Shown here: positions 1 through 64,000 of the stretch, one piece after another | How positions within the stretch are numbered: the stretch's first letter is position 1 | Layout of the letters: every line of letters begins with the position of its first letter | Source of the DNA: Candidatus Cloacimonadales bacterium | GTDB lineage: Bacteria; Cloacimonadota; Cloacimonadia; Cloacimonadales; JAFGVF01 | Assembly (NCBI GenBank): GCA_963677495.2 | Contig: CAXXOU010000001.1 | Location: 160,001 to 224,000 of the forward strand | Length of the DNA: 64,000 nt | Direction: 5' to 3' | Notes under the pieces: model-generated | Databases searched by the model: none | Seen by the model: the letters and a program-made list of their open reading frames with translations, nothing else | What the model was told of the DNA's origin: nothing | Program-made: the position numbers and the translations under genes

Positions 1-1252
1 TACCTATTTTGGCCTGTTCTGCAATCTTAGCATCTTCATATTTTTCAACCATCATACTGTAGATTTTTTCATCAAGTAACAGGTTTCTAGTTAGTCTTGC
101 AAGTTCAAGTTCTTTATCTGGAATTGTTGTAAGTTGTTGCTCATATTTCTCTACAATAGCCCTTAAACCATCTACTTTTGACTGGGCTATTTGTTTCTCA
201 ACTTGATTTTTCGCTATATTACTTGCTAAATCAGCTCTATAGGAGAGAGGATCTGTCATCCCTTCCTGCTTACTAACAAATCTATTGATTTCAACCTCTA
301 ATGTACTCTTTGCTTTATTGAGTTCATTGTTAAGTTGGATAATCTGTGGATGATTTTCTTTGTAATCGTTCTTTGTTATTAAATTAGTTATAAGAGATTG
401 GGTCTCAATTACACTGTTTTGAAGTTTTGCTATATAAGGTGCACTAAGTATGTAACTTGCATCGACAAGAAGCGAGTCTTGTTCCGTAAGCTGAGATTTT
501 AAATATCTCAACTCCTCGATTTTCATCTGAAGATCGGTTTCAGCTCGTTCTAACTCTACACTAACATTTGATGCCTCATCAATTAGATTTTCAGTTTCAC
601 TTTGTAACTGGACTAAACCATATTCTAGTTTGTATGCTCGCAATTCTTCCTCAGAAGTTTGTAATCTCCTCGTAATTGTATCAAGTTGATTCTCTAAAAA
701 CTGCCTTATATTGGTAAGCTCTCTACGTGCATATTGAGTATTCTGCTTATAAAGTGCCTCTGCTACAGAATTAACTACAATCATAGCTTCTAATGGTGAG
801 GTAGAATTATAGCTTAGCTGCAATACGTCAGAATCATGTATAGAAGAAGCTGCTATTGATTGTATCCTTGCGATTGGGTTTGCTGAAGTTACTATAGGTA
901 ACTTATCTGCTTGAGGGTGCTTCATTAATATTTGATATGCAAGTGCTGCAACAGGTTTACTCTTAAGGATTACAATGTTATTGTTCACGGATTTTTTTGA
1001 ATCCATTCGGGGAGTAATCACAAAGAAATTACTGTTTGAACGTTCCTCAAGTAGCACAGATCCACTAGCTCGATAAACATTGGCTTGCCTATTAGTATAT
1101 AGTACATTTCCAATAACTACAATGATGAAAACACCAATTATTAGAAATCTATACTGCAGCGCAATTCGAAAATAATCTAGTATATTAAATTCATGTTCAA
1201 CATTTTCATGTTGCTGAAATTCTTGGTCTACGTTTCTGTTTTGCTGTTCCAT
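1..1252 (-). CDS. Wzc/GumC-family polysaccharide co-polymerase (N-terminal part; runs off window edge)
   Basis: Own translation from ATG at 1252 (MEQQNRNVDQEF...EFNILDYFRIALQYRFLIIGVFIIVVVIG...YRASGSVLLE): Wzz-type N-terminal TM then long coiled coil; follows an SLBB gene. Absent from ORF track because no stop lies in the window. Confidence 0.85.
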   Translation of the reverse strand, partial: MEQQNRNVDQEFQQHENVEHEFNILDYFRIALQYRFLIIGVFIIVVIGNVLYTNRQANVYRASGSVLLEERSNSNFFVITPRMDSKKSVNNNIVILKSKPVAALAYQILMKHPQADKLPIVTSANPIARIQSIAASSIHDSDVLQLSYNSTSPLEAMIVVNSVAEALYKQNTQYARRELTNIRQFLENQLDTITRRLQTSEEELRAYKLEYGLVQLQSETENLIDEASNVSVELERAETDLQMKIEELRYLKSQLTEQDSLLVDASYILSAPYIAKLQNSVIETQSLITNLITKNDYKENHPQIIQLNNELNKAKSTLEVEINRFVSKQEGMTDPLSYRADLASNIAKNQVEKQIAQSKVDGLRAIVEKYEQQLTTIPDKELELARLTRNLLLDEKIYSMMVEKYEDAKIAEQAKIG

Positions 1253-1262
1253 TTAATCCTAC

Positions 1263-1751
1263 TTATTCATTTAAACTTGAGAAAGTTGCATATACTGTTA
1301 TCAGGATTGCAACATCAGCTACAAATCCGGTAAATCTTGTAATTGCATACCATATAGTACCTGCGACAACAACTGTGTCTCCAGGCATTAATACTGGAAT
1401 TAAATTTTCATCTCCAGTGTCTATATATTTCTTTAGGTTAACAAAAATGACTTTTTTCCCATCATTCGTTGGTCTGATTATTCTGATTTTGTTAAGTTTT
1501 GCATCCTCAGTTGGTCCTCCAGCTAAAGAAAGAAGTTTTAACAAGTCAGTATCATCAGGGACTATATAAAGCCCAGGTTTTCTGATTTGTCCCCAGATAT
1601 ATGTGTTAATCTTTAATTTCTCAACATTATTCATAGAACCACTATAAGTATATGCTGATGCATTATCTGCAGATTGGAAATTAATTGTAGGTTGAGCAAT
1701 TAAGAATGTCATGCACAACAGCAACCCAATTAGAACAGTAAACTTCCTCAC
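1263..1751 (-). CDS. SLBB-domain polysaccharide export protein (Wza-like)
   Basis: IWGQIRKPGLY...LLSLAGGPTEDAKLNKIRIIR...LMPGDTVVV matches SLBB motif; signal peptide; upstream of wzc-like gene. Confidence 0.8.
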   Translation of the reverse strand: MRKFTVLIGLLLCMTFLIAQPTINFQSADNASAYTYSGSMNNVEKLKINTYIWGQIRKPGLYIVPDDTDLLKLLSLAGGPTEDAKLNKIRIIRPTNDGKKVIFVNLKKYIDTGDENLIPVLMPGDTVVVAGTIWYAITRFTGFVADVAILITVYATFSSLNE

Positions 1752-1811
1752 TAGTACCTCTTATTTTGTTTTATGTATTTATTTTGATTTATTATTCTCA
1801 GTCAAGAATTA

Positions 1812-2621
1812 TTACTGATATATATATAATCTATATTCGACAGACTCAGAGCCAAAATATGCATTCGTTTCACTGTTATATGTAAAAGCATCAACTCGCC
1901 AATAATACGTGCCATTTGGAATCGATAAATCCCCACCCAGAGCTGAGTAATTAATCTCGAAGTTTTCTTGATCTGTTACTGCTTCGTCGTAACTCCACAC
2001 AATCTCGTATTCCGAGTAATTATCATTACTTACATCCCGATACAATACTACTCTATAAAAATCAACTGTTTCACTAACTCCAGCTTCGTTCCATCTAAAA
2101 GATAATTCACTAAGATTATTTGATGTGGTTTCATTTACTGGTGATACAAGCTGTGCTTTATTATATAACTTATAACTTACAGTATCAGACATAGTTGAAT
2201 TACCGGCTACATCAAAAACTTCCAAATAGTAACTATATTTTCTATATGTTGTTAGATTTCTATCAATAAACTCATCTACCGAAGGAGTAATTGTATTGAT
2301 CAACTCAACTTCATCGTAGAATGAATAGCGGTATATATTCACAAAATCCAGGTCATTATCAACAAGATGATCCCATTGCAACCTAATATCATTGTTCGGC
2401 CCATGTAAGGCGTCTATTCCATTGTTGAAATCATTAATATCGTTACCATCTACCCCTTCGATTGGAAGCTGTGTAATGCTTTCTACATCCCCTAGATCTC
2501 CAATATGGTGATGAAGAACAGGTTTAGTTGGAGGAATTTTATCCTTATTTTGCTCGTCTTGTCCTGCACAACCCAAAGCTACTAATAATACTGTTATAAT
2601 ATACATTAAATAGCGTCTCAT
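1812..2621 (-). CDS. Lipoprotein with FN3/Ig-like domains
   Basis: Lipobox-like ALGC; FN3-like motifs LQWD...YSYYLEVFDVAGN and YYWRVDA. Confidence 0.6.
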   Translation of the reverse strand: MRRYLMYIITVLLVALGCAGQDEQNKDKIPPTKPVLHHHIGDLGDVESITQLPIEGVDGNDINDFNNGIDALHGPNNDIRLQWDHLVDNDLDFVNIYRYSFYDEVELINTITPSVDEFIDRNLTTYRKYSYYLEVFDVAGNSTMSDTVSYKLYNKAQLVSPVNETTSNNLSELSFRWNEAGVSETVDFYRVVLYRDVSNDNYSEYEIVWSYDEAVTDQENFEINYSALGGDLSIPNGTYYWRVDAFTYNSETNAYFGSESVEYRLYIYQ

Positions 2622-2630
2622 AATGTCTCC

Positions 2631-3641
2631 TTAAAACAAAAATTTCAAACCGATTCTGTTTGTATTGCCTAAACTATTAGTGTTAAAACCATAATCCAAA
2701 ATAAATGAATAAACTTTTAAACTAATTCCAGCACTGATATCTTTTTCCGAGTATCCAGTCCTCACTTGTATCCGATTATCATAACTATATTCAATCCCCC
2801 AATGGTTTGGACGATTATAAACATAATCTTTATCGTAAGCTATTATTACTGAAGATTTCCACTGTGGAATTGGTTGCTCAATACTAACCCCTGTTTTTGT
2901 ATTAAATAAGACTTCATCCTTATGGTTTGAATCAGTATCCCAAGTTATTTCTGTACCTGAAACATTTTGGAAGTTCACTCCATATCTTATGGTTCCCAAC
3001 CATTCTCGGTCAAGAATAACGCCTAAATCAGTCTTAACCAGTACTCCTAAATCAAACCCTGATCCTGTACCAAAGTTCTCTTGGAGTTTCCTACGAATAA
3101 ACTTAACATTACCGCCCATATTTATTTGAAACGGTACTTTAAAAAATCCCCATCCCAAATCAGCATTATAATTCAATTGTTTTGCAAACGAAAATTGAAA
3201 CAAATCATCGTAACTTCTAAATTCACTATCAGGAATACCTGTTAGATGAAGATTAGGATCCGAAGATCTAATATCGACATTTGTTCCAACTAAATGAGTT
3301 TCACTAAACTCGGGGATATCATCTATAGACAAACGCGTCCAACCTATGGCTATTGTAACTAAGTTTGGTAACGGTTGACAATAAGTAAAACTATCATAAC
3401 TTGCCAACCCTTCATATAATTCTGCATGCATAAATCCGGCTTCAAGGTTGCGAATCTGAGCTATTCCTGCCGGGTTCCAATACACTGCACTTCCATCATC
3501 AGCTATTGATGAATAAGCTCCGCCTAGACCTAATGCTCGTACTCCAGAACCAATCTCCATGAAGTCCCCAGCATACCTTCCAGAAAAGAGACTAGGTACA
3601 AATATTAAACACACGAACAGTACAATTATTATCTTCTTCAT
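2631..3641 (-). CDS. PorV/PorQ (UPF0164) family outer-membrane barrel, paralog 1
   Basis: GSGVRALGLGGAY..IADDGSAVYWNPAGIA signature; C-terminal Phe-ending beta strand; directly downstream of PorU-like gene. Confidence 0.8.
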   Translation of the reverse strand: MKKIIIVLFVCLIFVPSLFSGRYAGDFMEIGSGVRALGLGGAYSSIADDGSAVYWNPAGIAQIRNLEAGFMHAELYEGLASYDSFTYCQPLPNLVTIAIGWTRLSIDDIPEFSETHLVGTNVDIRSSDPNLHLTGIPDSEFRSYDDLFQFSFAKQLNYNADLGWGFFKVPFQINMGGNVKFIRRKLQENFGTGSGFDLGVLVKTDLGVILDREWLGTIRYGVNFQNVSGTEITWDTDSNHKDEVLFNTKTGVSIEQPIPQWKSSVIIAYDKDYVYNRPNHWGIEYSYDNRIQVRTGYSEKDISAGISLKVYSFILDYGFNTNSLGNTNRIGLKFLF

Positions 3642-3643
3642 AA

Positions 3644-6600
3644 CTACCTCAATATGGCCATTTTCTGAATCTTTTCAATTGTCTTCTCACCATTTTTAGC
3701 GATTAGTTTATAAAAATAAACTCCATTTGCCAAATAGAAGCCATCATCATCCTTACAATCCCAGCCATAAACTGTACGTGGATACTCATGATAACCTACT
3801 CCTTTAGGCATATTTTTGAATGTTTTTACTAGACGCCCAGAAACTGTATAAATCTTCATTGTCACTCTTTCAGCAGGAGCTGTTAATAGATAAGTAAATC
3901 TTGTTCTACCATCGTTCACTGGCTCTATTGCATGCCCAACAACAGGGTTAGGATAATTTGCTAAATTTAGAATCTCAAACTCATCATTAACTCTAAAGTT
4001 AATCAATAGTTCTTTGTAATTACCATTAATATCTGAGCACTCAGCTTTAATTGTATATGTACCAACTTCTAAATCTAATTCATAATTTAGAGGAACACTA
4101 TTCAAATTATCTTTATTAATAGCCATTGTTATATAACTCAAATCCACATCTACACCATTTAAATATAGTTTTGGTTTAGCATTTATTACATCAATTCCAT
4201 TCTGATCATAAAAACTAAAACTAATAGTTCCATCACTAGCAATATAACCACCACGTGTAAACTCTTGCTCAGCAACGTTTGCTTCTATAGATGGTGCAGT
4301 TCTATCTTCATTTCTAAACAATGAATATATTCCATTTCTATTTATAGAATATGAAACTTGATTTTGCTCAGGATGCATTAAACCACCACAATAAAACCAT
4401 TTTGAATAATCCTCATTCCATAAATACAGCCTATAGCTATCACTGTATACAAAACTCTGAGTTAGAGAATCCGTTTCAGAAAAATTCATCGTTATTTTTA
4501 ACTCTCTGTTATTAGCAAAGAATCCTAAAGAATCTACAAAGCTTGTATCATGAACATGTATTTTATATGCTTTCGAACTGGCATTATCATGCAACTGTAC
4601 TGAATATATATCAGGCTGAGCTATTGCTTGTGGTTGATCAGTTGTTGTTAACTCAACAATAGTATTATTTGTGCCAAATGCCGTTGGTATCTTGATTTGT
4701 AAGTTTCCGTCAGACGATTCAATTATCTGTTCATTTGAATCAAGATAATAATAGTTACTAGTAACTCTTATCTGTCCTAGGTTATTATCAAAAGAAATCT
4801 CATCAAACTCTCTATTTTTATTAACCTCAACATAAGCTGTAAAGTTTTCAGTATCTACAAGTTGTAATGGGCAAAATATAGTTCTATTTTCTGCTGGGTT
4901 AATAGAATCTATACTGTATTCATCTAGTATAACCTCCTCTAAACCACTATATCTATAGATAGTTATAGTAGAATTTGGAGAAACTGTGTTCCCGTAATTG
5001 GCTATATTTACATTTACTCCTGACTGTTGATTAATCACATCTAATTCAGCATAATTTAGTGATAAATCAGGGCCTTTAATATTATATGCGAGTATTGATG
5101 ATTCAACTATATCGGTATCAGTGGTTGCTACAACTTTTAACTGAACCTCATAACCAGGACTATAAATCAGTGTGTCGGGATTAATTGGATAAACTGTTTG
5201 TATTGTGTTAGCATCGATAAACTCCATAGGAATATCAAACTCTTCATGAGCATGATAAATTACCTGAGAAGAACTGGAAAAGTACTCACCAACTTTTACC
5301 TGGCAATATACGTCTTCGATATTGTTTTCTGATAGTACCGATGCAGAAACATTCACGAGGTCGTCGTAATCTGGAGATTCAGGATTTGTTTTTAGCATGT
5401 TAACACTATGCTCATAAACTGGTATTTTCTGTAAGGAAACATACTCTTTTTCAGGTGATAATCCTGCAATCCTTATTGATAAATACTGCGGGGACGTGTT
5501 TTCTGGTATTACATATTCAAATTCAAAAATTCCGTTGTAAATCGGCAACTCATACAAATAATTCAAAGCAAGTTCATTCTCATCTAACACAATGGGTATA
5601 GCTGTTTCAACACTTTCGGGGAACTCTACTGAAACACTGATTGTATCCCCTGGAGCAAACAACGTCTTATTAATTGTACTTGTTAGTTCACTTTCTAATT
5701 TGCTTAAAGATAAGACTGGATCACCTAAATAAGAAAAAGCACTAATCAATCCATCTCTAGCAAAAGCTGTATATTCTGTCGCATAATAATTTGCCAATGA
5801 ATAATTTATTGATTCACCAATTGAGTCAAATGAAGGATTAAAAAGGGACTCTACCAATATTAAACCAAGATATAAATCGAAGTCAACATAACCTACCCCT
5901 GTGAACCCTATTGATCCCACAGAGCCCTTACCTTGTTCAAGTAGGAATCCTTCATTTATACATGGTTCACTTGAATCAAATGCTCCACCAAAACATGAGA
6001 GACTTGATACTATAAAATAGTCATCATTAGTCAAAGTTCTTATATCATTATAATTCATCAAATTGTAGTCAGCCCAAATTCGGCCACCACCATGACCCAT
6101 AAACTGGAGAAATGATAATCCATCTGAGATTGAGTCTTTAAGCTTGAATGTTCCGCCGTAATAACCGCTTGGTGTTGGTGCTACTGTAGTCGTATAAACT
6201 CTTGTAACAAAATACTCCTCCGGTATCCCATAACGTCTGATTGCTTCTTCTTGCTGAGAAAAAACATCATGACCTTCACCATCAGTTCCACCAGCTGCTA
6301 ACGTTATTCTCCCCCTCCATGCACTATCAGTATCTTGAGCAGAAGTATACTTATTAACCTTCTCGTATACATTCTGTATCTCTTCTGCATCTCTAGCAGG
6401 GATTCTACTAACAACTATATCAGGGACAAAATCGTCTCCGACAATACAGCCATACCAAACATCACATGCAGTTGCACCAACATTAGCTGTCCATACTTTT
6501 TTAACTGGAATCATGTTGTACTCTTCTAATGGATTATTGTCATTTTCATTATATGTGCCATCACCAATTAATACTGCATATTTTAACTGTGGATATGACC

Positions 6601-8683
6601 AGTTATTATATGCATATGATAAGAAATCTTTTATTGATTGTGCACTTTTAATACCATTATTGAATTCATCATAAACATCTTGAACATCAACGACCTTTAC
6701 AATCTGTCCCAACTCTTCCCAATGAGACTGAATGTTGTCCAATCCTTCTGTCCCTAAGAAGTCATTAATAGTGATTATAACCAAATCTGCTCTATTGGAG
6801 TGACTTTTTAAATAAGATGGGTAGTCAGGTAGTATTTGTTCTGGCTGAAGTTTTGCACTTTCTTCAACTGCGACATACTCAAATCCTTCAGAAATCACAC
6901 TGTCCTGGAAAGTCACCATGTATGGAGCCCCACCTGTTTCACTGAATGGTGTAATTTGAACATTTTCCATCTGAGCAGTTCCAAGTTTATAAACGCTTAT
7001 ATTATCAGATGAGAATCCATCAATTGCAAATTCATACAACCCATATGGACGATTTGAAGGTCTGTTAAAACTAAGAATATCAGTATCTGTTTTAAACTCT
7101 CTCCAATACTTAAGCTTGATATAGTCGAGTAAGATTACCTCTTTATCTCCAGAAACTGTATCACCGGGCATACTAATAAAGAGACTATTTGCACCATGAT
7201 ACAAGTTAGCATTACCTAAAGGATTATAGTTTTTAAATATTTTCTCTTTCTGCCCCCTCCAGTATGTATCCGCAGGCTCTGTAACACCATTCTCATCATT
7301 GTCTATCAATGAGGAATTCAATCTTACTACAGCATGGTGATCCCATTCATTTGCTGCTAAACTTGCCGCATAAGTTAAACCATATAGACATACTTCTGCC
7401 TGGAATGTCCTAATACTTGAGCTTATCGGATAAGGAACATTGAAGTTAAAAACTTTTAAGTTTGGTGCTGCAATACGATTCCAAAACCAGTTGTCTTCTC
7501 TGAAGAATGGAGTACTAGAACTATAACCACGTGCTAACTTATCAAGCATATATTGATTTTCAATATGGAGTTCTTCTTCGAATGCGTCTGGTCTGATTAA
7601 CTGATTACTTGCATTTACTAATAATCCACCATTTTCAACAGCAAGCCTTGCTCCATTTGTATCTTTTACATATAAGATATAAACATTTGTGTCTGTATAA
7701 TCATCGTAGTAACTAGTTTCACCTCGATTTCGCTCTCCCCAAAATTCAAAGTAGTCACCATTATCGAATACTCCATCTTCTTCACCAAAGAATCGTATAG
7801 GAATAATTCCATGCTCATCTTTTAGTTCAAGATAGTGAGGGTCAATTTCATCAAGATCGAATCCAAGGGTAAACTGATATTCATAAGCAGCTTCTCGAAG
7901 AGCATCTACTAAGAACTCTTTTGTAACCTTATAGATACCGTCTTCTTTTACTAGAATCTGAATCTGGTTTACGATATCATCACGCTGAATCTGGCAATCA
8001 CTAGTGTAATCTTTGTTTTTTGGTAAACGCCAGCCTTTAGAAGTATTATTATTAATAAACATATTGTCACCATGCTTATCATAAATTCCCCTACCTGTTT
8101 GATACGTTTTAACTATTCTGGACTTCGTACCGCTTATCATGATTTTAAGTCTTGCTTTTGTCGCCACTCTAACAGAATGATCTTCGTTTCTATAAGTGAA
8201 TGGAAAAAACTGGAAACCAACAAAATGCCTATCTCCTGCAAATCCACTTTCACCTTTTTTTAACTCGATTGATGGATAGAAGCTTCTTTGAGAAAGTTCA
8301 GTAGCCCTATACGCTTCATAAACTAACTTGTCTCCTTTAAGCTCATGATTGTCCGCCACTTCCAAATTTTCTATTATTACATTCTCATACTGAATGTTCT
8401 CAATTGACAGAGATATATTTCCATCTACTGGGATACCAACGATATCAGCAAAATAAGGAAGTTTAGGAAAACCTGGTTCAGCTAGCATTAGACTTCCGGG
8501 CACCTCGATTCTTTGAACATTTTCGCTATGCTTACTATAAGACTTAATCTCATAATCTGGCATCACAAAATCTAGTAATATATAATTCTCGTTCTCTTCA
8601 ATTACTTGAAAACTTCCCTTTGAATGCAGTGCTAATGCAGATAGTACTATCAATAGTACCAGTATGTATCTATTTTGAAACAT
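3644..8683 (-). CDS. C25 family (gingipain/PorU-like) cysteine peptidase with propeptide, CARDB-like and FlgD-like CTD
   Basis: C25 motifs VDVQDVYDEFNNG, LIGDG, catalytic FMGHG and SLSCFGGAFD, LGDP; C-terminal NYPNP...IYTVSGRLVK...NGVYFYKL. Confidence 0.85.
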   Translation of the reverse strand: MFQNRYILVLLIVLSALALHSKGSFQVIEENENYILLDFVMPDYEIKSYSKHSENVQRIEVPGSLMLAEPGFPKLPYFADIVGIPVDGNISLSIENIQYENVIIENLEVADNHELKGDKLVYEAYRATELSQRSFYPSIELKKGESGFAGDRHFVGFQFFPFTYRNEDHSVRVATKARLKIMISGTKSRIVKTYQTGRGIYDKHGDNMFINNNTSKGWRLPKNKDYTSDCQIQRDDIVNQIQILVKEDGIYKVTKEFLVDALREAAYEYQFTLGFDLDEIDPHYLELKDEHGIIPIRFFGEEDGVFDNGDYFEFWGERNRGETSYYDDYTDTNVYILYVKDTNGARLAVENGGLLVNASNQLIRPDAFEEELHIENQYMLDKLARGYSSSTPFFREDNWFWNRIAAPNLKVFNFNVPYPISSSIRTFQAEVCLYGLTYAASLAANEWDHHAVVRLNSSLIDNDENGVTEPADTYWRGQKEKIFKNYNPLGNANLYHGANSLFISMPGDTVSGDKEVILLDYIKLKYWREFKTDTDILSFNRPSNRPYGLYEFAIDGFSSDNISVYKLGTAQMENVQITPFSETGGAPYMVTFQDSVISEGFEYVAVEESAKLQPEQILPDYPSYLKSHSNRADLVIITINDFLGTEGLDNIQSHWEELGQIVKVVDVQDVYDEFNNGIKSAQSIKDFLSYAYNNWSYPQLKYAVLIGDGTYNENDNNPLEEYNMIPVKKVWTANVGATACDVWYGCIVGDDFVPDIVVSRIPARDAEEIQNVYEKVNKYTSAQDTDSAWRGRITLAAGGTDGEGHDVFSQQEEAIRRYGIPEEYFVTRVYTTTVAPTPSGYYGGTFKLKDSISDGLSFLQFMGHGGGRIWADYNLMNYNDIRTLTNDDYFIVSSLSCFGGAFDSSEPCINEGFLLEQGKGSVGSIGFTGVGYVDFDLYLGLILVESLFNPSFDSIGESINYSLANYYATEYTAFARDGLISAFSYLGDPVLSLSKLESELTSTINKTLFAPGDTISVSVEFPESVETAIPIVLDENELALNYLYELPIYNGIFEFEYVIPENTSPQYLSIRIAGLSPEKEYVSLQKIPVYEHSVNMLKTNPESPDYDDLVNVSASVLSENNIEDVYCQVKVGEYFSSSSQVIYHAHEEFDIPMEFIDANTIQTVYPINPDTLIYSPGYEVQLKVVATTDTDIVESSILAYNIKGPDLSLNYAELDVINQQSGVNVNIANYGNTVSPNSTITIYRYSGLEEVILDEYSIDSINPAENRTIFCPLQLVDTENFTAYVEVNKNREFDEISFDNNLGQIRVTSNYYYLDSNEQIIESSDGNLQIKIPTAFGTNNTIVELTTTDQPQAIAQPDIYSVQLHDNASSKAYKIHVHDTSFVDSLGFFANNRELKITMNFSETDSLTQSFVYSDSYRLYLWNEDYSKWFYCGGLMHPEQNQVSYSINRNGIYSLFRNEDRTAPSIEANVAEQEFTRGGYIASDGTISFSFYDQNGIDVINAKPKLYLNGVDVDLSYITMAINKDNLNSVPLNYELDLEVGTYTIKAECSDINGNYKELLINFRVNDEFEILNLANYPNPVVGHAIEPVNDGRTRFTYLLTAPAERVTMKIYTVSGRLVKTFKNMPKGVGYHEYPRTVYGWDCKDDDGFYLANGVYFYKLIAKNGEKTIEKIQKMAILR

Positions 8684-8701
8684 TTTTCCCCTCGGAACTT
8701 A

Positions 8702-9958
8702 TCAACTCAAACCTTTATGGGCAATATCTGTGCGATAAGTCTTTCCTTCAAAACTTAGTTTTTCAAAAGTCTGATATGCTTCATTAATTGTATCTTTCAA
8801 AGCTTCGGCTTTGGCAGTGATAGAAAGCACTCTTCCTCCATTTGTAACTAAGTGATTAGATTCCTTTTTTACTCCTGAATAATATATTTTGCATCTTTTA
8901 TTGCCATCTAATACTGGGATACTAATAGGTTTCCCTTTTTCATACTTACCGGGGTAACCTTTTGAAGCAGCAACGACATTTACTGCAAAACCTTCTTTCC
9001 ATTCAAGAGTTAACTTTTCTACTTGTTTCTTAATGATTGCCGAACAGACCTTGTTTAAATCAGTCTTTAGTAGTGGTAAAACAACCTGCGTTTCCGGGTC
9101 TCCGAATCGACAGTTGAATTCAACTACCTTCGGTCCTTCATTCGTTATCATTAAACCGGCATAAAGTACGCCTTTGAAAGGATTACCTTCTTCACGCATT
9201 GCTCTCAATACCGGGGTAAAAATATTCTCATCAACATACTGATGATATTCACTAGCTTTTTCTACAGGGGCGTAAGCGCCCATACCTCCTGTGTTTGGTC
9301 CTTTGTCTCCATCATAGATTGCTTTATGATCTTGTGAGAAAATTGTTGAGACAAAACTATTCCCATCAGAAAAAGCAAATATGGATGTTTCCCATCCAAC
9401 CATGAACTCTTCTATTACAACCTGGCTCCCTGCCTGACCAAATGCCTCATCAAGCATTATATCTTTTAAAGCATGAATTGCTTCATCTTTATCATCCACA
9501 ATGATTACACCCTTACCTGCTGCTAATCCATCAGCTTTTAGTACTTGAGGATATGCACAGTTTAAAAGGTATGTCAATGCTTTATCATATTCAGTAAAAA
9601 CTTCGTATGCTGCTGTCGGTACACTACATCTTTTCATAAGATTTTTAGCATAAGCTTTACTGCTTTCTATCTGTGCAGCGGCTTTAGTCGGTCCAATAGC
9701 ATCTATGTTATTTACTTGCAAGAAATCAACTAATCCATCAGCTAAAGGTTGCTCAGGTCCAACAAATACGTAGTTGATATCATTGTTTTCCACAAACTGT
9801 TTAATGTCTTCAAACTCAGGTAGTTTAACAATCTCAAACTCTTGTCCAATGCCATCATTACCTGGGGAGACAATTACAGATTCTACATTTTCACTACGTT
9901 GCATTGCTTCTGCTATTGCATGTTCGCGTGCTCCACTTCCAATAACGAGTATTTTCAC
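8702..9958 (-). CDS. purD: Phosphoribosylamine-glycine ligase
   Basis: MKILVIGSGAREHA, KADGLAAGKGV, GPNTGGMGAY, EFNCRFGDPE. Confidence 0.97.
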   Translation of the reverse strand: MKILVIGSGAREHAIAEAMQRSENVESVIVSPGNDGIGQEFEIVKLPEFEDIKQFVENNDINYVFVGPEQPLADGLVDFLQVNNIDAIGPTKAAAQIESSKAYAKNLMKRCSVPTAAYEVFTEYDKALTYLLNCAYPQVLKADGLAAGKGVIIVDDKDEAIHALKDIMLDEAFGQAGSQVVIEEFMVGWETSIFAFSDGNSFVSTIFSQDHKAIYDGDKGPNTGGMGAYAPVEKASEYHQYVDENIFTPVLRAMREEGNPFKGVLYAGLMITNEGPKVVEFNCRFGDPETQVVLPLLKTDLNKVCSAIIKKQVEKLTLEWKEGFAVNVVAASKGYPGKYEKGKPISIPVLDGNKRCKIYYSGVKKESNHLVTNGGRVLSITAKAEALKDTINEAYQTFEKLSFEGKTYRTDIAHKGLS

Positions 9959-10449
9959 CTCGCCTCCGTCATTATCTTTATCAACATCTCAAGGAGATGT
10001 ATTGCAGTTTTATATCTTACAGATTCCCGATTCCCACTAAAACACTGTTTATCAGCAATAGTAACGTCCTTATAACTTATACCGAACCATACTGTGCCTA
10101 CAGGTTTTTCATCTGTACCACCATCCGGTCCTGCTATTCCTGTCACAGAACCTGCGATATCAGTCTCTATTATTTTTTTACAACCCTTAGCCATGTCAAG
10201 AGCTGTTTCTTCACTTACGGCTCCAAACTTGGCTAAAGCTTTTGCAGAGACTCCAAGAATCTGCTCTTTTATCTCATTATGATATGCAACAACTCCACCT
10301 TTAAAGAAGGTAGAACATCCTGCTAAATCAGTTATCGTCTTACTTATCAAACCACCGGTACATGATTCTGCAAATGAGATGGTAATCTCTTTTTTTTTTG
10401 CTAAATCAGAAACTTGTTCCGAGAGTTCTCTCAAGCGATCTTCAAACAT
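9955..10449 (-). CDS. CinA C-terminal / nicotinamide mononucleotide deamidase (PncC-like)
   Basis: AESCTGGLI, TGIAGPDGG..EKPVGTVW motifs. Confidence 0.9.
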   Translation of the reverse strand: MFEDRLRELSEQVSDLAKKKEITISFAESCTGGLISKTITDLAGCSTFFKGGVVAYHNEIKEQILGVSAKALAKFGAVSEETALDMAKGCKKIIETDIAGSVTGIAGPDGGTDEKPVGTVWFGISYKDVTIADKQCFSGNRESVRYKTAIHLLEMLIKIMTEAR

Positions 10450-11972
10450 TAATAACTTTTTGCAAATAGAACTCTGCGTCTAGATGACTCACCACAGCAA
10501 ATGCATTTGCCTTCTTCCTCTACTGCATCCTCAGGGATACAACGGATAGTAACTTTTAAATGACCTTTCAATGTCTCTTCACATTCAGATGAACCACACC
10601 AATGTGCACTTGCAAATCCACCATGTATCTTTGGGTTATTTGGGTTTCTAAGAGTGAAGAACTTATAAAATGCTTTCTTCTCATCGAACTCAACAGTATG
10701 TTCTGTCCTAAACTCGAGTGCTTTCTTATAGTAGTTATCCTGAATTTCATCAAGAATTCTACCAACAGATGCAACAAACTCAGGTCTCTGCATACTTGTT
10801 TTATCTCGAGGTTCTTTATCTCTTCTACCGAAGTAGATAGAATCATTCTCGATATCTCTTAAACCAATCTCAATTCTAATTGGCATACCATGTTTTATCC
10901 AGTCCCAACTTCTTTCACTGAAAGTCATGTCACGTGTATCTAGTTCAACTTCAACTGATCTTCCATCATACATCTGATCTTTCAACTCATCTCTAAGATT
11001 AGTAACATAATCCATCACTATCTCTTCCTGCTCAGGGTCTTTTATAATAGGTATAATTGCCACATGGGCAGGAGCGACCCTAGGAGGAATAACCATTCCA
11101 TTATCATCACTATGAGCCATGATTAAAGCTCCAATTAAACGGGTTGATACACCCCATGATGTTGTCCAGGCATATTCCATCTCACCCTCTTTGTTCTGGA
11201 ACTTTATACCAGATGCTTTAGCAAAATTCTGACCTAAGAAGTGAGTGGTTCCAGCTTGTAATGCCTTTCTATCCTGCATCATTGCTTCGATACAGAGAGT
11301 AGCAACAGCACCAGGGAATCTTTCACTTTCTGTCTTTTCACCCTTAAACACAGGAATAGCCAGATATTTCTCAGCAAATTCAGCATAAACATCAAGCATC
11401 TTCTTAGTTTCTTCCCAAGCTTCTGCTTCAGTCGCGTGAGCTGTATGACCTTCCTGCCATAAGAACTCAGCAGTACGGAGGAATAATCTTGTACGTAACT
11501 CCCATCGAACCACATTAGCCCATTGATTTATTAGTAGTGGGAGGTCTCTGTAAGAGTTTACCCATCTTGCAAATGAATCACCAATAATGGTTTCACTTGT
11601 AGGTCTAACAATGTATGGTTCTGTCAACTCACCGGCAACTTTAAGTCCACCATTACCGTCATCTTCAAGACGTGAGTGAGTCACTACAGCACACTCCTTA
11701 GCAAATCCTTCAACGTGTTCTGCTTCTTTTTCTAGGAAACTCTTAGGTATAAATATCGGGAAATAAGCATTTTTGTGTCCGGTGTCTTTAAACATCTTAT
11801 CAAGGTGCATCTGAATATTCTCCCATATCGCATAGCCCCAAGGTTTAATAATCATACACCCACGTACTTCACTATTTTCAGCTAAGTCAGCCAGTTTTAT
11901 CACCTGCTGATACCATTCTGCGTAATTCTCTTCTCTAGTTGGTACTATAGCTGTTTTTGCTCTTTTTCCCAT
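10449..11972 (-). CDS. proS: Prolyl-tRNA synthetase, archaeal/eukaryotic type
   Basis: RPTSETII, NQWANVVRWE.R..FLRTAEFLWQEGHTAH, QAGTTHFLGQNFAK, C-terminal Cys Zn site, ends FAKSY. Confidence 0.97.
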   Translation of the reverse strand: MGKRAKTAIVPTREENYAEWYQQVIKLADLAENSEVRGCMIIKPWGYAIWENIQMHLDKMFKDTGHKNAYFPIFIPKSFLEKEAEHVEGFAKECAVVTHSRLEDDGNGGLKVAGELTEPYIVRPTSETIIGDSFARWVNSYRDLPLLINQWANVVRWELRTRLFLRTAEFLWQEGHTAHATEAEAWEETKKMLDVYAEFAEKYLAIPVFKGEKTESERFPGAVATLCIEAMMQDRKALQAGTTHFLGQNFAKASGIKFQNKEGEMEYAWTTSWGVSTRLIGALIMAHSDDNGMVIPPRVAPAHVAIIPIIKDPEQEEIVMDYVTNLRDELKDQMYDGRSVEVELDTRDMTFSERSWDWIKHGMPIRIEIGLRDIENDSIYFGRRDKEPRDKTSMQRPEFVASVGRILDEIQDNYYKKALEFRTEHTVEFDEKKAFYKFFTLRNPNNPKIHGGFASAHWCGSSECEETLKGHLKVTIRCIPEDAVEEEGKCICCGESSRRRVLFAKSY

Positions 11973-12299
11973 GCTATTTTTCTCCTGATTTTATATAAAA
12001 TTTATAGACATATCCTTTTATAGGGTCTCTTAACCTCTGTCAACCTAAATTTATGTTAACAATATCAGCATTTATTTAAATATTAACAATCCGCTTTCGC
12101 AACTAGTTAATATATGAATATAAAGTTTCAGTTAACTTAGAATAAAGCCCAAACTCTCACCTTAAAGAAAACTACAATAATAATACTAATATGGTGAACT
12201 TTTCTAGGTAAAAGATTTCAGCAAGCAATAAGAGATAACTGTAATTATTAATCAAATCAGCCTTATCAACTTCTTCCTACATCGTCATCAAAATCACCA

Positions 12300-12605
12300 T
12301 AATCTTCCAATCTCTAACAAACATTCTATCTCAAATTTACTCTCTAAATTTCATATACTTACATCCCTATTTCTTAATACTTGCTCAAAATTAATATTGC
12401 ACTATTGTGGTAATTGAATTGCCCTTCCTAGCTCCCCTCTACTCTTCCTCAATCTATAGGTTTCTCTCGGGTTAGTCTCCCGTTGCTGGCAACGAGTGGG
12501 AAACGGGAGAGAAATGAGAGAGAAACACTCGAAAAATGAGTGGTTGAAAGGAGCGTAGAAGGGAAGTAAAAAGGAAGCAGATTGGGAAAGATTAATGGGA
12601 GGTTA
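12300..12605. repeat. Intergenic foldback tract with 11-bp periodicity (element A)
   Basis: Pyrimidine-rich left arm, purine-rich right arm, centre CGTTGC-TG-GCAACG (12481-12494); GAAA at 12500/12511/12522. Confidence 0.55.
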
Positions 12606-12738
12606 AAGTAAATGGATTTCGTTGCTAATGTAATTTAAGTCTGCACATGAACGGAAGATTAATATCTATTGCAACTATCCATATTAGCTAGCATCAATTG
12701 AAAGTATCGAATAGAGTTAAAAAAGGAACAATAATTGC

Positions 12739-12797
12739 AGTACGACAGTATCGTACTTAAAATTAATTTGACATGATAAGATTGATTTGTCTAACTT
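12739..12797 (+). promoter_or_regulatory. Putative sigma70 promoter with upstream palindrome
   Basis: TTGACA at 12768, TAACTT after an 18-bp spacer; IR AGTACGA-N5-TCGTACT at 12739-12757; GGAGG RBS before ATG 12824. Confidence 0.4.
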
Positions 12798-12823
12798 GTC
12801 TGTTCTAAACATGGAGGTAATCA

Positions 12824-15319
12824 ATGAACCGCTTAGCTATTATACTTTTACTTATTATTACAACATTGCCAATATTTGGTGCTAATCGTGACAGACCTGA
12901 GATTTACATACAGATTCAATATGATAACCGCACCCAAGTAGATGAGATTTCCGGGCTCTGTTCGATAGATAAGGTGGATGGTGAATTTATATACGCATTT
13001 GCGTTACCACATGAAGTAAATGAGCTAAATAGCAATAATATCCGGTTTCAAGAGATACCCCTCCCCTATGCCAACATTCGCGTATCAATGGCCACTACTG
13101 TAGCAGCTATGAGTAATTGGGATTTATACCCAACATTCTCAGTATATCAACAAATGTTATCGGATTTAGCTACAAATTATCCTAACATATGCCAGTTAAT
13201 AAATATTGGTTCTTCAGAACAAGGGCGTGCAATTGAAGTGCTTAAAATATCTGATAATGTTACAATAGAAGAAGCTGAGCCTGAAGTATATTATACATCG
13301 ACTATGCATGGTGATGAGACTATTGGTTGGATAGCACTGCTTAGAGTAGCTTACGAACTTTGTGAAGGTTATGGTTCAGATGCTGAACTTACTGCAATGG
13401 TTGACAATATGGAAATATACCTTAACCCATTAGCCAACCCTGATGGAACTTATTATGGTGGTAACGACAGTGTTAACAGTGCCAGAAGATATAATAGCAA
13501 TAATATAGATTTGAATAGAAACTTTATCGATGCAGAGAGTAATACAAATGGTGATGGTAATCTTACAGCTATCGAGAATACGCATCAAATGAACTTTGCT
13601 GTTGCTCATAACTTTACTATGTCAGCTAACATTCATAGTGGAGCAGAAGTTGTTAATTACCCATGGGATACTTGGTCAACCAGGCATGTAGACGACACAT
13701 GGTACCAGTATGTCAGCAGAAATTATGCTACATCTCTTCAGAATTTGGGACCTACAGGTTACATGGATGACCTGAATAATGGAATTACGAACGGATATGA
13801 CTGGTACACAACTGATGGATGCCGTCAGGACTGGATGAACTACTTCCAACAATGCCGAGAAGTAACTTTAGAACTATCCAATACTAAGCTTTTAAACAAT
13901 ACAGATTTACCTGCATATTACAATTACAACAGACAAGCACTTCTAGATTATCTGAAAGAGGTACAACATGGTATTAGAGGTATAATTACAGATGCTAATG
14001 GAAACCCATTAGAAGCTGAAGTTATTGTTAGTAATCATGATGATGCACAGTCAACAGTTTGGTCACAACCTGACCATGGAGATTATTACAGACCTATTGC
14101 AGCAGGTTCATATACTGTAACTTATAGTTGTACCGGATATCCGGATCAAGTGTTCAACAATGTTACAGTCATTAATGGGCAAGCAACTTATATGGATATA
14201 GTGTTTGGTTCTACCGTCATTACACAAGAGATCGATTTAAATGCTGGCTGGAACCTTATCTCATTGAATACTGAAGGTAGTGATATGAGTCCTGTAAACA
14301 TCTTTAGTACTATAGCATCTGATATTATTCAAGTAAAAGACCTAACTCGCACTTATGATCCTGTAATGCCTGCTCATTTTAATACTCTAAATCTATTGAA
14401 CACTGATACATCTTATTGGGTTAATATGAGAGCAGGAAGAACTTTATCTGTTATCGGAACAGCTACAGAAGAAATATCACCAATCCAATTAACATCCGGT
14501 TGGAACATGCTTGGATATAAACCGCAAGATGTAATTTCACCTGATATCGCTTTGCAAGGGATTGTTGGTGACTTAGTGCAAGTTAAAAATCTAACAGAGA
14601 CTTATGATCCAACCATGCCTTCTCACTTCAATACACTGAACGAGATGACGCCTGGTGAAGGCTATTGGATAAATGTTGGGGCAAGCACTAACCTTGTATT
14701 CAGCTCCCCTACAAGAGATGATTATTTTATTAGAGATGAGCCGGTATGGGACTTGTCAGTATATCCAAACAATACTGCAACCCTCTATATAGAGATTAAT
14801 GCATTTGATGCTGAAGTAGATGATATGATTGGTGCATTTGACGGAGATGAATGTCTAGGTTTTACTTCACCTATTCTGGTTGAACAACAAATCTATTGTA
14901 CAATGCTTGTTCAGATTCCTGAAGATAATACTGACATAGAGTTCAGGTATTATGACCAATCAACTGATACTATCTCAAGTTTTGATTCCATAGTATCAGT
15001 GGCATCAGGAGAGATATATAATGTTCAGCTAAACGCTCCAATGGCATTTGATGGTGATACTTATCCTGCTCAAACTAATGTTAGTGTCTACCCTAACCCA
15101 TTCAATCCGGAAAATGGTACTTGTGTAATTGAGTCTAAGGATGGATTAGGTAGCTGGGAGATATTTAACATGAGAGGACAGTTAATCACAGTGCTTGAAG
15201 GGACAAACCATTGGGATGGGCATGACCAGTATGGTAAAGTAAGCCCAAGTGGTCTTTACCTTATTCGTCCTGTTGAAATTCGAAATAGGAAGACAACTAA
15301 GCTGATAATCATGAAATAG
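12824..15319 (+). CDS. M14 zinc carboxypeptidase with carboxypeptidase-regulatory domain, two GWN repeats and FlgD-like CTD
   Basis: HGDE, NPDG, DLNRNF, HSG, NYPWD, TLELS motifs; signal peptide; VYPNPFNP...SGLYLI tail. Confidence 0.9.
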   Translation: MNRLAIILLLIITTLPIFGANRDRPEIYIQIQYDNRTQVDEISGLCSIDKVDGEFIYAFALPHEVNELNSNNIRFQEIPLPYANIRVSMATTVAAMSNWDLYPTFSVYQQMLSDLATNYPNICQLINIGSSEQGRAIEVLKISDNVTIEEAEPEVYYTSTMHGDETIGWIALLRVAYELCEGYGSDAELTAMVDNMEIYLNPLANPDGTYYGGNDSVNSARRYNSNNIDLNRNFIDAESNTNGDGNLTAIENTHQMNFAVAHNFTMSANIHSGAEVVNYPWDTWSTRHVDDTWYQYVSRNYATSLQNLGPTGYMDDLNNGITNGYDWYTTDGCRQDWMNYFQQCREVTLELSNTKLLNNTDLPAYYNYNRQALLDYLKEVQHGIRGIITDANGNPLEAEVIVSNHDDAQSTVWSQPDHGDYYRPIAAGSYTVTYSCTGYPDQVFNNVTVINGQATYMDIVFGSTVITQEIDLNAGWNLISLNTEGSDMSPVNIFSTIASDIIQVKDLTRTYDPVMPAHFNTLNLLNTDTSYWVNMRAGRTLSVIGTATEEISPIQLTSGWNMLGYKPQDVISPDIALQGIVGDLVQVKNLTETYDPTMPSHFNTLNEMTPGEGYWINVGASTNLVFSSPTRDDYFIRDEPVWDLSVYPNNTATLYIEINAFDAEVDDMIGAFDGDECLGFTSPILVEQQIYCTMLVQIPEDNTDIEFRYYDQSTDTISSFDSIVSVASGEIYNVQLNAPMAFDGDTYPAQTNVSVYPNPFNPENGTCVIESKDGLGSWEIFNMRGQLITVLEGTNHWDGHDQYGKVSPSGLYLIRPVEIRNRKTTKLIIMK

Positions 15320-15324
15320 CTGAT

Positions 15325-16209
15325 ATGCTCAGACGAATACTGATTCTTCTCATAGTTATTATAGCTGTGGGATTATTATACAAACTCTATGTTATCGGAA
15401 GTAAAAACGAAAGCATTATTATCGAAGATTATTCTTTTCAAGGGCAGTACGGAACAGAGTTGGAAGGGGAAAAACTAAGAAGTGTTGCCCTAAGATTTGC
15501 AATCGCTGACTACTTTGACGAAGAAGGTATTGATTTACTCAGTTCCTTAACAACAGATACTCCAGTTGATTCAGCCGAGTTAAGCTTAATGAAGTCATTC
15601 CCAGATTTGTTTAGTGGGTTGTATATTAGAAGTGTCGAAGTAAATAGTTTAACCTCGCAAATTGAGCAAGATATGATTAATCCAAGCTACATTATGAATA
15701 AGCTTCATTGGAAAGAACAAAATACAGCTGATTACAACGATTATAGAGGAGACAAATACACTAACTATCAGATAGATTTCTCAGCAGAATTGATAGACAT
15801 TGAAGCAAATCCGTTTGGTTTACATGTTTCAATTGATTCATCTAACTATTCAAGTGGTGAGTCTTTGAGTTTTAGATACAGTCTAGACAAAAGTGGATAT
15901 GTAAACGTAATACTGGGTAGAGATGTTCCAAGATATGATATCCTTCATCAAAGTGAGAGCAAATCAAAGCCAGGTAATTATAAGTATCCGGATAATCAAA
16001 AAGAGATTGTTATCCTTCAGAATAGTAAGAAAGATTACACACTAAACTATATAATGGTAATCGTAACTCCCAGCAGAATGTTCATTCCTAAAACAGCTTC
16101 AAACAAGATTATGTATGGTGGTCTAGGCAACCATGACTTGGAAACATTAGAGGTTTCATTACAAGCACAAAAATACTTTAGTATAAAAGTGATACCCGTA
16201 ATAGGCTAG
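15325..16209 (+). CDS. Membrane-anchored hypothetical protein (C-terminal DUF4384-like domain)
   Basis: N-terminal TM helix; YSSGESLSFRY..DKSGYVNVI resembles DUF4384. Confidence 0.45.
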   Translation: MLRRILILLIVIIAVGLLYKLYVIGSKNESIIIEDYSFQGQYGTELEGEKLRSVALRFAIADYFDEEGIDLLSSLTTDTPVDSAELSLMKSFPDLFSGLYIRSVEVNSLTSQIEQDMINPSYIMNKLHWKEQNTADYNDYRGDKYTNYQIDFSAELIDIEANPFGLHVSIDSSNYSSGESLSFRYSLDKSGYVNVILGRDVPRYDILHQSESKSKPGNYKYPDNQKEIVILQNSKKDYTLNYIMVIVTPSRMFIPKTASNKIMYGGLGNHDLETLEVSLQAQKYFSIKVIPVIG

Positions 16210-16337
16210 CTGATTAGTTTTGAGTACTAAATTTTTTACATTTATCATTGACAGTCAACTTCGAGAAAAGTAATTGAATAGAGATGAGAAAATAGTAACT
16301 CATCATGAGGTAACGAAAATATTGTTTAGGTGTATAT

Positions 16338-17738
16338 ATGTTATTTAATTCATTTGAATTTGGAGTTTTCTTAGTAGTTGTATTCTTCCTTTACTGGTTT
16401 GTCACAAATCGCAACCTGAAGATGCAAAATTTACTAATATTTGTATCTAGTTATGTCTTCTATGGTTGGTGGGACTGGAGATTCCTTTCTCTAATAGCTT
16501 TTAGTACAATTATTGATTACTCGGTAGGACTGGGATTAGCCAAGAATGAGGGTAAGAAACAAAGAGCTCTTTTGTTATGGACGAGTATAATTGTTAATCT
16601 TGGTTTTTTAATGTTCTTTAAGTACTACAATTTCTTTGTTGATAGTTTTGTAGGGGCATTTACATTCTTTGGATTCAGCTTCAATGCGAGATCTTTGAGC
16701 ATTATTCTCCCCGTCGGCATTAGTTTCTATACTTTCCAAACATTGAGTTATACAATAGATGTATATAATCGCAAACTCAAACCAACAAAAGATTTCATAG
16801 CCTTTGGTGCATTTGTCAGCTTTTTCCCTCAGCTTGTTGCTGGTCCTATTGAAAGGGCTACGCACTTACTCCCTCAATTCTATACACCCAGGAAGTTTGA
16901 TTATGATAATGCATCCGCTGGTTTAAAGATGATGCTTTGGGGTATGTTTATGAAAGTCGGTGTAGCTGACAGAGTTTCATTGTATGTTGATAATGTTTAT
17001 GGAAATGTTTCAATGCATTCTAGTGTGTCTCTAATTGTTGCAACTATCTTCTTTGCTGTGCAAATCTATTGTGATTTCGGTGGATACTCATTAATCGCTA
17101 TTGGTTGTGCAAAACTATTCGGCTTCTCTTTGATGAAGAACTTTAATAGACCATACCTTGCCGGTTCTTTCAAAGAGTTCTGGCAAAGGTGGCATATATC
17201 GTTATCATCATGGTTCCGAGATTATCTTTATATTCCACTCGGAGGTAGTAGAAACGGAAGTTTTAAGACTCAAAGAAACCTTTTCGTAACATTTGTTGTG
17301 AGTGGTTTCTGGCACGGAGCTAACTGGACATTCATTGTATGGGGAGCTCTACATGGTGCATATTTGGTTATCGAGAAGTCATTATCAATGATAAAACTTC
17401 CCAAACCCTTGCGCATTGTAATAGTCTTCATCCTGGCTTGCTTCTCATGGATATTCTTTAGAGCTGCTTCAGTTGGTGCAGCTTTTGACATAATCACAAA
17501 AATAGTACGATTTGAGAGTACTAAGCTTTATACCGGAGATATTGGTATCTTCTCCTTTTCAATAGTAGCTATTTTGGTTCTTTTCCTAAATGATTTCCTC
17601 TCTGAGTTTAAACCGAGTTTGAAGCTATTCCATAATGACAATCTTGCTATAAGATATGTATCAATAGTATTCATCTTACTTTACATAGTATCACTGGGTG
17701 TCTTTGACCAAAGTCAATTTATCTACTTTCAGTTCTAG
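16338..17738 (+). CDS. MBOAT family O-acyltransferase (AlgI/DltB-like)
   Basis: MLFNS, LPVGISFYTFQ, FFPQLVAGPIER, FWQRWHISLSSWFRDYLYIPLGG, WHGA. Confidence 0.95.
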   Translation: MLFNSFEFGVFLVVVFFLYWFVTNRNLKMQNLLIFVSSYVFYGWWDWRFLSLIAFSTIIDYSVGLGLAKNEGKKQRALLLWTSIIVNLGFLMFFKYYNFFVDSFVGAFTFFGFSFNARSLSIILPVGISFYTFQTLSYTIDVYNRKLKPTKDFIAFGAFVSFFPQLVAGPIERATHLLPQFYTPRKFDYDNASAGLKMMLWGMFMKVGVADRVSLYVDNVYGNVSMHSSVSLIVATIFFAVQIYCDFGGYSLIAIGCAKLFGFSLMKNFNRPYLAGSFKEFWQRWHISLSSWFRDYLYIPLGGSRNGSFKTQRNLFVTFVVSGFWHGANWTFIVWGALHGAYLVIEKSLSMIKLPKPLRIVIVFILACFSWIFFRAASVGAAFDIITKIVRFESTKLYTGDIGIFSFSIVAILVLFLNDFLSEFKPSLKLFHNDNLAIRYVSIVFILLYIVSLGVFDQSQFIYFQF

Positions 17739-17747
17739 GGGTGAATA

Positions 17748-18641
17748 ATGAAAAAACTATTTACTAAAATTCTTATAATACTCGCTATTTTTTTTGTCAT
17801 TGATCTTGCTCTAGGATTTGTACTCGATATTGCAATCAAGAAGTCAGATAATGGTAGATACTATAAAGCAAGATATAGTCTTGAAGAATCTAATGAAGAA
17901 GTTATCATTCTTGGCAGTTCAAGAGCTGAGACAAATTATGCTCCTTTTGTTGTTGAAGAGGAGTTAGGTAAAAGCTGTTGGACTACCGGCAGAGGTGGTC
18001 AGATTCTTCCATTCTGGCATGCGATGAGCAAAGGTATAATTAACAGATATACTCCAGAGATAATCATAGTAAATGTAGAACCCTACTTCCTTGAGAAGAA
18101 GCTAAGTTTCGTGAAAGCTGGCTTTCTACGCCCATTCTATAGATCACATAAAGAGATTAGAGATATTTTAGATAGAATATCTCCATTCGAGAAGCTATTG
18201 CTTCAGTCTCGCACATATGCCTACAACTCTAGTTTCTATTATTTATTTAGATCATTTGTTTTAAAAGATCTAGATGGTAGACGAGTAGATAACGGCTGGA
18301 AACCAAGGATTGGTAATTACCCATTAGAGTTTAAAGAAACTCGAGTTATGGATTATACGAGAGATCTTAATGAAGAGACAGTTGCATATTTCGAAAGGTT
18401 TATTGAAGAGATGTCCGGTAGCCAAGTCTTTGTTGTTATATCACCTGACTTTGAGTTTAACATTGTATCAACTCCGACGATTGAGTATCTTAAGAAACAG
18501 GATAGTTTTACTTTTATTAATCTTGGAGAAAACAATGAACTCTCAAAAATGAATAACAGATATAAAGATCCGGCTCATTTAAACAAAGAGGGTGCAATAG
18601 TATTCACAAAACAACTTTGTGATGAGATTAGGAATAGGTAA
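17748..18641 (+). CDS. SGNH-like partner of the MBOAT (polysaccharide O-acylation)
   Basis: N-terminal TM, ILGSSR block I, C-terminal DPAHLN (DxxH). Confidence 0.7.
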   Translation: MKKLFTKILIILAIFFVIDLALGFVLDIAIKKSDNGRYYKARYSLEESNEEVIILGSSRAETNYAPFVVEEELGKSCWTTGRGGQILPFWHAMSKGIINRYTPEIIIVNVEPYFLEKKLSFVKAGFLRPFYRSHKEIRDILDRISPFEKLLLQSRTYAYNSSFYYLFRSFVLKDLDGRRVDNGWKPRIGNYPLEFKETRVMDYTRDLNEETVAYFERFIEEMSGSQVFVVISPDFEFNIVSTPTIEYLKKQDSFTFINLGENNELSKMNNRYKDPAHLNKEGAIVFTKQLCDEIRNR

Positions 18642-18720
18642 ACGGCTTAAGTAGATAGTATATTTATTTCAGTCTAATTTACTCCATTCCCATTATGGTC
18701 TCAACTTACTCTCTTTCAAT

Positions 18721-18831
18721 ACTCGGGAATGATCCGCGAATCAATGGGGATTATCTCGCGAATTTCTCGGGCAAAGTCCCGAGTGATTCCCGAGAGAGTC
18801 CCGGGAGATTCCCGAGTGTGTCCCGTGGATT
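18721..18831. repeat. Foldback of 11-bp repeats (element B)
   Basis: Five degenerate CTCGGGAAT-type units (18721-18775) facing five TCCCGAG-type units at 18777/18788/18799/18810/18821. Confidence 0.75.
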
Positions 18832-18867
18832 GAAAGAGGGCAATAAGACGGACATGTTTGATTGCAT

Positions 18868-18900
18868 AAAAAATGGGACACCTATGTAGATGTCCCTTTT
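18868..18900. terminator. Bidirectional intrinsic terminator between convergent genes
   Basis: A-run GGGACA..CTA-TG-TAG.TGTCCC TTTT. Confidence 0.65.
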
Positions 18901-18913
18901 ATACTTTTGAAAA

Positions 18914-21913
18914 CTATTTGATTAATCTAAATGTTCTTATCTCATATGGGGTGAAGCCTAAGTCAAGGCAGTTAGTGCTTTCAGCAACAACTTCATCACC
19001 TGCTTCCAAGAGGTTTGTTTCAACAATCTTACTCCATACTGTTTCGGAGAAGAGAGTTACATCAACTGGTCTACCACAGGTTTCATAAAGTCTAATTATA
19101 GTATCTTTACCGTCTTCTGATGGTTTGACTGTTTCAATCTTAACCTGAATAGCCGGATTAGCACTGTTCTGTTCAATCCTGAAGCAGGAACGGTCACTGA
19201 CTGATTCCTTACCACCAAGATGAATCATCACCGGAGAATTGAGCTCATGAGCAGCCTGGAGCACTTCTGAATGAGTGTAATCACCCATATGTGGCATATA
19301 TGCAAAGGTGAAGTTATGAACTCGCATGTCACAATCAGGATCCGGGTACTTAGGACTTCTGAGTAAAGTAAGTTCCATCACGTTATCTCTGATTCTATGA
19401 CCATATTTGCAATCGTTTAAGAGTGCAAAACCATAATCAGGTTCAGACAAGTCAGCAAATCTATGGGCAGCAGTCTCGAACTTAGCTGCATCCCAACTTG
19501 TGTTGTCATGAGTAGGGCGTTTTAAGCTACCATATTGAATCTCATAAGTTGCTTCACCTTTATGAATAGAGGTTTCAGCAGCAACTCTAAGCATCTTTCT
19601 ATTCTCTTTCCAATCAACTTCTGATTCGATAGTAAGCTGACGTGAGTTCTCTTCAAGAGTGATAATCTCTGTGATTGTAGATTCACCAACTGTGAATTTC
19701 ATCTCCACTTTTACCAAGTCATTAGACTGAGAAATCACTTTTGCTGATACAAGCTTTGCCTGTTCAGGAGTTGTCTCAAGATAGAAATGATTTATATCCC
19801 AGGCATCCCAGTTGTTTGGCTTGTCTTCCCAAAGCAGAAGTGTATTAGCTTTACCTTTAAGAGTCTCTCGGTGAGCTTCTTTATCATACATAGAGATAAT
19901 CTCACCTGTCTCAGAATCAAAGTCGATGCTAAGTACATTGTTCTCAAGGTGGAAATCAAAGTCTACAACATCTAAATCAAGCTTCGAAACTCCGTGTAAC
20001 TGAGCTAATTCAGCTTTATCAATCTTAACATAGCCCATAGCAGGGATTGTTACTGGTACAGTAATCTCTGATTCTTCCATAACAAGGAGCTCTTCTCTGT
20101 CCCAGCTAAGTGAGTTCACAAGGTAATATGCATCATCACCTTCACCAAACATATTCTTCATTAAATCATCTTTGATTTCACTCAGCTTTGTAAGGTTCTC
20201 TTCAGACATCTTGTGAGCATCTTCATAAGCCCATTTTATTGAAGAACCCGGTAGGATATCATGGAACTGGTTAAGAAGGGTATTCTTCCAAATCTCATCT
20301 ATCTCCTGCTTTGGCATTTTGTTAGCCATCACAGCTAAGAACTCAACATCTCTGAGTGTTAGCTCGAGCAATCTATTATACTTCTTCATTAAGGCTTGGG
20401 ATGTGTATGTTCCTCTGTGGTATTCAAGGTATAGTTCACCAACCCAAGTTGGGAGTTTCTCCTTTGGTATCTGGTTTATCTTCTCAAAGAACTCTTCAGC
20501 AAAGGCGAACTTGAACTTTGGAGTTCCTTCAAGATTCTGTTGTCTTTTACCGAACTCTATGTGAAGTCTACCTGGTCCACCACCACCATCACCGATTCCA
20601 TAAAGGTTAAGAAACTCATCTGAGACGTCTGATTGTGCATATCTCTTGGAAGCATTTCTAAGTTGCTCCGGCCAATTAGCTAAGTTATAATCATTCGTTG
20701 GTAAGAAATGTGTTAGGATTTGAGTGCCATCAATACCTTCCCAATAGAAAGTATGGTGTGGGAACTTGTTTGTCTCATTCCAGGAAATCTTCTGGGTCAT
20801 AAAATAGTCTACACCACTTTTCTTAAGAATCTGAGGTAAAGCTGCTGAATAACCGAACACATCAGGAAGCCAAAGGTTCCTAACATCCTTTCCAAACTCA
20901 TCCATATATAGTTTCTTTCCGTAGAGACATTGACGCACAAGAGCTTCTCCACCACTTATATTCATATCAGGTTCAACCCACATTGCACCTTGAAGCTCCC
21001 ATCGGCCTGCTTTCACAGCTTCTTTCACCTCTTCAAATAGCTGAGGATAATCCTGCTTTACCCATTCGTAAAGCTGAGGTTGTGAAGCACCAAACTTATA
21101 CTCAGGGAACTCATCCATCATGCGAAGAGCAGTAGAGAAAGTTCTGCCACCTTTTCTTCTTGTTTCTCTGATAGGCCATAGCCAGGCAAGATCAAGATGT
21201 GCATGACCAATAGAATAAACGGTAAGTTCACTTGCATTTGCTGGTTTACTTAATAGCTCTTTTGTTATCTTCAAGCACTCTTTTATCCCCTGACCCTCTT
21301 TGTAGAGGTTGCAAACTTCATTCAAACCATACAAGACTTTCTGGAAACGAGTTGAATCCTGCTCAAGCTGTTCAGCTAAAGCAATAAGGACTCTCATATC
21401 AAGGTTAAGCTCATACTTATCTTCATTCAGGTATGCAACCTGAGCTTGTTTAAGGATATATTTCTCATCTTTAGCACCAAATAGGTCATTAGCTCCTGCA
21501 TCGAATAGAAGGTCTATCTCTTCTCCACCTTCTGCAACATCGAATAACGGAACCCAAGCTTTGCCAATGTGATGATGATTGTCTCTTTTATATGTAATTG
21601 CAACACGTGGTGAACCATCTTTAAAATACAGTCCTTCTCCGGCTATATCTATGATTACACCAACTTTCTGGCCTTGATACTCTTTTGGGACTTCACCTTT
21701 AAACTTAAACCAGGCACAACCCCAGTTTTCAGCCCAACAGTCTCCAATCTTGATTGGTTTAAAAGTTGCATTAACAGCTTCCTCGTAAGGAATTGGTACT
21801 ATCTTGTCATAGATGAAGCCGACTTCTAAATCAGCCCCTTTAGTAAACCGCTGGGTAAACAGCTCGTGCGTTAGTCTTCTTGCTCTATCTAAATAAATAT
21901 TAATGTTTTTCAT
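18914..21913 (-). CDS. Alpha-mannosidase, GH38
   Basis: GHAHLDLAWLWP, WLPDVFGYS, ELYLEYHRGTYTS, NQFHDILPGS. Confidence 0.95.
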   Translation of the reverse strand: MKNINIYLDRARRLTHELFTQRFTKGADLEVGFIYDKIVPIPYEEAVNATFKPIKIGDCWAENWGCAWFKFKGEVPKEYQGQKVGVIIDIAGEGLYFKDGSPRVAITYKRDNHHHIGKAWVPLFDVAEGGEEIDLLFDAGANDLFGAKDEKYILKQAQVAYLNEDKYELNLDMRVLIALAEQLEQDSTRFQKVLYGLNEVCNLYKEGQGIKECLKITKELLSKPANASELTVYSIGHAHLDLAWLWPIRETRRKGGRTFSTALRMMDEFPEYKFGASQPQLYEWVKQDYPQLFEEVKEAVKAGRWELQGAMWVEPDMNISGGEALVRQCLYGKKLYMDEFGKDVRNLWLPDVFGYSAALPQILKKSGVDYFMTQKISWNETNKFPHHTFYWEGIDGTQILTHFLPTNDYNLANWPEQLRNASKRYAQSDVSDEFLNLYGIGDGGGGPGRLHIEFGKRQQNLEGTPKFKFAFAEEFFEKINQIPKEKLPTWVGELYLEYHRGTYTSQALMKKYNRLLELTLRDVEFLAVMANKMPKQEIDEIWKNTLLNQFHDILPGSSIKWAYEDAHKMSEENLTKLSEIKDDLMKNMFGEGDDAYYLVNSLSWDREELLVMEESEITVPVTIPAMGYVKIDKAELAQLHGVSKLDLDVVDFDFHLENNVLSIDFDSETGEIISMYDKEAHRETLKGKANTLLLWEDKPNNWDAWDINHFYLETTPEQAKLVSAKVISQSNDLVKVEMKFTVGESTITEIITLEENSRQLTIESEVDWKENRKMLRVAAETSIHKGEATYEIQYGSLKRPTHDNTSWDAAKFETAAHRFADLSEPDYGFALLNDCKYGHRIRDNVMELTLLRSPKYPDPDCDMRVHNFTFAYMPHMGDYTHSEVLQAAHELNSPVMIHLGGKESVSDRSCFRIEQNSANPAIQVKIETVKPSEDGKDTIIRLYETCGRPVDVTLFSETVWSKIVETNLLEAGDEVVAESTNCLDLGFTPYEIRTFRLIK

Positions 21914-21921
21914 TCTAACCT

Positions 21922-23397
21922 CTACCGATTAGTTTCTAGTTGTTCTTTATATGTTTTGAAGTCATATCCCAACTTCGTTAAATAATCTTCATGTTTGGGT
22001 ACTACTGATTTGAATGATTCAAAATCTTTGTTGGCATAGTCAGTCCATACAATCTCTGAGAGCGAGAATATACGCGGGATAAGCATATACTCAAACTCAT
22101 TCTCAGTATATATGTGTTCAGTCCAGATGTTAGCTTGAGCACCGATGATAAGCTTCTCCTGATCAGGAGTCAAACCTTCAGGGATTGGATTATACTTATA
22201 TACATCTTCCCAGGATAGAATTGGCAAATCCACTTTCTTATCTTCAGGGAACGGACGTTTATCAAAGTAAAGATTAGCCCATGGTGTCATGATAGCTTGA
22301 TTACCATGTTTCACAGCTTCAATACCACCATCTATTCCTCTCCATGACATCACAACCGCAGTGTCCGCTAAACCACCCTCAAGTATCTCATCCCAACCGA
22401 TTAGTGTTTTACCTTTCTCAAGAAGTACTTTTTCAATCTGACGGATAAACCAACTTTGCAATTCATCCTCGTTCTTTAAACCTTCATCTTTCATACGCTG
22501 TTGGCAGTCGGGGCACTCTTTCCAGCGTGACTTAGGACATTCGTCACCACCAATATGGAAGTATTTACTTGGGAAGAGCTCGCATACTTCATCGATTATA
22601 TCTCTCAAGAAATCAAAGGTTATATCTTTACCTGCACAGTATACATCATCAGTTACTCCCCAAACATCGATTACCTCAAAAGGTCCACCGGTACATGAGT
22701 ATTCAGGATAAGCTGCTAAAGCGGCAACTGAGTGACCAGGTAGTTCAATCTCAGGGATAACTTCTATATGAAGCTTCGAGGCATATTCAACAACATCTTT
22801 AATCTCTTCCTGGGTATAGAATCCACCATAAATGGAGCCATCTTTAGTCTTTCTCCAAGCAGACTCAGATGTAAGTTTTGGATACTTCTTAATCTCAATT
22901 CTCCAGCCTTGATCCTCAGTAAGGTGCCAATGAAACTTGTTAAGCTTATACATAGCCATCAGATCAAGTTGCTTCTTAATAAAGTCGATTGAATAGAAAT
23001 GTCTGCAAACATCAATATGCAAGCCTCTCCAATCGAAAGCAGGTGCATCACTAACCATACCGCACTGGATTTCAACTTCTTTGCCAGTATTGGAAAGTAT
23101 CATCTGCCTTAAACTCTGGAGAGCATAAAACACGCCTTTAGCAGTTGCTGCTTCAATAGAGATAGAAGCTTCAAAAACTATTAACTTGTACTCCTCTTCT
23201 TGCATCTCTTCCCTTTGCAGAATAAGGATTGTACTCCCGGTTTCATCATAATTAATATCACCAAATATGAATGCTAACTGACACTTAATCATCTCTAATT
23301 GATCCGCGAAATGAATAGTATCAATTTTGTAATTCCCCATCTTCATTGAGTCAGGGAATACTTTGCATTCCTTAGGTTTAGGTATTATCCTCATCAA
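21922..23397 (-). CDS. Beta-N-acetylhexosaminidase, GH20
   Basis: WRGLHIDVCRHF, FHWHLTEDQGWR, PEIELPGH, FHIGGDE; no signal peptide. Confidence 0.95.
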   Translation of the reverse strand: MMRIIPKPKECKVFPDSMKMGNYKIDTIHFADQLEMIKCQLAFIFGDINYDETGSTILILQREEMQEEEYKLIVFEASISIEAATAKGVFYALQSLRQMILSNTGKEVEIQCGMVSDAPAFDWRGLHIDVCRHFYSIDFIKKQLDLMAMYKLNKFHWHLTEDQGWRIEIKKYPKLTSESAWRKTKDGSIYGGFYTQEEIKDVVEYASKLHIEVIPEIELPGHSVAALAAYPEYSCTGGPFEVIDVWGVTDDVYCAGKDITFDFLRDIIDEVCELFPSKYFHIGGDECPKSRWKECPDCQQRMKDEGLKNEDELQSWFIRQIEKVLLEKGKTLIGWDEILEGGLADTAVVMSWRGIDGGIEAVKHGNQAIMTPWANLYFDKRPFPEDKKVDLPILSWEDVYKYNPIPEGLTPDQEKLIIGAQANIWTEHIYTENEFEYMLIPRIFSLSEIVWTDYANKDFESFKSVVPKHEDYLTKLGYDFKTYKEQLETNR

Positions 23398-23404
23398 TCA
23401 CTCC

Positions 23405-26400
23405 CTAATATTCAAATAGTTTCTGTAGATCATCTATAGTAAGAGCTTGGAAGACACTTTCTCCCTGTTCGATAATATAATCAAACAACTCTTTCTTATT
23501 CTTCTGAAGACTAAGAATCTTCTCTTCTACCGTACCTTTAGTTATCAATTTATAGACCTGAACTTTCTTTGTCTGTCCAATTCGATGGGTTCTATCAATA
23601 GCTTGATTCTCTACCATTGGGTTCCACCATGGGTCTACAATAATTACAGTATCTGCTGAAGTAAGATTTATTCCAAAACCACCGGTTTTTAAGCTTATTA
23701 AGAAAACTCTTAGATTATGATTGTCGTTGAAGTGGTCAATACGCCCCTGTCTATTCTTAGTTGATCCGTCCATATACTCATAAGGAACCTGCATTTGATT
23801 CAGCATATTTTTAACAATCTTAAGCATCTGTACGAACTGACTAAACACAAGAATCTTTCGGCCACTATCAAGTGCTTCTTGTATAAGCTCTTTTAACATC
23901 TCTGTTTTACCCGAGAGCTCTTCATCTGTCTTGAAGCTATCATCAATCAATGCAGGATGGTTACATATCTGCCTTAGTTTAGTTAAGCCTGCAAGGATGT
24001 GGATATACGATGATTTACTCCTATTCACGGTTCCATCATCATTGAAAACCGGCAACAGTGATTTCTTAATCTCATCAAGTACTTGTAAATAAACCTTTTC
24101 TTGAATTGGAAGCATCTTTGCAGGAATAATCTGTTCCTGTTTATCCGGTAATTCTACAAGCACATCTTTCTTACGTCTCCTTAGTATGAATGGTGCGATA
24201 AGTGAAGTAAGCTTTGCAGTATCTTCCTTAGATGTATACATATTCTTGAAGCGTTTACGTGAAGGCAACAGCCCCGGCATCAGGAAATCAAAGATTGACC
24301 ATAACTCATCCAGGTTATTCTCCATTGGAGTACCGGTTAATGCTAAACGACGTTCTGTATTCAGTTTCTTAATCGCTTTGGTTCTATGTGACGATACATT
24401 CTTTATATGCTGTGCTTCATCAAGTATAACATATCTAAAGTTCTTCTTCTTAAGTTCCTCTAAATCATTCACAATTATTGAGAATGAAGCTATAATAATA
24501 CCGGATTGCATATTCTTAAGCAGTATCTTTCTCTGGTTTTTGTTTCCTTCAAGCACAACAAATGGTAAAGCTGGATTGAATTTACTAATCTCCGCAGCCC
24601 AGTTGTACACAAGGGTTTTAGGGCAAACGACCATTGAAAGCGCATCTGCAGACTGACTTGTCAGCAACGTTATAGCCTGGATAGTTTTACCCAGTCCCAT
24701 CTCATCAGCAAGTATACCACCCAGATGGAAGCGTTCAAGCATCTTCATCCAATAGAAACCTGACTTCTGATAGTTACGCATAATAGCTTTCAAAGTTGGA
24801 GGAATATCCTCTTTCTTTGTTCTCCCTCGAGACATAATCTCATCATACATAGAGGAGAGGAACTTATCACCGAATACTTTAATAGCAGGATTTGTCTCAG
24901 TCAATTTATGCAGGTAAGGCAGGTTATAGGTTGCCATACCGTATACTTTATCTTTCTGTTCTTCTGATTTCTCCATAAGCTTTTCAACATCATCGAATGC
25001 CTTACGGTCCATGAAGTAAAGTAATCGGCCATCCTGAAGCTTCATAAATTTTTGTTTTGACTTGAAGAACTTCTTCAACTCTCCATGCGTGAAGCTCATA
25101 TCTTTGTAACGATACTTAACTTCATAATCAAACCAATCTATATCCTCTTTGCGTCTTGCTTCAATCTCTACGTTAAGATGGACTTTATAGACAAATTCAC
25201 GCTTCAAATCAGGAGATACTTCAATATTCCAATTCTCTTCCGACAGTTCAAATATAGCCTTCTTTAGTAGCTCTATCTGCACTTCCCCTTCAAATTCAAG
25301 AGCCATGTTCTCATTAAGCTTATGAAGCTGATACAATGGCAATGACATAAGAAATGTTGTTACTTCGTTTATAGTCTGCGGTGGAATATAGAACCAACCT
25401 TCATTACCACCTTTGGTGTATTGAATAAGATTGGAATCCATTCGAAGCAGAGATATTGGCAGTTGCCAATCAGGAGTGTATTCCAAGTAACCATCCATAT
25501 TGATCTTCTCCCCAACTTTGCTTAAGTGAAAGTTCACGGTTGGGCGATTATCAAATACTTCAGGCACCTCAATATCTTCATCGAAGTCTAAGTACGATTG
25601 CATCAAAGCCAGCTGCTTCGCTACAACCGAGTGATAGTAAACAAGGTCATGTTTCTTCAAGTGTAAACCACTTGTCATAATCTCTTTAAGAATATCCTGC
25701 TGGAATGGTAAAAACTTAGTGTGAACCGTGTTTCTTATGAAAATGTATGTAGTATTACCAATAAAGAAAGTACCAATATTATCACTGTAAGTATGGGTTA
25801 AAAGATAGTTCTCATCATCAACTTTCCGGATTCTAAAGTTTAGAGACAATGGTTCTTCTGAGAAATGAATACGGTCACCGGTTTCTTTTATAAACACCTT
25901 TCGTTGCAAGAGCTTTAAGACTGGTAAAACATGAATGAAATCCTCTTTATAGATTGTATAAAATATACCCTTATTACTATAGGAGCACTTATAAGTCTGA
26001 ATCAATCTATGTAGTAGAATCTCTTCATCCGGAAGAAGTTTAATCTGACGCTTAGCTTTTTCAAGTTCTTGAGGGGATTCACTAATCGGTGCTTTTCCAA
26101 CAATGAGAGTAGATATTAACCTAACATTCATAGGCGCATATTTAGTGAAATAGAGCCTAATCTTGTCTGTCTTAGGATTATAAATATCACTAACTTCAAT
26201 CTCGCTCTGCAGTATCAGCTTTTCCCAATACTCATTGAAGTTGAGCATATTCTTCTGGTAAGTTACTCTTTCAGAACCATCAATCATATCTGTACTAAGA
26301 TATTTATAAGAGTAGTCCAGTACTGTGAAGTAATGTTCACATGATTCATTTGAGATACATTCACGGCAACTATGCTCTTTAATCTCTTCTTCTATCGGAT

Positions 26401-26593
26401 CATAAACGATCTTAATATCGAGAGCAAGGCGAGGTTGTCGTTCTCTGTCTGCATTGAAGTGGAAGATTACATTCCCCTGCTCATCCCTGTATTTCCAGTA
26501 AAACAGGTCTTCCGGGGTCGTTTCAAAAATAGCTTTCTTATAAGTCCATGTGTTGGAATACTGATGATATTCCTTTCTAAACAATCGAGCCAT
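23405..26593 (-). CDS. SNF2-family helicase with SWIM-like Zn finger and SNF2-associated domain
   Basis: LADEMGLGKT, DEAQ, LTGTPMEN, LRQICNHP, QAIDRTHRIGQ; N-terminal SCREC...CEH. Confidence 0.93.
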   Translation of the reverse strand: MARLFRKEYHQYSNTWTYKKAIFETTPEDLFYWKYRDEQGNVIFHFNADRERQPRLALDIKIVYDPIEEEIKEHSCRECISNESCEHYFTVLDYSYKYLSTDMIDGSERVTYQKNMLNFNEYWEKLILQSEIEVSDIYNPKTDKIRLYFTKYAPMNVRLISTLIVGKAPISESPQELEKAKRQIKLLPDEEILLHRLIQTYKCSYSNKGIFYTIYKEDFIHVLPVLKLLQRKVFIKETGDRIHFSEEPLSLNFRIRKVDDENYLLTHTYSDNIGTFFIGNTTYIFIRNTVHTKFLPFQQDILKEIMTSGLHLKKHDLVYYHSVVAKQLALMQSYLDFDEDIEVPEVFDNRPTVNFHLSKVGEKINMDGYLEYTPDWQLPISLLRMDSNLIQYTKGGNEGWFYIPPQTINEVTTFLMSLPLYQLHKLNENMALEFEGEVQIELLKKAIFELSEENWNIEVSPDLKREFVYKVHLNVEIEARRKEDIDWFDYEVKYRYKDMSFTHGELKKFFKSKQKFMKLQDGRLLYFMDRKAFDDVEKLMEKSEEQKDKVYGMATYNLPYLHKLTETNPAIKVFGDKFLSSMYDEIMSRGRTKKEDIPPTLKAIMRNYQKSGFYWMKMLERFHLGGILADEMGLGKTIQAITLLTSQSADALSMVVCPKTLVYNWAAEISKFNPALPFVVLEGNKNQRKILLKNMQSGIIIASFSIIVNDLEELKKKNFRYVILDEAQHIKNVSSHRTKAIKKLNTERRLALTGTPMENNLDELWSIFDFLMPGLLPSRKRFKNMYTSKEDTAKLTSLIAPFILRRRKKDVLVELPDKQEQIIPAKMLPIQEKVYLQVLDEIKKSLLPVFNDDGTVNRSKSSYIHILAGLTKLRQICNHPALIDDSFKTDEELSGKTEMLKELIQEALDSGRKILVFSQFVQMLKIVKNMLNQMQVPYEYMDGSTKNRQGRIDHFNDNHNLRVFLISLKTGGFGINLTSADTVIIVDPWWNPMVENQAIDRTHRIGQTKKVQVYKLITKGTVEEKILSLQKNKKELFDYIIEQGESVFQALTIDDLQKLFEY

Positions 26594-26850
26594 TAATTCC
26601 TCTTTTCCTTGGTTAACTTGGTTAGATATTGAAAGATAAGTATGTAATATAATGTGGAATTATGGCAAGCAAAATCTTATAATACTGTTCTCTTTATCTC
26701 CTTTACTAAAGTTTCAAAGCTTTGCTAATCACTTGTTATCAACAACAAGTACACTATTTTTGTCATAACATGTTTTGAAGTAACATACACTATGGAGTGC
26801 ACCAACTGTCTTAGTGCGTCATGTCACGAAATCTTAATTTACTTCAATCT

Positions 26851-26952
26851 GTACCTTCGGAATGGTCACAGACCTTCCGAATGGTACACTTCGAAGTTAT
26901 TTGTGTTATATCACAAGAGTACCATTTCGAATGTCTGTAACTATTCGGAAAG
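26851..26952. repeat. ~100-bp dispersed inverted-repeat element with four 14-bp boxes (copy 1)
   Basis: ACCTTCGGAATGGT (26853), ACCTTCCGAATGGT (26872), inverted copies at 26921 and 26940; matches reverse complement of 43377-43484. Confidence 0.75.
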
Positions 26953-26988
26953 TGGAATCACGAAAGCTAAACCAATTTTGTATCGGAT

Positions 26989-27300
26989 TTCCCCCAATCT
27001 TTCCATAATTTTTCCCTAATCTTTCCATAATTTTGCTCAAAATTTTGCTCAAATTTGCCTGCTTCTTCCCTTCCGGTTCCCGGACTAAGAAAGGTGTTTC
27101 AATGGTTACCCACAGGTGACCCTCTCGTGACCCTCTCGTGGAATGCCTCGATTTATCCACATCATGTGGATAAATTGAAAACATATGGAATACTTCTCAT
27201 AAGCACGGAACTAGCACGGATCAAGTAGGCTCATGGAAAACTGGATATGATAGCAGAGATTGAACTGAGACGAGATGGCAGTAGATACTATCGAAATTAA
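26989..27300. repeat. 11-bp-period foldback tract centred on an inverted DnaA-box pair (element C)
   Basis: TTTCCATAATT-type units 26989-27054, GTGACCCTCTC x2 (27116), AGCACGGA at 27202/27213; TTATCCACA-TCA-TGTGGATAA at 27153-27173. Confidence 0.65.
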
Positions 27301-27340
27301 TAGATTTAACAACAAAAATTGTCAAATTACGCATGAATAC

Positions 27341-27368
27341 TTGACATATAAAAACATGGATGTAGACT
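27341..27368 (+). promoter_or_regulatory. Putative sigma70 promoter
   Basis: TTGACA-16bp-TAGACT, GGAGG RBS upstream of ATG 27398. Confidence 0.55.
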
Positions 27369-27397
27369 AATTGTAGTTTTATATTGGAGGATATGCT

Positions 27398-27859
27398 ATG
27401 AAGAGATTTATTATATTTAGTCTTTTCCTTTTTCTGGCAATTGTTACTCTTTTTGCTGAGATTGAAACTCAGTATGGTGATTTATTTGTAAATGTTTATA
27501 GTGGGAAAAAATATAGATTGAAATATGCGAATGTAGTATTGTTTAAGGATGGAACGAACACCCATATTGGTGGCTTGAGTAATGGAAAAGGTATGTGTAA
27601 AATCACTGAAATTCCAACAGGTATGTATGATATAAGGATTTCTAGAATGGGTTACAAAAATCAGATTGTAGATAGTGTTTTAGTCCAAGCTAATCATAGA
27701 ACAGCTATAGAGGTCCATCTGGAGAAAAGAAGTAAGAAACATATGCGCTATATTCATAGACCCTACCATAAATCTATACACAGATCACTACTTCGATACG
27801 CTAGGAAACCGGCAGTAGTTAAAATACTTCTTGATCAGATAGAATGGGAGAATAATTAG
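27398..27859 (+). CDS. Secreted stand-alone carboxypeptidase-regulatory-like domain protein
   Basis: Signal peptide; closely resembles N-terminal extension of the TonB-dependent receptor at 60474-63557 (VLFKDG..T.IGG....G.CKI..IP.G.YD.R.S.M). Confidence 0.75.
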   Translation: MKRFIIFSLFLFLAIVTLFAEIETQYGDLFVNVYSGKKYRLKYANVVLFKDGTNTHIGGLSNGKGMCKITEIPTGMYDIRISRMGYKNQIVDSVLVQANHRTAIEVHLEKRSKKHMRYIHRPYHKSIHRSLLRYARKPAVVKILLDQIEWENN

Positions 27860-27864
27860 ATAAT

Positions 27865-28542
27865 ATGAAGACCTACTCACTTAAACTATTAATAGTAATA
27901 ATGCTATCCACAGTTGCACTGATTGCAGAACAGCCCATAACAAAGGGTTACAGTTATTCGATTGGAGAATATAGAGTGTTTGTTAAACCGATGGCTAGAA
28001 ACTATTCCGGGTCAGGGAAACAAAAATGGGAATCTATTGATTCTGATGGCAATCCAATAAGTAAAGACCTCTACAGAATGACATTCGATGATAATCGGTT
28101 ATATCTACTTGAAAATGAGCTAATACTAAACAGCTATTCCTATGGTGAAATCAATCAGAAAGATAAAATCGAGATTATTAATAAAGTAGTCTACATTAAC
28201 AATACAAAAGCTGAAGGGAGACTTCTTTCGAAAGAGTTTCGTGTTTCCTTAAGCTCTGAGCAATACTTCTCCTCTGCGAAACTTGGTTCTCACACTGTCT
28301 TTGTAGCCCCTGGTCTGGGAATGACAACAACTGATATTGAGAAATTAATGGGGATCTATATCTACACCTATATAGTTGGGGAAACGCATGTTTCAATATC
28401 TAATGATTCCCTGTCTGTTAATGGCAAAGGTTATGGAAATCTGAAAGAGAACTCCATCATCATAATTGAGGAAGGAGAAGTATTCGTGAATGATAAGGAT
28501 AAAATTAAAGAGATTGATACAAATAGGATAACTGATTTGTAG
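27865..28542 (+). CDS. Secreted hypothetical protein with two-fold internal repeat
   Basis: Signal peptide; halves G...VFV.P...L..N...YG......I.I....V..N repeated. Confidence 0.6.
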   Translation: MKTYSLKLLIVIMLSTVALIAEQPITKGYSYSIGEYRVFVKPMARNYSGSGKQKWESIDSDGNPISKDLYRMTFDDNRLYLLENELILNSYSYGEINQKDKIEIINKVVYINNTKAEGRLLSKEFRVSLSSEQYFSSAKLGSHTVFVAPGLGMTTTDIEKLMGIYIYTYIVGETHVSISNDSLSVNGKGYGNLKENSIIIIEEGEVFVNDKDKIKEIDTNRITDL

Positions 28543-28543
28543 A

Positions 28544-28612
28544 ATGTAAAGCGACCACCCTTGGTCGCACTGAAATGGTACAGTTCACCGATCAAGGGTG
28601 ATCGGTTTACAT
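28544..28612. repeat. Inverted REP-like doublet (REPIN-like)
   Basis: ATGTAAA-GCGACCA-CCCT-TGGTCGC (+, 28544-28568) and ATGTAAA-CCGATCA-CCCT-TGATCGG (-, 28588-28612). Confidence 0.7.
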
Positions 28613-28771
28613 TGTACTGTGACTCTCCTGAGTTGCTGTGACGACGAAGTCGGCAACTTCCACTGACCGAAACTGTCAATGGCAGTGAGAAATGGTACAC
28701 GATGGCAGTGAAAAGTGGTACAAAACTGCCAACCTTTAAAAATGACTACTTCAAGACAGTTTGGAGTAGGT

Positions 28772-30247
28772 ATGATTGGAGTAGAAGTGTATCATTCAAT
28801 AAAAACTATGCATAAGCAAGGGCATAGTCAGCGTAAGATCGCAGAGGAGTTGTCTCTATCAAAGACAACAGTAGGTAAATACATAAATATGACACTTGAT
28901 GAGTTCATGGAACTAATAAACAATAGCATTCGTGAAAGCAGTTTTGCCATATGTGAGCAATATGTCCGCGAAAGGCTTAGCAAATATCCACGATTAAGAG
29001 CTAGTGTACTATATTTAGAAGTTAAGAAAAAGTTCCCTGAGATAAAAGCAAAAGACAGAGCTTTCCGAGATTTTGTTCGTAAGCTAAAGCAGACTTATCC
29101 TGTCGATAAATACCGTAATTATGCAGTAATCGAGACGGCTCCCGGTGTTCAGGTTCAAGTTGATCCAGGTGAGATGAAAGTAGTTTTGGGTAATAAACGT
29201 CAAAGAGTTTATTTTATAGTTTTTGTGCTTTCCCACTCGCGTCAAAGCTATGTCCATTGGAGCACAACACCATATAACACATCAAGGTTTATTGAAGCTC
29301 ATCGTGAAGCTTTTATCTATTTTGAAGGTATCCCTTCAGAGTGTGTTTACGACCAGACAAAGCTTGTAGTAATACAGGAACGCTATCGGGAAGTAATCTT
29401 AAATAATCAGTTCCATCAGTTTGCAGCAAAAACGGGCTTTCATCCTCATGTATGCGAAGGCTATGATCCACAAAGCAAGGGTAAAGTAGAGCGTAATGTC
29501 TCAGAAGTAAAGCATGGCTTTATGTATGGCAAAGAGTTCAAAGACCTGGCAGACCTGCGTTCACGCGGACTTGAGTGGCTTTTACACTTTAACGGCAGAA
29601 CCCATGGCACAACCCGTAAAGTACCATCAGAAGTATGGCAAGAAGAGAGGTTAAAGCTAAAAGATATTCCAGAGTTTATCTTCACTTTAGAAGTTCGTAA
29701 TGCAGATAAAACAGGCTTAATCTCGTATGAGGGTAATAAGTACTCTGTTCCATTAGAGTATCAGCGAAAACAGGTATATGTGCAAAAAGAAAAGAGCACT
29801 TTAGTGGTGATGGATATTTATACAAGAAAGGAAATCTGCCAACATGAGCTATGCACAGAAAAAGGCAAAATCATCAAAAACACTAATCATTATCGGGATT
29901 TTACGGTAGTGCTACAAGAGCTTATTGAGCGAGTAAAGGATGAGATGAGTGAATATATCCAAGGAGAAGAACTAATCCAGAGGCTTGTTAATGATAACCC
30001 TAAAATAGCAAGGGATCAGTTGAGAGCCTTAAGCAAGTTTAAGCGTAACTATGAAACAGATGTATGGGAGTCAGTGCTTCCTGAGGTAATGACTCTTTCG
30101 CATGTAAAGGCAACAGCCATAGAGAAGCTTCTGAATGCAAAAGTAAGACAAATGAAGCTAAATGAATTATCAGAATCAGAACCACAACAAGACTCAGAGA
30201 GTTCATTAATAGAGCGCTCATTAGATGACTACATGAAGGTGTTATAA
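28772..30247 (+). CDS. istA: IS21 transposase
   Basis: HTH GHSQRKIAEELSLSKTTV; DDE VQVD, VYDQTK, KGKVER; ATG 28772 has GGAG RBS (ORF-track GTG at 28715 lies in the IR). Confidence 0.93.
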   Translation: MIGVEVYHSIKTMHKQGHSQRKIAEELSLSKTTVGKYINMTLDEFMELINNSIRESSFAICEQYVRERLSKYPRLRASVLYLEVKKKFPEIKAKDRAFRDFVRKLKQTYPVDKYRNYAVIETAPGVQVQVDPGEMKVVLGNKRQRVYFIVFVLSHSRQSYVHWSTTPYNTSRFIEAHREAFIYFEGIPSECVYDQTKLVVIQERYREVILNNQFHQFAAKTGFHPHVCEGYDPQSKGKVERNVSEVKHGFMYGKEFKDLADLRSRGLEWLLHFNGRTHGTTRKVPSEVWQEERLKLKDIPEFIFTLEVRNADKTGLISYEGNKYSVPLEYQRKQVYVQKEKSTLVVMDIYTRKEICQHELCTEKGKIIKNTNHYRDFTVVLQELIERVKDEMSEYIQGEELIQRLVNDNPKIARDQLRALSKFKRNYETDVWESVLPEVMTLSHVKATAIEKLLNAKVRQMKLNELSESEPQQDSESSLIERSLDDYMKVL

Positions 30248-30248
30248 G

Positions 30249-30980
30249 ATGATAGAGATAACTAAAACATACATCAAAAGGGCTCGTTGTACTCATATTT
30301 TGAATACTCTTGAAAGTGCAGTTTTAGAAGCAGAGAAACAGAATATGACTTATCTGGAGTTCGTACATTATCTATTTGAAAAAGAGAACTCAGGAAGGAA
30401 TCAAACCAATATCAACAGAAGACTTAAACAGGCTCACATCCCGGTAATAAAGACCTTTGATGAGTTCGACTATGCTTATCAACAAGTAATAACCAAAAGA
30501 CAAGTAAAGGAGTGGAAGAACTTTGTCTGGCTGGAGCAGAGGAGGAATATAATTTTAATGGGACCTCCGGGAGTAGGTAAGACTCATGTTGCAACAGCAC
30601 TCAGTTATGAAGCAATAAAGGCAGGCTATAAGGTGGTGTTTTATAATCTGAACAACCTTATCGAAGAACTTGTACTAGCTGAAGCAGATAACAACATAGA
30701 TAAATATCTAAGCAATATAGCCAAGAATGATCTGATAGTTATAGATGAGATGGGGTATCTTCCTCTCCAGACAAAGGCAGCTAATCTGTTCTTTAGACTC
30801 ATCCATCTCTTATACGAATTTAGATCAGTAATCATAACATCGAATAGGTTGTTTAATGAATGGGGAGCTATTTTTAACGACAATGTGATAGCAACTGCTA
30901 TTCTTGATAGATTACTCCATCACTCACAACCAATTACAATGCTCGGAGACAGCTTTAGACTAAGGAATTTTCAAAAATGA
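30249..30980 (+). CDS. istB: IS21 AAA+ helper ATPase
   Basis: Walker A GPPGVGKT, Walker B LIVIDEMGY, ITSN, AILDRLLHH, GDSFR. Confidence 0.95.
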   Translation: MIEITKTYIKRARCTHILNTLESAVLEAEKQNMTYLEFVHYLFEKENSGRNQTNINRRLKQAHIPVIKTFDEFDYAYQQVITKRQVKEWKNFVWLEQRRNIILMGPPGVGKTHVATALSYEAIKAGYKVVFYNLNNLIEELVLAEADNNIDKYLSNIAKNDLIVIDEMGYLPLQTKAANLFFRLIHLLYEFRSVIITSNRLFNEWGAIFNDNVIATAILDRLLHHSQPITMLGDSFRLRNFQK

Positions 30981-31905
30981 AGACTGTACCATTTTTAAAT
31001 GCCAAACTGTACCAATTTAAAATGCCATTGACACCGAAACTAAGAAATCAATCATACATTTGAACGTAGAGCTAAGTTCACGATTTTACATGTCATTACT
31101 AGTTCAGAGCACGATTTGCTTCCCGATTATAGCTCTATCGAGCTATGTGCAAGTGGGGACACTCGCACTACGACAAGAACGATCAAGGGTGATCGGTTTA
31201 CATTGTACTGCGACTCTCCTGAGTTGCTGTGACGACGAAGTCGGCAACTTCCACTGACCGAAACTAAGAAATCAATCATACATTTGAACGTAGAGCTAAG
31301 TTCACGATTTTACATGTCATTACTAGTTCAGAGCACGATTTGCTTCCCGATTATAGCTCTATCGAGCTATGTGCAAGTGGGGACACTCGCACTACTACAA
31401 GAACGATCAAGGGTGATCGGTTTATATTGTACTGCGACTCTCCTGAGTTGCTGTGACGACGAAGTCGGCAACTTCCACTGACCGAAACTAAGAAATCAAT
31501 CATACATACATTTGAACGTAGAACAAAGTTCACGATTTTACATGTCATTACTAGTTCAGAGCACGATTTGCTTCCCGATTATAGCTCTATCGAGCTATGT
31601 GCAAGTGGGGACACTCGCACTACGACAAGAACGATCAAGGGTGATCGGTTTACATTGTACTGCAACTCTCCTGAGTTGCTGTGACGACGAAGTCGGCAAC
31701 TTCCACTGACCGAAACTAAGAAATCAATCATACATTTGAACGTAGAGCTAAGTTCACGATTTTACATGTCATTACTAGTTCAGAGCACGATTTGCTTCCC
31801 GATTATAGCTCTATCGAGCTATGTGCAAGTGGGGACACTCGCACTACGACAAGAACGATCAAGGGTGCTTAACTTACATTACGGATTGAGATGTCCGAGT
31901 TATAT

Positions 31906-31936
31906 AAAAAGGTCTGCCCTTTCGAGCAGACCTTTT
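31906..31936. terminator. Bidirectional intrinsic terminator
   Basis: AAAAAGGTCTGC-N8-GCAGACCTTTT just past stop of 31956..35258. Confidence 0.8.
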
Positions 31937-31955
31937 ATTAGTTATATTAGATTCT

Positions 31956-34900
31956 CTATTTCATAAGAATCATTTTCTTAGATTTGGTATAAGTACCGGC
32001 TTTGAGCTTATAGAAATAAACACCGCTTGATACTTTCTTACCATTACTATCTAATCCTTTCCAAACGAAGTTATGAGGTCCGGCTTCCAAAACATCATTA
32101 ACGAGAGTTTTAACAAGCTGTCCCCTCTGGTTATAGATTTTAAATTCCGTTGCTGAACGCTCTTTCAAACTAAAGCTGAGAGTAGTTTCAGGATTGAATG
32201 GATTTGGATAGTTGTTTTCAAGTGTAGTTGCATTAACTTGATTAACTTCTCCCTCAACTGAAGTAGGCACAAGCACACCTGTGAATACTTCATCGAAAAG
32301 GAGATAATCAACTAAGACATCACTAATATCCTGCTGACCAATGTTGTTGAATCTGATTGAAAAGACAGGTTCATCTGTCTGCAGTTCAGTTACACTAAAG
32401 CCACCAAGATAGAGTTCTCCGTCAACATTGCTGTTTACCATTACAGGTATATCAGAGAGATTAGAAACTACCTCCACAAACTCAAGTTCTTGAGGATTGT
32501 AGTTGAGTTTCATTCCGGTTGAGAAGAAAGCATTATCGCAGAATGCATCAAGTCTCACACCATTTCTATCCGCTGTTAATGGCACAATCTGTGGAACAGG
32601 AAGTGCTCTAGTTGCAACACTTGGATAGTTACCTGATGGATCACCTATCGCAATAGCGATGAAGTCACGTGAATGAGGACTATCTAATGTGATAGTTACA
32701 TCTTCCGGAGTGAACATCCAGTCACCTGCAGGAAACTCATCGATAAGGTTGATAGCATATTGCACCATAAGTGCAGAGTCATACGCATCAGTCGTATCAT
32801 CACCACTAACATCACCTGCAATAATCTGTGAGCTGTTGAAAGCCCATGTATTGAGAGCATATTGTGCTGTAATAGATGCATCATAAGGAGTTACTGTCAG
32901 GAACGGTAACGCTTCCTCATGTGTAAGAGTGAATGTATAGTCACCAGCATACATCGGATCAAAGGTAAATGTTCCATCTGTAAGCGTTGTTGCTGCATCT
33001 GACTCAATACCTTCAACAGAGATGTTAACACCTTCTACCGGAGCTGCTTGGTTGTAATAACTCACTGAACCTGATAATGCGTACTTGTTACGAACGGTGA
33101 AAACACCACTTTGCTGTGTAACAGGTATAGTTGCATCGTTGAATACGAAGGAACTGAATCCCATATTACCTGTAGTGAAATCATTCTCACCTGTGTTAAC
33201 ATCAAAGATGATATACACAAGAGCTCCATCGTCAGTGAGTTGGGACACGTTGTATCCATTCACATCAATCTGACCGGGAATGGAGTTGTTATAGTTAGCA
33301 CTCCAAGACTCTGTTAACGTACCTGCTTGCTCAATACCGGTAGCTGTAAGAAGGGTTGGGTCATAAACGAGACTGAACTGCCAAGCTATGAAACCAAAAC
33401 GACTATGAGCGTTTGTGATATTCACAGGCACCATAACCTGAGCACCTGACTCACCATAGGCATCAGCTACTTTAGCTGTAACAGGTCCTACCATCACTTG
33501 TTCACTTGAATAGGCAGTGAACGCAGGATTAGTTCCATCATCTATCACTGCAGAGATATAATAAAGTCCGAAAGGAACTGTTGATACATCCCATGTGTAA
33601 GAATCAGTCGCTGAGTCCTCATGAAGATTAGTTATAATTGTAGTACCTGCATCAGTATTTGTTGGAGTATAACCAAGAGTGATGATAGCATCATCATCAA
33701 GGTCATAGTCTGACCAGTTAATCTCAACAGTGTCCGGGTTCAAAGTAAGAACATCCGGTGTTAAGATAGCAATCTGAGGTTCGAGGTTAATAAGTGTAGC
33801 ACCTGCAGTTGGCTCTACCATCATAGGGCTACTGTAATCTGAGAGACCATTAGTCATAGTATAGAGTTCGTTCTCTATGCTTTCAGTTGTTCCCCACCAG
33901 TTCATAGTTAAATCAACTGACAATGATGTATTGAGATTTACGACCTGATAGTTTAAACCACCAATATCATACTCAATCTCACTTATACGACCATTGTATG
34001 AATATATCGAGTATCCGTTACAAAGAACTCTAATTGAGTTTGTAGTTAAAGCTGTATTAATATCAAACCACTGGTTGAAGTTTGTATCTGAGCTTGTGTT
34101 TGTTCTAGTATAACTCCAGAAGTTATTACTGTTTGTGTCATAAGCTCTGAAATAATAATCATCAGAAGAGCCGTTATGATCAGCATAACCGGAAGCATGA
34201 ATTCGAGTTATCAGGTTCAAAGGCAACATTGTAGTATAGAATGCACTATAACTACCTGCTGAATACAGATGACTTGATGGAATATCCTCATTGAAAACGT
34301 ACGCTGCCGGATTCTCTCCATTACCTGATATAGAACAGGTGTTGAAGGTCATGTTAGCATCATTCATGAAGAGTATACCACCATTACCGTTACCGGAGAT
34401 AATACAACTGCTAGCTGTTCCATCGTAATCACCATTCAGAACAACACCGAATACAGCATTATCACTAATTGTGCATTCAGATATTGTTCCTGTATGCCCG
34501 ATAACACCCTGTTCATCAAGTGAGATACCCATCTCATTGTTATATGAAACTGAGCTATTCAAGAGTGTGAAGTCACTATTTGCTACTTTTAAACCACATT
34601 CCTGATTACTAACAAGACGGGAATTTTGAATTGTAATGTTCACAGTTCCTTGAACTGCAATACCATCAGATCCGTTATCACTAACGAACACGCCATCAGC
34701 CAATATAATAGCATCAGTGTTTGCATAGATTCCGTCGTCACCACAGTTAGTGATAACAACATCAGTAAGAGTTAACTGACCTGAAACTGAATCATTTGCA
34801 ACGATACCGATGTTTGCACAATCTTCAATTACAACATCTGTTAATGAAAGGAACTTACCTTCCTCAGTAACAGCATCGTAAGCATATTGAATTACAGCAT

Positions 34901-35258
34901 GATCAATTGTACTATAAACACTGGTAGGATTATCGTGTGTGATACCTTGCCAGTCACCCGGTTGTGGGTTAGTTTCCCAAGATGTGAAGACAACAGGATT
35001 GGCTTCTGTACCATTAACATCTATTCGACCATTGATAATGAAGTCAATATCACCAACACCATCGTTGGCAATGTCAATCTTAAGGAATGAAACAGTTACA
35101 CCCTCTTCGATTGTGAGAGTAATATCTGTATCAATCCATACATCACCGGTAATCAGGACATCTGAGTCCCAAACAGTGTTCTGTGTTATATGACCAGAGA
35201 AGGCGTTAAGTGATAATCCGATAACTGCTAATACAAGTATAAATAGTGTCTTTTTCAT
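31956..35258 (-). CDS. Secreted right-handed beta-helix protein with cohesin, dockerin-like and FlgD-like CTD domains (paralog 2)
   Basis: Beta-helix repeats; cohesin-like VMVPVNITN...WQFSLVYDPTLL; dockerin-like TPYDAS..QY...AGDVSGDDTTDAYDSALMVQY; NYPNPFNPET tail. Confidence 0.75.
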   Translation of the reverse strand: MKKTLFILVLAVIGLSLNAFSGHITQNTVWDSDVLITGDVWIDTDITLTIEEGVTVSFLKIDIANDGVGDIDFIINGRIDVNGTEANPVVFTSWETNPQPGDWQGITHDNPTSVYSTIDHAVIQYAYDAVTEEGKFLSLTDVVIEDCANIGIVANDSVSGQLTLTDVVITNCGDDGIYANTDAIILADGVFVSDNGSDGIAVQGTVNITIQNSRLVSNQECGLKVANSDFTLLNSSVSYNNEMGISLDEQGVIGHTGTISECTISDNAVFGVVLNGDYDGTASSCIISGNGNGGILFMNDANMTFNTCSISGNGENPAAYVFNEDIPSSHLYSAGSYSAFYTTMLPLNLITRIHASGYADHNGSSDDYYFRAYDTNSNNFWSYTRTNTSSDTNFNQWFDINTALTTNSIRVLCNGYSIYSYNGRISEIEYDIGGLNYQVVNLNTSLSVDLTMNWWGTTESIENELYTMTNGLSDYSSPMMVEPTAGATLINLEPQIAILTPDVLTLNPDTVEINWSDYDLDDDAIITLGYTPTNTDAGTTIITNLHEDSATDSYTWDVSTVPFGLYYISAVIDDGTNPAFTAYSSEQVMVGPVTAKVADAYGESGAQVMVPVNITNAHSRFGFIAWQFSLVYDPTLLTATGIEQAGTLTESWSANYNNSIPGQIDVNGYNVSQLTDDGALVYIIFDVNTGENDFTTGNMGFSSFVFNDATIPVTQQSGVFTVRNKYALSGSVSYYNQAAPVEGVNISVEGIESDAATTLTDGTFTFDPMYAGDYTFTLTHEEALPFLTVTPYDASITAQYALNTWAFNSSQIIAGDVSGDDTTDAYDSALMVQYAINLIDEFPAGDWMFTPEDVTITLDSPHSRDFIAIAIGDPSGNYPSVATRALPVPQIVPLTADRNGVRLDAFCDNAFFSTGMKLNYNPQELEFVEVVSNLSDIPVMVNSNVDGELYLGGFSVTELQTDEPVFSIRFNNIGQQDISDVLVDYLLFDEVFTGVLVPTSVEGEVNQVNATTLENNYPNPFNPETTLSFSLKERSATEFKIYNQRGQLVKTLVNDVLEAGPHNFVWKGLDSNGKKVSSGVYFYKLKAGTYTKSKKMILMK

Positions 35259-38200
35259 TATCTAACCTCCTCTCTTTTATTTTCTGAGAGATATCTGATA
35301 AATGCCTCTCTTGTATTTGTAACGCGACTTTGACGTGCTCCCTCAACTGCTGTTACTTTGTAGAACAGATGAGTTGAGATTGAGTTTAGAATACCTGAAT
35401 GTGTAAAGCTGGTATCAGCACTACTGCTATCACCATCATACTCAGTAATACTATAGCTATCGTCTATTTCGAAGTCAGGATCACTTGTTGAGTAAACTTC
35501 ATATCCGGTAATAGTCATTGGGTCACCGTTAGTATTCGTAGCAACAGGATCCCAAGTGAGGACTACATCATTACCAGTAGTTGTAATCACGATATTCTGT
35601 GGAACTGCCGGAGCAAAGCTACCTTCTGTTGTATTTGATGCTTCCATTGCAGAAAGCAGAGAAGCATTACCCGCAGAGTCAAGCGCACGGATTTTGAAGT
35701 AATATGTTGTACCGGGATTCAAACCGGTGACTCTGGAAGAGGTGAAACCTGCACCAATGTTTGCAAGGGTAGGGTCATCTGAAAGTCCCCAAACCATATC
35801 ATCAGTGGTAACACCTGCATGAGTTGCATAGTAAACTTCATAATTAGTGAAGTGAAGGTCACTTGAACTTGTCCAGTAGACATCAATAGCATCTGAACCT
35901 GCTGAGTATGCTACTACAGTAGAAATCTGAGTAGGAAGTACTGAGTCAATTGCAACGTAGTAGTCATCAGCAATGCCTTCCTGACAGCTACTTCCTGAGT
36001 AAACTGGTCCATAACCATCAACATCCCAAGCACGGAGCTCGAATGGTAGCATTTCACCATCTACATCATAGGTAACATCAACACGTACTACTGCTTGAAG
36101 GTTTCTATCTCTGCCAACACGACCTTGATAGTTAACCCAAACCTCTTCTGCATCATAAGCACCGTTTCCATTCGCATCTATACGATACTGGATTGAACTT
36201 TCGTCGATACCGAAGTAGTCTTCGAAAGTGCAACCAACTGTTACAGTTCTGCTGTTACCAAGAGTTGGAGTCTCTGGATATGGAGCAGAGCAAGTAGGTA
36301 AGTCACTACGTGGAACAGAAGCAACTTCGTCTGAGAGTAGTGAGTTGTTTCCGGCTGTATCATTAGACATGATAGCAAAGTAGTACATTGTGCCTGCTTG
36401 CAGACCTGTTACGGTAGTTGTATCTGTAGTGATATTAGCTAGGTTAGAATCGTTAATCTGATTCCATTCCATATCTGATGTAGTTACACCTTCTGTCTGG
36501 CTGTAGTATACTAAATATTCATTGAAATGAAGCTCAGTTACAGGAGTCCAGCTAAGTGTAAGTGTTGTACCGTCATAAGCTGTAACTAGCAGGTCAGAAA
36601 CCTGAGTTGGAGCGATAGTATCGATTGCAACATGGTAGTCGTCAGCGATACCTTCTTGATTTGAAGTACCACTATAGACCATAGGAGAACCAATCTCATC
36701 TTGAGCTCTGAACTCAAAGTAAAGCATCTCACCATCTGCATTATATGTTACATTCTCACGAATAACAAGCTCGATTCCATCACTGTAACCGGTTACATCT
36801 ATCCAACTTTCCTCTCCGTCATAAGTACCGTTACCATTAGCATCAATACGATACTGAACTGATTCAGCATCTACAAGGAAGTCATCAGTGATAGTAACAC
36901 CGATTTCAACAGTACGAGAAGCTTGAAGCTCAGTTGCTGGTTGAGTTGGATAAGGAGTTGTAATTATCACAGGGTCAGCAACAATGCATTCAACTGTATT
37001 TGAAATATCACTAACATTGCCCCAAACATCAACACCACGAATAGCAATGTAATACTTAGTATTGAAGTTAACTGGAGTAATTGTAGTAAGAACTGTGTTT
37101 ATATCTCCAAGGTTAGCGTCATCGCTAACACCCCAAACAGGGTCGTTAAAGATGTTAATCACACTTGAAGTTGAATAGAACAGCTCATAATAATCGAAGA
37201 ACTGATCAGTAGTTGGAGACCAACTCAGTGTGATTGTATCATTTGTAAAGCTGTCAACATCCAAATCAGTAATAACAGTAGGAGGAGTTGAATCAGCAAC
37301 TCTACCACTAATCACTACATCATCGATAGTCCAACTTGCACCCAAATTAATGAATGAGTTGAAGTACCATCTGAACTGAACATAAGATGCAGCATCGAAA
37401 TTATATGTTACATTTCCGGAAGTGCTTGCATTAAATGTTGCAAGGTTCTGGAATGTTGTTCCATTATTGGTTACCTGAAGATAAGCACTCGCATTATCCC
37501 CATGAGCATAGTTATGATTAAATGAGATTGTCAACTCTGAATAACCTGAAAGGTCGTATACAGGAGATAACAGCTTCTCATCTGAACTTTGAAGTACACC
37601 ATTAGCAACATACATGTTCCAGTCAACACCTGCTTCATTAACAGGTGTCCATGGTGAAACTGTATTACCTGCATGCTGAGTACTCCAACCTGTTGGTAAT
37701 GCACCACCATGGTTAAAGTCCTCGGTCATACTGAAATCACTTACAGTTACCTGAACCACTTCAACTACCTCTTCATTGTAGTCATCTGTAGCCACAACCG
37801 TGATATTCTCTGTTCCATACCAATCTGCTGCAGGAGTTAAAGTAAGAGTGTTATCAACGTTCAATTGATAAGAGATGTTCACATTATCTCTAACCGAATA
37901 GGTTAATGACGAATCAATATCATTGAATATACTATCAAGTGAGACAGTATTATAAGAGCCATTAACAGAGATGACTATTGCACCAATTGTAGCGATAGCG
38001 TAAGGTAAATCGTTAACACTATCCACTGTAACTTGAACTGAAGTATCAACAGAAACACGTGAATGCATATCATCTGCTGTGAAAGTGATTGTTTCATCTC
38101 CAAACCAGTTTTCAAGCGGAGTAAGTGTCACATAGCCATCTACTTCAGAAACACTGATATTAGCATTACCTGACCAAGAATAGCTTAACATGTCACCATC

Positions 38201-39343
38201 AACATCACCGAATACCTGGTTCAAATCAATACTTGCATCTACTCCATCTTCCTGAATTGTTATTGGACTGATTGTATTAACAACATAAGGAGCATCATTC
38301 ACATTAAGAACTGTGATCAATACAACTTCATCTGTTGATCTCATGTTAGTATCAGCAGCAATAAATATTATCTCCTCGGTTCCATGCCAGTCAGGGGCAG
38401 GAGTAAGAGTTACAAGTCCATTCACGATGCTAACACCAATATTTGAAGCACCGAAGTAATCGAATGTCAGATAATCACCGAACTCAATATCGTAATCAGT
38501 GAATACGTTGTTCAAATCAATGCTTGTATCGACTGTATCTTCATCAAAGCTGAAATCAGCAATCGGATTCTCTACCACAGGTGGCTGAGTAACATTATTG
38601 ATTACTAAATCAAAGCTTTCACTATCTGTTAGAAGATCTTCATTCTCAACAGAAACTGTCAGGTTGTATGTACCACCATCAAGATAATCGGTTTGCCAAG
38701 TGATAGTACCTGTGCCATCACCGTTATCTACAAAAGAAGCACCTGTCGGTAGAGCAGTATCCATAGTCAAACTCAATGCAAGGTTCAATGGATCATGTGC
38801 TATGAGATCAAATGATACTAAATCATTCTCATCGTAAGTAACAGTTCCCGGATTATCTAACCAAGGGTCAGGGTCTCCGTGGAAGACTATTCCATCATCG
38901 ACTACTGCGCTTGGTGAACCTTCATTAAAGTAGAAATAATCAAATTCAAGATCAGTTCCGGTTCCGAAAGCTCCTGTAATTGCGAATGCCAGGTTAGCAA
39001 AGTTACCGTTTGCACCAATCTCGTCTGTACCCCAGATAGCGAGGATTACCTCACCTGGGGTATTACTATTACTGTTCAACTGTGCTACTCCCGGCAAATC
39101 ACTACCGGTAGTTACATCTGTAAGAGTAACCACAGTTGTATCATAAGTAATCTTTGTGTATAATGAGTAGATTACCTCTGAGTCAACTCCTGTAATATTG
39201 AGTGGAACTGTAATATCTCCACCGGAAGGATAACAGTTGTCACTAAGACTAACTGATATCTCCGCTAAAAGTGTTCCACTAATAGTAGTTAGGAGTAAAA
39301 CCAGTAGAGCTAATCTCCGTGGAATCCTAAATACTTTATTCAT
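35258..39343 (-). CDS. Large secreted scaffold-like protein: N-terminal cohesin, cadherin/tandem-95-like repeats, FN3 repeats; no CTD
   Basis: ITVPLNITG...KITYDTTVV cohesin-like; IDLNNVFTD...TLTPAPDWHG repeats; FN3 ITLSWSP...YYIAIRGVDVWGN x3. Confidence 0.7.
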   Translation of the reverse strand: MNKVFRIPRRLALLVLLLTTISGTLLAEISVSLSDNCYPSGGDITVPLNITGVDSEVIYSLYTKITYDTTVVTLTDVTTGSDLPGVAQLNSNSNTPGEVILAIWGTDEIGANGNFANLAFAITGAFGTGTDLEFDYFYFNEGSPSAVVDDGIVFHGDPDPWLDNPGTVTYDENDLVSFDLIAHDPLNLALSLTMDTALPTGASFVDNGDGTGTITWQTDYLDGGTYNLTVSVENEDLLTDSESFDLVINNVTQPPVVENPIADFSFDEDTVDTSIDLNNVFTDYDIEFGDYLTFDYFGASNIGVSIVNGLVTLTPAPDWHGTEEIIFIAADTNMRSTDEVVLITVLNVNDAPYVVNTISPITIQEDGVDASIDLNQVFGDVDGDMLSYSWSGNANISVSEVDGYVTLTPLENWFGDETITFTADDMHSRVSVDTSVQVTVDSVNDLPYAIATIGAIVISVNGSYNTVSLDSIFNDIDSSLTYSVRDNVNISYQLNVDNTLTLTPAADWYGTENITVVATDDYNEEVVEVVQVTVSDFSMTEDFNHGGALPTGWSTQHAGNTVSPWTPVNEAGVDWNMYVANGVLQSSDEKLLSPVYDLSGYSELTISFNHNYAHGDNASAYLQVTNNGTTFQNLATFNASTSGNVTYNFDAASYVQFRWYFNSFINLGASWTIDDVVISGRVADSTPPTVITDLDVDSFTNDTITLSWSPTTDQFFDYYELFYSTSSVINIFNDPVWGVSDDANLGDINTVLTTITPVNFNTKYYIAIRGVDVWGNVSDISNTVECIVADPVIITTPYPTQPATELQASRTVEIGVTITDDFLVDAESVQYRIDANGNGTYDGEESWIDVTGYSDGIELVIRENVTYNADGEMLYFEFRAQDEIGSPMVYSGTSNQEGIADDYHVAIDTIAPTQVSDLLVTAYDGTTLTLSWTPVTELHFNEYLVYYSQTEGVTTSDMEWNQINDSNLANITTDTTTVTGLQAGTMYYFAIMSNDTAGNNSLLSDEVASVPRSDLPTCSAPYPETPTLGNSRTVTVGCTFEDYFGIDESSIQYRIDANGNGAYDAEEVWVNYQGRVGRDRNLQAVVRVDVTYDVDGEMLPFELRAWDVDGYGPVYSGSSCQEGIADDYYVAIDSVLPTQISTVVAYSAGSDAIDVYWTSSSDLHFTNYEVYYATHAGVTTDDMVWGLSDDPTLANIGAGFTSSRVTGLNPGTTYYFKIRALDSAGNASLLSAMEASNTTEGSFAPAVPQNIVITTTGNDVVLTWDPVATNTNGDPMTITGYEVYSTSDPDFEIDDSYSITEYDGDSSSADTSFTHSGILNSISTHLFYKVTAVEGARQSRVTNTREAFIRYLSENKREEVR

Positions 39344-39372
39344 ATATCCTCCGGTTTATCCCTAATCGAGGA

Positions 39373-42300
39373 TTACTTCAAGAGAGCCATTTTACGGACT
39401 GCTGAATATGATCCTGCATCCATTCTATAGAAATAAACACCGGAAGCTACACTGTTGCCATTGTCAGTTCTACCATTCCAAACAACACTGTGAGTTCCTG
39501 TTTTGTAGAGTTCATTAGTAAGAGTTCTAACCTTCTCACCCTTGATATTGTAGATATCAATCTTAACTTCACTATCAGTAGGAACTGAGAAGCTGATTGA
39601 TGTTTCAGGGTTGAATGGGTTAGGGTGGTTACCATTAAGAGCAAAACTTACTGGAGTAATAACTTCCTCATCTGTACCAGTTGGTGCTTCGAAGATACCA
39701 CCGGCAATTTCATCTATTGCGAAGTATTCAACTTCTACTGTAGATTGTGCTACATTACCAGTAAAGATAAGAGTAGCTACTGAACCTGCGTTAGCTTCAT
39801 CAACATCCCAAGCTGAAAGCATGATGTTTCCATTATTAGCTTCAAACTCACAGTTTGAGTCACTGAGCTGGTTAGCAAAAACAACATCAGTCAAAGTAAG
39901 CTCTTCTCTATAGTTGATTGAACCGATAACTGAGTAGAAGTTCTCATCAGAACTAATTTCAAGAATATATTCACCATTAGTATTAGGTGTAAGTACTACA
40001 GGTTGAGTATTAAACTCAATTGCCCTTTCAGCTGAACCGGGATAGTTACCTGAAGGGTCGCCAATCACGATTGCACTGAAGTCAGCTGTTTCATCTGCTT
40101 CAAATATTTCAATGCTTGTACTTTCTGGTGAGAACATCCAAGTTCCACCTGGAAGCTCAGTTATAATACCAAGTGCATACTGAGCCATTAAAGCAGAGTC
40201 ATATACTGATACTGAGCCATTTCCACTTGCATCAGCAGCTATAACCTGATTTGGGTTGAATACTTCAAGTCCAAGTGAATATCTTGCAGTAAGAGCTGCG
40301 TCGTATGGAGTAACTGTTAAAGCTGGAATTGCAATATCAGTTGATGGAGTTACAACATAGTTACCTGTAGATACGTCAGCAAAGGTATATGTTCCATCAG
40401 CAGCTGATGTCTCAACTTCATCGTCATCACCTGTTAATGTAAGAGTTACACCCGGAAGTGGATTGCCTGTTCCGAAGTATGATACAGTACCATCAATATC
40501 GTATTTGTTATAAACAGTAAATAAGCCATTGTGTTGTACTACCGCTTCAGCTGTTTCATTGAAGACGAAGTTAGTGAAGTTGAGCTGACAGTTATCATAG
40601 TCACTGGCATTACCTGCAACAGTCATATTAACATAAAGGAGAGTTCCACCTTCTTGTAATGCTGTAGTATTGAAACCATTGATTACGATTTCACCAACTG
40701 TACCTGCATTATAGTTCACACTCCAGTTCTCTGTAAGAGTTCCGGCAGTTGTAACATCAATTGCAGTAAGCAATGTGAAGTCATAAGTAATAGTGAACTG
40801 GAATGAAAGAATATTGTATTGTGGAATTGAGTTAGTAATGAATACAGGGATAGCAACTGTTTCACCTGCAGCACCTGTTTCATCTTGTGTAATTCCTGCA
40901 CTAAGTGGTCCAACCATAACCTGACCTGCAGCATAATCCATAACAGGAGCATTAACTCCATCATCAATCACAGCATAGATATTATATAAACCATGTGGGA
41001 TGTCAGTGAAATCCCAAGTATAACTGTTTGTTGCAGAATCTTCGCTAATATCAGTAGCAAAAGCTGTACCTGTATAATCTAAACCATCATCATAATAAAG
41101 AGAAATTGTTGCATTATCATCAACATCGATATCCATCCATGTGATGTCATAAGATGTTGGGTTCAACTCTAATGAAGTTGGAGTGTAGAGATCAATTGTT
41201 GGGGCTAAGTTAGGTAAGTTACAAGCAGAACCATCCATATTAGCAACCTGAAGGTTAGTGTAGCTAACAGTTCCATTATTAAGTTGTGTAACTAAGCTAT
41301 TCACACCTGTGATCTGTCCCCACCAGTTGTATTCTGCATTCACAACTTGTGTTTCATTAATACAAGTAAAATCATTAATGTAGGATGTAAGGTCATATCT
41401 CAACTCAGTACAACGTCCCCAAGGAGTACCACTGTAATAGTATGCATATACTCTAATTCTGATGCTTTGACTTGTGCTTGTTGTATTAATATCAAACCAT
41501 GAATTAAGGTTAGTATCATAGGATGAATTGTTTCTTAAATATGTCACTAGTGCATTAGAGTTCTCATCATAAAGATAAAGATTATAATCAGAAGATGAGC
41601 TGTAATGGTCCATCCAACCTGACATCCTTGCCTGTGTCATTAAGTTAACAGGGAATTTTGTTGTATAGTAGTTTGAATAACCATTAGAGCCTGAATAATA
41701 CAAGCTACTTGATGGAATATCTTCAGTAAAAATATATGTTGTTGGAGGATTAGTAACGTTACCATAGATATTACTATAATTCACTGTAGGAGCAGCTTCT
41801 GTTTGAACCCAAACTCCAGCCCAGGCATTATCTGTGATTGTTGAATAAGTAATATCACCAACAGCATCTGTTTCATAAAGAGCACCCATTTTACCATTGT
41901 TTGTAATACAACAGTTATCAAAATCAGCATCAGCTGAAGCACCTGTTATAAATACACCATTCAAAGTATTGTCTGAAATGTCAGTATTGGAGAATGTAAT
42001 TATTGCATTCGTTACGTTGATACCGTTATCACCATTATTAATAGCCCCTGAGTTATCAAAAGTAACGTTCTGCGAATTAGTTATATCAAAACCATATCTA
42101 CCATTTGAAGAAGAGATAACACCATCACCGTTTACAATCGCATCTGAAAGTATTATCATACCATCAGTAGTATTGTTAAAGATAATAGTATTATTGATTG
42201 ATGTCAGACCTGAATATGAATCTGTTACTTTAACACCAAAGTCATTACAATAAGCAATAACACAGTTATTCATTGTCACGTACTTTGCATCAACGTGTAT

Positions 42301-42693
42301 ACCTTCATCTGCATAGTATACTTGCATGTAGTTAAGCACTGAGTAGATAGCTCCTGAGTTACTGAATGTAATACCTGACCAATCTGAAGGAGCAGGACTA
42401 GTTTCTAAAGAAGTAAAGATTACTTCATTACCATCAGCACCATTTACGATTAGGCGACCATCAACAACAAAACGTGTATCACCAATGCCATCAAGGTCAT
42501 TATCAATTTTAGGAAAAGTAACAGTTACACCTGCATTGATTGTTAGTACAGCCCCGTCATCAATAAACAAGTCCCCGGTAATTGTTTGATCTGTGTCCCA
42601 GACCACGTTGTCAGTAATATGCCCCGATACTGCCCAACTAAGTGTAGCTGCCAGTAGAAAAAGCATGAAAATAGTTAAATTCTTTCTCATCAT
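39373..42693 (-). CDS. Secreted right-handed beta-helix protein with cohesin, dockerin-like and FlgD-like CTD domains (paralog 1)
   Basis: Collinear paralog of 31956..35258; VAIPVFITN..FQFTITYDFTLL; TPYDAALTARY...AADASGNGSVSVYDSALMAQY; NHPNPFNPET tail. Confidence 0.75.
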   Translation of the reverse strand: MMRKNLTIFMLFLLAATLSWAVSGHITDNVVWDTDQTITGDLFIDDGAVLTINAGVTVTFPKIDNDLDGIGDTRFVVDGRLIVNGADGNEVIFTSLETSPAPSDWSGITFSNSGAIYSVLNYMQVYYADEGIHVDAKYVTMNNCVIAYCNDFGVKVTDSYSGLTSINNTIIFNNTTDGMIILSDAIVNGDGVISSSNGRYGFDITNSQNVTFDNSGAINNGDNGINVTNAIITFSNTDISDNTLNGVFITGASADADFDNCCITNNGKMGALYETDAVGDITYSTITDNAWAGVWVQTEAAPTVNYSNIYGNVTNPPTTYIFTEDIPSSSLYYSGSNGYSNYYTTKFPVNLMTQARMSGWMDHYSSSSDYNLYLYDENSNALVTYLRNNSSYDTNLNSWFDINTTSTSQSIRIRVYAYYYSGTPWGRCTELRYDLTSYINDFTCINETQVVNAEYNWWGQITGVNSLVTQLNNGTVSYTNLQVANMDGSACNLPNLAPTIDLYTPTSLELNPTSYDITWMDIDVDDNATISLYYDDGLDYTGTAFATDISEDSATNSYTWDFTDIPHGLYNIYAVIDDGVNAPVMDYAAGQVMVGPLSAGITQDETGAAGETVAIPVFITNSIPQYNILSFQFTITYDFTLLTAIDVTTAGTLTENWSVNYNAGTVGEIVINGFNTTALQEGGTLLYVNMTVAGNASDYDNCQLNFTNFVFNETAEAVVQHNGLFTVYNKYDIDGTVSYFGTGNPLPGVTLTLTGDDDEVETSAADGTYTFADVSTGNYVVTPSTDIAIPALTVTPYDAALTARYSLGLEVFNPNQVIAADASGNGSVSVYDSALMAQYALGIITELPGGTWMFSPESTSIEIFEADETADFSAIVIGDPSGNYPGSAERAIEFNTQPVVLTPNTNGEYILEISSDENFYSVIGSINYREELTLTDVVFANQLSDSNCEFEANNGNIMLSAWDVDEANAGSVATLIFTGNVAQSTVEVEYFAIDEIAGGIFEAPTGTDEEVITPVSFALNGNHPNPFNPETSISFSVPTDSEVKIDIYNIKGEKVRTLTNELYKTGTHSVVWNGRTDNGNSVASGVYFYRMDAGSYSAVRKMALLK

Positions 42694-43189
42694 AGACTCC
42701 TTTTTACATCATCAATTTTGTTATTTTTTTAGATTATATCTCCTATTTCCTTAGCGTTCAATCTTAGTTATTCAGCTAAATTATAGTCAAGTTAAAATGT
42801 GCTTCTATCGCTGTAACTTTATTATTATTACAGTCTTAATGAGTAAGAATCATTTTCCAGCAACATTCTACTTAGCATATAAAGAATAAATTACGTTCTT
42901 CTGCTATCTATAGTTTCTATTACAGACAAATATTTTAACACTGCAAGTTTTCCCCTCATACAGCAATTAAGCATGAACATAAATCTTAATGAACACATAT
43001 AAAATTTGCATAAGTCCGATCATTTCTATTAAACCGTCTTCATCTTTCACCTTTACTTATCTTGCCTTGATAACGTTCGAATCTACTTAGAACTTGTTTA
43101 TCTCTAGTTGATTCATTTTTTCCTTCATTATCCCAATATTGTTAACTGGAACTCTTTATGTAATCTCATCAAAAACCTAGAATCTCGCT

Positions 43190-43320
43190 TGTCCCTCCCT
43201 TTAGCCTCCCTAGACCCTCCCTATGAACCCCTAAAGTTATCCACATCGTGTGCATAACTTAATATAGGGTGCAAAGAAGTTCTTGATGCGACTAAGTATA
43301 GAGAGAAAGCAGACTGCATA
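43190..43320. repeat. 11-bp-period tract centred on an inverted DnaA-box pair (element D)
   Basis: CCTCCCT at 43194/43205/43216; TTATCCACA-TCG-TGTGCATAA at 43237-43257. Confidence 0.6.
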
Positions 43321-43376
43321 AGAATGATAACTTAATTTCAATGTGTTAATAGAATATATACTTAATTATGTAGAAA

Positions 43377-43484
43377 CTACCTTTCAAATGGTCCTTAGAC
43401 CTTTGAAATGGTACTCTTGTCCCACAACCAGTAATCTCTCCGAATTGCACCATTTGGAAGGTCTATCAACCATTCCAAAGGTAC
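43377..43484. repeat. ~100-bp dispersed inverted-repeat element with four 14-bp boxes (copy 2, opposite orientation)
   Basis: ACCTTTCAAATGGT (43379), ACCTTTGAAATGGT (43399), ACCATTTGGAAGGT (43449), ACCATTCCAAAGGT (43469). Confidence 0.75.
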
Positions 43485-43496
43485 AAGTCATAGTAA

Positions 43497-44522
43497 CTAA
43501 AACTTATTATCAAGTATTGTGGTGACAATAGGCTTAAACTCAATACCCAACACAATCAGAGGTAGATCTGAATACCTTTTGAGTTTAGTGAAGTCTTTCT
43601 CAGTAGTGAGAAGATAGTCAATATGATTTGCATGAAGTTCTTTCATAATCTTGTTAATGACATTCTCATCCTTATAATCATAGTGATCGGGATAAATGAA
43701 ATGCGTTTCAAAATTTATATCTGCATCAATAACTGATTTTTCGAAGGAAGCAGGATTACCTAACCCGGAGATTAATGCTACCTTAGAGTCTGCAAATTGA
43801 GGAATATCAATAATATCACCATGCTTATCTCTAATACCTGTAGAAACATGTTTACCTGTTATTATGGGTTTATCATATTTCTGCACTACATTTGGTACAG
43901 TTCCATCACCGGTTAGAACAACATAATCAGCATACTTTATAGCAGAAATAGGTTCCCTTAAAATTCCAGCCGGTAATGTGAATCCGTTGCCTAAAGGTGA
44001 TGGTTGTTTAAAGAGAACAAAATCGATGTCATGCTTTACTTTTAGGTGTTGGAAGGAATCATCTAGAATCACGTAATCAAGATTAGGAAATGACTTTAGA
44101 AGGGTCATTATAGCATTCTTACGATTTCTGCCTGCCACAACCGGGATACCCGGTAAACTATTAGCTATCAAACTCGCTTCATCACATGCTTTTTCCGCTT
44201 TTTCAAGCACCTCTTCCCTATTAGAAATAATGGTGACTAGATTTTCAAACTCACCTTTATAATCTCTATGTGATACTGCAACCTTTAGTCCTTTTGAGGA
44301 TAATAGCTTTGCTAAGAAGATTGTAAAAGGTGTCTTACCGGTGCCACCACTAACAATGTTACCAACACTAATCACTTTAACAGGTGCTTGCCATCCCTTA
44401 TCTTGAAAAATAGCCCGTCTGGTTCTTAAAACGATGCCATAGAGAGCAGAAATTGGATAAAGGAGATATGACAAGGCTGTCCGATTGTTGAGGTGCTTAT
44501 CAATAAAATGCTGTGATGACAT
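43497..44522 (-). CDS. lpxK: Tetraacyldisaccharide 4'-kinase
   Basis: VISVGNIVSGGTGKTP, ILDDSFQH, LPAGILREP, YPDHYDY, LTTEKD. Confidence 0.95.
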   Translation of the reverse strand: MSSQHFIDKHLNNRTALSYLLYPISALYGIVLRTRRAIFQDKGWQAPVKVISVGNIVSGGTGKTPFTIFLAKLLSSKGLKVAVSHRDYKGEFENLVTIISNREEVLEKAEKACDEASLIANSLPGIPVVAGRNRKNAIMTLLKSFPNLDYVILDDSFQHLKVKHDIDFVLFKQPSPLGNGFTLPAGILREPISAIKYADYVVLTGDGTVPNVVQKYDKPIITGKHVSTGIRDKHGDIIDIPQFADSKVALISGLGNPASFEKSVIDADINFETHFIYPDHYDYKDENVINKIMKELHANHIDYLLTTEKDFTKLKRYSDLPLIVLGIEFKPIVTTILDNKF

Positions 44523-44530
44523 AATTGAAT

Positions 44531-44557
44531 AGCCCCATGCCCGAGGACATGGGGCTT
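44531..44557. other. Strong hairpin between lemA-like gene and lpxK
   Basis: AGCCCCATG-N8-CATGGGGCT; no U-tract on the minus (sense) strand. Confidence 0.5.
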
Positions 44558-44563
44558 TGGTTA

Positions 44564-45157
44564 TTAAAACTTAACTTTAGGTGCTTCTTGAGCTTCTTGA
44601 GTAGCTTTGAAGAACTCAACCTTAGTAATGTTAAAGATGCCTGCAAGCATATTATTTGGGAAAGTGATAATCATCTGATTGAATCTGTTAGCAGCCTGAT
44701 TATAGTCACGACGTGCAACAGCGATTCTGTTCTCAGTACCTTCAAGCTGACTCTGAAGAGCTAAGAAATTCTGATTAGCTTTAAGATCAGGATAGCGTTC
44801 AGCCACAACCATAAGACGTTGTAACGCACCGCCGAGACCTGCTTGCATCTGCTGGAATTTAGCAAAAGCTTGAGGATCATTAACAACACTACCTGCATCG
44901 ATAGTTCCGCCCATTTTAGAACGAGCTTCAGTAACTGCCTGCAATGTTTCCTTCTCATGAGAAGCATAACCTTTAACGGTTTCAACAAGATTAGGGATTA
45001 AATCGTATCTACGTTGATACTGATTCTCAACTTGTGACCATTGGTTATCTATTTCAACTCTGGCACGTTGCATTGAGTTATATTTACCGATTACACTGAA
45101 GATACCTAAGACAATGATTCCTACTATTACTAACAGGATTAACAAACCTTTTTTCAT
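44564..45157 (-). CDS. lemA: LemA family protein
   Basis: YQRRYDLIPNLVETVKGYASHE, ERYPDLKANQNF, LEGTENRIAVARRDYN. Confidence 0.92.
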   Translation of the reverse strand: MKKGLLILLVIVGIIVLGIFSVIGKYNSMQRARVEIDNQWSQVENQYQRRYDLIPNLVETVKGYASHEKETLQAVTEARSKMGGTIDAGSVVNDPQAFAKFQQMQAGLGGALQRLMVVAERYPDLKANQNFLALQSQLEGTENRIAVARRDYNQAANRFNQMIITFPNNMLAGIFNITKVEFFKATQEAQEAPKVKF

Positions 45158-45182
45158 ATATTACCTCACATATTTGGTTTAT

Positions 45183-45215
45183 AAAAGTACAGCAAGGACT
45201 ATTTAGTCCTTGCTG
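45183..45215 (-). terminator. Intrinsic terminator
   Basis: CAGCAAGGACTA / TAGTCCTTGCTG stem followed on minus strand by TACTTTT. Confidence 0.65.
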
Positions 45216-45237
45216 ATTAGTTTAAAACACTTAGAAC

Positions 45238-45525
45238 TTAGATTACGTTAAAAACTCTGAGTAAAATGAGAAGTAAAAGGAGTGCTTGAACACCCCAGCT
45301 GATGAAGAGCTTAGACTTAAGGTCATCAACCATCTTCCTCATCTCATTCTGTTTCTTCTCAGCTTTAACAAGTAAGTTCTCACATACTTCAACCCTTTCA
45401 GCTGTCTGGTCAAATTTCTTAACCTTATTGTTATGGTTGAAGTCACGAATCATAGGACTAATAAAACTGCCTAAAATGGTGAGAAAGGCCGGCAACATTG
45501 AGTGCTTATCTTTCTTCTTCGCCAT
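45238..45525 (-). CDS. Small membrane-anchored coiled-coil hypothetical protein
   Basis: GGAGG RBS, operon position, C-terminal TM helix. Confidence 0.6.
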   Translation of the reverse strand: MAKKKDKHSMLPAFLTILGSFISPMIRDFNHNNKVKKFDQTAERVEVCENLLVKAEKKQNEMRKMVDDLKSKLFISWGVQALLLLLILLRVFNVI

Positions 45526-45536
45526 TTATTCCTCCA

Positions 45537-46379
45537 TTAAAACTTATAACCGACTGAAAAATGATGTGTGCCATCTAGAGTTGCATGTGAATTATATGCA
45601 TAATCAACGAGAATATTGTACATGTTGATTCCGGCACCAAAACTAATTACATTCGGTTTATTGTGAACACCACCCCTTAAAGTAAGGACTTCATGAGGTG
45701 AAATCTCAAGACCACCCATAATTTGGGTTTCTTCACCAAATTCCTGCTTAAGCTCAACAGATGTAGTCACCTTCTCATATGGTGAATGTGAGAGACCTAC
45801 AGCAAAAACTTGAGGAAGATCACTTTCATTATCTTTACCAATCTTAGGATTGTTTATGTTTGTAACAGAGAAAGCAAGTTTTGTTCTCTGTCTGATGGTA
45901 GCAAGTGCACCCATATTCACACCGAAAGCCATCTGAGTGTCATCAGAGTCAGCAAACTCAAGATTATATAGATTAACACCATAACCGAGTGTAAATTCAG
46001 TGTGTATATCTTTCATTAAAGTGAAACCATGGAAAAGACCCATAGTCTGTTCAGACATAAGTGTCTCATCTTCAAAGTCAACACTAAATGATTGAACACC
46101 GAGTCCGATTGCTCCGGCTTTACCAAAGTTGTAAGACACAGCTCCATTGATAAGAGTGTTATAGCCGGTGTTCCATAAGTCAGTATAGCTGATAATAGCA
46201 GCATTGTCAGCATAAACGAGACCGGCAGGATTATAGAAAACAGCAGTAGCATCATCAGCAACTGAGTAGAAAGCTCCACCCATACCACGAGCTCTTGCAG
46301 ATGCACCGTAATCATCAAAAACAGCATTAAGTGACAGAAGGGAAACGGTAAGTGCTATAATAATAAGTATCTTTTTCAT
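45537..46379 (-). CDS. PorV/PorQ family outer-membrane barrel, paralog 2
   Basis: ASARARGMGGAFYSVADDATAVFYNPAGL; VDYAY...THHFSVGYKF. Confidence 0.8.
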   Translation of the reverse strand: MKKILIIIALTVSLLSLNAVFDDYGASARARGMGGAFYSVADDATAVFYNPAGLVYADNAAIISYTDLWNTGYNTLINGAVSYNFGKAGAIGLGVQSFSVDFEDETLMSEQTMGLFHGFTLMKDIHTEFTLGYGVNLYNLEFADSDDTQMAFGVNMGALATIRQRTKLAFSVTNINNPKIGKDNESDLPQVFAVGLSHSPYEKVTTSVELKQEFGEETQIMGGLEISPHEVLTLRGGVHNKPNVISFGAGINMYNILVDYAYNSHATLDGTHHFSVGYKF

Positions 46380-46388
46380 CTCTACCTC

Positions 46389-47780
46389 CTATAGCTCTGT
46401 TGATATGACAATCGGTTGAGTAGTTGTTTTCTTTTTACCTGAGTCAAGTTTTATGACTTCAAGATGACATATATACATTCCGGGTGGAAGCATTTCATAA
46501 GATCTGTCCTTCCCGTTCCAAGTTGTGCTTTCAATGCCTAAAGAGCTGATTAGCTTTTCATTTAAGATAGTGTTTTCAAGCTGACCTTTAGAGTTATAAA
46601 TACTGATTATAACTTTGCAGTTAGTATTACCTTTCACTTCAGCACCGTACGCAATAGTAATCATCTCTTCTTTTGGATTGAAGATGTTTTTATCGCTATC
46701 AGCAGTGTAGATGTTTAAGAAAGGTTTTGATTCAGAATAAGGTACACTCACAAGGGAGTTAAAAATTCTGAAAGCATCTTCTTCATTATACATAAAAGAG
46801 TCGAAGATAAGTTCTGATTGCCCAAACTCTTTTGCAGTAGCTTCAAGAGTAATCAACAAACTATTGTCATCATCAACGATTAGATAATCATCAAAGTTGC
46901 ATTCAACTTTAACAGTATTCCCATCAACATGTGTGAACGTAACTTCTCCATCATACTCATCTGTCATTGAATCATCAAGACTATAACCATCAATAGAGAT
47001 AATTGCTGAATCATAAGAGAGCTCGAAGCTGTAAGACTCAACTTCTTCAGTATCTTCAACAGTATATGTTCTAACTGGGATATCGAAACTACCTGTACCA
47101 TCAACATTAATCTGTGGGATGTTGATACTTGGCTGTTCTATATCAGCTGAAGTTCTTGGACAAATTCTGAAGTAACTATAAGAATACTGAACAACACCTG
47201 TAATAGCAGTAAATTGATCTCCTGCTTGAGGATTAAGTTCATTATATGTAAAGAAGCCATCCATTACATATATTGAAGCACCGGAAGTATCAGTGATTTT
47301 GAAATCTCCATAGCTATCCACAGGGTTTGAGCATGTAGGAGCAATTATTTTTACAAGAACACCTTCCCATTGTTCTGCATCAGCACCAGTAAGGTCTGAA
47401 CATGTAATAACAGCAGGTTCAGGAAGTGGATTACCACTTGATTCTACAGTTGCACTAGAGACCTGACTCATTTCTGTAAGTTCATAATACTCTACAACAT
47501 CAGCAGTAACTACAACAGAGTCACCTAATGCTGGGAATGTACTGTAATCATAAACATAAACACCACTCCATGGTCCACCTTCTCTATCAGAAATAAAGTA
47601 TTTTTCATCATCAAATTCAATAGCTGTTACTATACCACCAACAGATACAGTTTGTCCGGAGTAAGGAGAGTTTCCATTTGCTTGATCAGTATACTGAATG
47701 TCGTACACGGATAATACTTCTGCAAAAAGCATGCTAGATGCAAGAAGTAACATAATAAATAATATCTTTTTTGTTTTCAT
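46389..47780 (-). CDS. Secreted protein: OB-fold domains, cohesin-like domain, variant FlgD-like CTD
   Basis: VYDIQY...SPYSGQTVSVGGIVTA, AEQWEGVLVKI (OB folds as in extracellular nucleases); SFDIPV...YSFELSYDSAII; KNIFNP...IYNSKGQ...WNGKD..GMYI. Confidence 0.65.
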   Translation of the reverse strand: MKTKKILFIMLLLASSMLFAEVLSVYDIQYTDQANGNSPYSGQTVSVGGIVTAIEFDDEKYFISDREGGPWSGVYVYDYSTFPALGDSVVVTADVVEYYELTEMSQVSSATVESSGNPLPEPAVITCSDLTGADAEQWEGVLVKIIAPTCSNPVDSYGDFKITDTSGASIYVMDGFFTYNELNPQAGDQFTAITGVVQYSYSYFRICPRTSADIEQPSINIPQINVDGTGSFDIPVRTYTVEDTEEVESYSFELSYDSAIISIDGYSLDDSMTDEYDGEVTFTHVDGNTVKVECNFDDYLIVDDDNSLLITLEATAKEFGQSELIFDSFMYNEEDAFRIFNSLVSVPYSESKPFLNIYTADSDKNIFNPKEEMITIAYGAEVKGNTNCKVIISIYNSKGQLENTILNEKLISSLGIESTTWNGKDRSYEMLPPGMYICHLEVIKLDSGKKKTTTQPIVISTEL

Positions 47781-47798
47781 ATTCGCCTCATTTATAGT

Positions 47799-48299
47799 CT
47801 AAAGATTCTTATCCTCTATTTTCACATTCTTGTCAAAGAATAATATATAAATAATTAGTAAAGCTATAGCAATCGATATGGAACTGTCTGCCACATTGAA
47901 GACTGGAAAGCGTGTCATAACGAAATCAGGGAAGTCACAATCAATAAAATCTGTAACGTAACCAAGGGATATTCTATCTATCAAGTTCCCAACAGCTCCG
48001 CCAAGAATCATAGAAATTATGGCACTCTCAAAGTTGTTCTTAGTTTTTCTTAGATATAAGAACATCACAACTATTGCAATTAAAGTCACTGCAATGAAGA
48101 TTATCCTATTTACTAACACATTGCCAAATGAAAGGCTAAAAGCTGCTCCTGTGTTACGAACATAGGTAAATCTTACCAGATCACCAATTATCTGAATTGA
48201 ATCATATAACTCAAATCTAGCACGAATCAGATACTTAGTAATCTGGTCAAAAATAATAATAAAACCGGAAAGCAAGAGCCAAGAATATTTAGATTTCAT
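47799..48299 (-). CDS. lspA: Lipoprotein signal peptidase II
   Basis: DQITK, NTGAAFS, GGAVGNLIDR, VTDFID, FNVADS. Confidence 0.96.
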   Translation of the reverse strand: MKSKYSWLLLSGFIIIFDQITKYLIRARFELYDSIQIIGDLVRFTYVRNTGAAFSLSFGNVLVNRIIFIAVTLIAIVVMFLYLRKTKNNFESAIISMILGGAVGNLIDRISLGYVTDFIDCDFPDFVMTRFPVFNVADSSISIAIALLIIYILFFDKNVKIEDKNL

Positions 48300-48697
48300 T
48301 ATCTTCTACTATTCTTAGTCTCTTCTTTAGATTTACAATCAATGCAGAATCGAGCATAAGGTATAGCTTTCAGACGTGATTCCGAAATTAGTTCACCACA
48401 AATTTCGCATACACCATAAACTCCATCATATACCTTTTCTAACGCAATATTCAAGCGTTTTATCTTCTTCTGTTCTGAGTCATACAGATACATTTTCTTC
48501 TCTAAGCTATTTGTATCTGAGCCTTGATCTGCCTGATGAAAAGCATAACTAGAAAGATCTCCTGAACTCTCTTTTGAACTCTTCTTCTGTTCTTGATGTA
48601 CTGATTCAATAAACTTACGACTTTCATCTCTCTCTTCAAGAATCACTTCTTTAAATTCATCAAGCTTTTCTTTTGAATATCTTTTTTCGCTCATCAT
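48299..48697 (-). CDS. TraR/DksA family C4 zinc-finger protein
   Basis: HQADQGSD, YGVCEICGELISESRLKAIPYARFCIDC. Confidence 0.9.
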   Translation of the reverse strand: MMSEKRYSKEKLDEFKEVILEERDESRKFIESVHQEQKKSSKESSGDLSSYAFHQADQGSDTNSLEKKMYLYDSEQKKIKRLNIALEKVYDGVYGVCEICGELISESRLKAIPYARFCIDCKSKEETKNSRR

Positions 48698-48711
48698 ATC
48701 CCCTTTTGACG

Positions 48712-49521
48712 TTAATCAAGTCTTTCGATAATTTGTGATATTATAGTTTGTAAGTTATCTTTTGCCAATTCTGCAGCTTTCTGCACATCTTCATGTGTAT
48801 GAGCTTCTGAATGGAAAATATTAGTCATATTAGTAACTACAGAGCATGTAAACACTTTCAATCCACAATGTACAGCTGTAATCACTCCCGGAACTGTTGA
48901 CATTCCAACAACATCAGCTCCCCATCCTGCAAGCATACGGCATTCAGCCCTAGTTTCGAATGATGGCCCTGATACTGCTACATAAATACCCTCTGCTAAA
49001 TCTATCTTATTCTCTTTAGCAACTACTTTTGCCAGTTCTCTTAATCCATTATCATATGCTTCATGCATTGAGGGAAACCTGACTCCAAACTCAGATTTGT
49101 TATCGCCTCTAAGCGGGTTTACTCCCATAAAATTGATATGGTCATTTAGAATCATAAGTTGTCCGGGTTGTAATGCTTCGTTCAAACTACCGGCTGCATT
49201 TGTTGCAAAATAGTACTTCACACCCAATAATGAGAATACTCGCACGGGAAATGTTATTTCCTCCATCGTCCAGCCCTCATAAAAATGGAATCTTCCCTGC
49301 TGGCACACAATAAATTTTTCACCAATAGTTCCAAAGATTAGGTTTCCGGCATGCCCCTCAACTGTTGATTGAACAAATCCGGGAATCTCTGAATATGGTA
49401 TTACAACTTTATTCTGAATCGTATCAGCAAATGAGGACAACCCGCTACCAAGCACTATGGCAACTTCAGGTGTTTGTTTACATCTGCTCTTAATATATTC
49501 TACTGCTTCTTTATAATTCAT
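48712..49521 (-). CDS. Purine nucleoside phosphorylase (trimeric type)
   Basis: VLGSGL, STVEGHAG, GRFHFYEG, TNAAG, GPSFET, GMST. Confidence 0.93.
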   Translation of the reverse strand: MNYKEAVEYIKSRCKQTPEVAIVLGSGLSSFADTIQNKVVIPYSEIPGFVQSTVEGHAGNLIFGTIGEKFIVCQQGRFHFYEGWTMEEITFPVRVFSLLGVKYYFATNAAGSLNEALQPGQLMILNDHINFMGVNPLRGDNKSEFGVRFPSMHEAYDNGLRELAKVVAKENKIDLAEGIYVAVSGPSFETRAECRMLAGWGADVVGMSTVPGVITAVHCGLKVFTCSVVTNMTNIFHSEAHTHEDVQKAAELAKDNLQTIISQIIERLD

Positions 49522-50126
49522 TTCTTCTCTGCACTTTGAGGTTTTGCATTTGCATTGTTTCTTGGAGTTTGCTTAGAGTTCTGCTGAGCTGGATAACTCT
49601 GTATAGATTTAAACTCCTTATCCATTAACTGCTCTGCTTTTCTATTAAGCAACGGATCATTTTCTATCTGATGCACAAAGGTATTTAGTTCTGCTTTCAT
49701 CTTCATCAAAAACTGCCTTTTTTGCTCTTTTAATGCAACAAACTGATGTTCATATACATTAAGATACTGTCTCGCTTGCTGTATAGCATTTTGGGCTTTT
49801 ATTTGCGCTTCTTTGATGATAAGCTCAGCTTCTTTTCTAGCGTTATCTACAATCTCAGCTTTTGTCTTTTCAGCTAAGACAAGTGTACGTGTAATCAACT
49901 GTTCTCTTTTCTTTAAATCGCTAACAGTTGCAGTTGCATTATTTACTTCATGCTTTGTTAATTTATGCTGAAGGGCAACTTCATCACTTTTCTTATTCCA
50001 ATCAGTAATTTGATCTCTAATATCATGGGCAATCTCTTCTAGATATGCTCTTACCTCATCCTTATTGTATCCGGCAATCGACGTTTTAAATTCTTTGTAC
50101 TTAATATCTTCCGGTTTTAATGCCAT
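49518..50126 (-). CDS. DivIVA domain protein
   Basis: LKPEDIKYKEFKTSIAGYNKDEVRAYL N-terminus followed by coiled coil. Confidence 0.85.
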   Translation of the reverse strand: MALKPEDIKYKEFKTSIAGYNKDEVRAYLEEIAHDIRDQITDWNKKSDEVALQHKLTKHEVNNATATVSDLKKREQLITRTLVLAEKTKAEIVDNARKEAELIIKEAQIKAQNAIQQARQYLNVYEHQFVALKEQKRQFLMKMKAELNTFVHQIENDPLLNRKAEQLMDKEFKSIQSYPAQQNSKQTPRNNANAKPQSAEKK

Positions 50127-50136
50127 AATTCCCCCA

Positions 50137-50385
50137 TTAGAAGTAAAGTTGTCTGAATAATAATCTCTGAATAATACTAATTAGAAATAATGCAACGATT
50201 GGAGACAAATCAAATGTCCCTGTTCTCGGTAGCATCTGTCTGATTGGTTTCAATACAGGTTCGGTAGCTTTTATTAATAGCTGATAAAACTGATTATAAG
50301 GGTCATTCATTATCCAAGAGAATACTACACGAAGTAGTATTAACAGTTGGTAAATCTTTAATGCAAAGCTTAATAGTTCTATCAT
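50137..50385 (-). CDS. YggT family membrane protein
   Basis: LRVVFSW...TEPVLKPIR..LP..GTFDLSPIV; start moved to ATG 50385 (GAGG RBS, avoids overlap with tdk). Confidence 0.88.
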   Translation of the reverse strand: MIELLSFALKIYQLLILLRVVFSWIMNDPYNQFYQLLIKATEPVLKPIRQMLPRTGTFDLSPIVALFLISIIQRLLFRQLYF

Positions 50386-50392
50386 TAGTTCC

Positions 50393-50953
50393 TCAATCAA
50401 TAATCTCATGACAGTTGCGACATCTAGCTTCATAAAGTTCATCTGCCCCTACCAGAATCGTATAATGATCCTTAGTAAGTCTCTGAGTTCTGTTAGCTGG
50501 ATTACCACACTTCATGCAAATCGCAAGATTCTTGGTAATGTATTCAGCAATGGCCAAAAGCTGTGGCATAGGACCGAAAGGTTTGCCCATGTAGTCCTGG
50601 TCTAGACCGGCAACTATAACACGATACCCTTTATCTGCCAGATCATTGGCAACTTCAACTATAGAATCTGCAAAGAACTGAGCTTCATCAATTGCTATGA
50701 TCTCAGGTTCAGTATCAAGGTGTTGATAAATCTCTTCCGGAACTTCAATATTTATGCTGGGAGCAGACATCCTTGAATGCGAAACTATCTGATTATCAGA
50801 ATACCTATTATCTATTACTGGTTTGAAAACGAGAACCTTCTGTTTCGCATATTCAGCTCTTCTTATTCTACGGATAAGCTCTTCAGTTTTTCCTGAAAAC
50901 ATACTACCGCAAATCACTTCTATCCAACCCGTCTTCTGTGTAATAATGTTCAT
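50393..50953 (-). CDS. tdk: Thymidine kinase
   Basis: [26 protein letters not shown]...YEARCRNC. Confidence 0.96.
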
Positions 50954-51329
50954 TAATTATATATCCTTAATCTACTTAAACCGCTATTTTCCTGCTTAAG
51001 CACAACACTTCTTTATAACTAATCATACTAACTAAAGCATCATTATTTTTGACAAGCACTTTTTCATTTTTTTTTGGAACACCTAATCATCATATTTCCC
51101 TTTTTTATAATTCATATACTTTATTGACTGAACGCGAAATTGCACCGAAACGAAGTATGGGTCGAGAGCTAACATGCTTTCAGGTTCAACAATTTGGACC
51201 TAAGCTGTCTTTCAGGTTCAGGTTTGTTAAATATCACTTCTCCCTTAGTCTCATACGTGTTTATCAGATCCGCATCCTCTTTTGCGATATTGCAAACTTT
51301 CAGTAGACTATCTATCAAAGCGCAGTCAT

Positions 51330-51423
51330 CCCACTGTTTTCCCACTGTGCACGCACTGTGCACCCAGTGAAACAGTGGGTTCGCAGTGCCTTCACAGTGC
51401 GTGCACAGTGCAAACACAGTGCG
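51330..51423. repeat. Foldback of 11-bp repeats (element E)
   Basis: CACTG at 51332/51343/51354; CAGTG at 51373/51384/51395/51406/51417. Confidence 0.75.
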
Positions 51424-51655
51424 TTGGTGGATAGAGCAGTAAAAGAGAGTAAAAAGGGCAATAAATATAGCTAAGTTATTGCAATAGGCACTGTGTGTGT
51501 CAATTTCGGACTTGCGTTGCAGCGATAGCGTGACGCGAGAACGAAATCAGGAACATGCGACTTCGGAGTGCATTTTAAGAAGTACGTTTTCCTTTCAGTC
51601 TGACAAACTCCCTGAAATGCAGTAAGTCATTGCTAAAGACACTGTCTGGAAATGC

Positions 51656-51684
51656 AAAAGAGCCCGACCTGATGGTAGGGCTCA
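51656..51684 (-). terminator. Intrinsic terminator of 51705..53984
   Basis: Minus strand GAGCCCTACC-ATCA-GGTCGGGCTC TTTT. Confidence 0.7.
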
Positions 51685-51704
51685 AATGTATCTAAATGAT
51701 TAGA

Positions 51705-53984
51705 TTATTTAACCATTATCATTTTTTGAGTTTCAGTTCTGTTTCCACTTGTCATTTTGTAGAAATAGATACCGCTAGTAGTCTGCTGACCATTGTTGTC
51801 TTCACCATTCCATACAATTGAATGTTCGCCGGCAGCTTTATGCTCGTTAACAAGAGTTTTAACAAGCTGGCCTTTAACATTGTATACGCTAACGTTAACG
51901 TTGCCATTAACAGGAGCATTGTATTTGATAGTTGTAGTTGGGTTGAATGGGTTAGGATAGTTACCCTGAAGCATAGCTTTTGAAGGAGCAACTTCAACAA
52001 CTTCGTTGTCAGTAGGGTTAACAGTAAAGTCAATAGCAGAAAGGACTAATTTACCAGGACCTGCTTGACCTTCAGCTTGAGTTGAACAACCCCAAACATC
52101 ATCATCATGGAAATAGAAGAATAAACGGTAAGTTTCGTTATTCTGATCATCTTCACCGAGGAAGAGAAGTTCTTCTGCTGGGTAAGCAAACATTGGAGTC
52201 ATACCATCCCAATCTGAGATATAAGCATGCTCAACACCAAAGCCCATGTCATTACCTGATTCATCTAACCAGAAATCGTCTTCAACTGAAACACCACTGA
52301 AAGCGATTGGTTGCTGCCATGTGCTACCATTATCAAGAGATAATGAGATATAGATTTCGTTAGAGTTTTCATAAGGCTGCCAGTATGATAAGTTATCAAC
52401 GTGGAAGTCATTTGCAGGAGTTGAATCATGCCATACCATAGCCATAACACCATTTTCATTAGCATTAGTAATCTTAGTATGTGCAAGATGGAAGAACATA
52501 GCATCATCATGTGAATCATGCTGATAGTGAGGGAAAGGCCAGATTGAATCTAAGCGGATGTTTCCATAACCTTCAACATCTGGAGTAACACCATCATCGA
52601 TACCATCATTAGCTCCGTCATCCCAATACTGGTCAACGTTACCATCATTATCCATATCCCAATGTACAAAGTGTCCGTCACCATTGCTCTTAGGGAATAC
52701 ATCAATAAGTTCCATTGTATTGTTAGCTACATCATAAACGATATCTTTAACAATGTGTAAACCATAGAAGTATGAACCTTCAGGAGTAACAAGACAGTAA
52801 GTAGCAGGCATATGAAGTTTGCCTTCTTCGTCCCAACCTAAAGTGAAGTGACCATTGTTTGTGATTGTGAATTCAAGACCATCATAAGGCGCATCACCAT
52901 TTTCAGTATCAACAAAGTAGTATGAACCATCAGCATTCTGAGGATTAGCAACCGGATAAGAAACGTCAAATGCATTCCAAGTCCAATCAGATGTTGGATT
53001 ACAATAATCATCATGAATGAAAACATCATAAGTCATCTCATCATCAGCTGTATCACCAATATGGTAACCCATATAGATAACTTTACCGGCATTAACACCT
53101 TTACCAACGATGAAACTGAACATAGGACGACGCCATTCGTTAGTATCGATATTCCAAGCATCCATTGTAGGGATAGATGTATAGTTCCAAGTCAATTCAA
53201 GACCGAAATCAACATCATCTTGAGTATAATCAGCATAAGCGATATAAGGGTTCTCAACTGGTGAAGGTTCACCTGTTGTTTCACTAATAACTGAATGAGA
53301 AACTGAGTTTCTACCTAAGATGTAGATACGTTGGTATGTGTCACCAAGTGGTGAAGGACCAACTTGAGTTGAAGGCCAGATGTACTGGTTATCATCAAAA
53401 CCGTTTAATGTAACAGGATTAAGAACAGCATTATATGCATCAGAAGGGATTCCAGGAATACCCGCAAAGTACGGATCCCAACCCATCTTGATATCATATA
53501 CGTCGTCACCATCTGGATCAACGTGCCATGCCATCATCATTTTACCCCAATCATCGACATCCATACTTGAATATCCTTCCCAGGTATCAACAGTTGTGAA
53601 TAAGCCATTATGAGCAACACTACCAGTTCCATCTACGTATGAGTAATAAACACGTCTGTTACCAGAAGCAGAAGGTTTACCCATATAAGTGATGAACATG
53701 CCATCGCCATATGCTCCACCCGGTTGCATTCTGATAGGTGTGTTTGAATATGCACCAGGCATATAATCATAGTAGTTAGGATCAAGTAAATTTTGCTGAG
53801 CATAGTTGTTTGCCCAGTTTACAGTTCTTTCTGTTCTTGATGTTGTGCCAATAGTACTAGCATTACGGCCAGCAATTGAACCATCAAGTCCAATCATCTT
53901 CTGCGTTCTAGCAGGAGTTTGTACTTCTGCAAATAATGCAAAAGCCAATGTTATTAACATAAGTATGGTCAGGGTCTTCTTCAT
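51705..53984 (-). CDS. Secreted acidic protein (possible beta-propeller) with FlgD-like CTD
   Basis: Signal peptide; Asp-box-like SLDNGSTW; NYPNPFNPTT...SGIYFYKM tail. Confidence 0.7.
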   Translation of the reverse strand: MKKTLTILMLITLAFALFAEVQTPARTQKMIGLDGSIAGRNASTIGTTSRTERTVNWANNYAQQNLLDPNYYDYMPGAYSNTPIRMQPGGAYGDGMFITYMGKPSASGNRRVYYSYVDGTGSVAHNGLFTTVDTWEGYSSMDVDDWGKMMMAWHVDPDGDDVYDIKMGWDPYFAGIPGIPSDAYNAVLNPVTLNGFDDNQYIWPSTQVGPSPLGDTYQRIYILGRNSVSHSVISETTGEPSPVENPYIAYADYTQDDVDFGLELTWNYTSIPTMDAWNIDTNEWRRPMFSFIVGKGVNAGKVIYMGYHIGDTADDEMTYDVFIHDDYCNPTSDWTWNAFDVSYPVANPQNADGSYYFVDTENGDAPYDGLEFTITNNGHFTLGWDEEGKLHMPATYCLVTPEGSYFYGLHIVKDIVYDVANNTMELIDVFPKSNGDGHFVHWDMDNDGNVDQYWDDGANDGIDDGVTPDVEGYGNIRLDSIWPFPHYQHDSHDDAMFFHLAHTKITNANENGVMAMVWHDSTPANDFHVDNLSYWQPYENSNEIYISLSLDNGSTWQQPIAFSGVSVEDDFWLDESGNDMGFGVEHAYISDWDGMTPMFAYPAEELLFLGEDDQNNETYRLFFYFHDDDVWGCSTQAEGQAGPGKLVLSAIDFTVNPTDNEVVEVAPSKAMLQGNYPNPFNPTTTIKYNAPVNGNVNVSVYNVKGQLVKTLVNEHKAAGEHSIVWNGEDNNGQQTTSGIYFYKMTSGNRTETQKMIMVK

Positions 53985-54014
53985 AATTCCTCCATATATT
54001 ACTTATTACTTATT

Positions 54015-55046
54015 TTAGAATTTCATTTTAAGTGAGACTCTATGAGCTCCGTGTACGAAATCTTCTGTTAGATATCCCATATCAGTGTAAGCATAGTCAA
54101 CATGATAAACAGCTAAGTCTGTAGGCAACATAACACCGAAACCTGCAGTGAAACCGTTTGTATCATAATTGAACTGGTAACCACCTCTTAAGAATAAGAC
54201 TGAAATCTTATACTCAAGACCGGCATTCCAAGTTTCACTTCTATCAACAACGTTATCAAGCTGAGCTGAAGCTAAAAGATATGAGTTATCGTTTTTGAAG
54301 AGGTCCATACTTGCTCCAAGTGAGAAGTTAAGAGGAATCTTGTATCCAAGTTCTTCTTTATCTTCATCGATAAGACCGTCATTGTCATTATCAAGCAAGT
54401 CAAAAGGATCCTCATCTTCACTACCATCGCCATCATTATCAACAGTGAATTTTACATCAGGACCAAAGTTTCTGAGTGTCATACCAATCTTAAGATTGTT
54501 CCAGTTAGTATTATAGATTGAGCCAATATCAACAGCATAGCTATTAACACTAATATCTTCATAAAGGTCTTCTCTTAAATACTTAACAGTAACACCAAAG
54601 TTGAACTGGCTAGTCCAAGCTACTGCATATGTTAAACCAACTGAAAGATCGGAAGATCTGAAAGTACGGCCAGTAGGACCAAACTCTTCTTCAGTAGTTT
54701 CATCCATTTCAGACATATGCAAGAATGAACCTGATATAGCAAATGTGCTTATACCACTGTTGTATGATGCTGCAACAAATTCATGATAAATGTCTGCAGG
54801 CCAGTTTGTGTGTGAGTAAAAAGCCTGAGAGCTGGTAGTCATACCAAGTCCTGCAGGATTCCAGAAAACTGAAGAGATATCATCAGTGACAGGAACATAC
54901 GCTTCACCCATACCAATAGCACGAGCATCAACACCAAGTTTCAAAAACTGAAGTGATGCTGTACCAACTTTAGGAAAGATTTCAGCATTAAGAAATACCG
55001 GAACAAAAAGTAAGATTACGATTAAGGTAGTAACTATTCTTTTCAT
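54015..55046 (-). CDS. PorV/PorQ family outer-membrane barrel, paralog 3 (acidic loop insertion)
   Basis: KVGTASLQFLKLGVDARAIGMGEAY...SVFWNPAGL; VDYAY...HRVSLKMKF. Confidence 0.85.
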   Translation of the reverse strand: MKRIVTTLIVILLFVPVFLNAEIFPKVGTASLQFLKLGVDARAIGMGEAYVPVTDDISSVFWNPAGLGMTTSSQAFYSHTNWPADIYHEFVAASYNSGISTFAISGSFLHMSEMDETTEEEFGPTGRTFRSSDLSVGLTYAVAWTSQFNFGVTVKYLREDLYEDISVNSYAVDIGSIYNTNWNNLKIGMTLRNFGPDVKFTVDNDGDGSEDEDPFDLLDNDNDGLIDEDKEELGYKIPLNFSLGASMDLFKNDNSYLLASAQLDNVVDRSETWNAGLEYKISVLFLRGGYQFNYDTNGFTAGFGVMLPTDLAVYHVDYAYTDMGYLTEDFVHGAHRVSLKMKF

Positions 55047-55054
55047 CTTTCCTC

Positions 55055-58000
55055 CTATTTAATTATCACGAATTTGCCGACTTTGATATCACCACTTTCT
55101 TTATCTTCTACAGAGAAAAGATAAACTCCACTAGCAATAATCTGGTCATAACGGGATAGGATATCCCATTCGTGCATACCATCTGCAGTAATACCTTGGG
55201 TAGCAGCTTTACTAATAGTAATAATGTCAGCACCATGTGCACCATTATGCTTAATAGTATCTACCAAGTCACCTGCAAGGGTATAAATTCTAATTGTACA
55301 TTTTTTTGGTAAGTTAACGAACCAAAGGCGCTTACTCTTATCACCTTTATCGTCACTCTCTCTTCTACCATCAAACTTAGATGAGCCAAGATATGGGTTT
55401 GGCACAACATAGATGTCATCCATATCCGCTTTAGCTGTGTTTCCAGGGAAAAGAACTTTCATATTAGCATCTGCATCTCTACCAGACTCAAGGTAATCAA
55501 GGTCATTACTTGGGATACCTCTATCAAAGGCTGTTACAGCTGTATAATATTCGATTCCACGTGGAGGGCTAACAATCTGCTGATGATAAAATCTTCTTGA
55601 TAATCTATCCATCATAAGAAGTTCTAATGTTGCGTCAGTAGCACTAGCAAAGATGTTAGGGTTACTTGTTTGTCCGCCATGACCTTCTAATGGAATTAAA
55701 GCATCATCATAAAGCTCATTGTAAACTTCTACAGGGACATTCTCATTCTTAAATAAGAGTGCCTGTGCATTTCTAGCTTCAGCAGTTAACAAACTTGTAC
55801 TGCTGCCAAGATCTTGAGCGATTTGGTCTGCAGTAGCTTGTAAATCTTCTGTCCAGAAAACATCTGGAGCATATAAAGGACTACCGTAAATTACATCATC
55901 AACTTGAACTGGAACAAAACGATAGTATTCATTTAATCTGTAATAACCAAGATCTGTGTCATCAGCAACCTTCTTTTCAGGTAAACCTAAATCATTACCA
56001 CGATAACCGCCGTAGTAGATTGAATCACCTTGGTCTTGGTTAACAACATAGTCAGCCAAATCAACTTCAGTCTCAATTTTATCCCAACGGTTAATCATTT
56101 CCCAGTCTTCCTGAGAACCGCTACCTGAACGACCCCATAATGTGTAACCTTGGAAATCATGTCTAAGTCTATTACCTGTGAAAGGATTAACTTTAGCAGC
56201 AACATTCATGTTGTTCTCTGTCAAACCAAATTCAGCAGGGAATGAACTATCATGATTACCTTGGAAACTATCCCATTGTGGGTTATTGGACTGCCAACCG
56301 ATAAGAGCAGTACTTACTGTTTTTGTATCAACAGTATACTCAGATCTATTATCCCAATAGATGTCAATTATCTTACCATCGTCAACGATGTCAGCATACA
56401 TTTTAGGAATTGTTGGTGGCTCTGGTGGATTATAATGTGGGAAGGTATCAGGTAAGACAACAGTAGTCAAATCCTGTGCTTGACCATAGATATCTTTTGC
56501 CCAACGAGCTGAACGCTTAAGGTCAGGTAAATTATCTCCAGGGAATACAGCAACAACAATTTTCATTGTCTTTGATGGCGCAAGATTCCAACGTTTAGTC
56601 TCATCATTATAATCAGATGAACCCGGTTGAGCACCATAGAATGCAAACAAGAAACGAGTATCAGCTGCATTTGGTTGTTCAAACTCAGTTATTGTAGGAT
56701 CATCATTTTTTCTTAAGTCAAGAATGTCTGGGTTAGATGCAGGCTTTTTACCTGTAAGAAGATAATACTTTTCATTATAAGTTTCAGCACTACCTATCTG
56801 CAATGGATCAGTGTCATCCGGACCTTCACCAACAGCCCAATACCAACATGAGAACTCAAGAGTATCAGGGTCAGGAGTACATACACGAGCACCAACTAAA
56901 CCATCAACAAGACCATCATCACCATCATCATCTCTAGTATAAGCAAACTCATATCCACGACCTTTTACATAACCGGAAAGGTCATCTTGAGCTTTTTCAG
57001 AGCCATAACTCTGAGGACCAACGTCTGAGTCCATATAGATGCCCATTGCACAATCGTACAATGTGTCCTGACCCATATTGGTAACGTCAAATTCAACATA
57101 TACTAGGTTTTTAATATATTCATAACTCCACTGATATGACATCTGTCTTACTCTAATATTCAATGGTACGTGGTTATTACCACCCTTTGAACCACCCCAG
57201 TCTCTGTTAACTGAAGTACCGAAAGGACTATAGTCATAATAATATGAAATGAAATCCTGTTCTGAAACAGGGGCACCATCTTCATCAATGTAGTTATCGT
57301 TATCATCATTTACAGGACCGGCAAAATTGTAATCAAGATCACCGTAAGCAAAATCTTCACCTGAGTCACTAAGATCCATAAATCCGAGTGGGAACCAGAT
57401 TTCAAAGTTTCTACCTTCTGTAATTTTACCAATGTCTTCAGCTGTAAGACTAGCAAGATAATCCTCACTCATATTAGAGAATACAGAAGGCAATTCTGAG
57501 TCATCTCTAAACTTGAAAGTGTATCCTGGGAAATCTTCATCTACAAGTCCATCACCATCATCATCAACTCCACGACGGTTTCTTCTGATTGAAGAAGTAA
57601 TAATCTCATCTGATGGATTGTTACCTTCAAAATATGGAGCAACTTCATCAGATGAAGATTCTAATGGATTATAAGCAGGTAAGAATTCATAAAGGTCTGC
57701 ATCACCATCAAAACCAACTGAGACAAGTGTGTCGATTACAGCGTGTAAGCCTGGATTCCAATCCGGACTATCCTCTGTAACTGTATCATTATTTTCAGGT
57801 GTTGGTGGGAAAGTCTTCCAATAAAGCTTTTCACCAGCCTGATCTCTTCTTTGCTTCTTAGCACCAAACCATAAAGCACCTTGATAAAGGTAGTCAGCAC
57901 CACTACCACCTGGATATTCAAGTGACGGATACTGTGGTTGAATATCATCACCGGAGCCAAAGAAACCGTAGTTACTTACTCTCAGCCAAATATTACCAAC

Positions 58001-58126
58001 ATTATGATATTGGGTTAAATCAAATTTCTTTCCTGATGTTGAATTTACAGCCATTCTTGCACCAAGTGCTAAGAGAACTGTAAGAAGTAATAAAACCAGG
58101 AAAACCTTTCTATAGTTATAGTTCAT
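55055..58126 (-). CDS. Large secreted protein with variant FlgD-like CTD
   Basis: HNVGNIWLRVSNYG..EYPGGSG..YLYQGALWFGA N-terminus; DIYVVPNPY...IRIYTLAGDLV...SGVYLFSV...GKFVIIK tail. Confidence 0.7.
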   Translation of the reverse strand: MNYNYRKVFLVLLLLTVLLALGARMAVNSTSGKKFDLTQYHNVGNIWLRVSNYGFFGSGDDIQPQYPSLEYPGGSGADYLYQGALWFGAKKQRRDQAGEKLYWKTFPPTPENNDTVTEDSPDWNPGLHAVIDTLVSVGFDGDADLYEFLPAYNPLESSSDEVAPYFEGNNPSDEIITSSIRRNRRGVDDDGDGLVDEDFPGYTFKFRDDSELPSVFSNMSEDYLASLTAEDIGKITEGRNFEIWFPLGFMDLSDSGEDFAYGDLDYNFAGPVNDDNDNYIDEDGAPVSEQDFISYYYDYSPFGTSVNRDWGGSKGGNNHVPLNIRVRQMSYQWSYEYIKNLVYVEFDVTNMGQDTLYDCAMGIYMDSDVGPQSYGSEKAQDDLSGYVKGRGYEFAYTRDDDGDDGLVDGLVGARVCTPDPDTLEFSCWYWAVGEGPDDTDPLQIGSAETYNEKYYLLTGKKPASNPDILDLRKNDDPTITEFEQPNAADTRFLFAFYGAQPGSSDYNDETKRWNLAPSKTMKIVVAVFPGDNLPDLKRSARWAKDIYGQAQDLTTVVLPDTFPHYNPPEPPTIPKMYADIVDDGKIIDIYWDNRSEYTVDTKTVSTALIGWQSNNPQWDSFQGNHDSSFPAEFGLTENNMNVAAKVNPFTGNRLRHDFQGYTLWGRSGSGSQEDWEMINRWDKIETEVDLADYVVNQDQGDSIYYGGYRGNDLGLPEKKVADDTDLGYYRLNEYYRFVPVQVDDVIYGSPLYAPDVFWTEDLQATADQIAQDLGSSTSLLTAEARNAQALLFKNENVPVEVYNELYDDALIPLEGHGGQTSNPNIFASATDATLELLMMDRLSRRFYHQQIVSPPRGIEYYTAVTAFDRGIPSNDLDYLESGRDADANMKVLFPGNTAKADMDDIYVVPNPYLGSSKFDGRRESDDKGDKSKRLWFVNLPKKCTIRIYTLAGDLVDTIKHNGAHGADIITISKAATQGITADGMHEWDILSRYDQIIASGVYLFSVEDKESGDIKVGKFVIIK

Positions 58127-58144
58127 TAGTTATCCTCCAATAGA

Positions 58145-58798
58145 TCAAAACGCGAATGTTACAGGGAACTGAACCCAACATGCAACTGGTTGTCCACCGC
58201 TTTTAGCAGGCTGGAAAGTCCATTTTTTTACTGCTTTAACAGCAGCTTCATCTAAACCACCCATACCGGGTTGTAGTGACTCAAGTACTTCAACAGCACC
58301 AACTGAGCCATCTTCTAATACTTCAACATCAAGAAGTACATCACCCTGGATACCGGATTTCTTAGCGAAATCTGAATACTCAGGTAATACTGAAGTCAAT
58401 ACCTCTGGTGGATCCTCATAAGCAACGAACTTAGGAGTTTCACCATGCTTGCCTCTTGGGGCTTCAACTATGTCTTGAGGATCCAATGAGGTGCTTTCGA
58501 TAGTATCAATTTCAATTATGTCTTCATTTTCATCACTATCAAGATCAGTATCATCGATAATGATTTCCAGATCAACTTTAGCCTGCTCTGGTGGTTTAAT
58601 CTTTTCCCTGATCTCAGGTGGGATTTCTATTGCTTCAACGTGTTTTACTTCACGTTTTTTTACCTTTATCTCGAACTTAGGTGTGGTCATTACTGCGAAT
58701 AGCATAATGATTATAGAAAGGCTTAAAGCTTTCTCAAAATAGGAGTTTGCAACATCTTTCCAATCCTGGATTCTTTCTGTTTTACTCATCTCACTCAC
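58145..58798 (-). CDS. tonB: Energy transducer TonB
   Basis: N-terminal TM; PEYSDFAKKSGIQGDVLL...LDEAAVKAVKKWTFQPA..GQPV. Confidence 0.88.
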   Translation of the reverse strand: MSEMSKTERIQDWKDVANSYFEKALSLSIIIMLFAVMTTPKFEIKVKKREVKHVEAIEIPPEIREKIKPPEQAKVDLEIIIDDTDLDSDENEDIIEIDTIESTSLDPQDIVEAPRGKHGETPKFVAYEDPPEVLTSVLPEYSDFAKKSGIQGDVLLDVEVLEDGSVGAVEVLESLQPGMGGLDEAAVKAVKKWTFQPAKSGGQPVACWVQFPVTFAF

Positions 58799-59203
58799 CT
58801 ACCTTTTCAACCTTGCTTCAAAGTATACGCGAAGAGCATCAGCTTTTTGTAGCTGCTTTAAAACGTCTGACATCACACCAAAACGTGTGTGCTTATCTGT
58901 TCTAAAACAGAAAAGAGAGTTGTAGTCCAAAGCTAACTTGCTTAACATTATATATTCTATGCTTTCTAATGGAATAAGCAAATCATCAATTGATACATTC
59001 TCATTTTTATCTACATAAATAGTCACAGCATGATTACGTGGAATCTTCTCAATAGCGTATGCTTTTGGAAGTTCAACGTTCAAGCCTTTTTCTTTCACGA
59101 ACACTGTTGAAACCATGAAGAACAGTAACAGAAGGAAGGAGATGTCTGACATTGAAGCTGTCGGTATTGAAACTTTAGCTCTTTTCTTTCTAAGTAAGGC
59201 CAT
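58799..59203 (-). CDS. exbD: ExbD/TolR family protein
   Basis: IPTASMSDISFLLLLFFMV TM with conserved Asp. Confidence 0.88.
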   Translation of the reverse strand: MALLRKKRAKVSIPTASMSDISFLLLLFFMVSTVFVKEKGLNVELPKAYAIEKIPRNHAVTIYVDKNENVSIDDLLIPLESIEYIMLSKLALDYNSLFCFRTDKHTRFGVMSDVLKQLQKADALRVYFEARLKR

Positions 59204-59214
59204 CTTTTCTCCTT

Positions 59215-59622
59215 TTAGTTAGTTGAAAGCGAAATTTTTTCAGCACCAGCTCTTTGAATTCTATCAAGAACAAGTACCATATTATCATATTTCGCGTTTC
59301 TGTCTGTTTTTAGAGAAACAACCATATCAGGGTTCTCTCTAACAGTTTTCTGAACTCTGTCTTCAAGCTGGTCAATGTCAACAATCTCATCGTTTAGGTG
59401 AATCTCACCTTCACCGTCGACAAAAACCTTGGTTAAATTATCTTGTTTAAGTTTCACCTTCTTTGTATCTTCTTTAGAAGCTGCAGGTAAAACTATACCA
59501 AGACCTTTCTTAATATCGAATGTAGTAGTTGAAAGGAAGAACACCAGCAAAAGGAAAGAAATATCTGACATAGAAGCTGTTGGTATTTCAACTTCTGCCT
59601 TCCTTTTACGGTCAAAACTCAT
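59215..59622 (-). CDS. exbD: ExbD/TolR family protein
   Basis: IPTASMSDISFLLLVFFL; KTDRNAKYDNMVLVLD. Confidence 0.88.
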   Translation of the reverse strand: MSFDRKRKAEVEIPTASMSDISFLLLVFFLSTTTFDIKKGLGIVLPAASKEDTKKVKLKQDNLTKVFVDGEGEIHLNDEIVDIDQLEDRVQKTVRENPDMVVSLKTDRNAKYDNMVLVLDRIQRAGAEKISLSTN

Positions 59623-60447
59623 TTATTCCCCCTTCTTTTCGATAAGCTTTTCAACTACTTTTTCTGTTGCACGCTGCATATCAATCACAAGGTTATCAAC
59701 CATACCGGTGAAGATATTGTAGAAGAACTGTACCGGAATAGAGATAGCCAAACCAGCAGCAGAAGTAATAAGAGCGATCTTAATACCACCGGCAACAATA
59801 GTTGGTTCAACTTCACCGGCTTTTTCAATCGCATCGAAAGCAGCAATCATACCAACAAGTGTACCGAAGAAACCGAACATTGGTGCAAGGGTAATAGTTG
59901 TTGATAACTCTGTGAAACCTTTTTCAAGGTAAGACATCTCAATCACACCGGCATTTTCAATAGCTTTTTCTACAGCTTCAAGCCCTCTATCAGCTTTAAG
60001 CAATCCGGCATAAATAACAGCAGCAACTGGACCGCGAGTTTTCTTTGCAAACTCAACTGCATCTTTGTACTGACCTTTTTCGATAAGAGGAAGAATTTTC
60101 TCCAAAAATTCGGAAACGTTTACTTTAGCATAGCTGATAGCAATCATTTTCCAGATAATGTAAGCAAGACCCCAAATTGTTAGGGCAAGAAGTGGCCACA
60201 TTGTGAATCCACCCTTTACAAAGATATCTACGAATCCACTACCAAGAACTTTCTTTGCGAATTCTTGTAATCCACCACCTTGGGTAGCAGCCTCTGTTTC
60301 CATTGCATCGGGTTGTGCAACATCTGCACTTTCCACTTCCTGACTCATTGTAGGATCGGTAGCATCTGCTTGAGCAAAAGCTATACTTGTGAAGGTTAAA
60401 CTCATCACAATAACCATAAGTACGGTTAAGACAAGATTCCTTTTCAT
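59623..60447 (-). CDS. exbB: ExbB/MotA/TolQ proton channel
   Basis: LAPMFGFFGTLVGMIAAF, VAGGIKIALITSAAGL. Confidence 0.9.
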   Translation of the reverse strand: MKRNLVLTVLMVIVMSLTFTSIAFAQADATDPTMSQEVESADVAQPDAMETEAATQGGGLQEFAKKVLGSGFVDIFVKGGFTMWPLLALTIWGLAYIIWKMIAISYAKVNVSEFLEKILPLIEKGQYKDAVEFAKKTRGPVAAVIYAGLLKADRGLEAVEKAIENAGVIEMSYLEKGFTELSTTITLAPMFGFFGTLVGMIAAFDAIEKAGEVEPTIVAGGIKIALITSAAGLAISIPVQFFYNIFTGMVDNLVIDMQRATEKVVEKLIEKKGE

Positions 60448-60473
60448 TCTTCTCTATCCTCCTTAGTATTTAT

Positions 60474-63400
60474 TTAAAAATTAAAGGCTACGCCAACCGT
60501 AACTCTTCTTTCATTATTTTCGTATGATGGGTTGTTTACTACAGATTCACGTACAAACTGATCTTCAGGTACAACATAGCCCTCATTCGTTGTTATAGCG
60601 TCGTTGCTTCCATCCCAGTTTGGATTTCCTGTTTTTGGATATACGTAGCTGATATTATTATATTTGAACAGATTTGAGATATCACAATAAGCTCTGAGTT
60701 TAAATCTCTTTCCAAATGCCCAGCCTTTTGTGATTCTTAAATTTGTATTCATTGTTGGTTCCATTCTCTCACTATTTGTATCAAGTGTTTCATCGTTCTC
60801 TGATACTGGAGTGTAAGGTCTGGCTGTAGTGAAGTTCGCACTGAAGTTAGTTGAGAAATCACTGAATGGTAAAATCCATGATGTACCAGGTATGATAAAT
60901 TCTTCACCACGGTCAATTCTGAAAGTAAGGTTCAACTTCACATCGTGTCTTACATCCCAATCAAGTGGGAATTCACGGTAGTTAGTATTGTAATCTTGTA
61001 TTACTGTAGCTGAGCTATTACCTTCTGCCCATGCTAAACTATAAGCAACTGAACCGGTCCAGAAGTTAGACATAAACTTAGTTAAACTTAAGTCAATACC
61101 TCTAGCACTACCATAGTCCTGAGAGATATACTCATACCAGTAAACCTGTTCCTGATCTTCCTGTGTTTTCTTTTCAGTTGATACATAATTATAGATATTC
61201 TTATAATATGTAGTAACATCAAGTACGTAGTCTTCACTAACCTGGTGAGTAAGACCAACTTCATAAGTCACAGTAATCTGTGGCTCAAGTTTTGGGTTAC
61301 CAACTGTGATACCAGCATTATCATTTGCATCATCAGGAGTTCTACTTGTGAAGATATATGCCATAGGAGGTAACTGGTTTTGGTAGTTGTAAGCAAATCT
61401 CAACACGTCTCTTTCTGAGATAGGATGAGAAACACCTAATCTAGGAGAAAGCATCAACTGATGCAGATCTGACTCATCAAAACCAAGATCATCTACAAAA
61501 TCAACATCTTCATAAGTACCATCATCAAGAAGCTTTTCATAACCTTGGCCAAGATACCAATAGTCAAGACGAAGACCTAAGTTTACGATCATTCCTTCCC
61601 ATTCCATTCTATCTTGTAAGTAGTATGCACCTTGAAGTGGATTTGCTTTATAACCATTACTAACACCTGATCCTGCTTGTGCAGCAGAGTAGTAGTCGTC
61701 TGGTTTATAAACAAAAATGTAGTCATTAGCAACAACGCCTGTTGTATCAATCTGTTCAACATGAGCAAGCTGGTCAGGAATTGAAGCCATATCAGCAGTG
61801 TCATCTAAATCTATATATGAACTTGTATCATAAACATTTTTGAGATAATCTTCCATTCTAGTATTGCTTATAGAAAGGAAACCACCTAATTGATCTTTAT
61901 TAATATCATGCTGTATAAACTCTAAACCGGTTTTAGCTTGATGAATATCATTAATCATATATTCAAAGTCAGCTTTGAAACTTGCAGTTGTAGTTTCATC
62001 ATTTATGAATGTATCAGCAATAGTACCTGGATAAGTATAAGGTATACTTCCGGATGTATCCATACCTGTTAATGGATACTCATAAACCCACTCTTCATAT
62101 GATGGGAAACCGGCCATAATGTTACCGGTCTGTGCAATTGTGTCCCAACCTGCTCCAATATCACCGATAACGTAATTACTGAAAACATCATCTACATATG
62201 CATCAAGTGCTTCCTGATCTACAGTTCCATCAGCATTGTAAATATCAGAGTTATTTGTTGTTTGATAAATATATGAATCTCTATCTACACCTTTAGGTGC
62301 ATAATCTGTAGTTTTATTATAATAACTAGCTTTGATCTTAAGATTCATCTGTGGGTTGAATACTTGGTCAAAGTTAACAACATACTGTCTTTGGTTGACT
62401 TCACTCTGTCCATTATGCTGAAGTGCATATTGATCACCATGACTGTATGAATCGTTTACTTCTCTATCACCACGAACAGCTAAAGTAACTTTTGTTCTTG
62501 GTGTAATCTGATACTTGGTTTTAAAGTTCAGATTATAGCTATTATAATTTCTCTGACCTGTCTCTGTCCAAAGGAAATCTTCTCTGTTTTCATATGGATC
62601 ATATTCATCATAGTCATACTCTAAAAGAGGAGTGCCATTAAGGATGAAGTCATCGTTAGGATCACTTTTCCAGTTATCTTTAAATCTTCCATCAGTCCAT
62701 TGACCACTTCCATTTAAGAAGAAAGTAAGATTATTCCTTAATTTTCCAAATCCATAACCAAGAACCGGACCACCAATAGCAAAACGTAATAAATCAAAGT
62801 TACTGTTTTCATCTATAATAAGATGATCAGTTGAATACTCAATTTTACCACTATAATTTCTGCTACCACTTTTAGTAACAATTGAAACGATACCAGACTG
62901 TGCATTACCAAATTCAGCAGTAAAACCACCGGTCATAACATTCATATCTGCAATAGCATCTGTATCAACAGATAAAGCTGCACCACCGTCAACTGGGTCA
63001 GAAACTGACATACCGTCAACTGAGTAAACTACCTCACCGGTACGTCCACCACGAACACGTACACCATCTCCTGAAACTGAGATACCGGCAATGTTTCCAA
63101 GAATGTCAGAAACATCATCGACAGCCTGTTCACTAAGATTATCAACTTCGATTCTCTTTTGAGAACCAACCTGTTTTGTGTCCACTTTGTCTTTTACGGC
63201 TTTAATTGTTACACCTTCGATTTTCACGGATGATTTAACCAGTTTTGCATTCTGTGTACTAACAGAACCTGCGTTAATTCTAATTCCTTCGATTGTAACA
63301 GTGTGGAAACTCATTTTTGATACACGTGCATCATAAACACCCGGAGGGATGTTAATAATTTTACATGTACCGTTTTTCTTAGTCATTCCACCAATTTGGG

Positions 63401-63557
63401 TGATTGCACCATCTTTAAATAGAACTATGTTCACATAAGATAACGCTTCTCCATCCTCGGTCTTAACTTTAACAGCTAGGGTACCTGTTTCTTGTGCAAC
63501 CAAAGATAAACTTCCAAAAAGCAAAACAAAGAACAATATTGAAGCTATCTTTCGCAT
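60474..63557 (-). CDS. TonB-dependent outer-membrane receptor with N-terminal carboxypeptidase-regulatory-like domain
   Basis: Plug motifs VRGGR..EV.Y.VDG, GGFTAEFGNAQSGIV; barrel SPRLGVSHP, GNPKLEPQ; ends FNF; ATG 63557 best spaced from GGAGG. Confidence 0.9.
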   Translation of the reverse strand: MRKIASILFFVLLFGSLSLVAQETGTLAVKVKTEDGEALSYVNIVLFKDGAITQIGGMTKKNGTCKIINIPPGVYDARVSKMSFHTVTIEGIRINAGSVSTQNAKLVKSSVKIEGVTIKAVKDKVDTKQVGSQKRIEVDNLSEQAVDDVSDILGNIAGISVSGDGVRVRGGRTGEVVYSVDGMSVSDPVDGGAALSVDTDAIADMNVMTGGFTAEFGNAQSGIVSIVTKSGSRNYSGKIEYSTDHLIIDENSNFDLLRFAIGGPVLGYGFGKLRNNLTFFLNGSGQWTDGRFKDNWKSDPNDDFILNGTPLLEYDYDEYDPYENREDFLWTETGQRNYNSYNLNFKTKYQITPRTKVTLAVRGDREVNDSYSHGDQYALQHNGQSEVNQRQYVVNFDQVFNPQMNLKIKASYYNKTTDYAPKGVDRDSYIYQTTNNSDIYNADGTVDQEALDAYVDDVFSNYVIGDIGAGWDTIAQTGNIMAGFPSYEEWVYEYPLTGMDTSGSIPYTYPGTIADTFINDETTTASFKADFEYMINDIHQAKTGLEFIQHDINKDQLGGFLSISNTRMEDYLKNVYDTSSYIDLDDTADMASIPDQLAHVEQIDTTGVVANDYIFVYKPDDYYSAAQAGSGVSNGYKANPLQGAYYLQDRMEWEGMIVNLGLRLDYWYLGQGYEKLLDDGTYEDVDFVDDLGFDESDLHQLMLSPRLGVSHPISERDVLRFAYNYQNQLPPMAYIFTSRTPDDANDNAGITVGNPKLEPQITVTYEVGLTHQVSEDYVLDVTTYYKNIYNYVSTEKKTQEDQEQVYWYEYISQDYGSARGIDLSLTKFMSNFWTGSVAYSLAWAEGNSSATVIQDYNTNYREFPLDWDVRHDVKLNLTFRIDRGEEFIIPGTSWILPFSDFSTNFSANFTTARPYTPVSENDETLDTNSERMEPTMNTNLRITKGWAFGKRFKLRAYCDISNLFKYNNISYVYPKTGNPNWDGSNDAITTNEGYVVPEDQFVRESVVNNPSYENNERRVTVGVAFNF

Positions 63558-63670
63558 CAATTAATCCTCCCTTTCTATTTCACAATATCATTGTTTTCGT
63601 AAAATTATCCATTCTACCAAAAAACGAATGGAATAACTTAAATGTCAATAAATTTTCTGCAAGCACTTGT

Positions 63671-64000
63671 TTATTTACGGAAATTCCAGCTGTCTGTACC
63701 ATATTTACTCTCTGTTAATTCTTCCATTAGCTTTCTCTCATATTCACTGATTCCTGATTCAATTACGAATTCATCTGAACTCCATTGCTCCTGAAATCCT
63801 TGAACTAATTTTTCCGTTACTTCCTCGTAAGAATAATTGTTAATCTGTGCTTGATTAATCGAAATTGTCTTTCTCTGCAAGAATCTGGCCAACTTCTCTT
63901 TCTTCTCCGTTTCCAGTCCGGGTACTAACCATGCAACTTCTGCCTGGTTTTCATGAAGAAGGATTGAGCCATGTTGTAATAGCATATCTCCCTTTCGAAC
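63671..64000 (-). CDS. Lipoate-protein ligase family protein (C-terminal part; runs off window edge)
   Basis: Open to window end (VRKGDMLLQHGSILL...KYGTDSWNFRK), LplA/LipM-like QHGSIL motif and C-terminus. Confidence 0.8.
   Translation of the reverse strand, partial: VRKGDMLLQHGSILLHENQAEVAWLVPGLETEKKEKLARFLQRKTISINQAQINNYSYEEVTEKLVQGFQEQWSSDEFVIESGISEYERKLMEELTESKYGTDSWNFRK

Follow-up and report, generated by a model that had tools for sequence, protein, structure and literature searches.

Why should a TonB-dependent transporter (TBDT) with its own Ton motor share an operon with a PorV-like barrel and with proteins that carry the C-terminal domain (CTD) of type IX secretion system (T9SS) cargoes? 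The question arises in the window analysed here, a 64,000-nucleotide stretch of a Candidatus Cloacimonadales genome, for which a sequence-only reading had offered two answers: an importer whose lid is a CTD protein held by a dedicated barrel, or a Ton-energised variant of CTD secretion. The first of these fits best, because the receptor has normal TBDT anatomy, the 1023-aa protein has a private CTD and there is a cognate barrel; the second proved weaker. We put at roughly one in two the probability that the locus encodes a Ton-powered importer in which a capture protein exported through SprA is kept on its own carrier barrel, in place of SusD. This is probably an uptake machine undescribed so far, and our literature search found no paper on this system.

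An eight-gene operon and its ancient core

Eight minus-strand ORFs occupy 51705-63560 (Table 1), with intergenic gaps of 26, 0, 11, 0, 18, 8 and 30 bp, a purine-rich ribosome-binding-like site at each ORF, and 751 bp between the operon and the next downstream gene. The hairpin predicted at the 3' end was missed by a separate scan that also covered promoter-like sites, which numbered 32 vs 43 in shuffles, i.e. no excess; no RNA holder is listed for the operon.

Table 1. Features of the operon and its immediate flanks, in window positions
Feature	Position	Strand	Remarks
Predicted G+C-rich hairpin and short T run, possible terminator	51660..51683	-	Just 3' of last gene; fold prediction
759-aa cargo	51705..53984	-	Predicted 7-bladed beta-propeller and ordinary type A CTD
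PorV/PorQ-family outer-membrane barrel, 343 aa	54015..55046	-	0 cysteines; above family cut-off, below PorV and PorQ equivalog cut-offs
1023-aa partner, without named family	55055..58126	-	Signal peptide; predicted galactose-mutarotase-like beta-supersandwich ~33-570; FN3-like domain with inserts ~575-895; private T9SS-type CTD ~900-1023
TonB, 217 aa	58145..58798	-	N-terminal membrane anchor; TonB_C domain 139-216
ExbD copy 2, 134 aa	58799..59203	-	Membrane Asp retained
ExbD copy 1, 135 aa	59215..59622	-	Membrane Asp retained
ExbB (MotA/TolQ/ExbB proton channel), 274 aa	59623..60447	-	
TonB-dependent transporter, 1028 aa	60474..63560	-	Signal peptide; CarboxypepD-like N-terminal extension 27-107; TonB-box-like stretch ~113-121; plug 133-223; barrel; terminal Phe
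TonB-dependent transporter start	63557	-	Probable ATG
Lipoate-ligase-family gene (273 aa), 3' end	63671..64000	-	Conserved neighbour upstream of channel across phyla; context

The order TBDT-exbB-exbD-exbD-tonB-1023 aa-PorV-like is kept in all 18 loci fetched from other Cloacimonadota genomes, so the arrangement is not due to chance, and the 759-aa gene comes next in 15 of them (loci L110-L113 were left out of all locus counts). The proposed set of eight co-oriented, tightly packed genes is therefore borne out by the ORFs, their gaps of 0-30 bp, the profile families and these 18 loci. Conservation of the cassette had been set beforehand as a test, and it proved to be phylum-wide, with the 1023-aa protein present in 111 of 121 Cloacimonadota genomes and single copy in the source genome. 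The cassette has a housekeeping-like distribution, with nearly all genomes of two phyla having one orthologue each, and its neighbours are housekeeping genes. The phylum searches centred on genomes G163 and G154 took in 5 and 2 genomes.

Comparison across phyla identifies the ancient core as the channel, the barrel and the partner with its private C-terminal tail. Channel and barrel are linked in 18/18 Cloacimonadota, 30/74 other-phylum (a further 8 of the 74 end before the barrel position) and 16/16 Zixibacteria-phylum loci, and wherever an orthologous locus was followed to its end, the link was intact. The trio has been duplicated as a unit within genomes (L026), and where the partner lies away from the locus, as it does in 11 of the 16 Zixibacteria-phylum loci, channel and barrel are still adjacent. 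The gene at the cassette end is swapped between lineages: in Zixibacteria and some other phyla it is a lipoprotein without a name, and in other phyla most of the genes that follow the barrel are unrelated to the 759-aa propeller, with a sole match at E 8e-6 (L041). That protein carries a type A sorting domain by profile search, is fast-evolving and has two paralogues elsewhere in the genome; its predicted propeller gives generic fold matches, and its N-terminal part gave no atlas match at or above 0.9. It is an ordinary accessory cargo, outside the ancient core.

Channel, motor, barrel and partner

The receptor's plug domain matches PF07715 at 31.7 bits (cut-off 23.9), a domain present in 39 of 41 family members, and its barrel matches PF14905 at 49.6 bits, with PF00593 in 23 of the 41. 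Its profile matches are PhuR, Cir and FepA-type chains, and the SusC/RagA-family model gave no match among NCBIfam profiles at E 0.01. At 115-121 the receptor has alternating E-x-I/V-T-V-x-A columns that are conserved across 41 rows and resemble a TonB box as a motif match. Downstream, the profiles name MotA_ExbB, ExbD twice and TonB_C; these proteins pass the Pfam cut-offs but not the ExbB/TolQ and ExbD/TolR equivalog cut-offs of NCBIfam, and the membrane Asp motif is kept in 36 of 37 ExbD sequences. Judged by sequence, this is a Ton set of the ordinary kind, probably the general Ton motor of the cell, housed in its main client's operon.

The barrel belongs to the PorV family (PF19572; 196 bits against a cut-off of 90 for the family model NF033709), with no match to the PorP/SprF family in Pfam or NCBIfam and without the cysteine tail of that type. 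It reaches neither the PorV equivalog (72.7, cut-off 250) nor that of PorQ (85, cut-off 220); another barrel paralogue in the genome scores 166 bits for PorV, and the source genome holds 10 NF033709 matches, 5 of them above the cut-off. Cassette barrels cluster by phylum on short branches and the paralogues sit on long ones, in a quick, unrooted tree of 55 rows from which 15 loci were omitted for thinning. PorZ-PorQ and PorU-PorV are T9SS carrier-cargo pairs. In the operon the barrel gene adjoins a cargo whose CTD forms a class of its own, a type B-like pairing.

That neighbouring cargo, the 1023-aa partner, has no Pfam match, and the clusters that it matched in an atlas search are unnamed. 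Its tail, as predicted, is structurally similar to the CTD of PorZ (Z 12.0, rmsd 2.1, 92 residues) and is the most divergent among the 189 CTD-like tails of the source genome, where divergent tails occur in 6 of the 7 CTD genes that abut a PorV-family gene. The private tail is retained by 98 of 99 complete relatives in other phyla. The predicted N-domain has a fold shared by many sugar-acting proteins (Z 19.0, rmsd 3.5, 262 residues); since this supersandwich occurs also in YidC and as a non-catalytic domain, the fold names no function. Classing the partner as a GH15/65/94/116 enzyme was rejected, the predicted model having no catalytic (alpha/alpha)6 domain. In one genome (G012) three paralogues combine this N-domain with an ordinary tail and lie away from any barrel, so that the N-domain can work without the trio. 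The partner is also more conserved than the channel (median identity 54% vs 43%), which is odd for a substrate-specific lid.

A proposed capture protein tethered to its own carrier

In the importer that we favour, the channel would be energised by its own ExbB-ExbD-ExbD-TonB motor, and the 1023-aa capture protein would be exported through SprA, as its CTD fold and the co-occurrence of the two suggest. SprA is present in the source genome (TIGR04189, 438.8 bits, cut-off 200), in 115 of 121 Cloacimonadota genomes and in all 43 other-phylum genomes that bear the partner. By analogy with T9SS type B cargoes, which remain anchored on their carriers according to passages of PMC10994853, the private tail may keep the partner bound to the PorV-like barrel at the surface. 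Gene linkage suggests that barrel or partner may contact the channel, and the partner would then feed substrate to it, with inward transport expected from the TBDT anatomy. A complex prediction for the L022 channel barrel (262-932, plug and N-terminal extension removed) and partner N-domain (55-383) scored 0.00 in a run without controls and counts neither for nor against; this smaller KSB1-like pair was a stand-in for the operon's own, which is above 1000 residues.

The nearest parallels match the operon in part. As in SusC/SusD (RagA/RagB) systems, a TBDT with a CarboxypepD-like extension has a predicted surface partner encoded downstream of it, and the Ton motor is of the exbB-exbD-exbD-tonB type. 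Unlike those systems, the operon has a receptor without a SusC/RagA model match and has no SusD or lipoprotein lid, its partner bearing instead a T9SS-type tail and having its own barrel; it is also single-copy and phylum-wide in a housekeeping neighbourhood, in contrast to a polysaccharide locus. SusD (PF07980) was found in 0 of 5 genomes including the source, with a positive B. thetaiotaomicron control, and none of the eight proteins has a cysteine within its first 47 residues, hence no lipoprotein signal. The earlier statement that there is no SusD-like lipoprotein thus holds at this operon, but in Zixibacteria and some other phyla the post-barrel gene encodes an unnamed lipoprotein. With T9SS carrier-cargo pairs (type B cargo on a dedicated carrier, such as SprB-SprF; PorV and type A cargo) the operon shares a PorV-family barrel gene beside a divergent-CTD protein and a predicted PorZ-like CTD fold; it differs in that a TonB-dependent channel is joined to the pair, that GldL/GldM were not found, and that the barrel has no cysteine anywhere for the GldK disulfide (PMC12635249).

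As to the substrate, the housekeeping-like distribution argues for something that all these anaerobes need, peptides or a cofactor, rather than a variable polysaccharide. There are no CAZyme genes in the operon or its flanks, and among 81 neighbours of its relatives we found no glycoside hydrolase or polysaccharide lyase families (E 1e-6) and one beta-helix protein. Weighing against the importer are this housekeeping-type distribution with its lipoate-ligase neighbour and its shortage of CAZyme genes, the stronger conservation of the partner than of the channel, the departure and multiplication of the partner in the Zixibacteria phylum, the barrel-free N-domain paralogues and the uninformative supersandwich fold. 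If the import reading is true, it would represent a second, SusD-free way to place a capture protein on a TonB channel, via secretion-system carriers, and a trait at the core of several abundant phyla of anaerobes.

Secretion, export and ancestral linkage as alternatives

The operon might instead energise a T9SS that works without GldLM, its Ton motor ejecting carrier-cargo complexes from SprA either through channel and barrel or by acting on part of the translocon itself, which we regard as unlikely. Besides SprA, the source genome encodes a PorU-like protein with Peptidase_C25 (251 bits vs a cut-off of 420), an SprE-like TPR lipoprotein (76 bits, below the cut-off of 250) and at least 150 type A cargoes (TIGR04183 matches), yet GldM was found in 0/121 genomes, GldL in 0/49 and PF12080 in 0/1 (the source genome), in searches that carried no T9SS positive control, a point that weighs against this argument. 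None of the 10 FGE-sulfatase matches in the source genome lies in a porKLMN-like run, as judged by inspection of ORF sizes and N-termini. A canonical T9SS motor elsewhere would have counted against the sequence-only reading; to the extent of these uncontrolled searches, none came to light. Passages of PMC10994853 state that translocon release requires energy in Bacteroidota. The cassette also follows SprA closely: family f12 (6 genomes), the one lineage without the 1023-aa protein, also has no SprA, and in the four genomes that have SprA but no partner the absence resembles an assembly gap. All 71 of the Zixibacteria-phylum genomes have the channel family. An Agl-Glt-like motor is present in 93 of 121 genomes, and of the two motor-bearing loci profiled the operon is the better at tracking SprA and hence bears on what powers these systems. 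In four f13 genomes sprA lies ~7 kb from the cassette.

Against this, sprA is ~280 kb from the operon in the source genome, which has four further MotA/ExbB loci, and the joint loss happened once, in a reduced lineage without any plug-domain receptor (0/5 f12 genomes), where a T9SS client would vanish equally. The motor, an ordinary Ton set, lies inside only 2 of 74 other-phylum loci and is usually apart from both the trio and sprA, and Zixibacteria use a different ExbB clade. The secretion-motor reading is weaker because in other phyla a motor of this type is found by itself and because a single co-loss fits client dependence equally. It would be just as unlikely that many non-Bacteroidota FCB phyla run a T9SS without GldKLMN, powered by the ancient channel-barrel-partner module and a Ton motor; if true, such a T9SS would predate the gliding motor, contrary to the published inference that the T9SS originated from gliding. 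Ignavibacterium and Melioribacter have SprA and PorV without other T9SS proteins, and the excerpted text of PMC11705866 that describes this partial system names neither an energy source nor a TBDT-linked module.

Somewhat more doubtful is the idea that, much as Oar handles PopC, the channel works in the outward direction or as a housekeeping platform of the envelope, in the export, display or recycling of private-tail proteins and not in uptake. Oar too is a TBDT with a plug behind an N-terminal extension, its TonB box having a motif-level counterpart here; its gene lies in a cluster with tonB, exbB and two exbD, and it is needed for protein secretion according to the excerpted account in PMC6434023; the same excerpt mentions no T9SS parts for Oar and describes its architecture as also the commonest among Bacteroidetes importers. 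The housekeeping neighbours would suit such a platform, as would the Zixibacteria-phylum genomes, in which a single channel and barrel serve many partner paralogues (1-14 partner matches per one top channel). The T9SS-fold tail and the constant co-occurrence with SprA, which already supplies an export route, speak against it, and a folded 110-kDa protein would be unlikely to pass through a plugged TBDT barrel.

Least likely is that there is no single machine at all and that co-expression is what holds together an old envelope cluster made up of the general Ton motor, one receptor and a carrier-cargo pair with no relation to them, a view that draws on the rarity of the motor within other-phylum loci, on the swapped last gene and on the unrelated lipoate-ligase gene, kept upstream across phyla (beside the locus in 14/18, 14/30 and 15/16 loci) and so a sign that linkage here can be ancestral without function, but that runs against the adjacency of channel and barrel even where the partner has gone, the copying of the trio as a unit, and a lipoate-ligase link broken in 4/18 and 16/30 loci vs a channel-barrel link unbroken in the loci read to their end.

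The operon and its partner protein

The operon is real and highly conserved. As the sequence-only reading had described, eight co-oriented open reading frames follow one another, with gaps of 26, 0, 11, 0, 18, 8 and 30 bp, in a genome of 3.4 Mb that is 99.5% complete. The channel has all the sequence parts of a TonB-dependent transporter, a putative TonB box among them, and the motor formed by ExbB, two ExbD and TonB is, judged by sequence, an ordinary Ton set. The reported lack of a SusD-like lipoprotein held up in this genome and four others, using a search whose control was positive. The earlier statement that no characterised example was known agrees with the full-text literature, most subscription papers being outside its scope, where we found no paper on a module of TonB-dependent transporter, CTD protein and PorV; genome-survey supplements might list these genes. 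The operon combines two known kinds of machine in a new way and is undescribed in the literature searched.

Genes of the operon (window 51705-63560) and other loci discussed; G000 is the genome of the window, other G and L numbers are compared genomes and fetched loci
Feature	Position	Strand	Assignment
Channel gene	operon gene 1	minus	receptor: N-terminal extension, plug, barrel (Pfam/NCBIfam)
exbB	operon gene 2	minus	ExbB (Pfam/NCBIfam)
exbD, two copies	operon genes 3-4	minus	ExbD (Pfam/NCBIfam)
tonB	operon gene 5	minus	TonB (Pfam/NCBIfam)
1023-aa partner	operon gene 6	minus	no Pfam/NCBIfam family; weak PorZ-tail match only
Barrel	operon gene 7	minus	PorV/PorQ-family (Pfam/NCBIfam)
759-aa protein	operon gene 8	minus	type A sorting domain (Pfam/NCBIfam)
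Lipoate-ligase-family gene	window 63671-64000
PorU-like gene and PorV-like gene	window 2631-8683
OB-fold CTD gene and PorV-like gene	window 45537-47780
Transposase-like pair	window 28715-30980
Broken-up copy of that pair	G000:C1:126506-128773
Agl-Glt-like cluster (L096)	G000:C3:6848-17967
MotA/MotB-like neighbourhood	G000:C3:421330-428908
765-aa gene	G000:C3:28943-31240
Tandem partner paralogues (L101)	G012:C2:5198-11495
Post-barrel lipoprotein genes	L032:13485-15392; L040:13491-15137

The structure model of the partner (pLDDT 89, pTM 0.87) contains a beta-supersandwich resembling galactose mutarotase and the domain with which GH15/65/94/116 enzymes begin (best match Z 19.0, rmsd 3.5, 262 residues), a predicted FN3-like domain, and a tail resembling the PorZ CTD (Z 12.0, rmsd 2.1, 92 residues). 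No other of the genome's 189 CTD-like tails is as divergent as this private one, which 98 of 99 complete relatives in other phyla keep. Divergent tails occur in six of the seven CTD genes abutting a PorV-family gene (generic-model scores of 0-44 bits, median 98), the exception being the gene of the 759-aa protein, on whose family this model was built. Two more such pairs lie in the window, each with a divergent cargo tail: in one, a PorV-like gene comes after that of a PorU-like C25 protein of 1679 aa; in the other, the cargo is an OB-fold/ExeM-like CTD protein of 463 aa and the PorV-like gene behind it encodes 280 aa. PorZ-PorQ and PorU-PorV are tail-carrier pairs. In one of the compared genomes, G012, three tandem paralogues of 680-700 aa join the N-domain of the partner to a type A tail of the ordinary kind and stand alone, distant from any channel or barrel. 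The 759-aa model (pLDDT 83) is a seven-bladed propeller with an ordinary tail, its likeness to Vgb and YncE (Z about 20) being generic.

Conservation within and beyond Cloacimonadota

Profiled against sprA, as had been proposed from the sequence, the cassette is conserved phylum-wide: among 121 Cloacimonadota genomes, each at least 90% complete, the partner is present in 111 (51-64% identity outside the genus) and SprA in 115, and the order channel-exbB-exbD-exbD-tonB-partner-barrel is unbroken in all 18 loci fetched from 18 genomes, with the 759-aa family next in 15. Median identity to the window's genome over 17 loci was 57% for the barrel, 54% for partner and ExbB, 50% for TonB, 43% for the channel and 30% for the propeller. 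Partner and SprA are both missing from six genomes of one family, f12 (G002, G005, G008, G017, G023, G064; 1.5-1.6 Mb, one contig each), which is one loss event. No type A tail exceeded the cut-off in three f12 genomes examined, no plug domain was found in five, and ExbB occurs in all six only as a distant form (33-34%). Those examined among these reduced genomes without SprA still have an ExbB-ExbD-TonB-like set. In four fragmented genomes SprA is present and the partner was not found, likely through assembly gaps, because in three the orthologous channel is partly matched (44-49%), in one case from contig base 16 onward, and in the fourth the flanking purM is missing too.

The partner matched 2569 representatives at E 0.001, with source names including Calditrichota, Delongbacteria, Ignavibacteria and Stahlbacteria. 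Across 74 other-phylum loci from the best 80 of 615 matches (titles including KSB1, Eisenbacteria, Fermentibacteria, Zixibacteria and UBP14), a channel lies upstream of the partner in 38, none does in 28, and 8 were too short; channel, partner and barrel occur together in 30, and a motor lies inside the locus in only two (L046, L093). These two, from a small phylum (5 genomes), hold the complete seven-gene cassette with a second exbB past the barrel, then S8 peptidase CTD proteins. SprA is present in 43/43 other-phylum genomes examined and cassette-type ExbB in 12 (38-51%); in all eight such ExbB loci examined the motor is without channel or partner, one lying 1.8 kb from a PorV-like gene (L107).

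In the phylum of G160, labelled Zixibacteria, profiles that include members of that phylum found both the channel and partner families in 71/71 genomes, the latter with 1-14 matches per genome, which are not copy numbers. In all 16 orthologous loci fetched (the split locus of G156 excluded) the barrel follows the channel and is itself followed by a lipoprotein gene; the partner lies between channel and barrel in only 5. By these counts the pairing of channel and barrel is invariant, every genome has the partner family somewhere, and motor and last gene are variable. An unnamed lipoprotein family of 550-820 aa, with no match in Pfam or NCBIfam, takes the propeller's place in Zixibacteria, UBP14 and relatives (L032, L040, L122-L137).

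In several phyla a lipoate-ligase-family gene adjoins the channel upstream, in 14/18, 14/30 and, in the G160 phylum, 15/16 loci (including L032-L081, L122-L140); in L047 it comes after glycine-cleavage P genes. The linkage may reflect lipoate import by the channel or mere old synteny.

A proposed lid and its alternatives

In Bacteroidota, according to PMC10994853, type B-tail cargoes exit SprA together with a dedicated carrier that keeps them anchored to the cell surface; energy is required for release from SprA. The private-tail partner and adjoining cognate barrel can be read likewise. Given this precedent, a channel with the sequence anatomy of a TonB-dependent transporter and an ordinary Ton motor, we put at about 50% that the partner would be exported through SprA and retained by its cognate barrel next to the channel, there doing the job of the SusD lid, whose role is described in PMC13543919. 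Export, tethering, contact and direction are all what we infer. Against a lid stand the housekeeping-like distribution and neighbours, a partner conserved better than the channel, and many partners to one channel in Zixibacteria.

Of the T9SS, the window's genome has SprA over the cut-off, the PorU-like C25 protein beside its PorV-like gene, a SprE-like lipoprotein scoring below the cut-off, 10 PorV-family matches and no fewer than 150 cargoes of type A. A matching partial set is reported in Ignavibacterium and Melioribacter (PMC11705866), and PMC11285876 names the attachment complex and lists Cloacimonadota among phyla possibly having T9SS. GldM was found in 0/121 and GldL in 0/49 phylum genomes, counts that do not prove absence because no positive control gave a match. 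Perfect co-occurrence with SprA, together with missing GldLM, would suit an operon whose Ton motor powers T9SS, and the same full-text literature yielded no paper on the T9SS power source outside Bacteroidota. However, a mere T9SS client predicts co-loss with SprA equally well, the motor is a generic one that can stand apart from the other genes, and the genome has four further MotA/ExbB loci; we consider this reading unlikely. One of those loci, Agl-Glt-like, encodes envelope proteins of 326 and 680 aa, a 1496-aa TPR protein (its gene in 93/121 phylum genomes), ExbB, a pair of ExbD proteins and a 495-aa protein whose tail weakly matches the AgmX/PglI type, and has no receptor. Equally doubtful is a Ton-powered T9SS older than gliding; PMC12635249 infers that T9SS evolved as part of gliding. 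An Oar-like role of the channel, in export or display, has a precedent in PMC6434023 and seems less probable again, and that the genes are linked without forming one machine is the least probable.

Elsewhere in the genome, an ATPase and a 1558-aa divergent-CTD protein adjoin MotA- and MotB-like genes, and the two extension domains and plug-like region that begin a 765-aa protein resemble the channel N-terminus without a matching barrel. The window also holds 510-aa transposase-like and 243-aa helper ATPase-like frames, presumably IS21-like, with a broken-up copy on another contig position.
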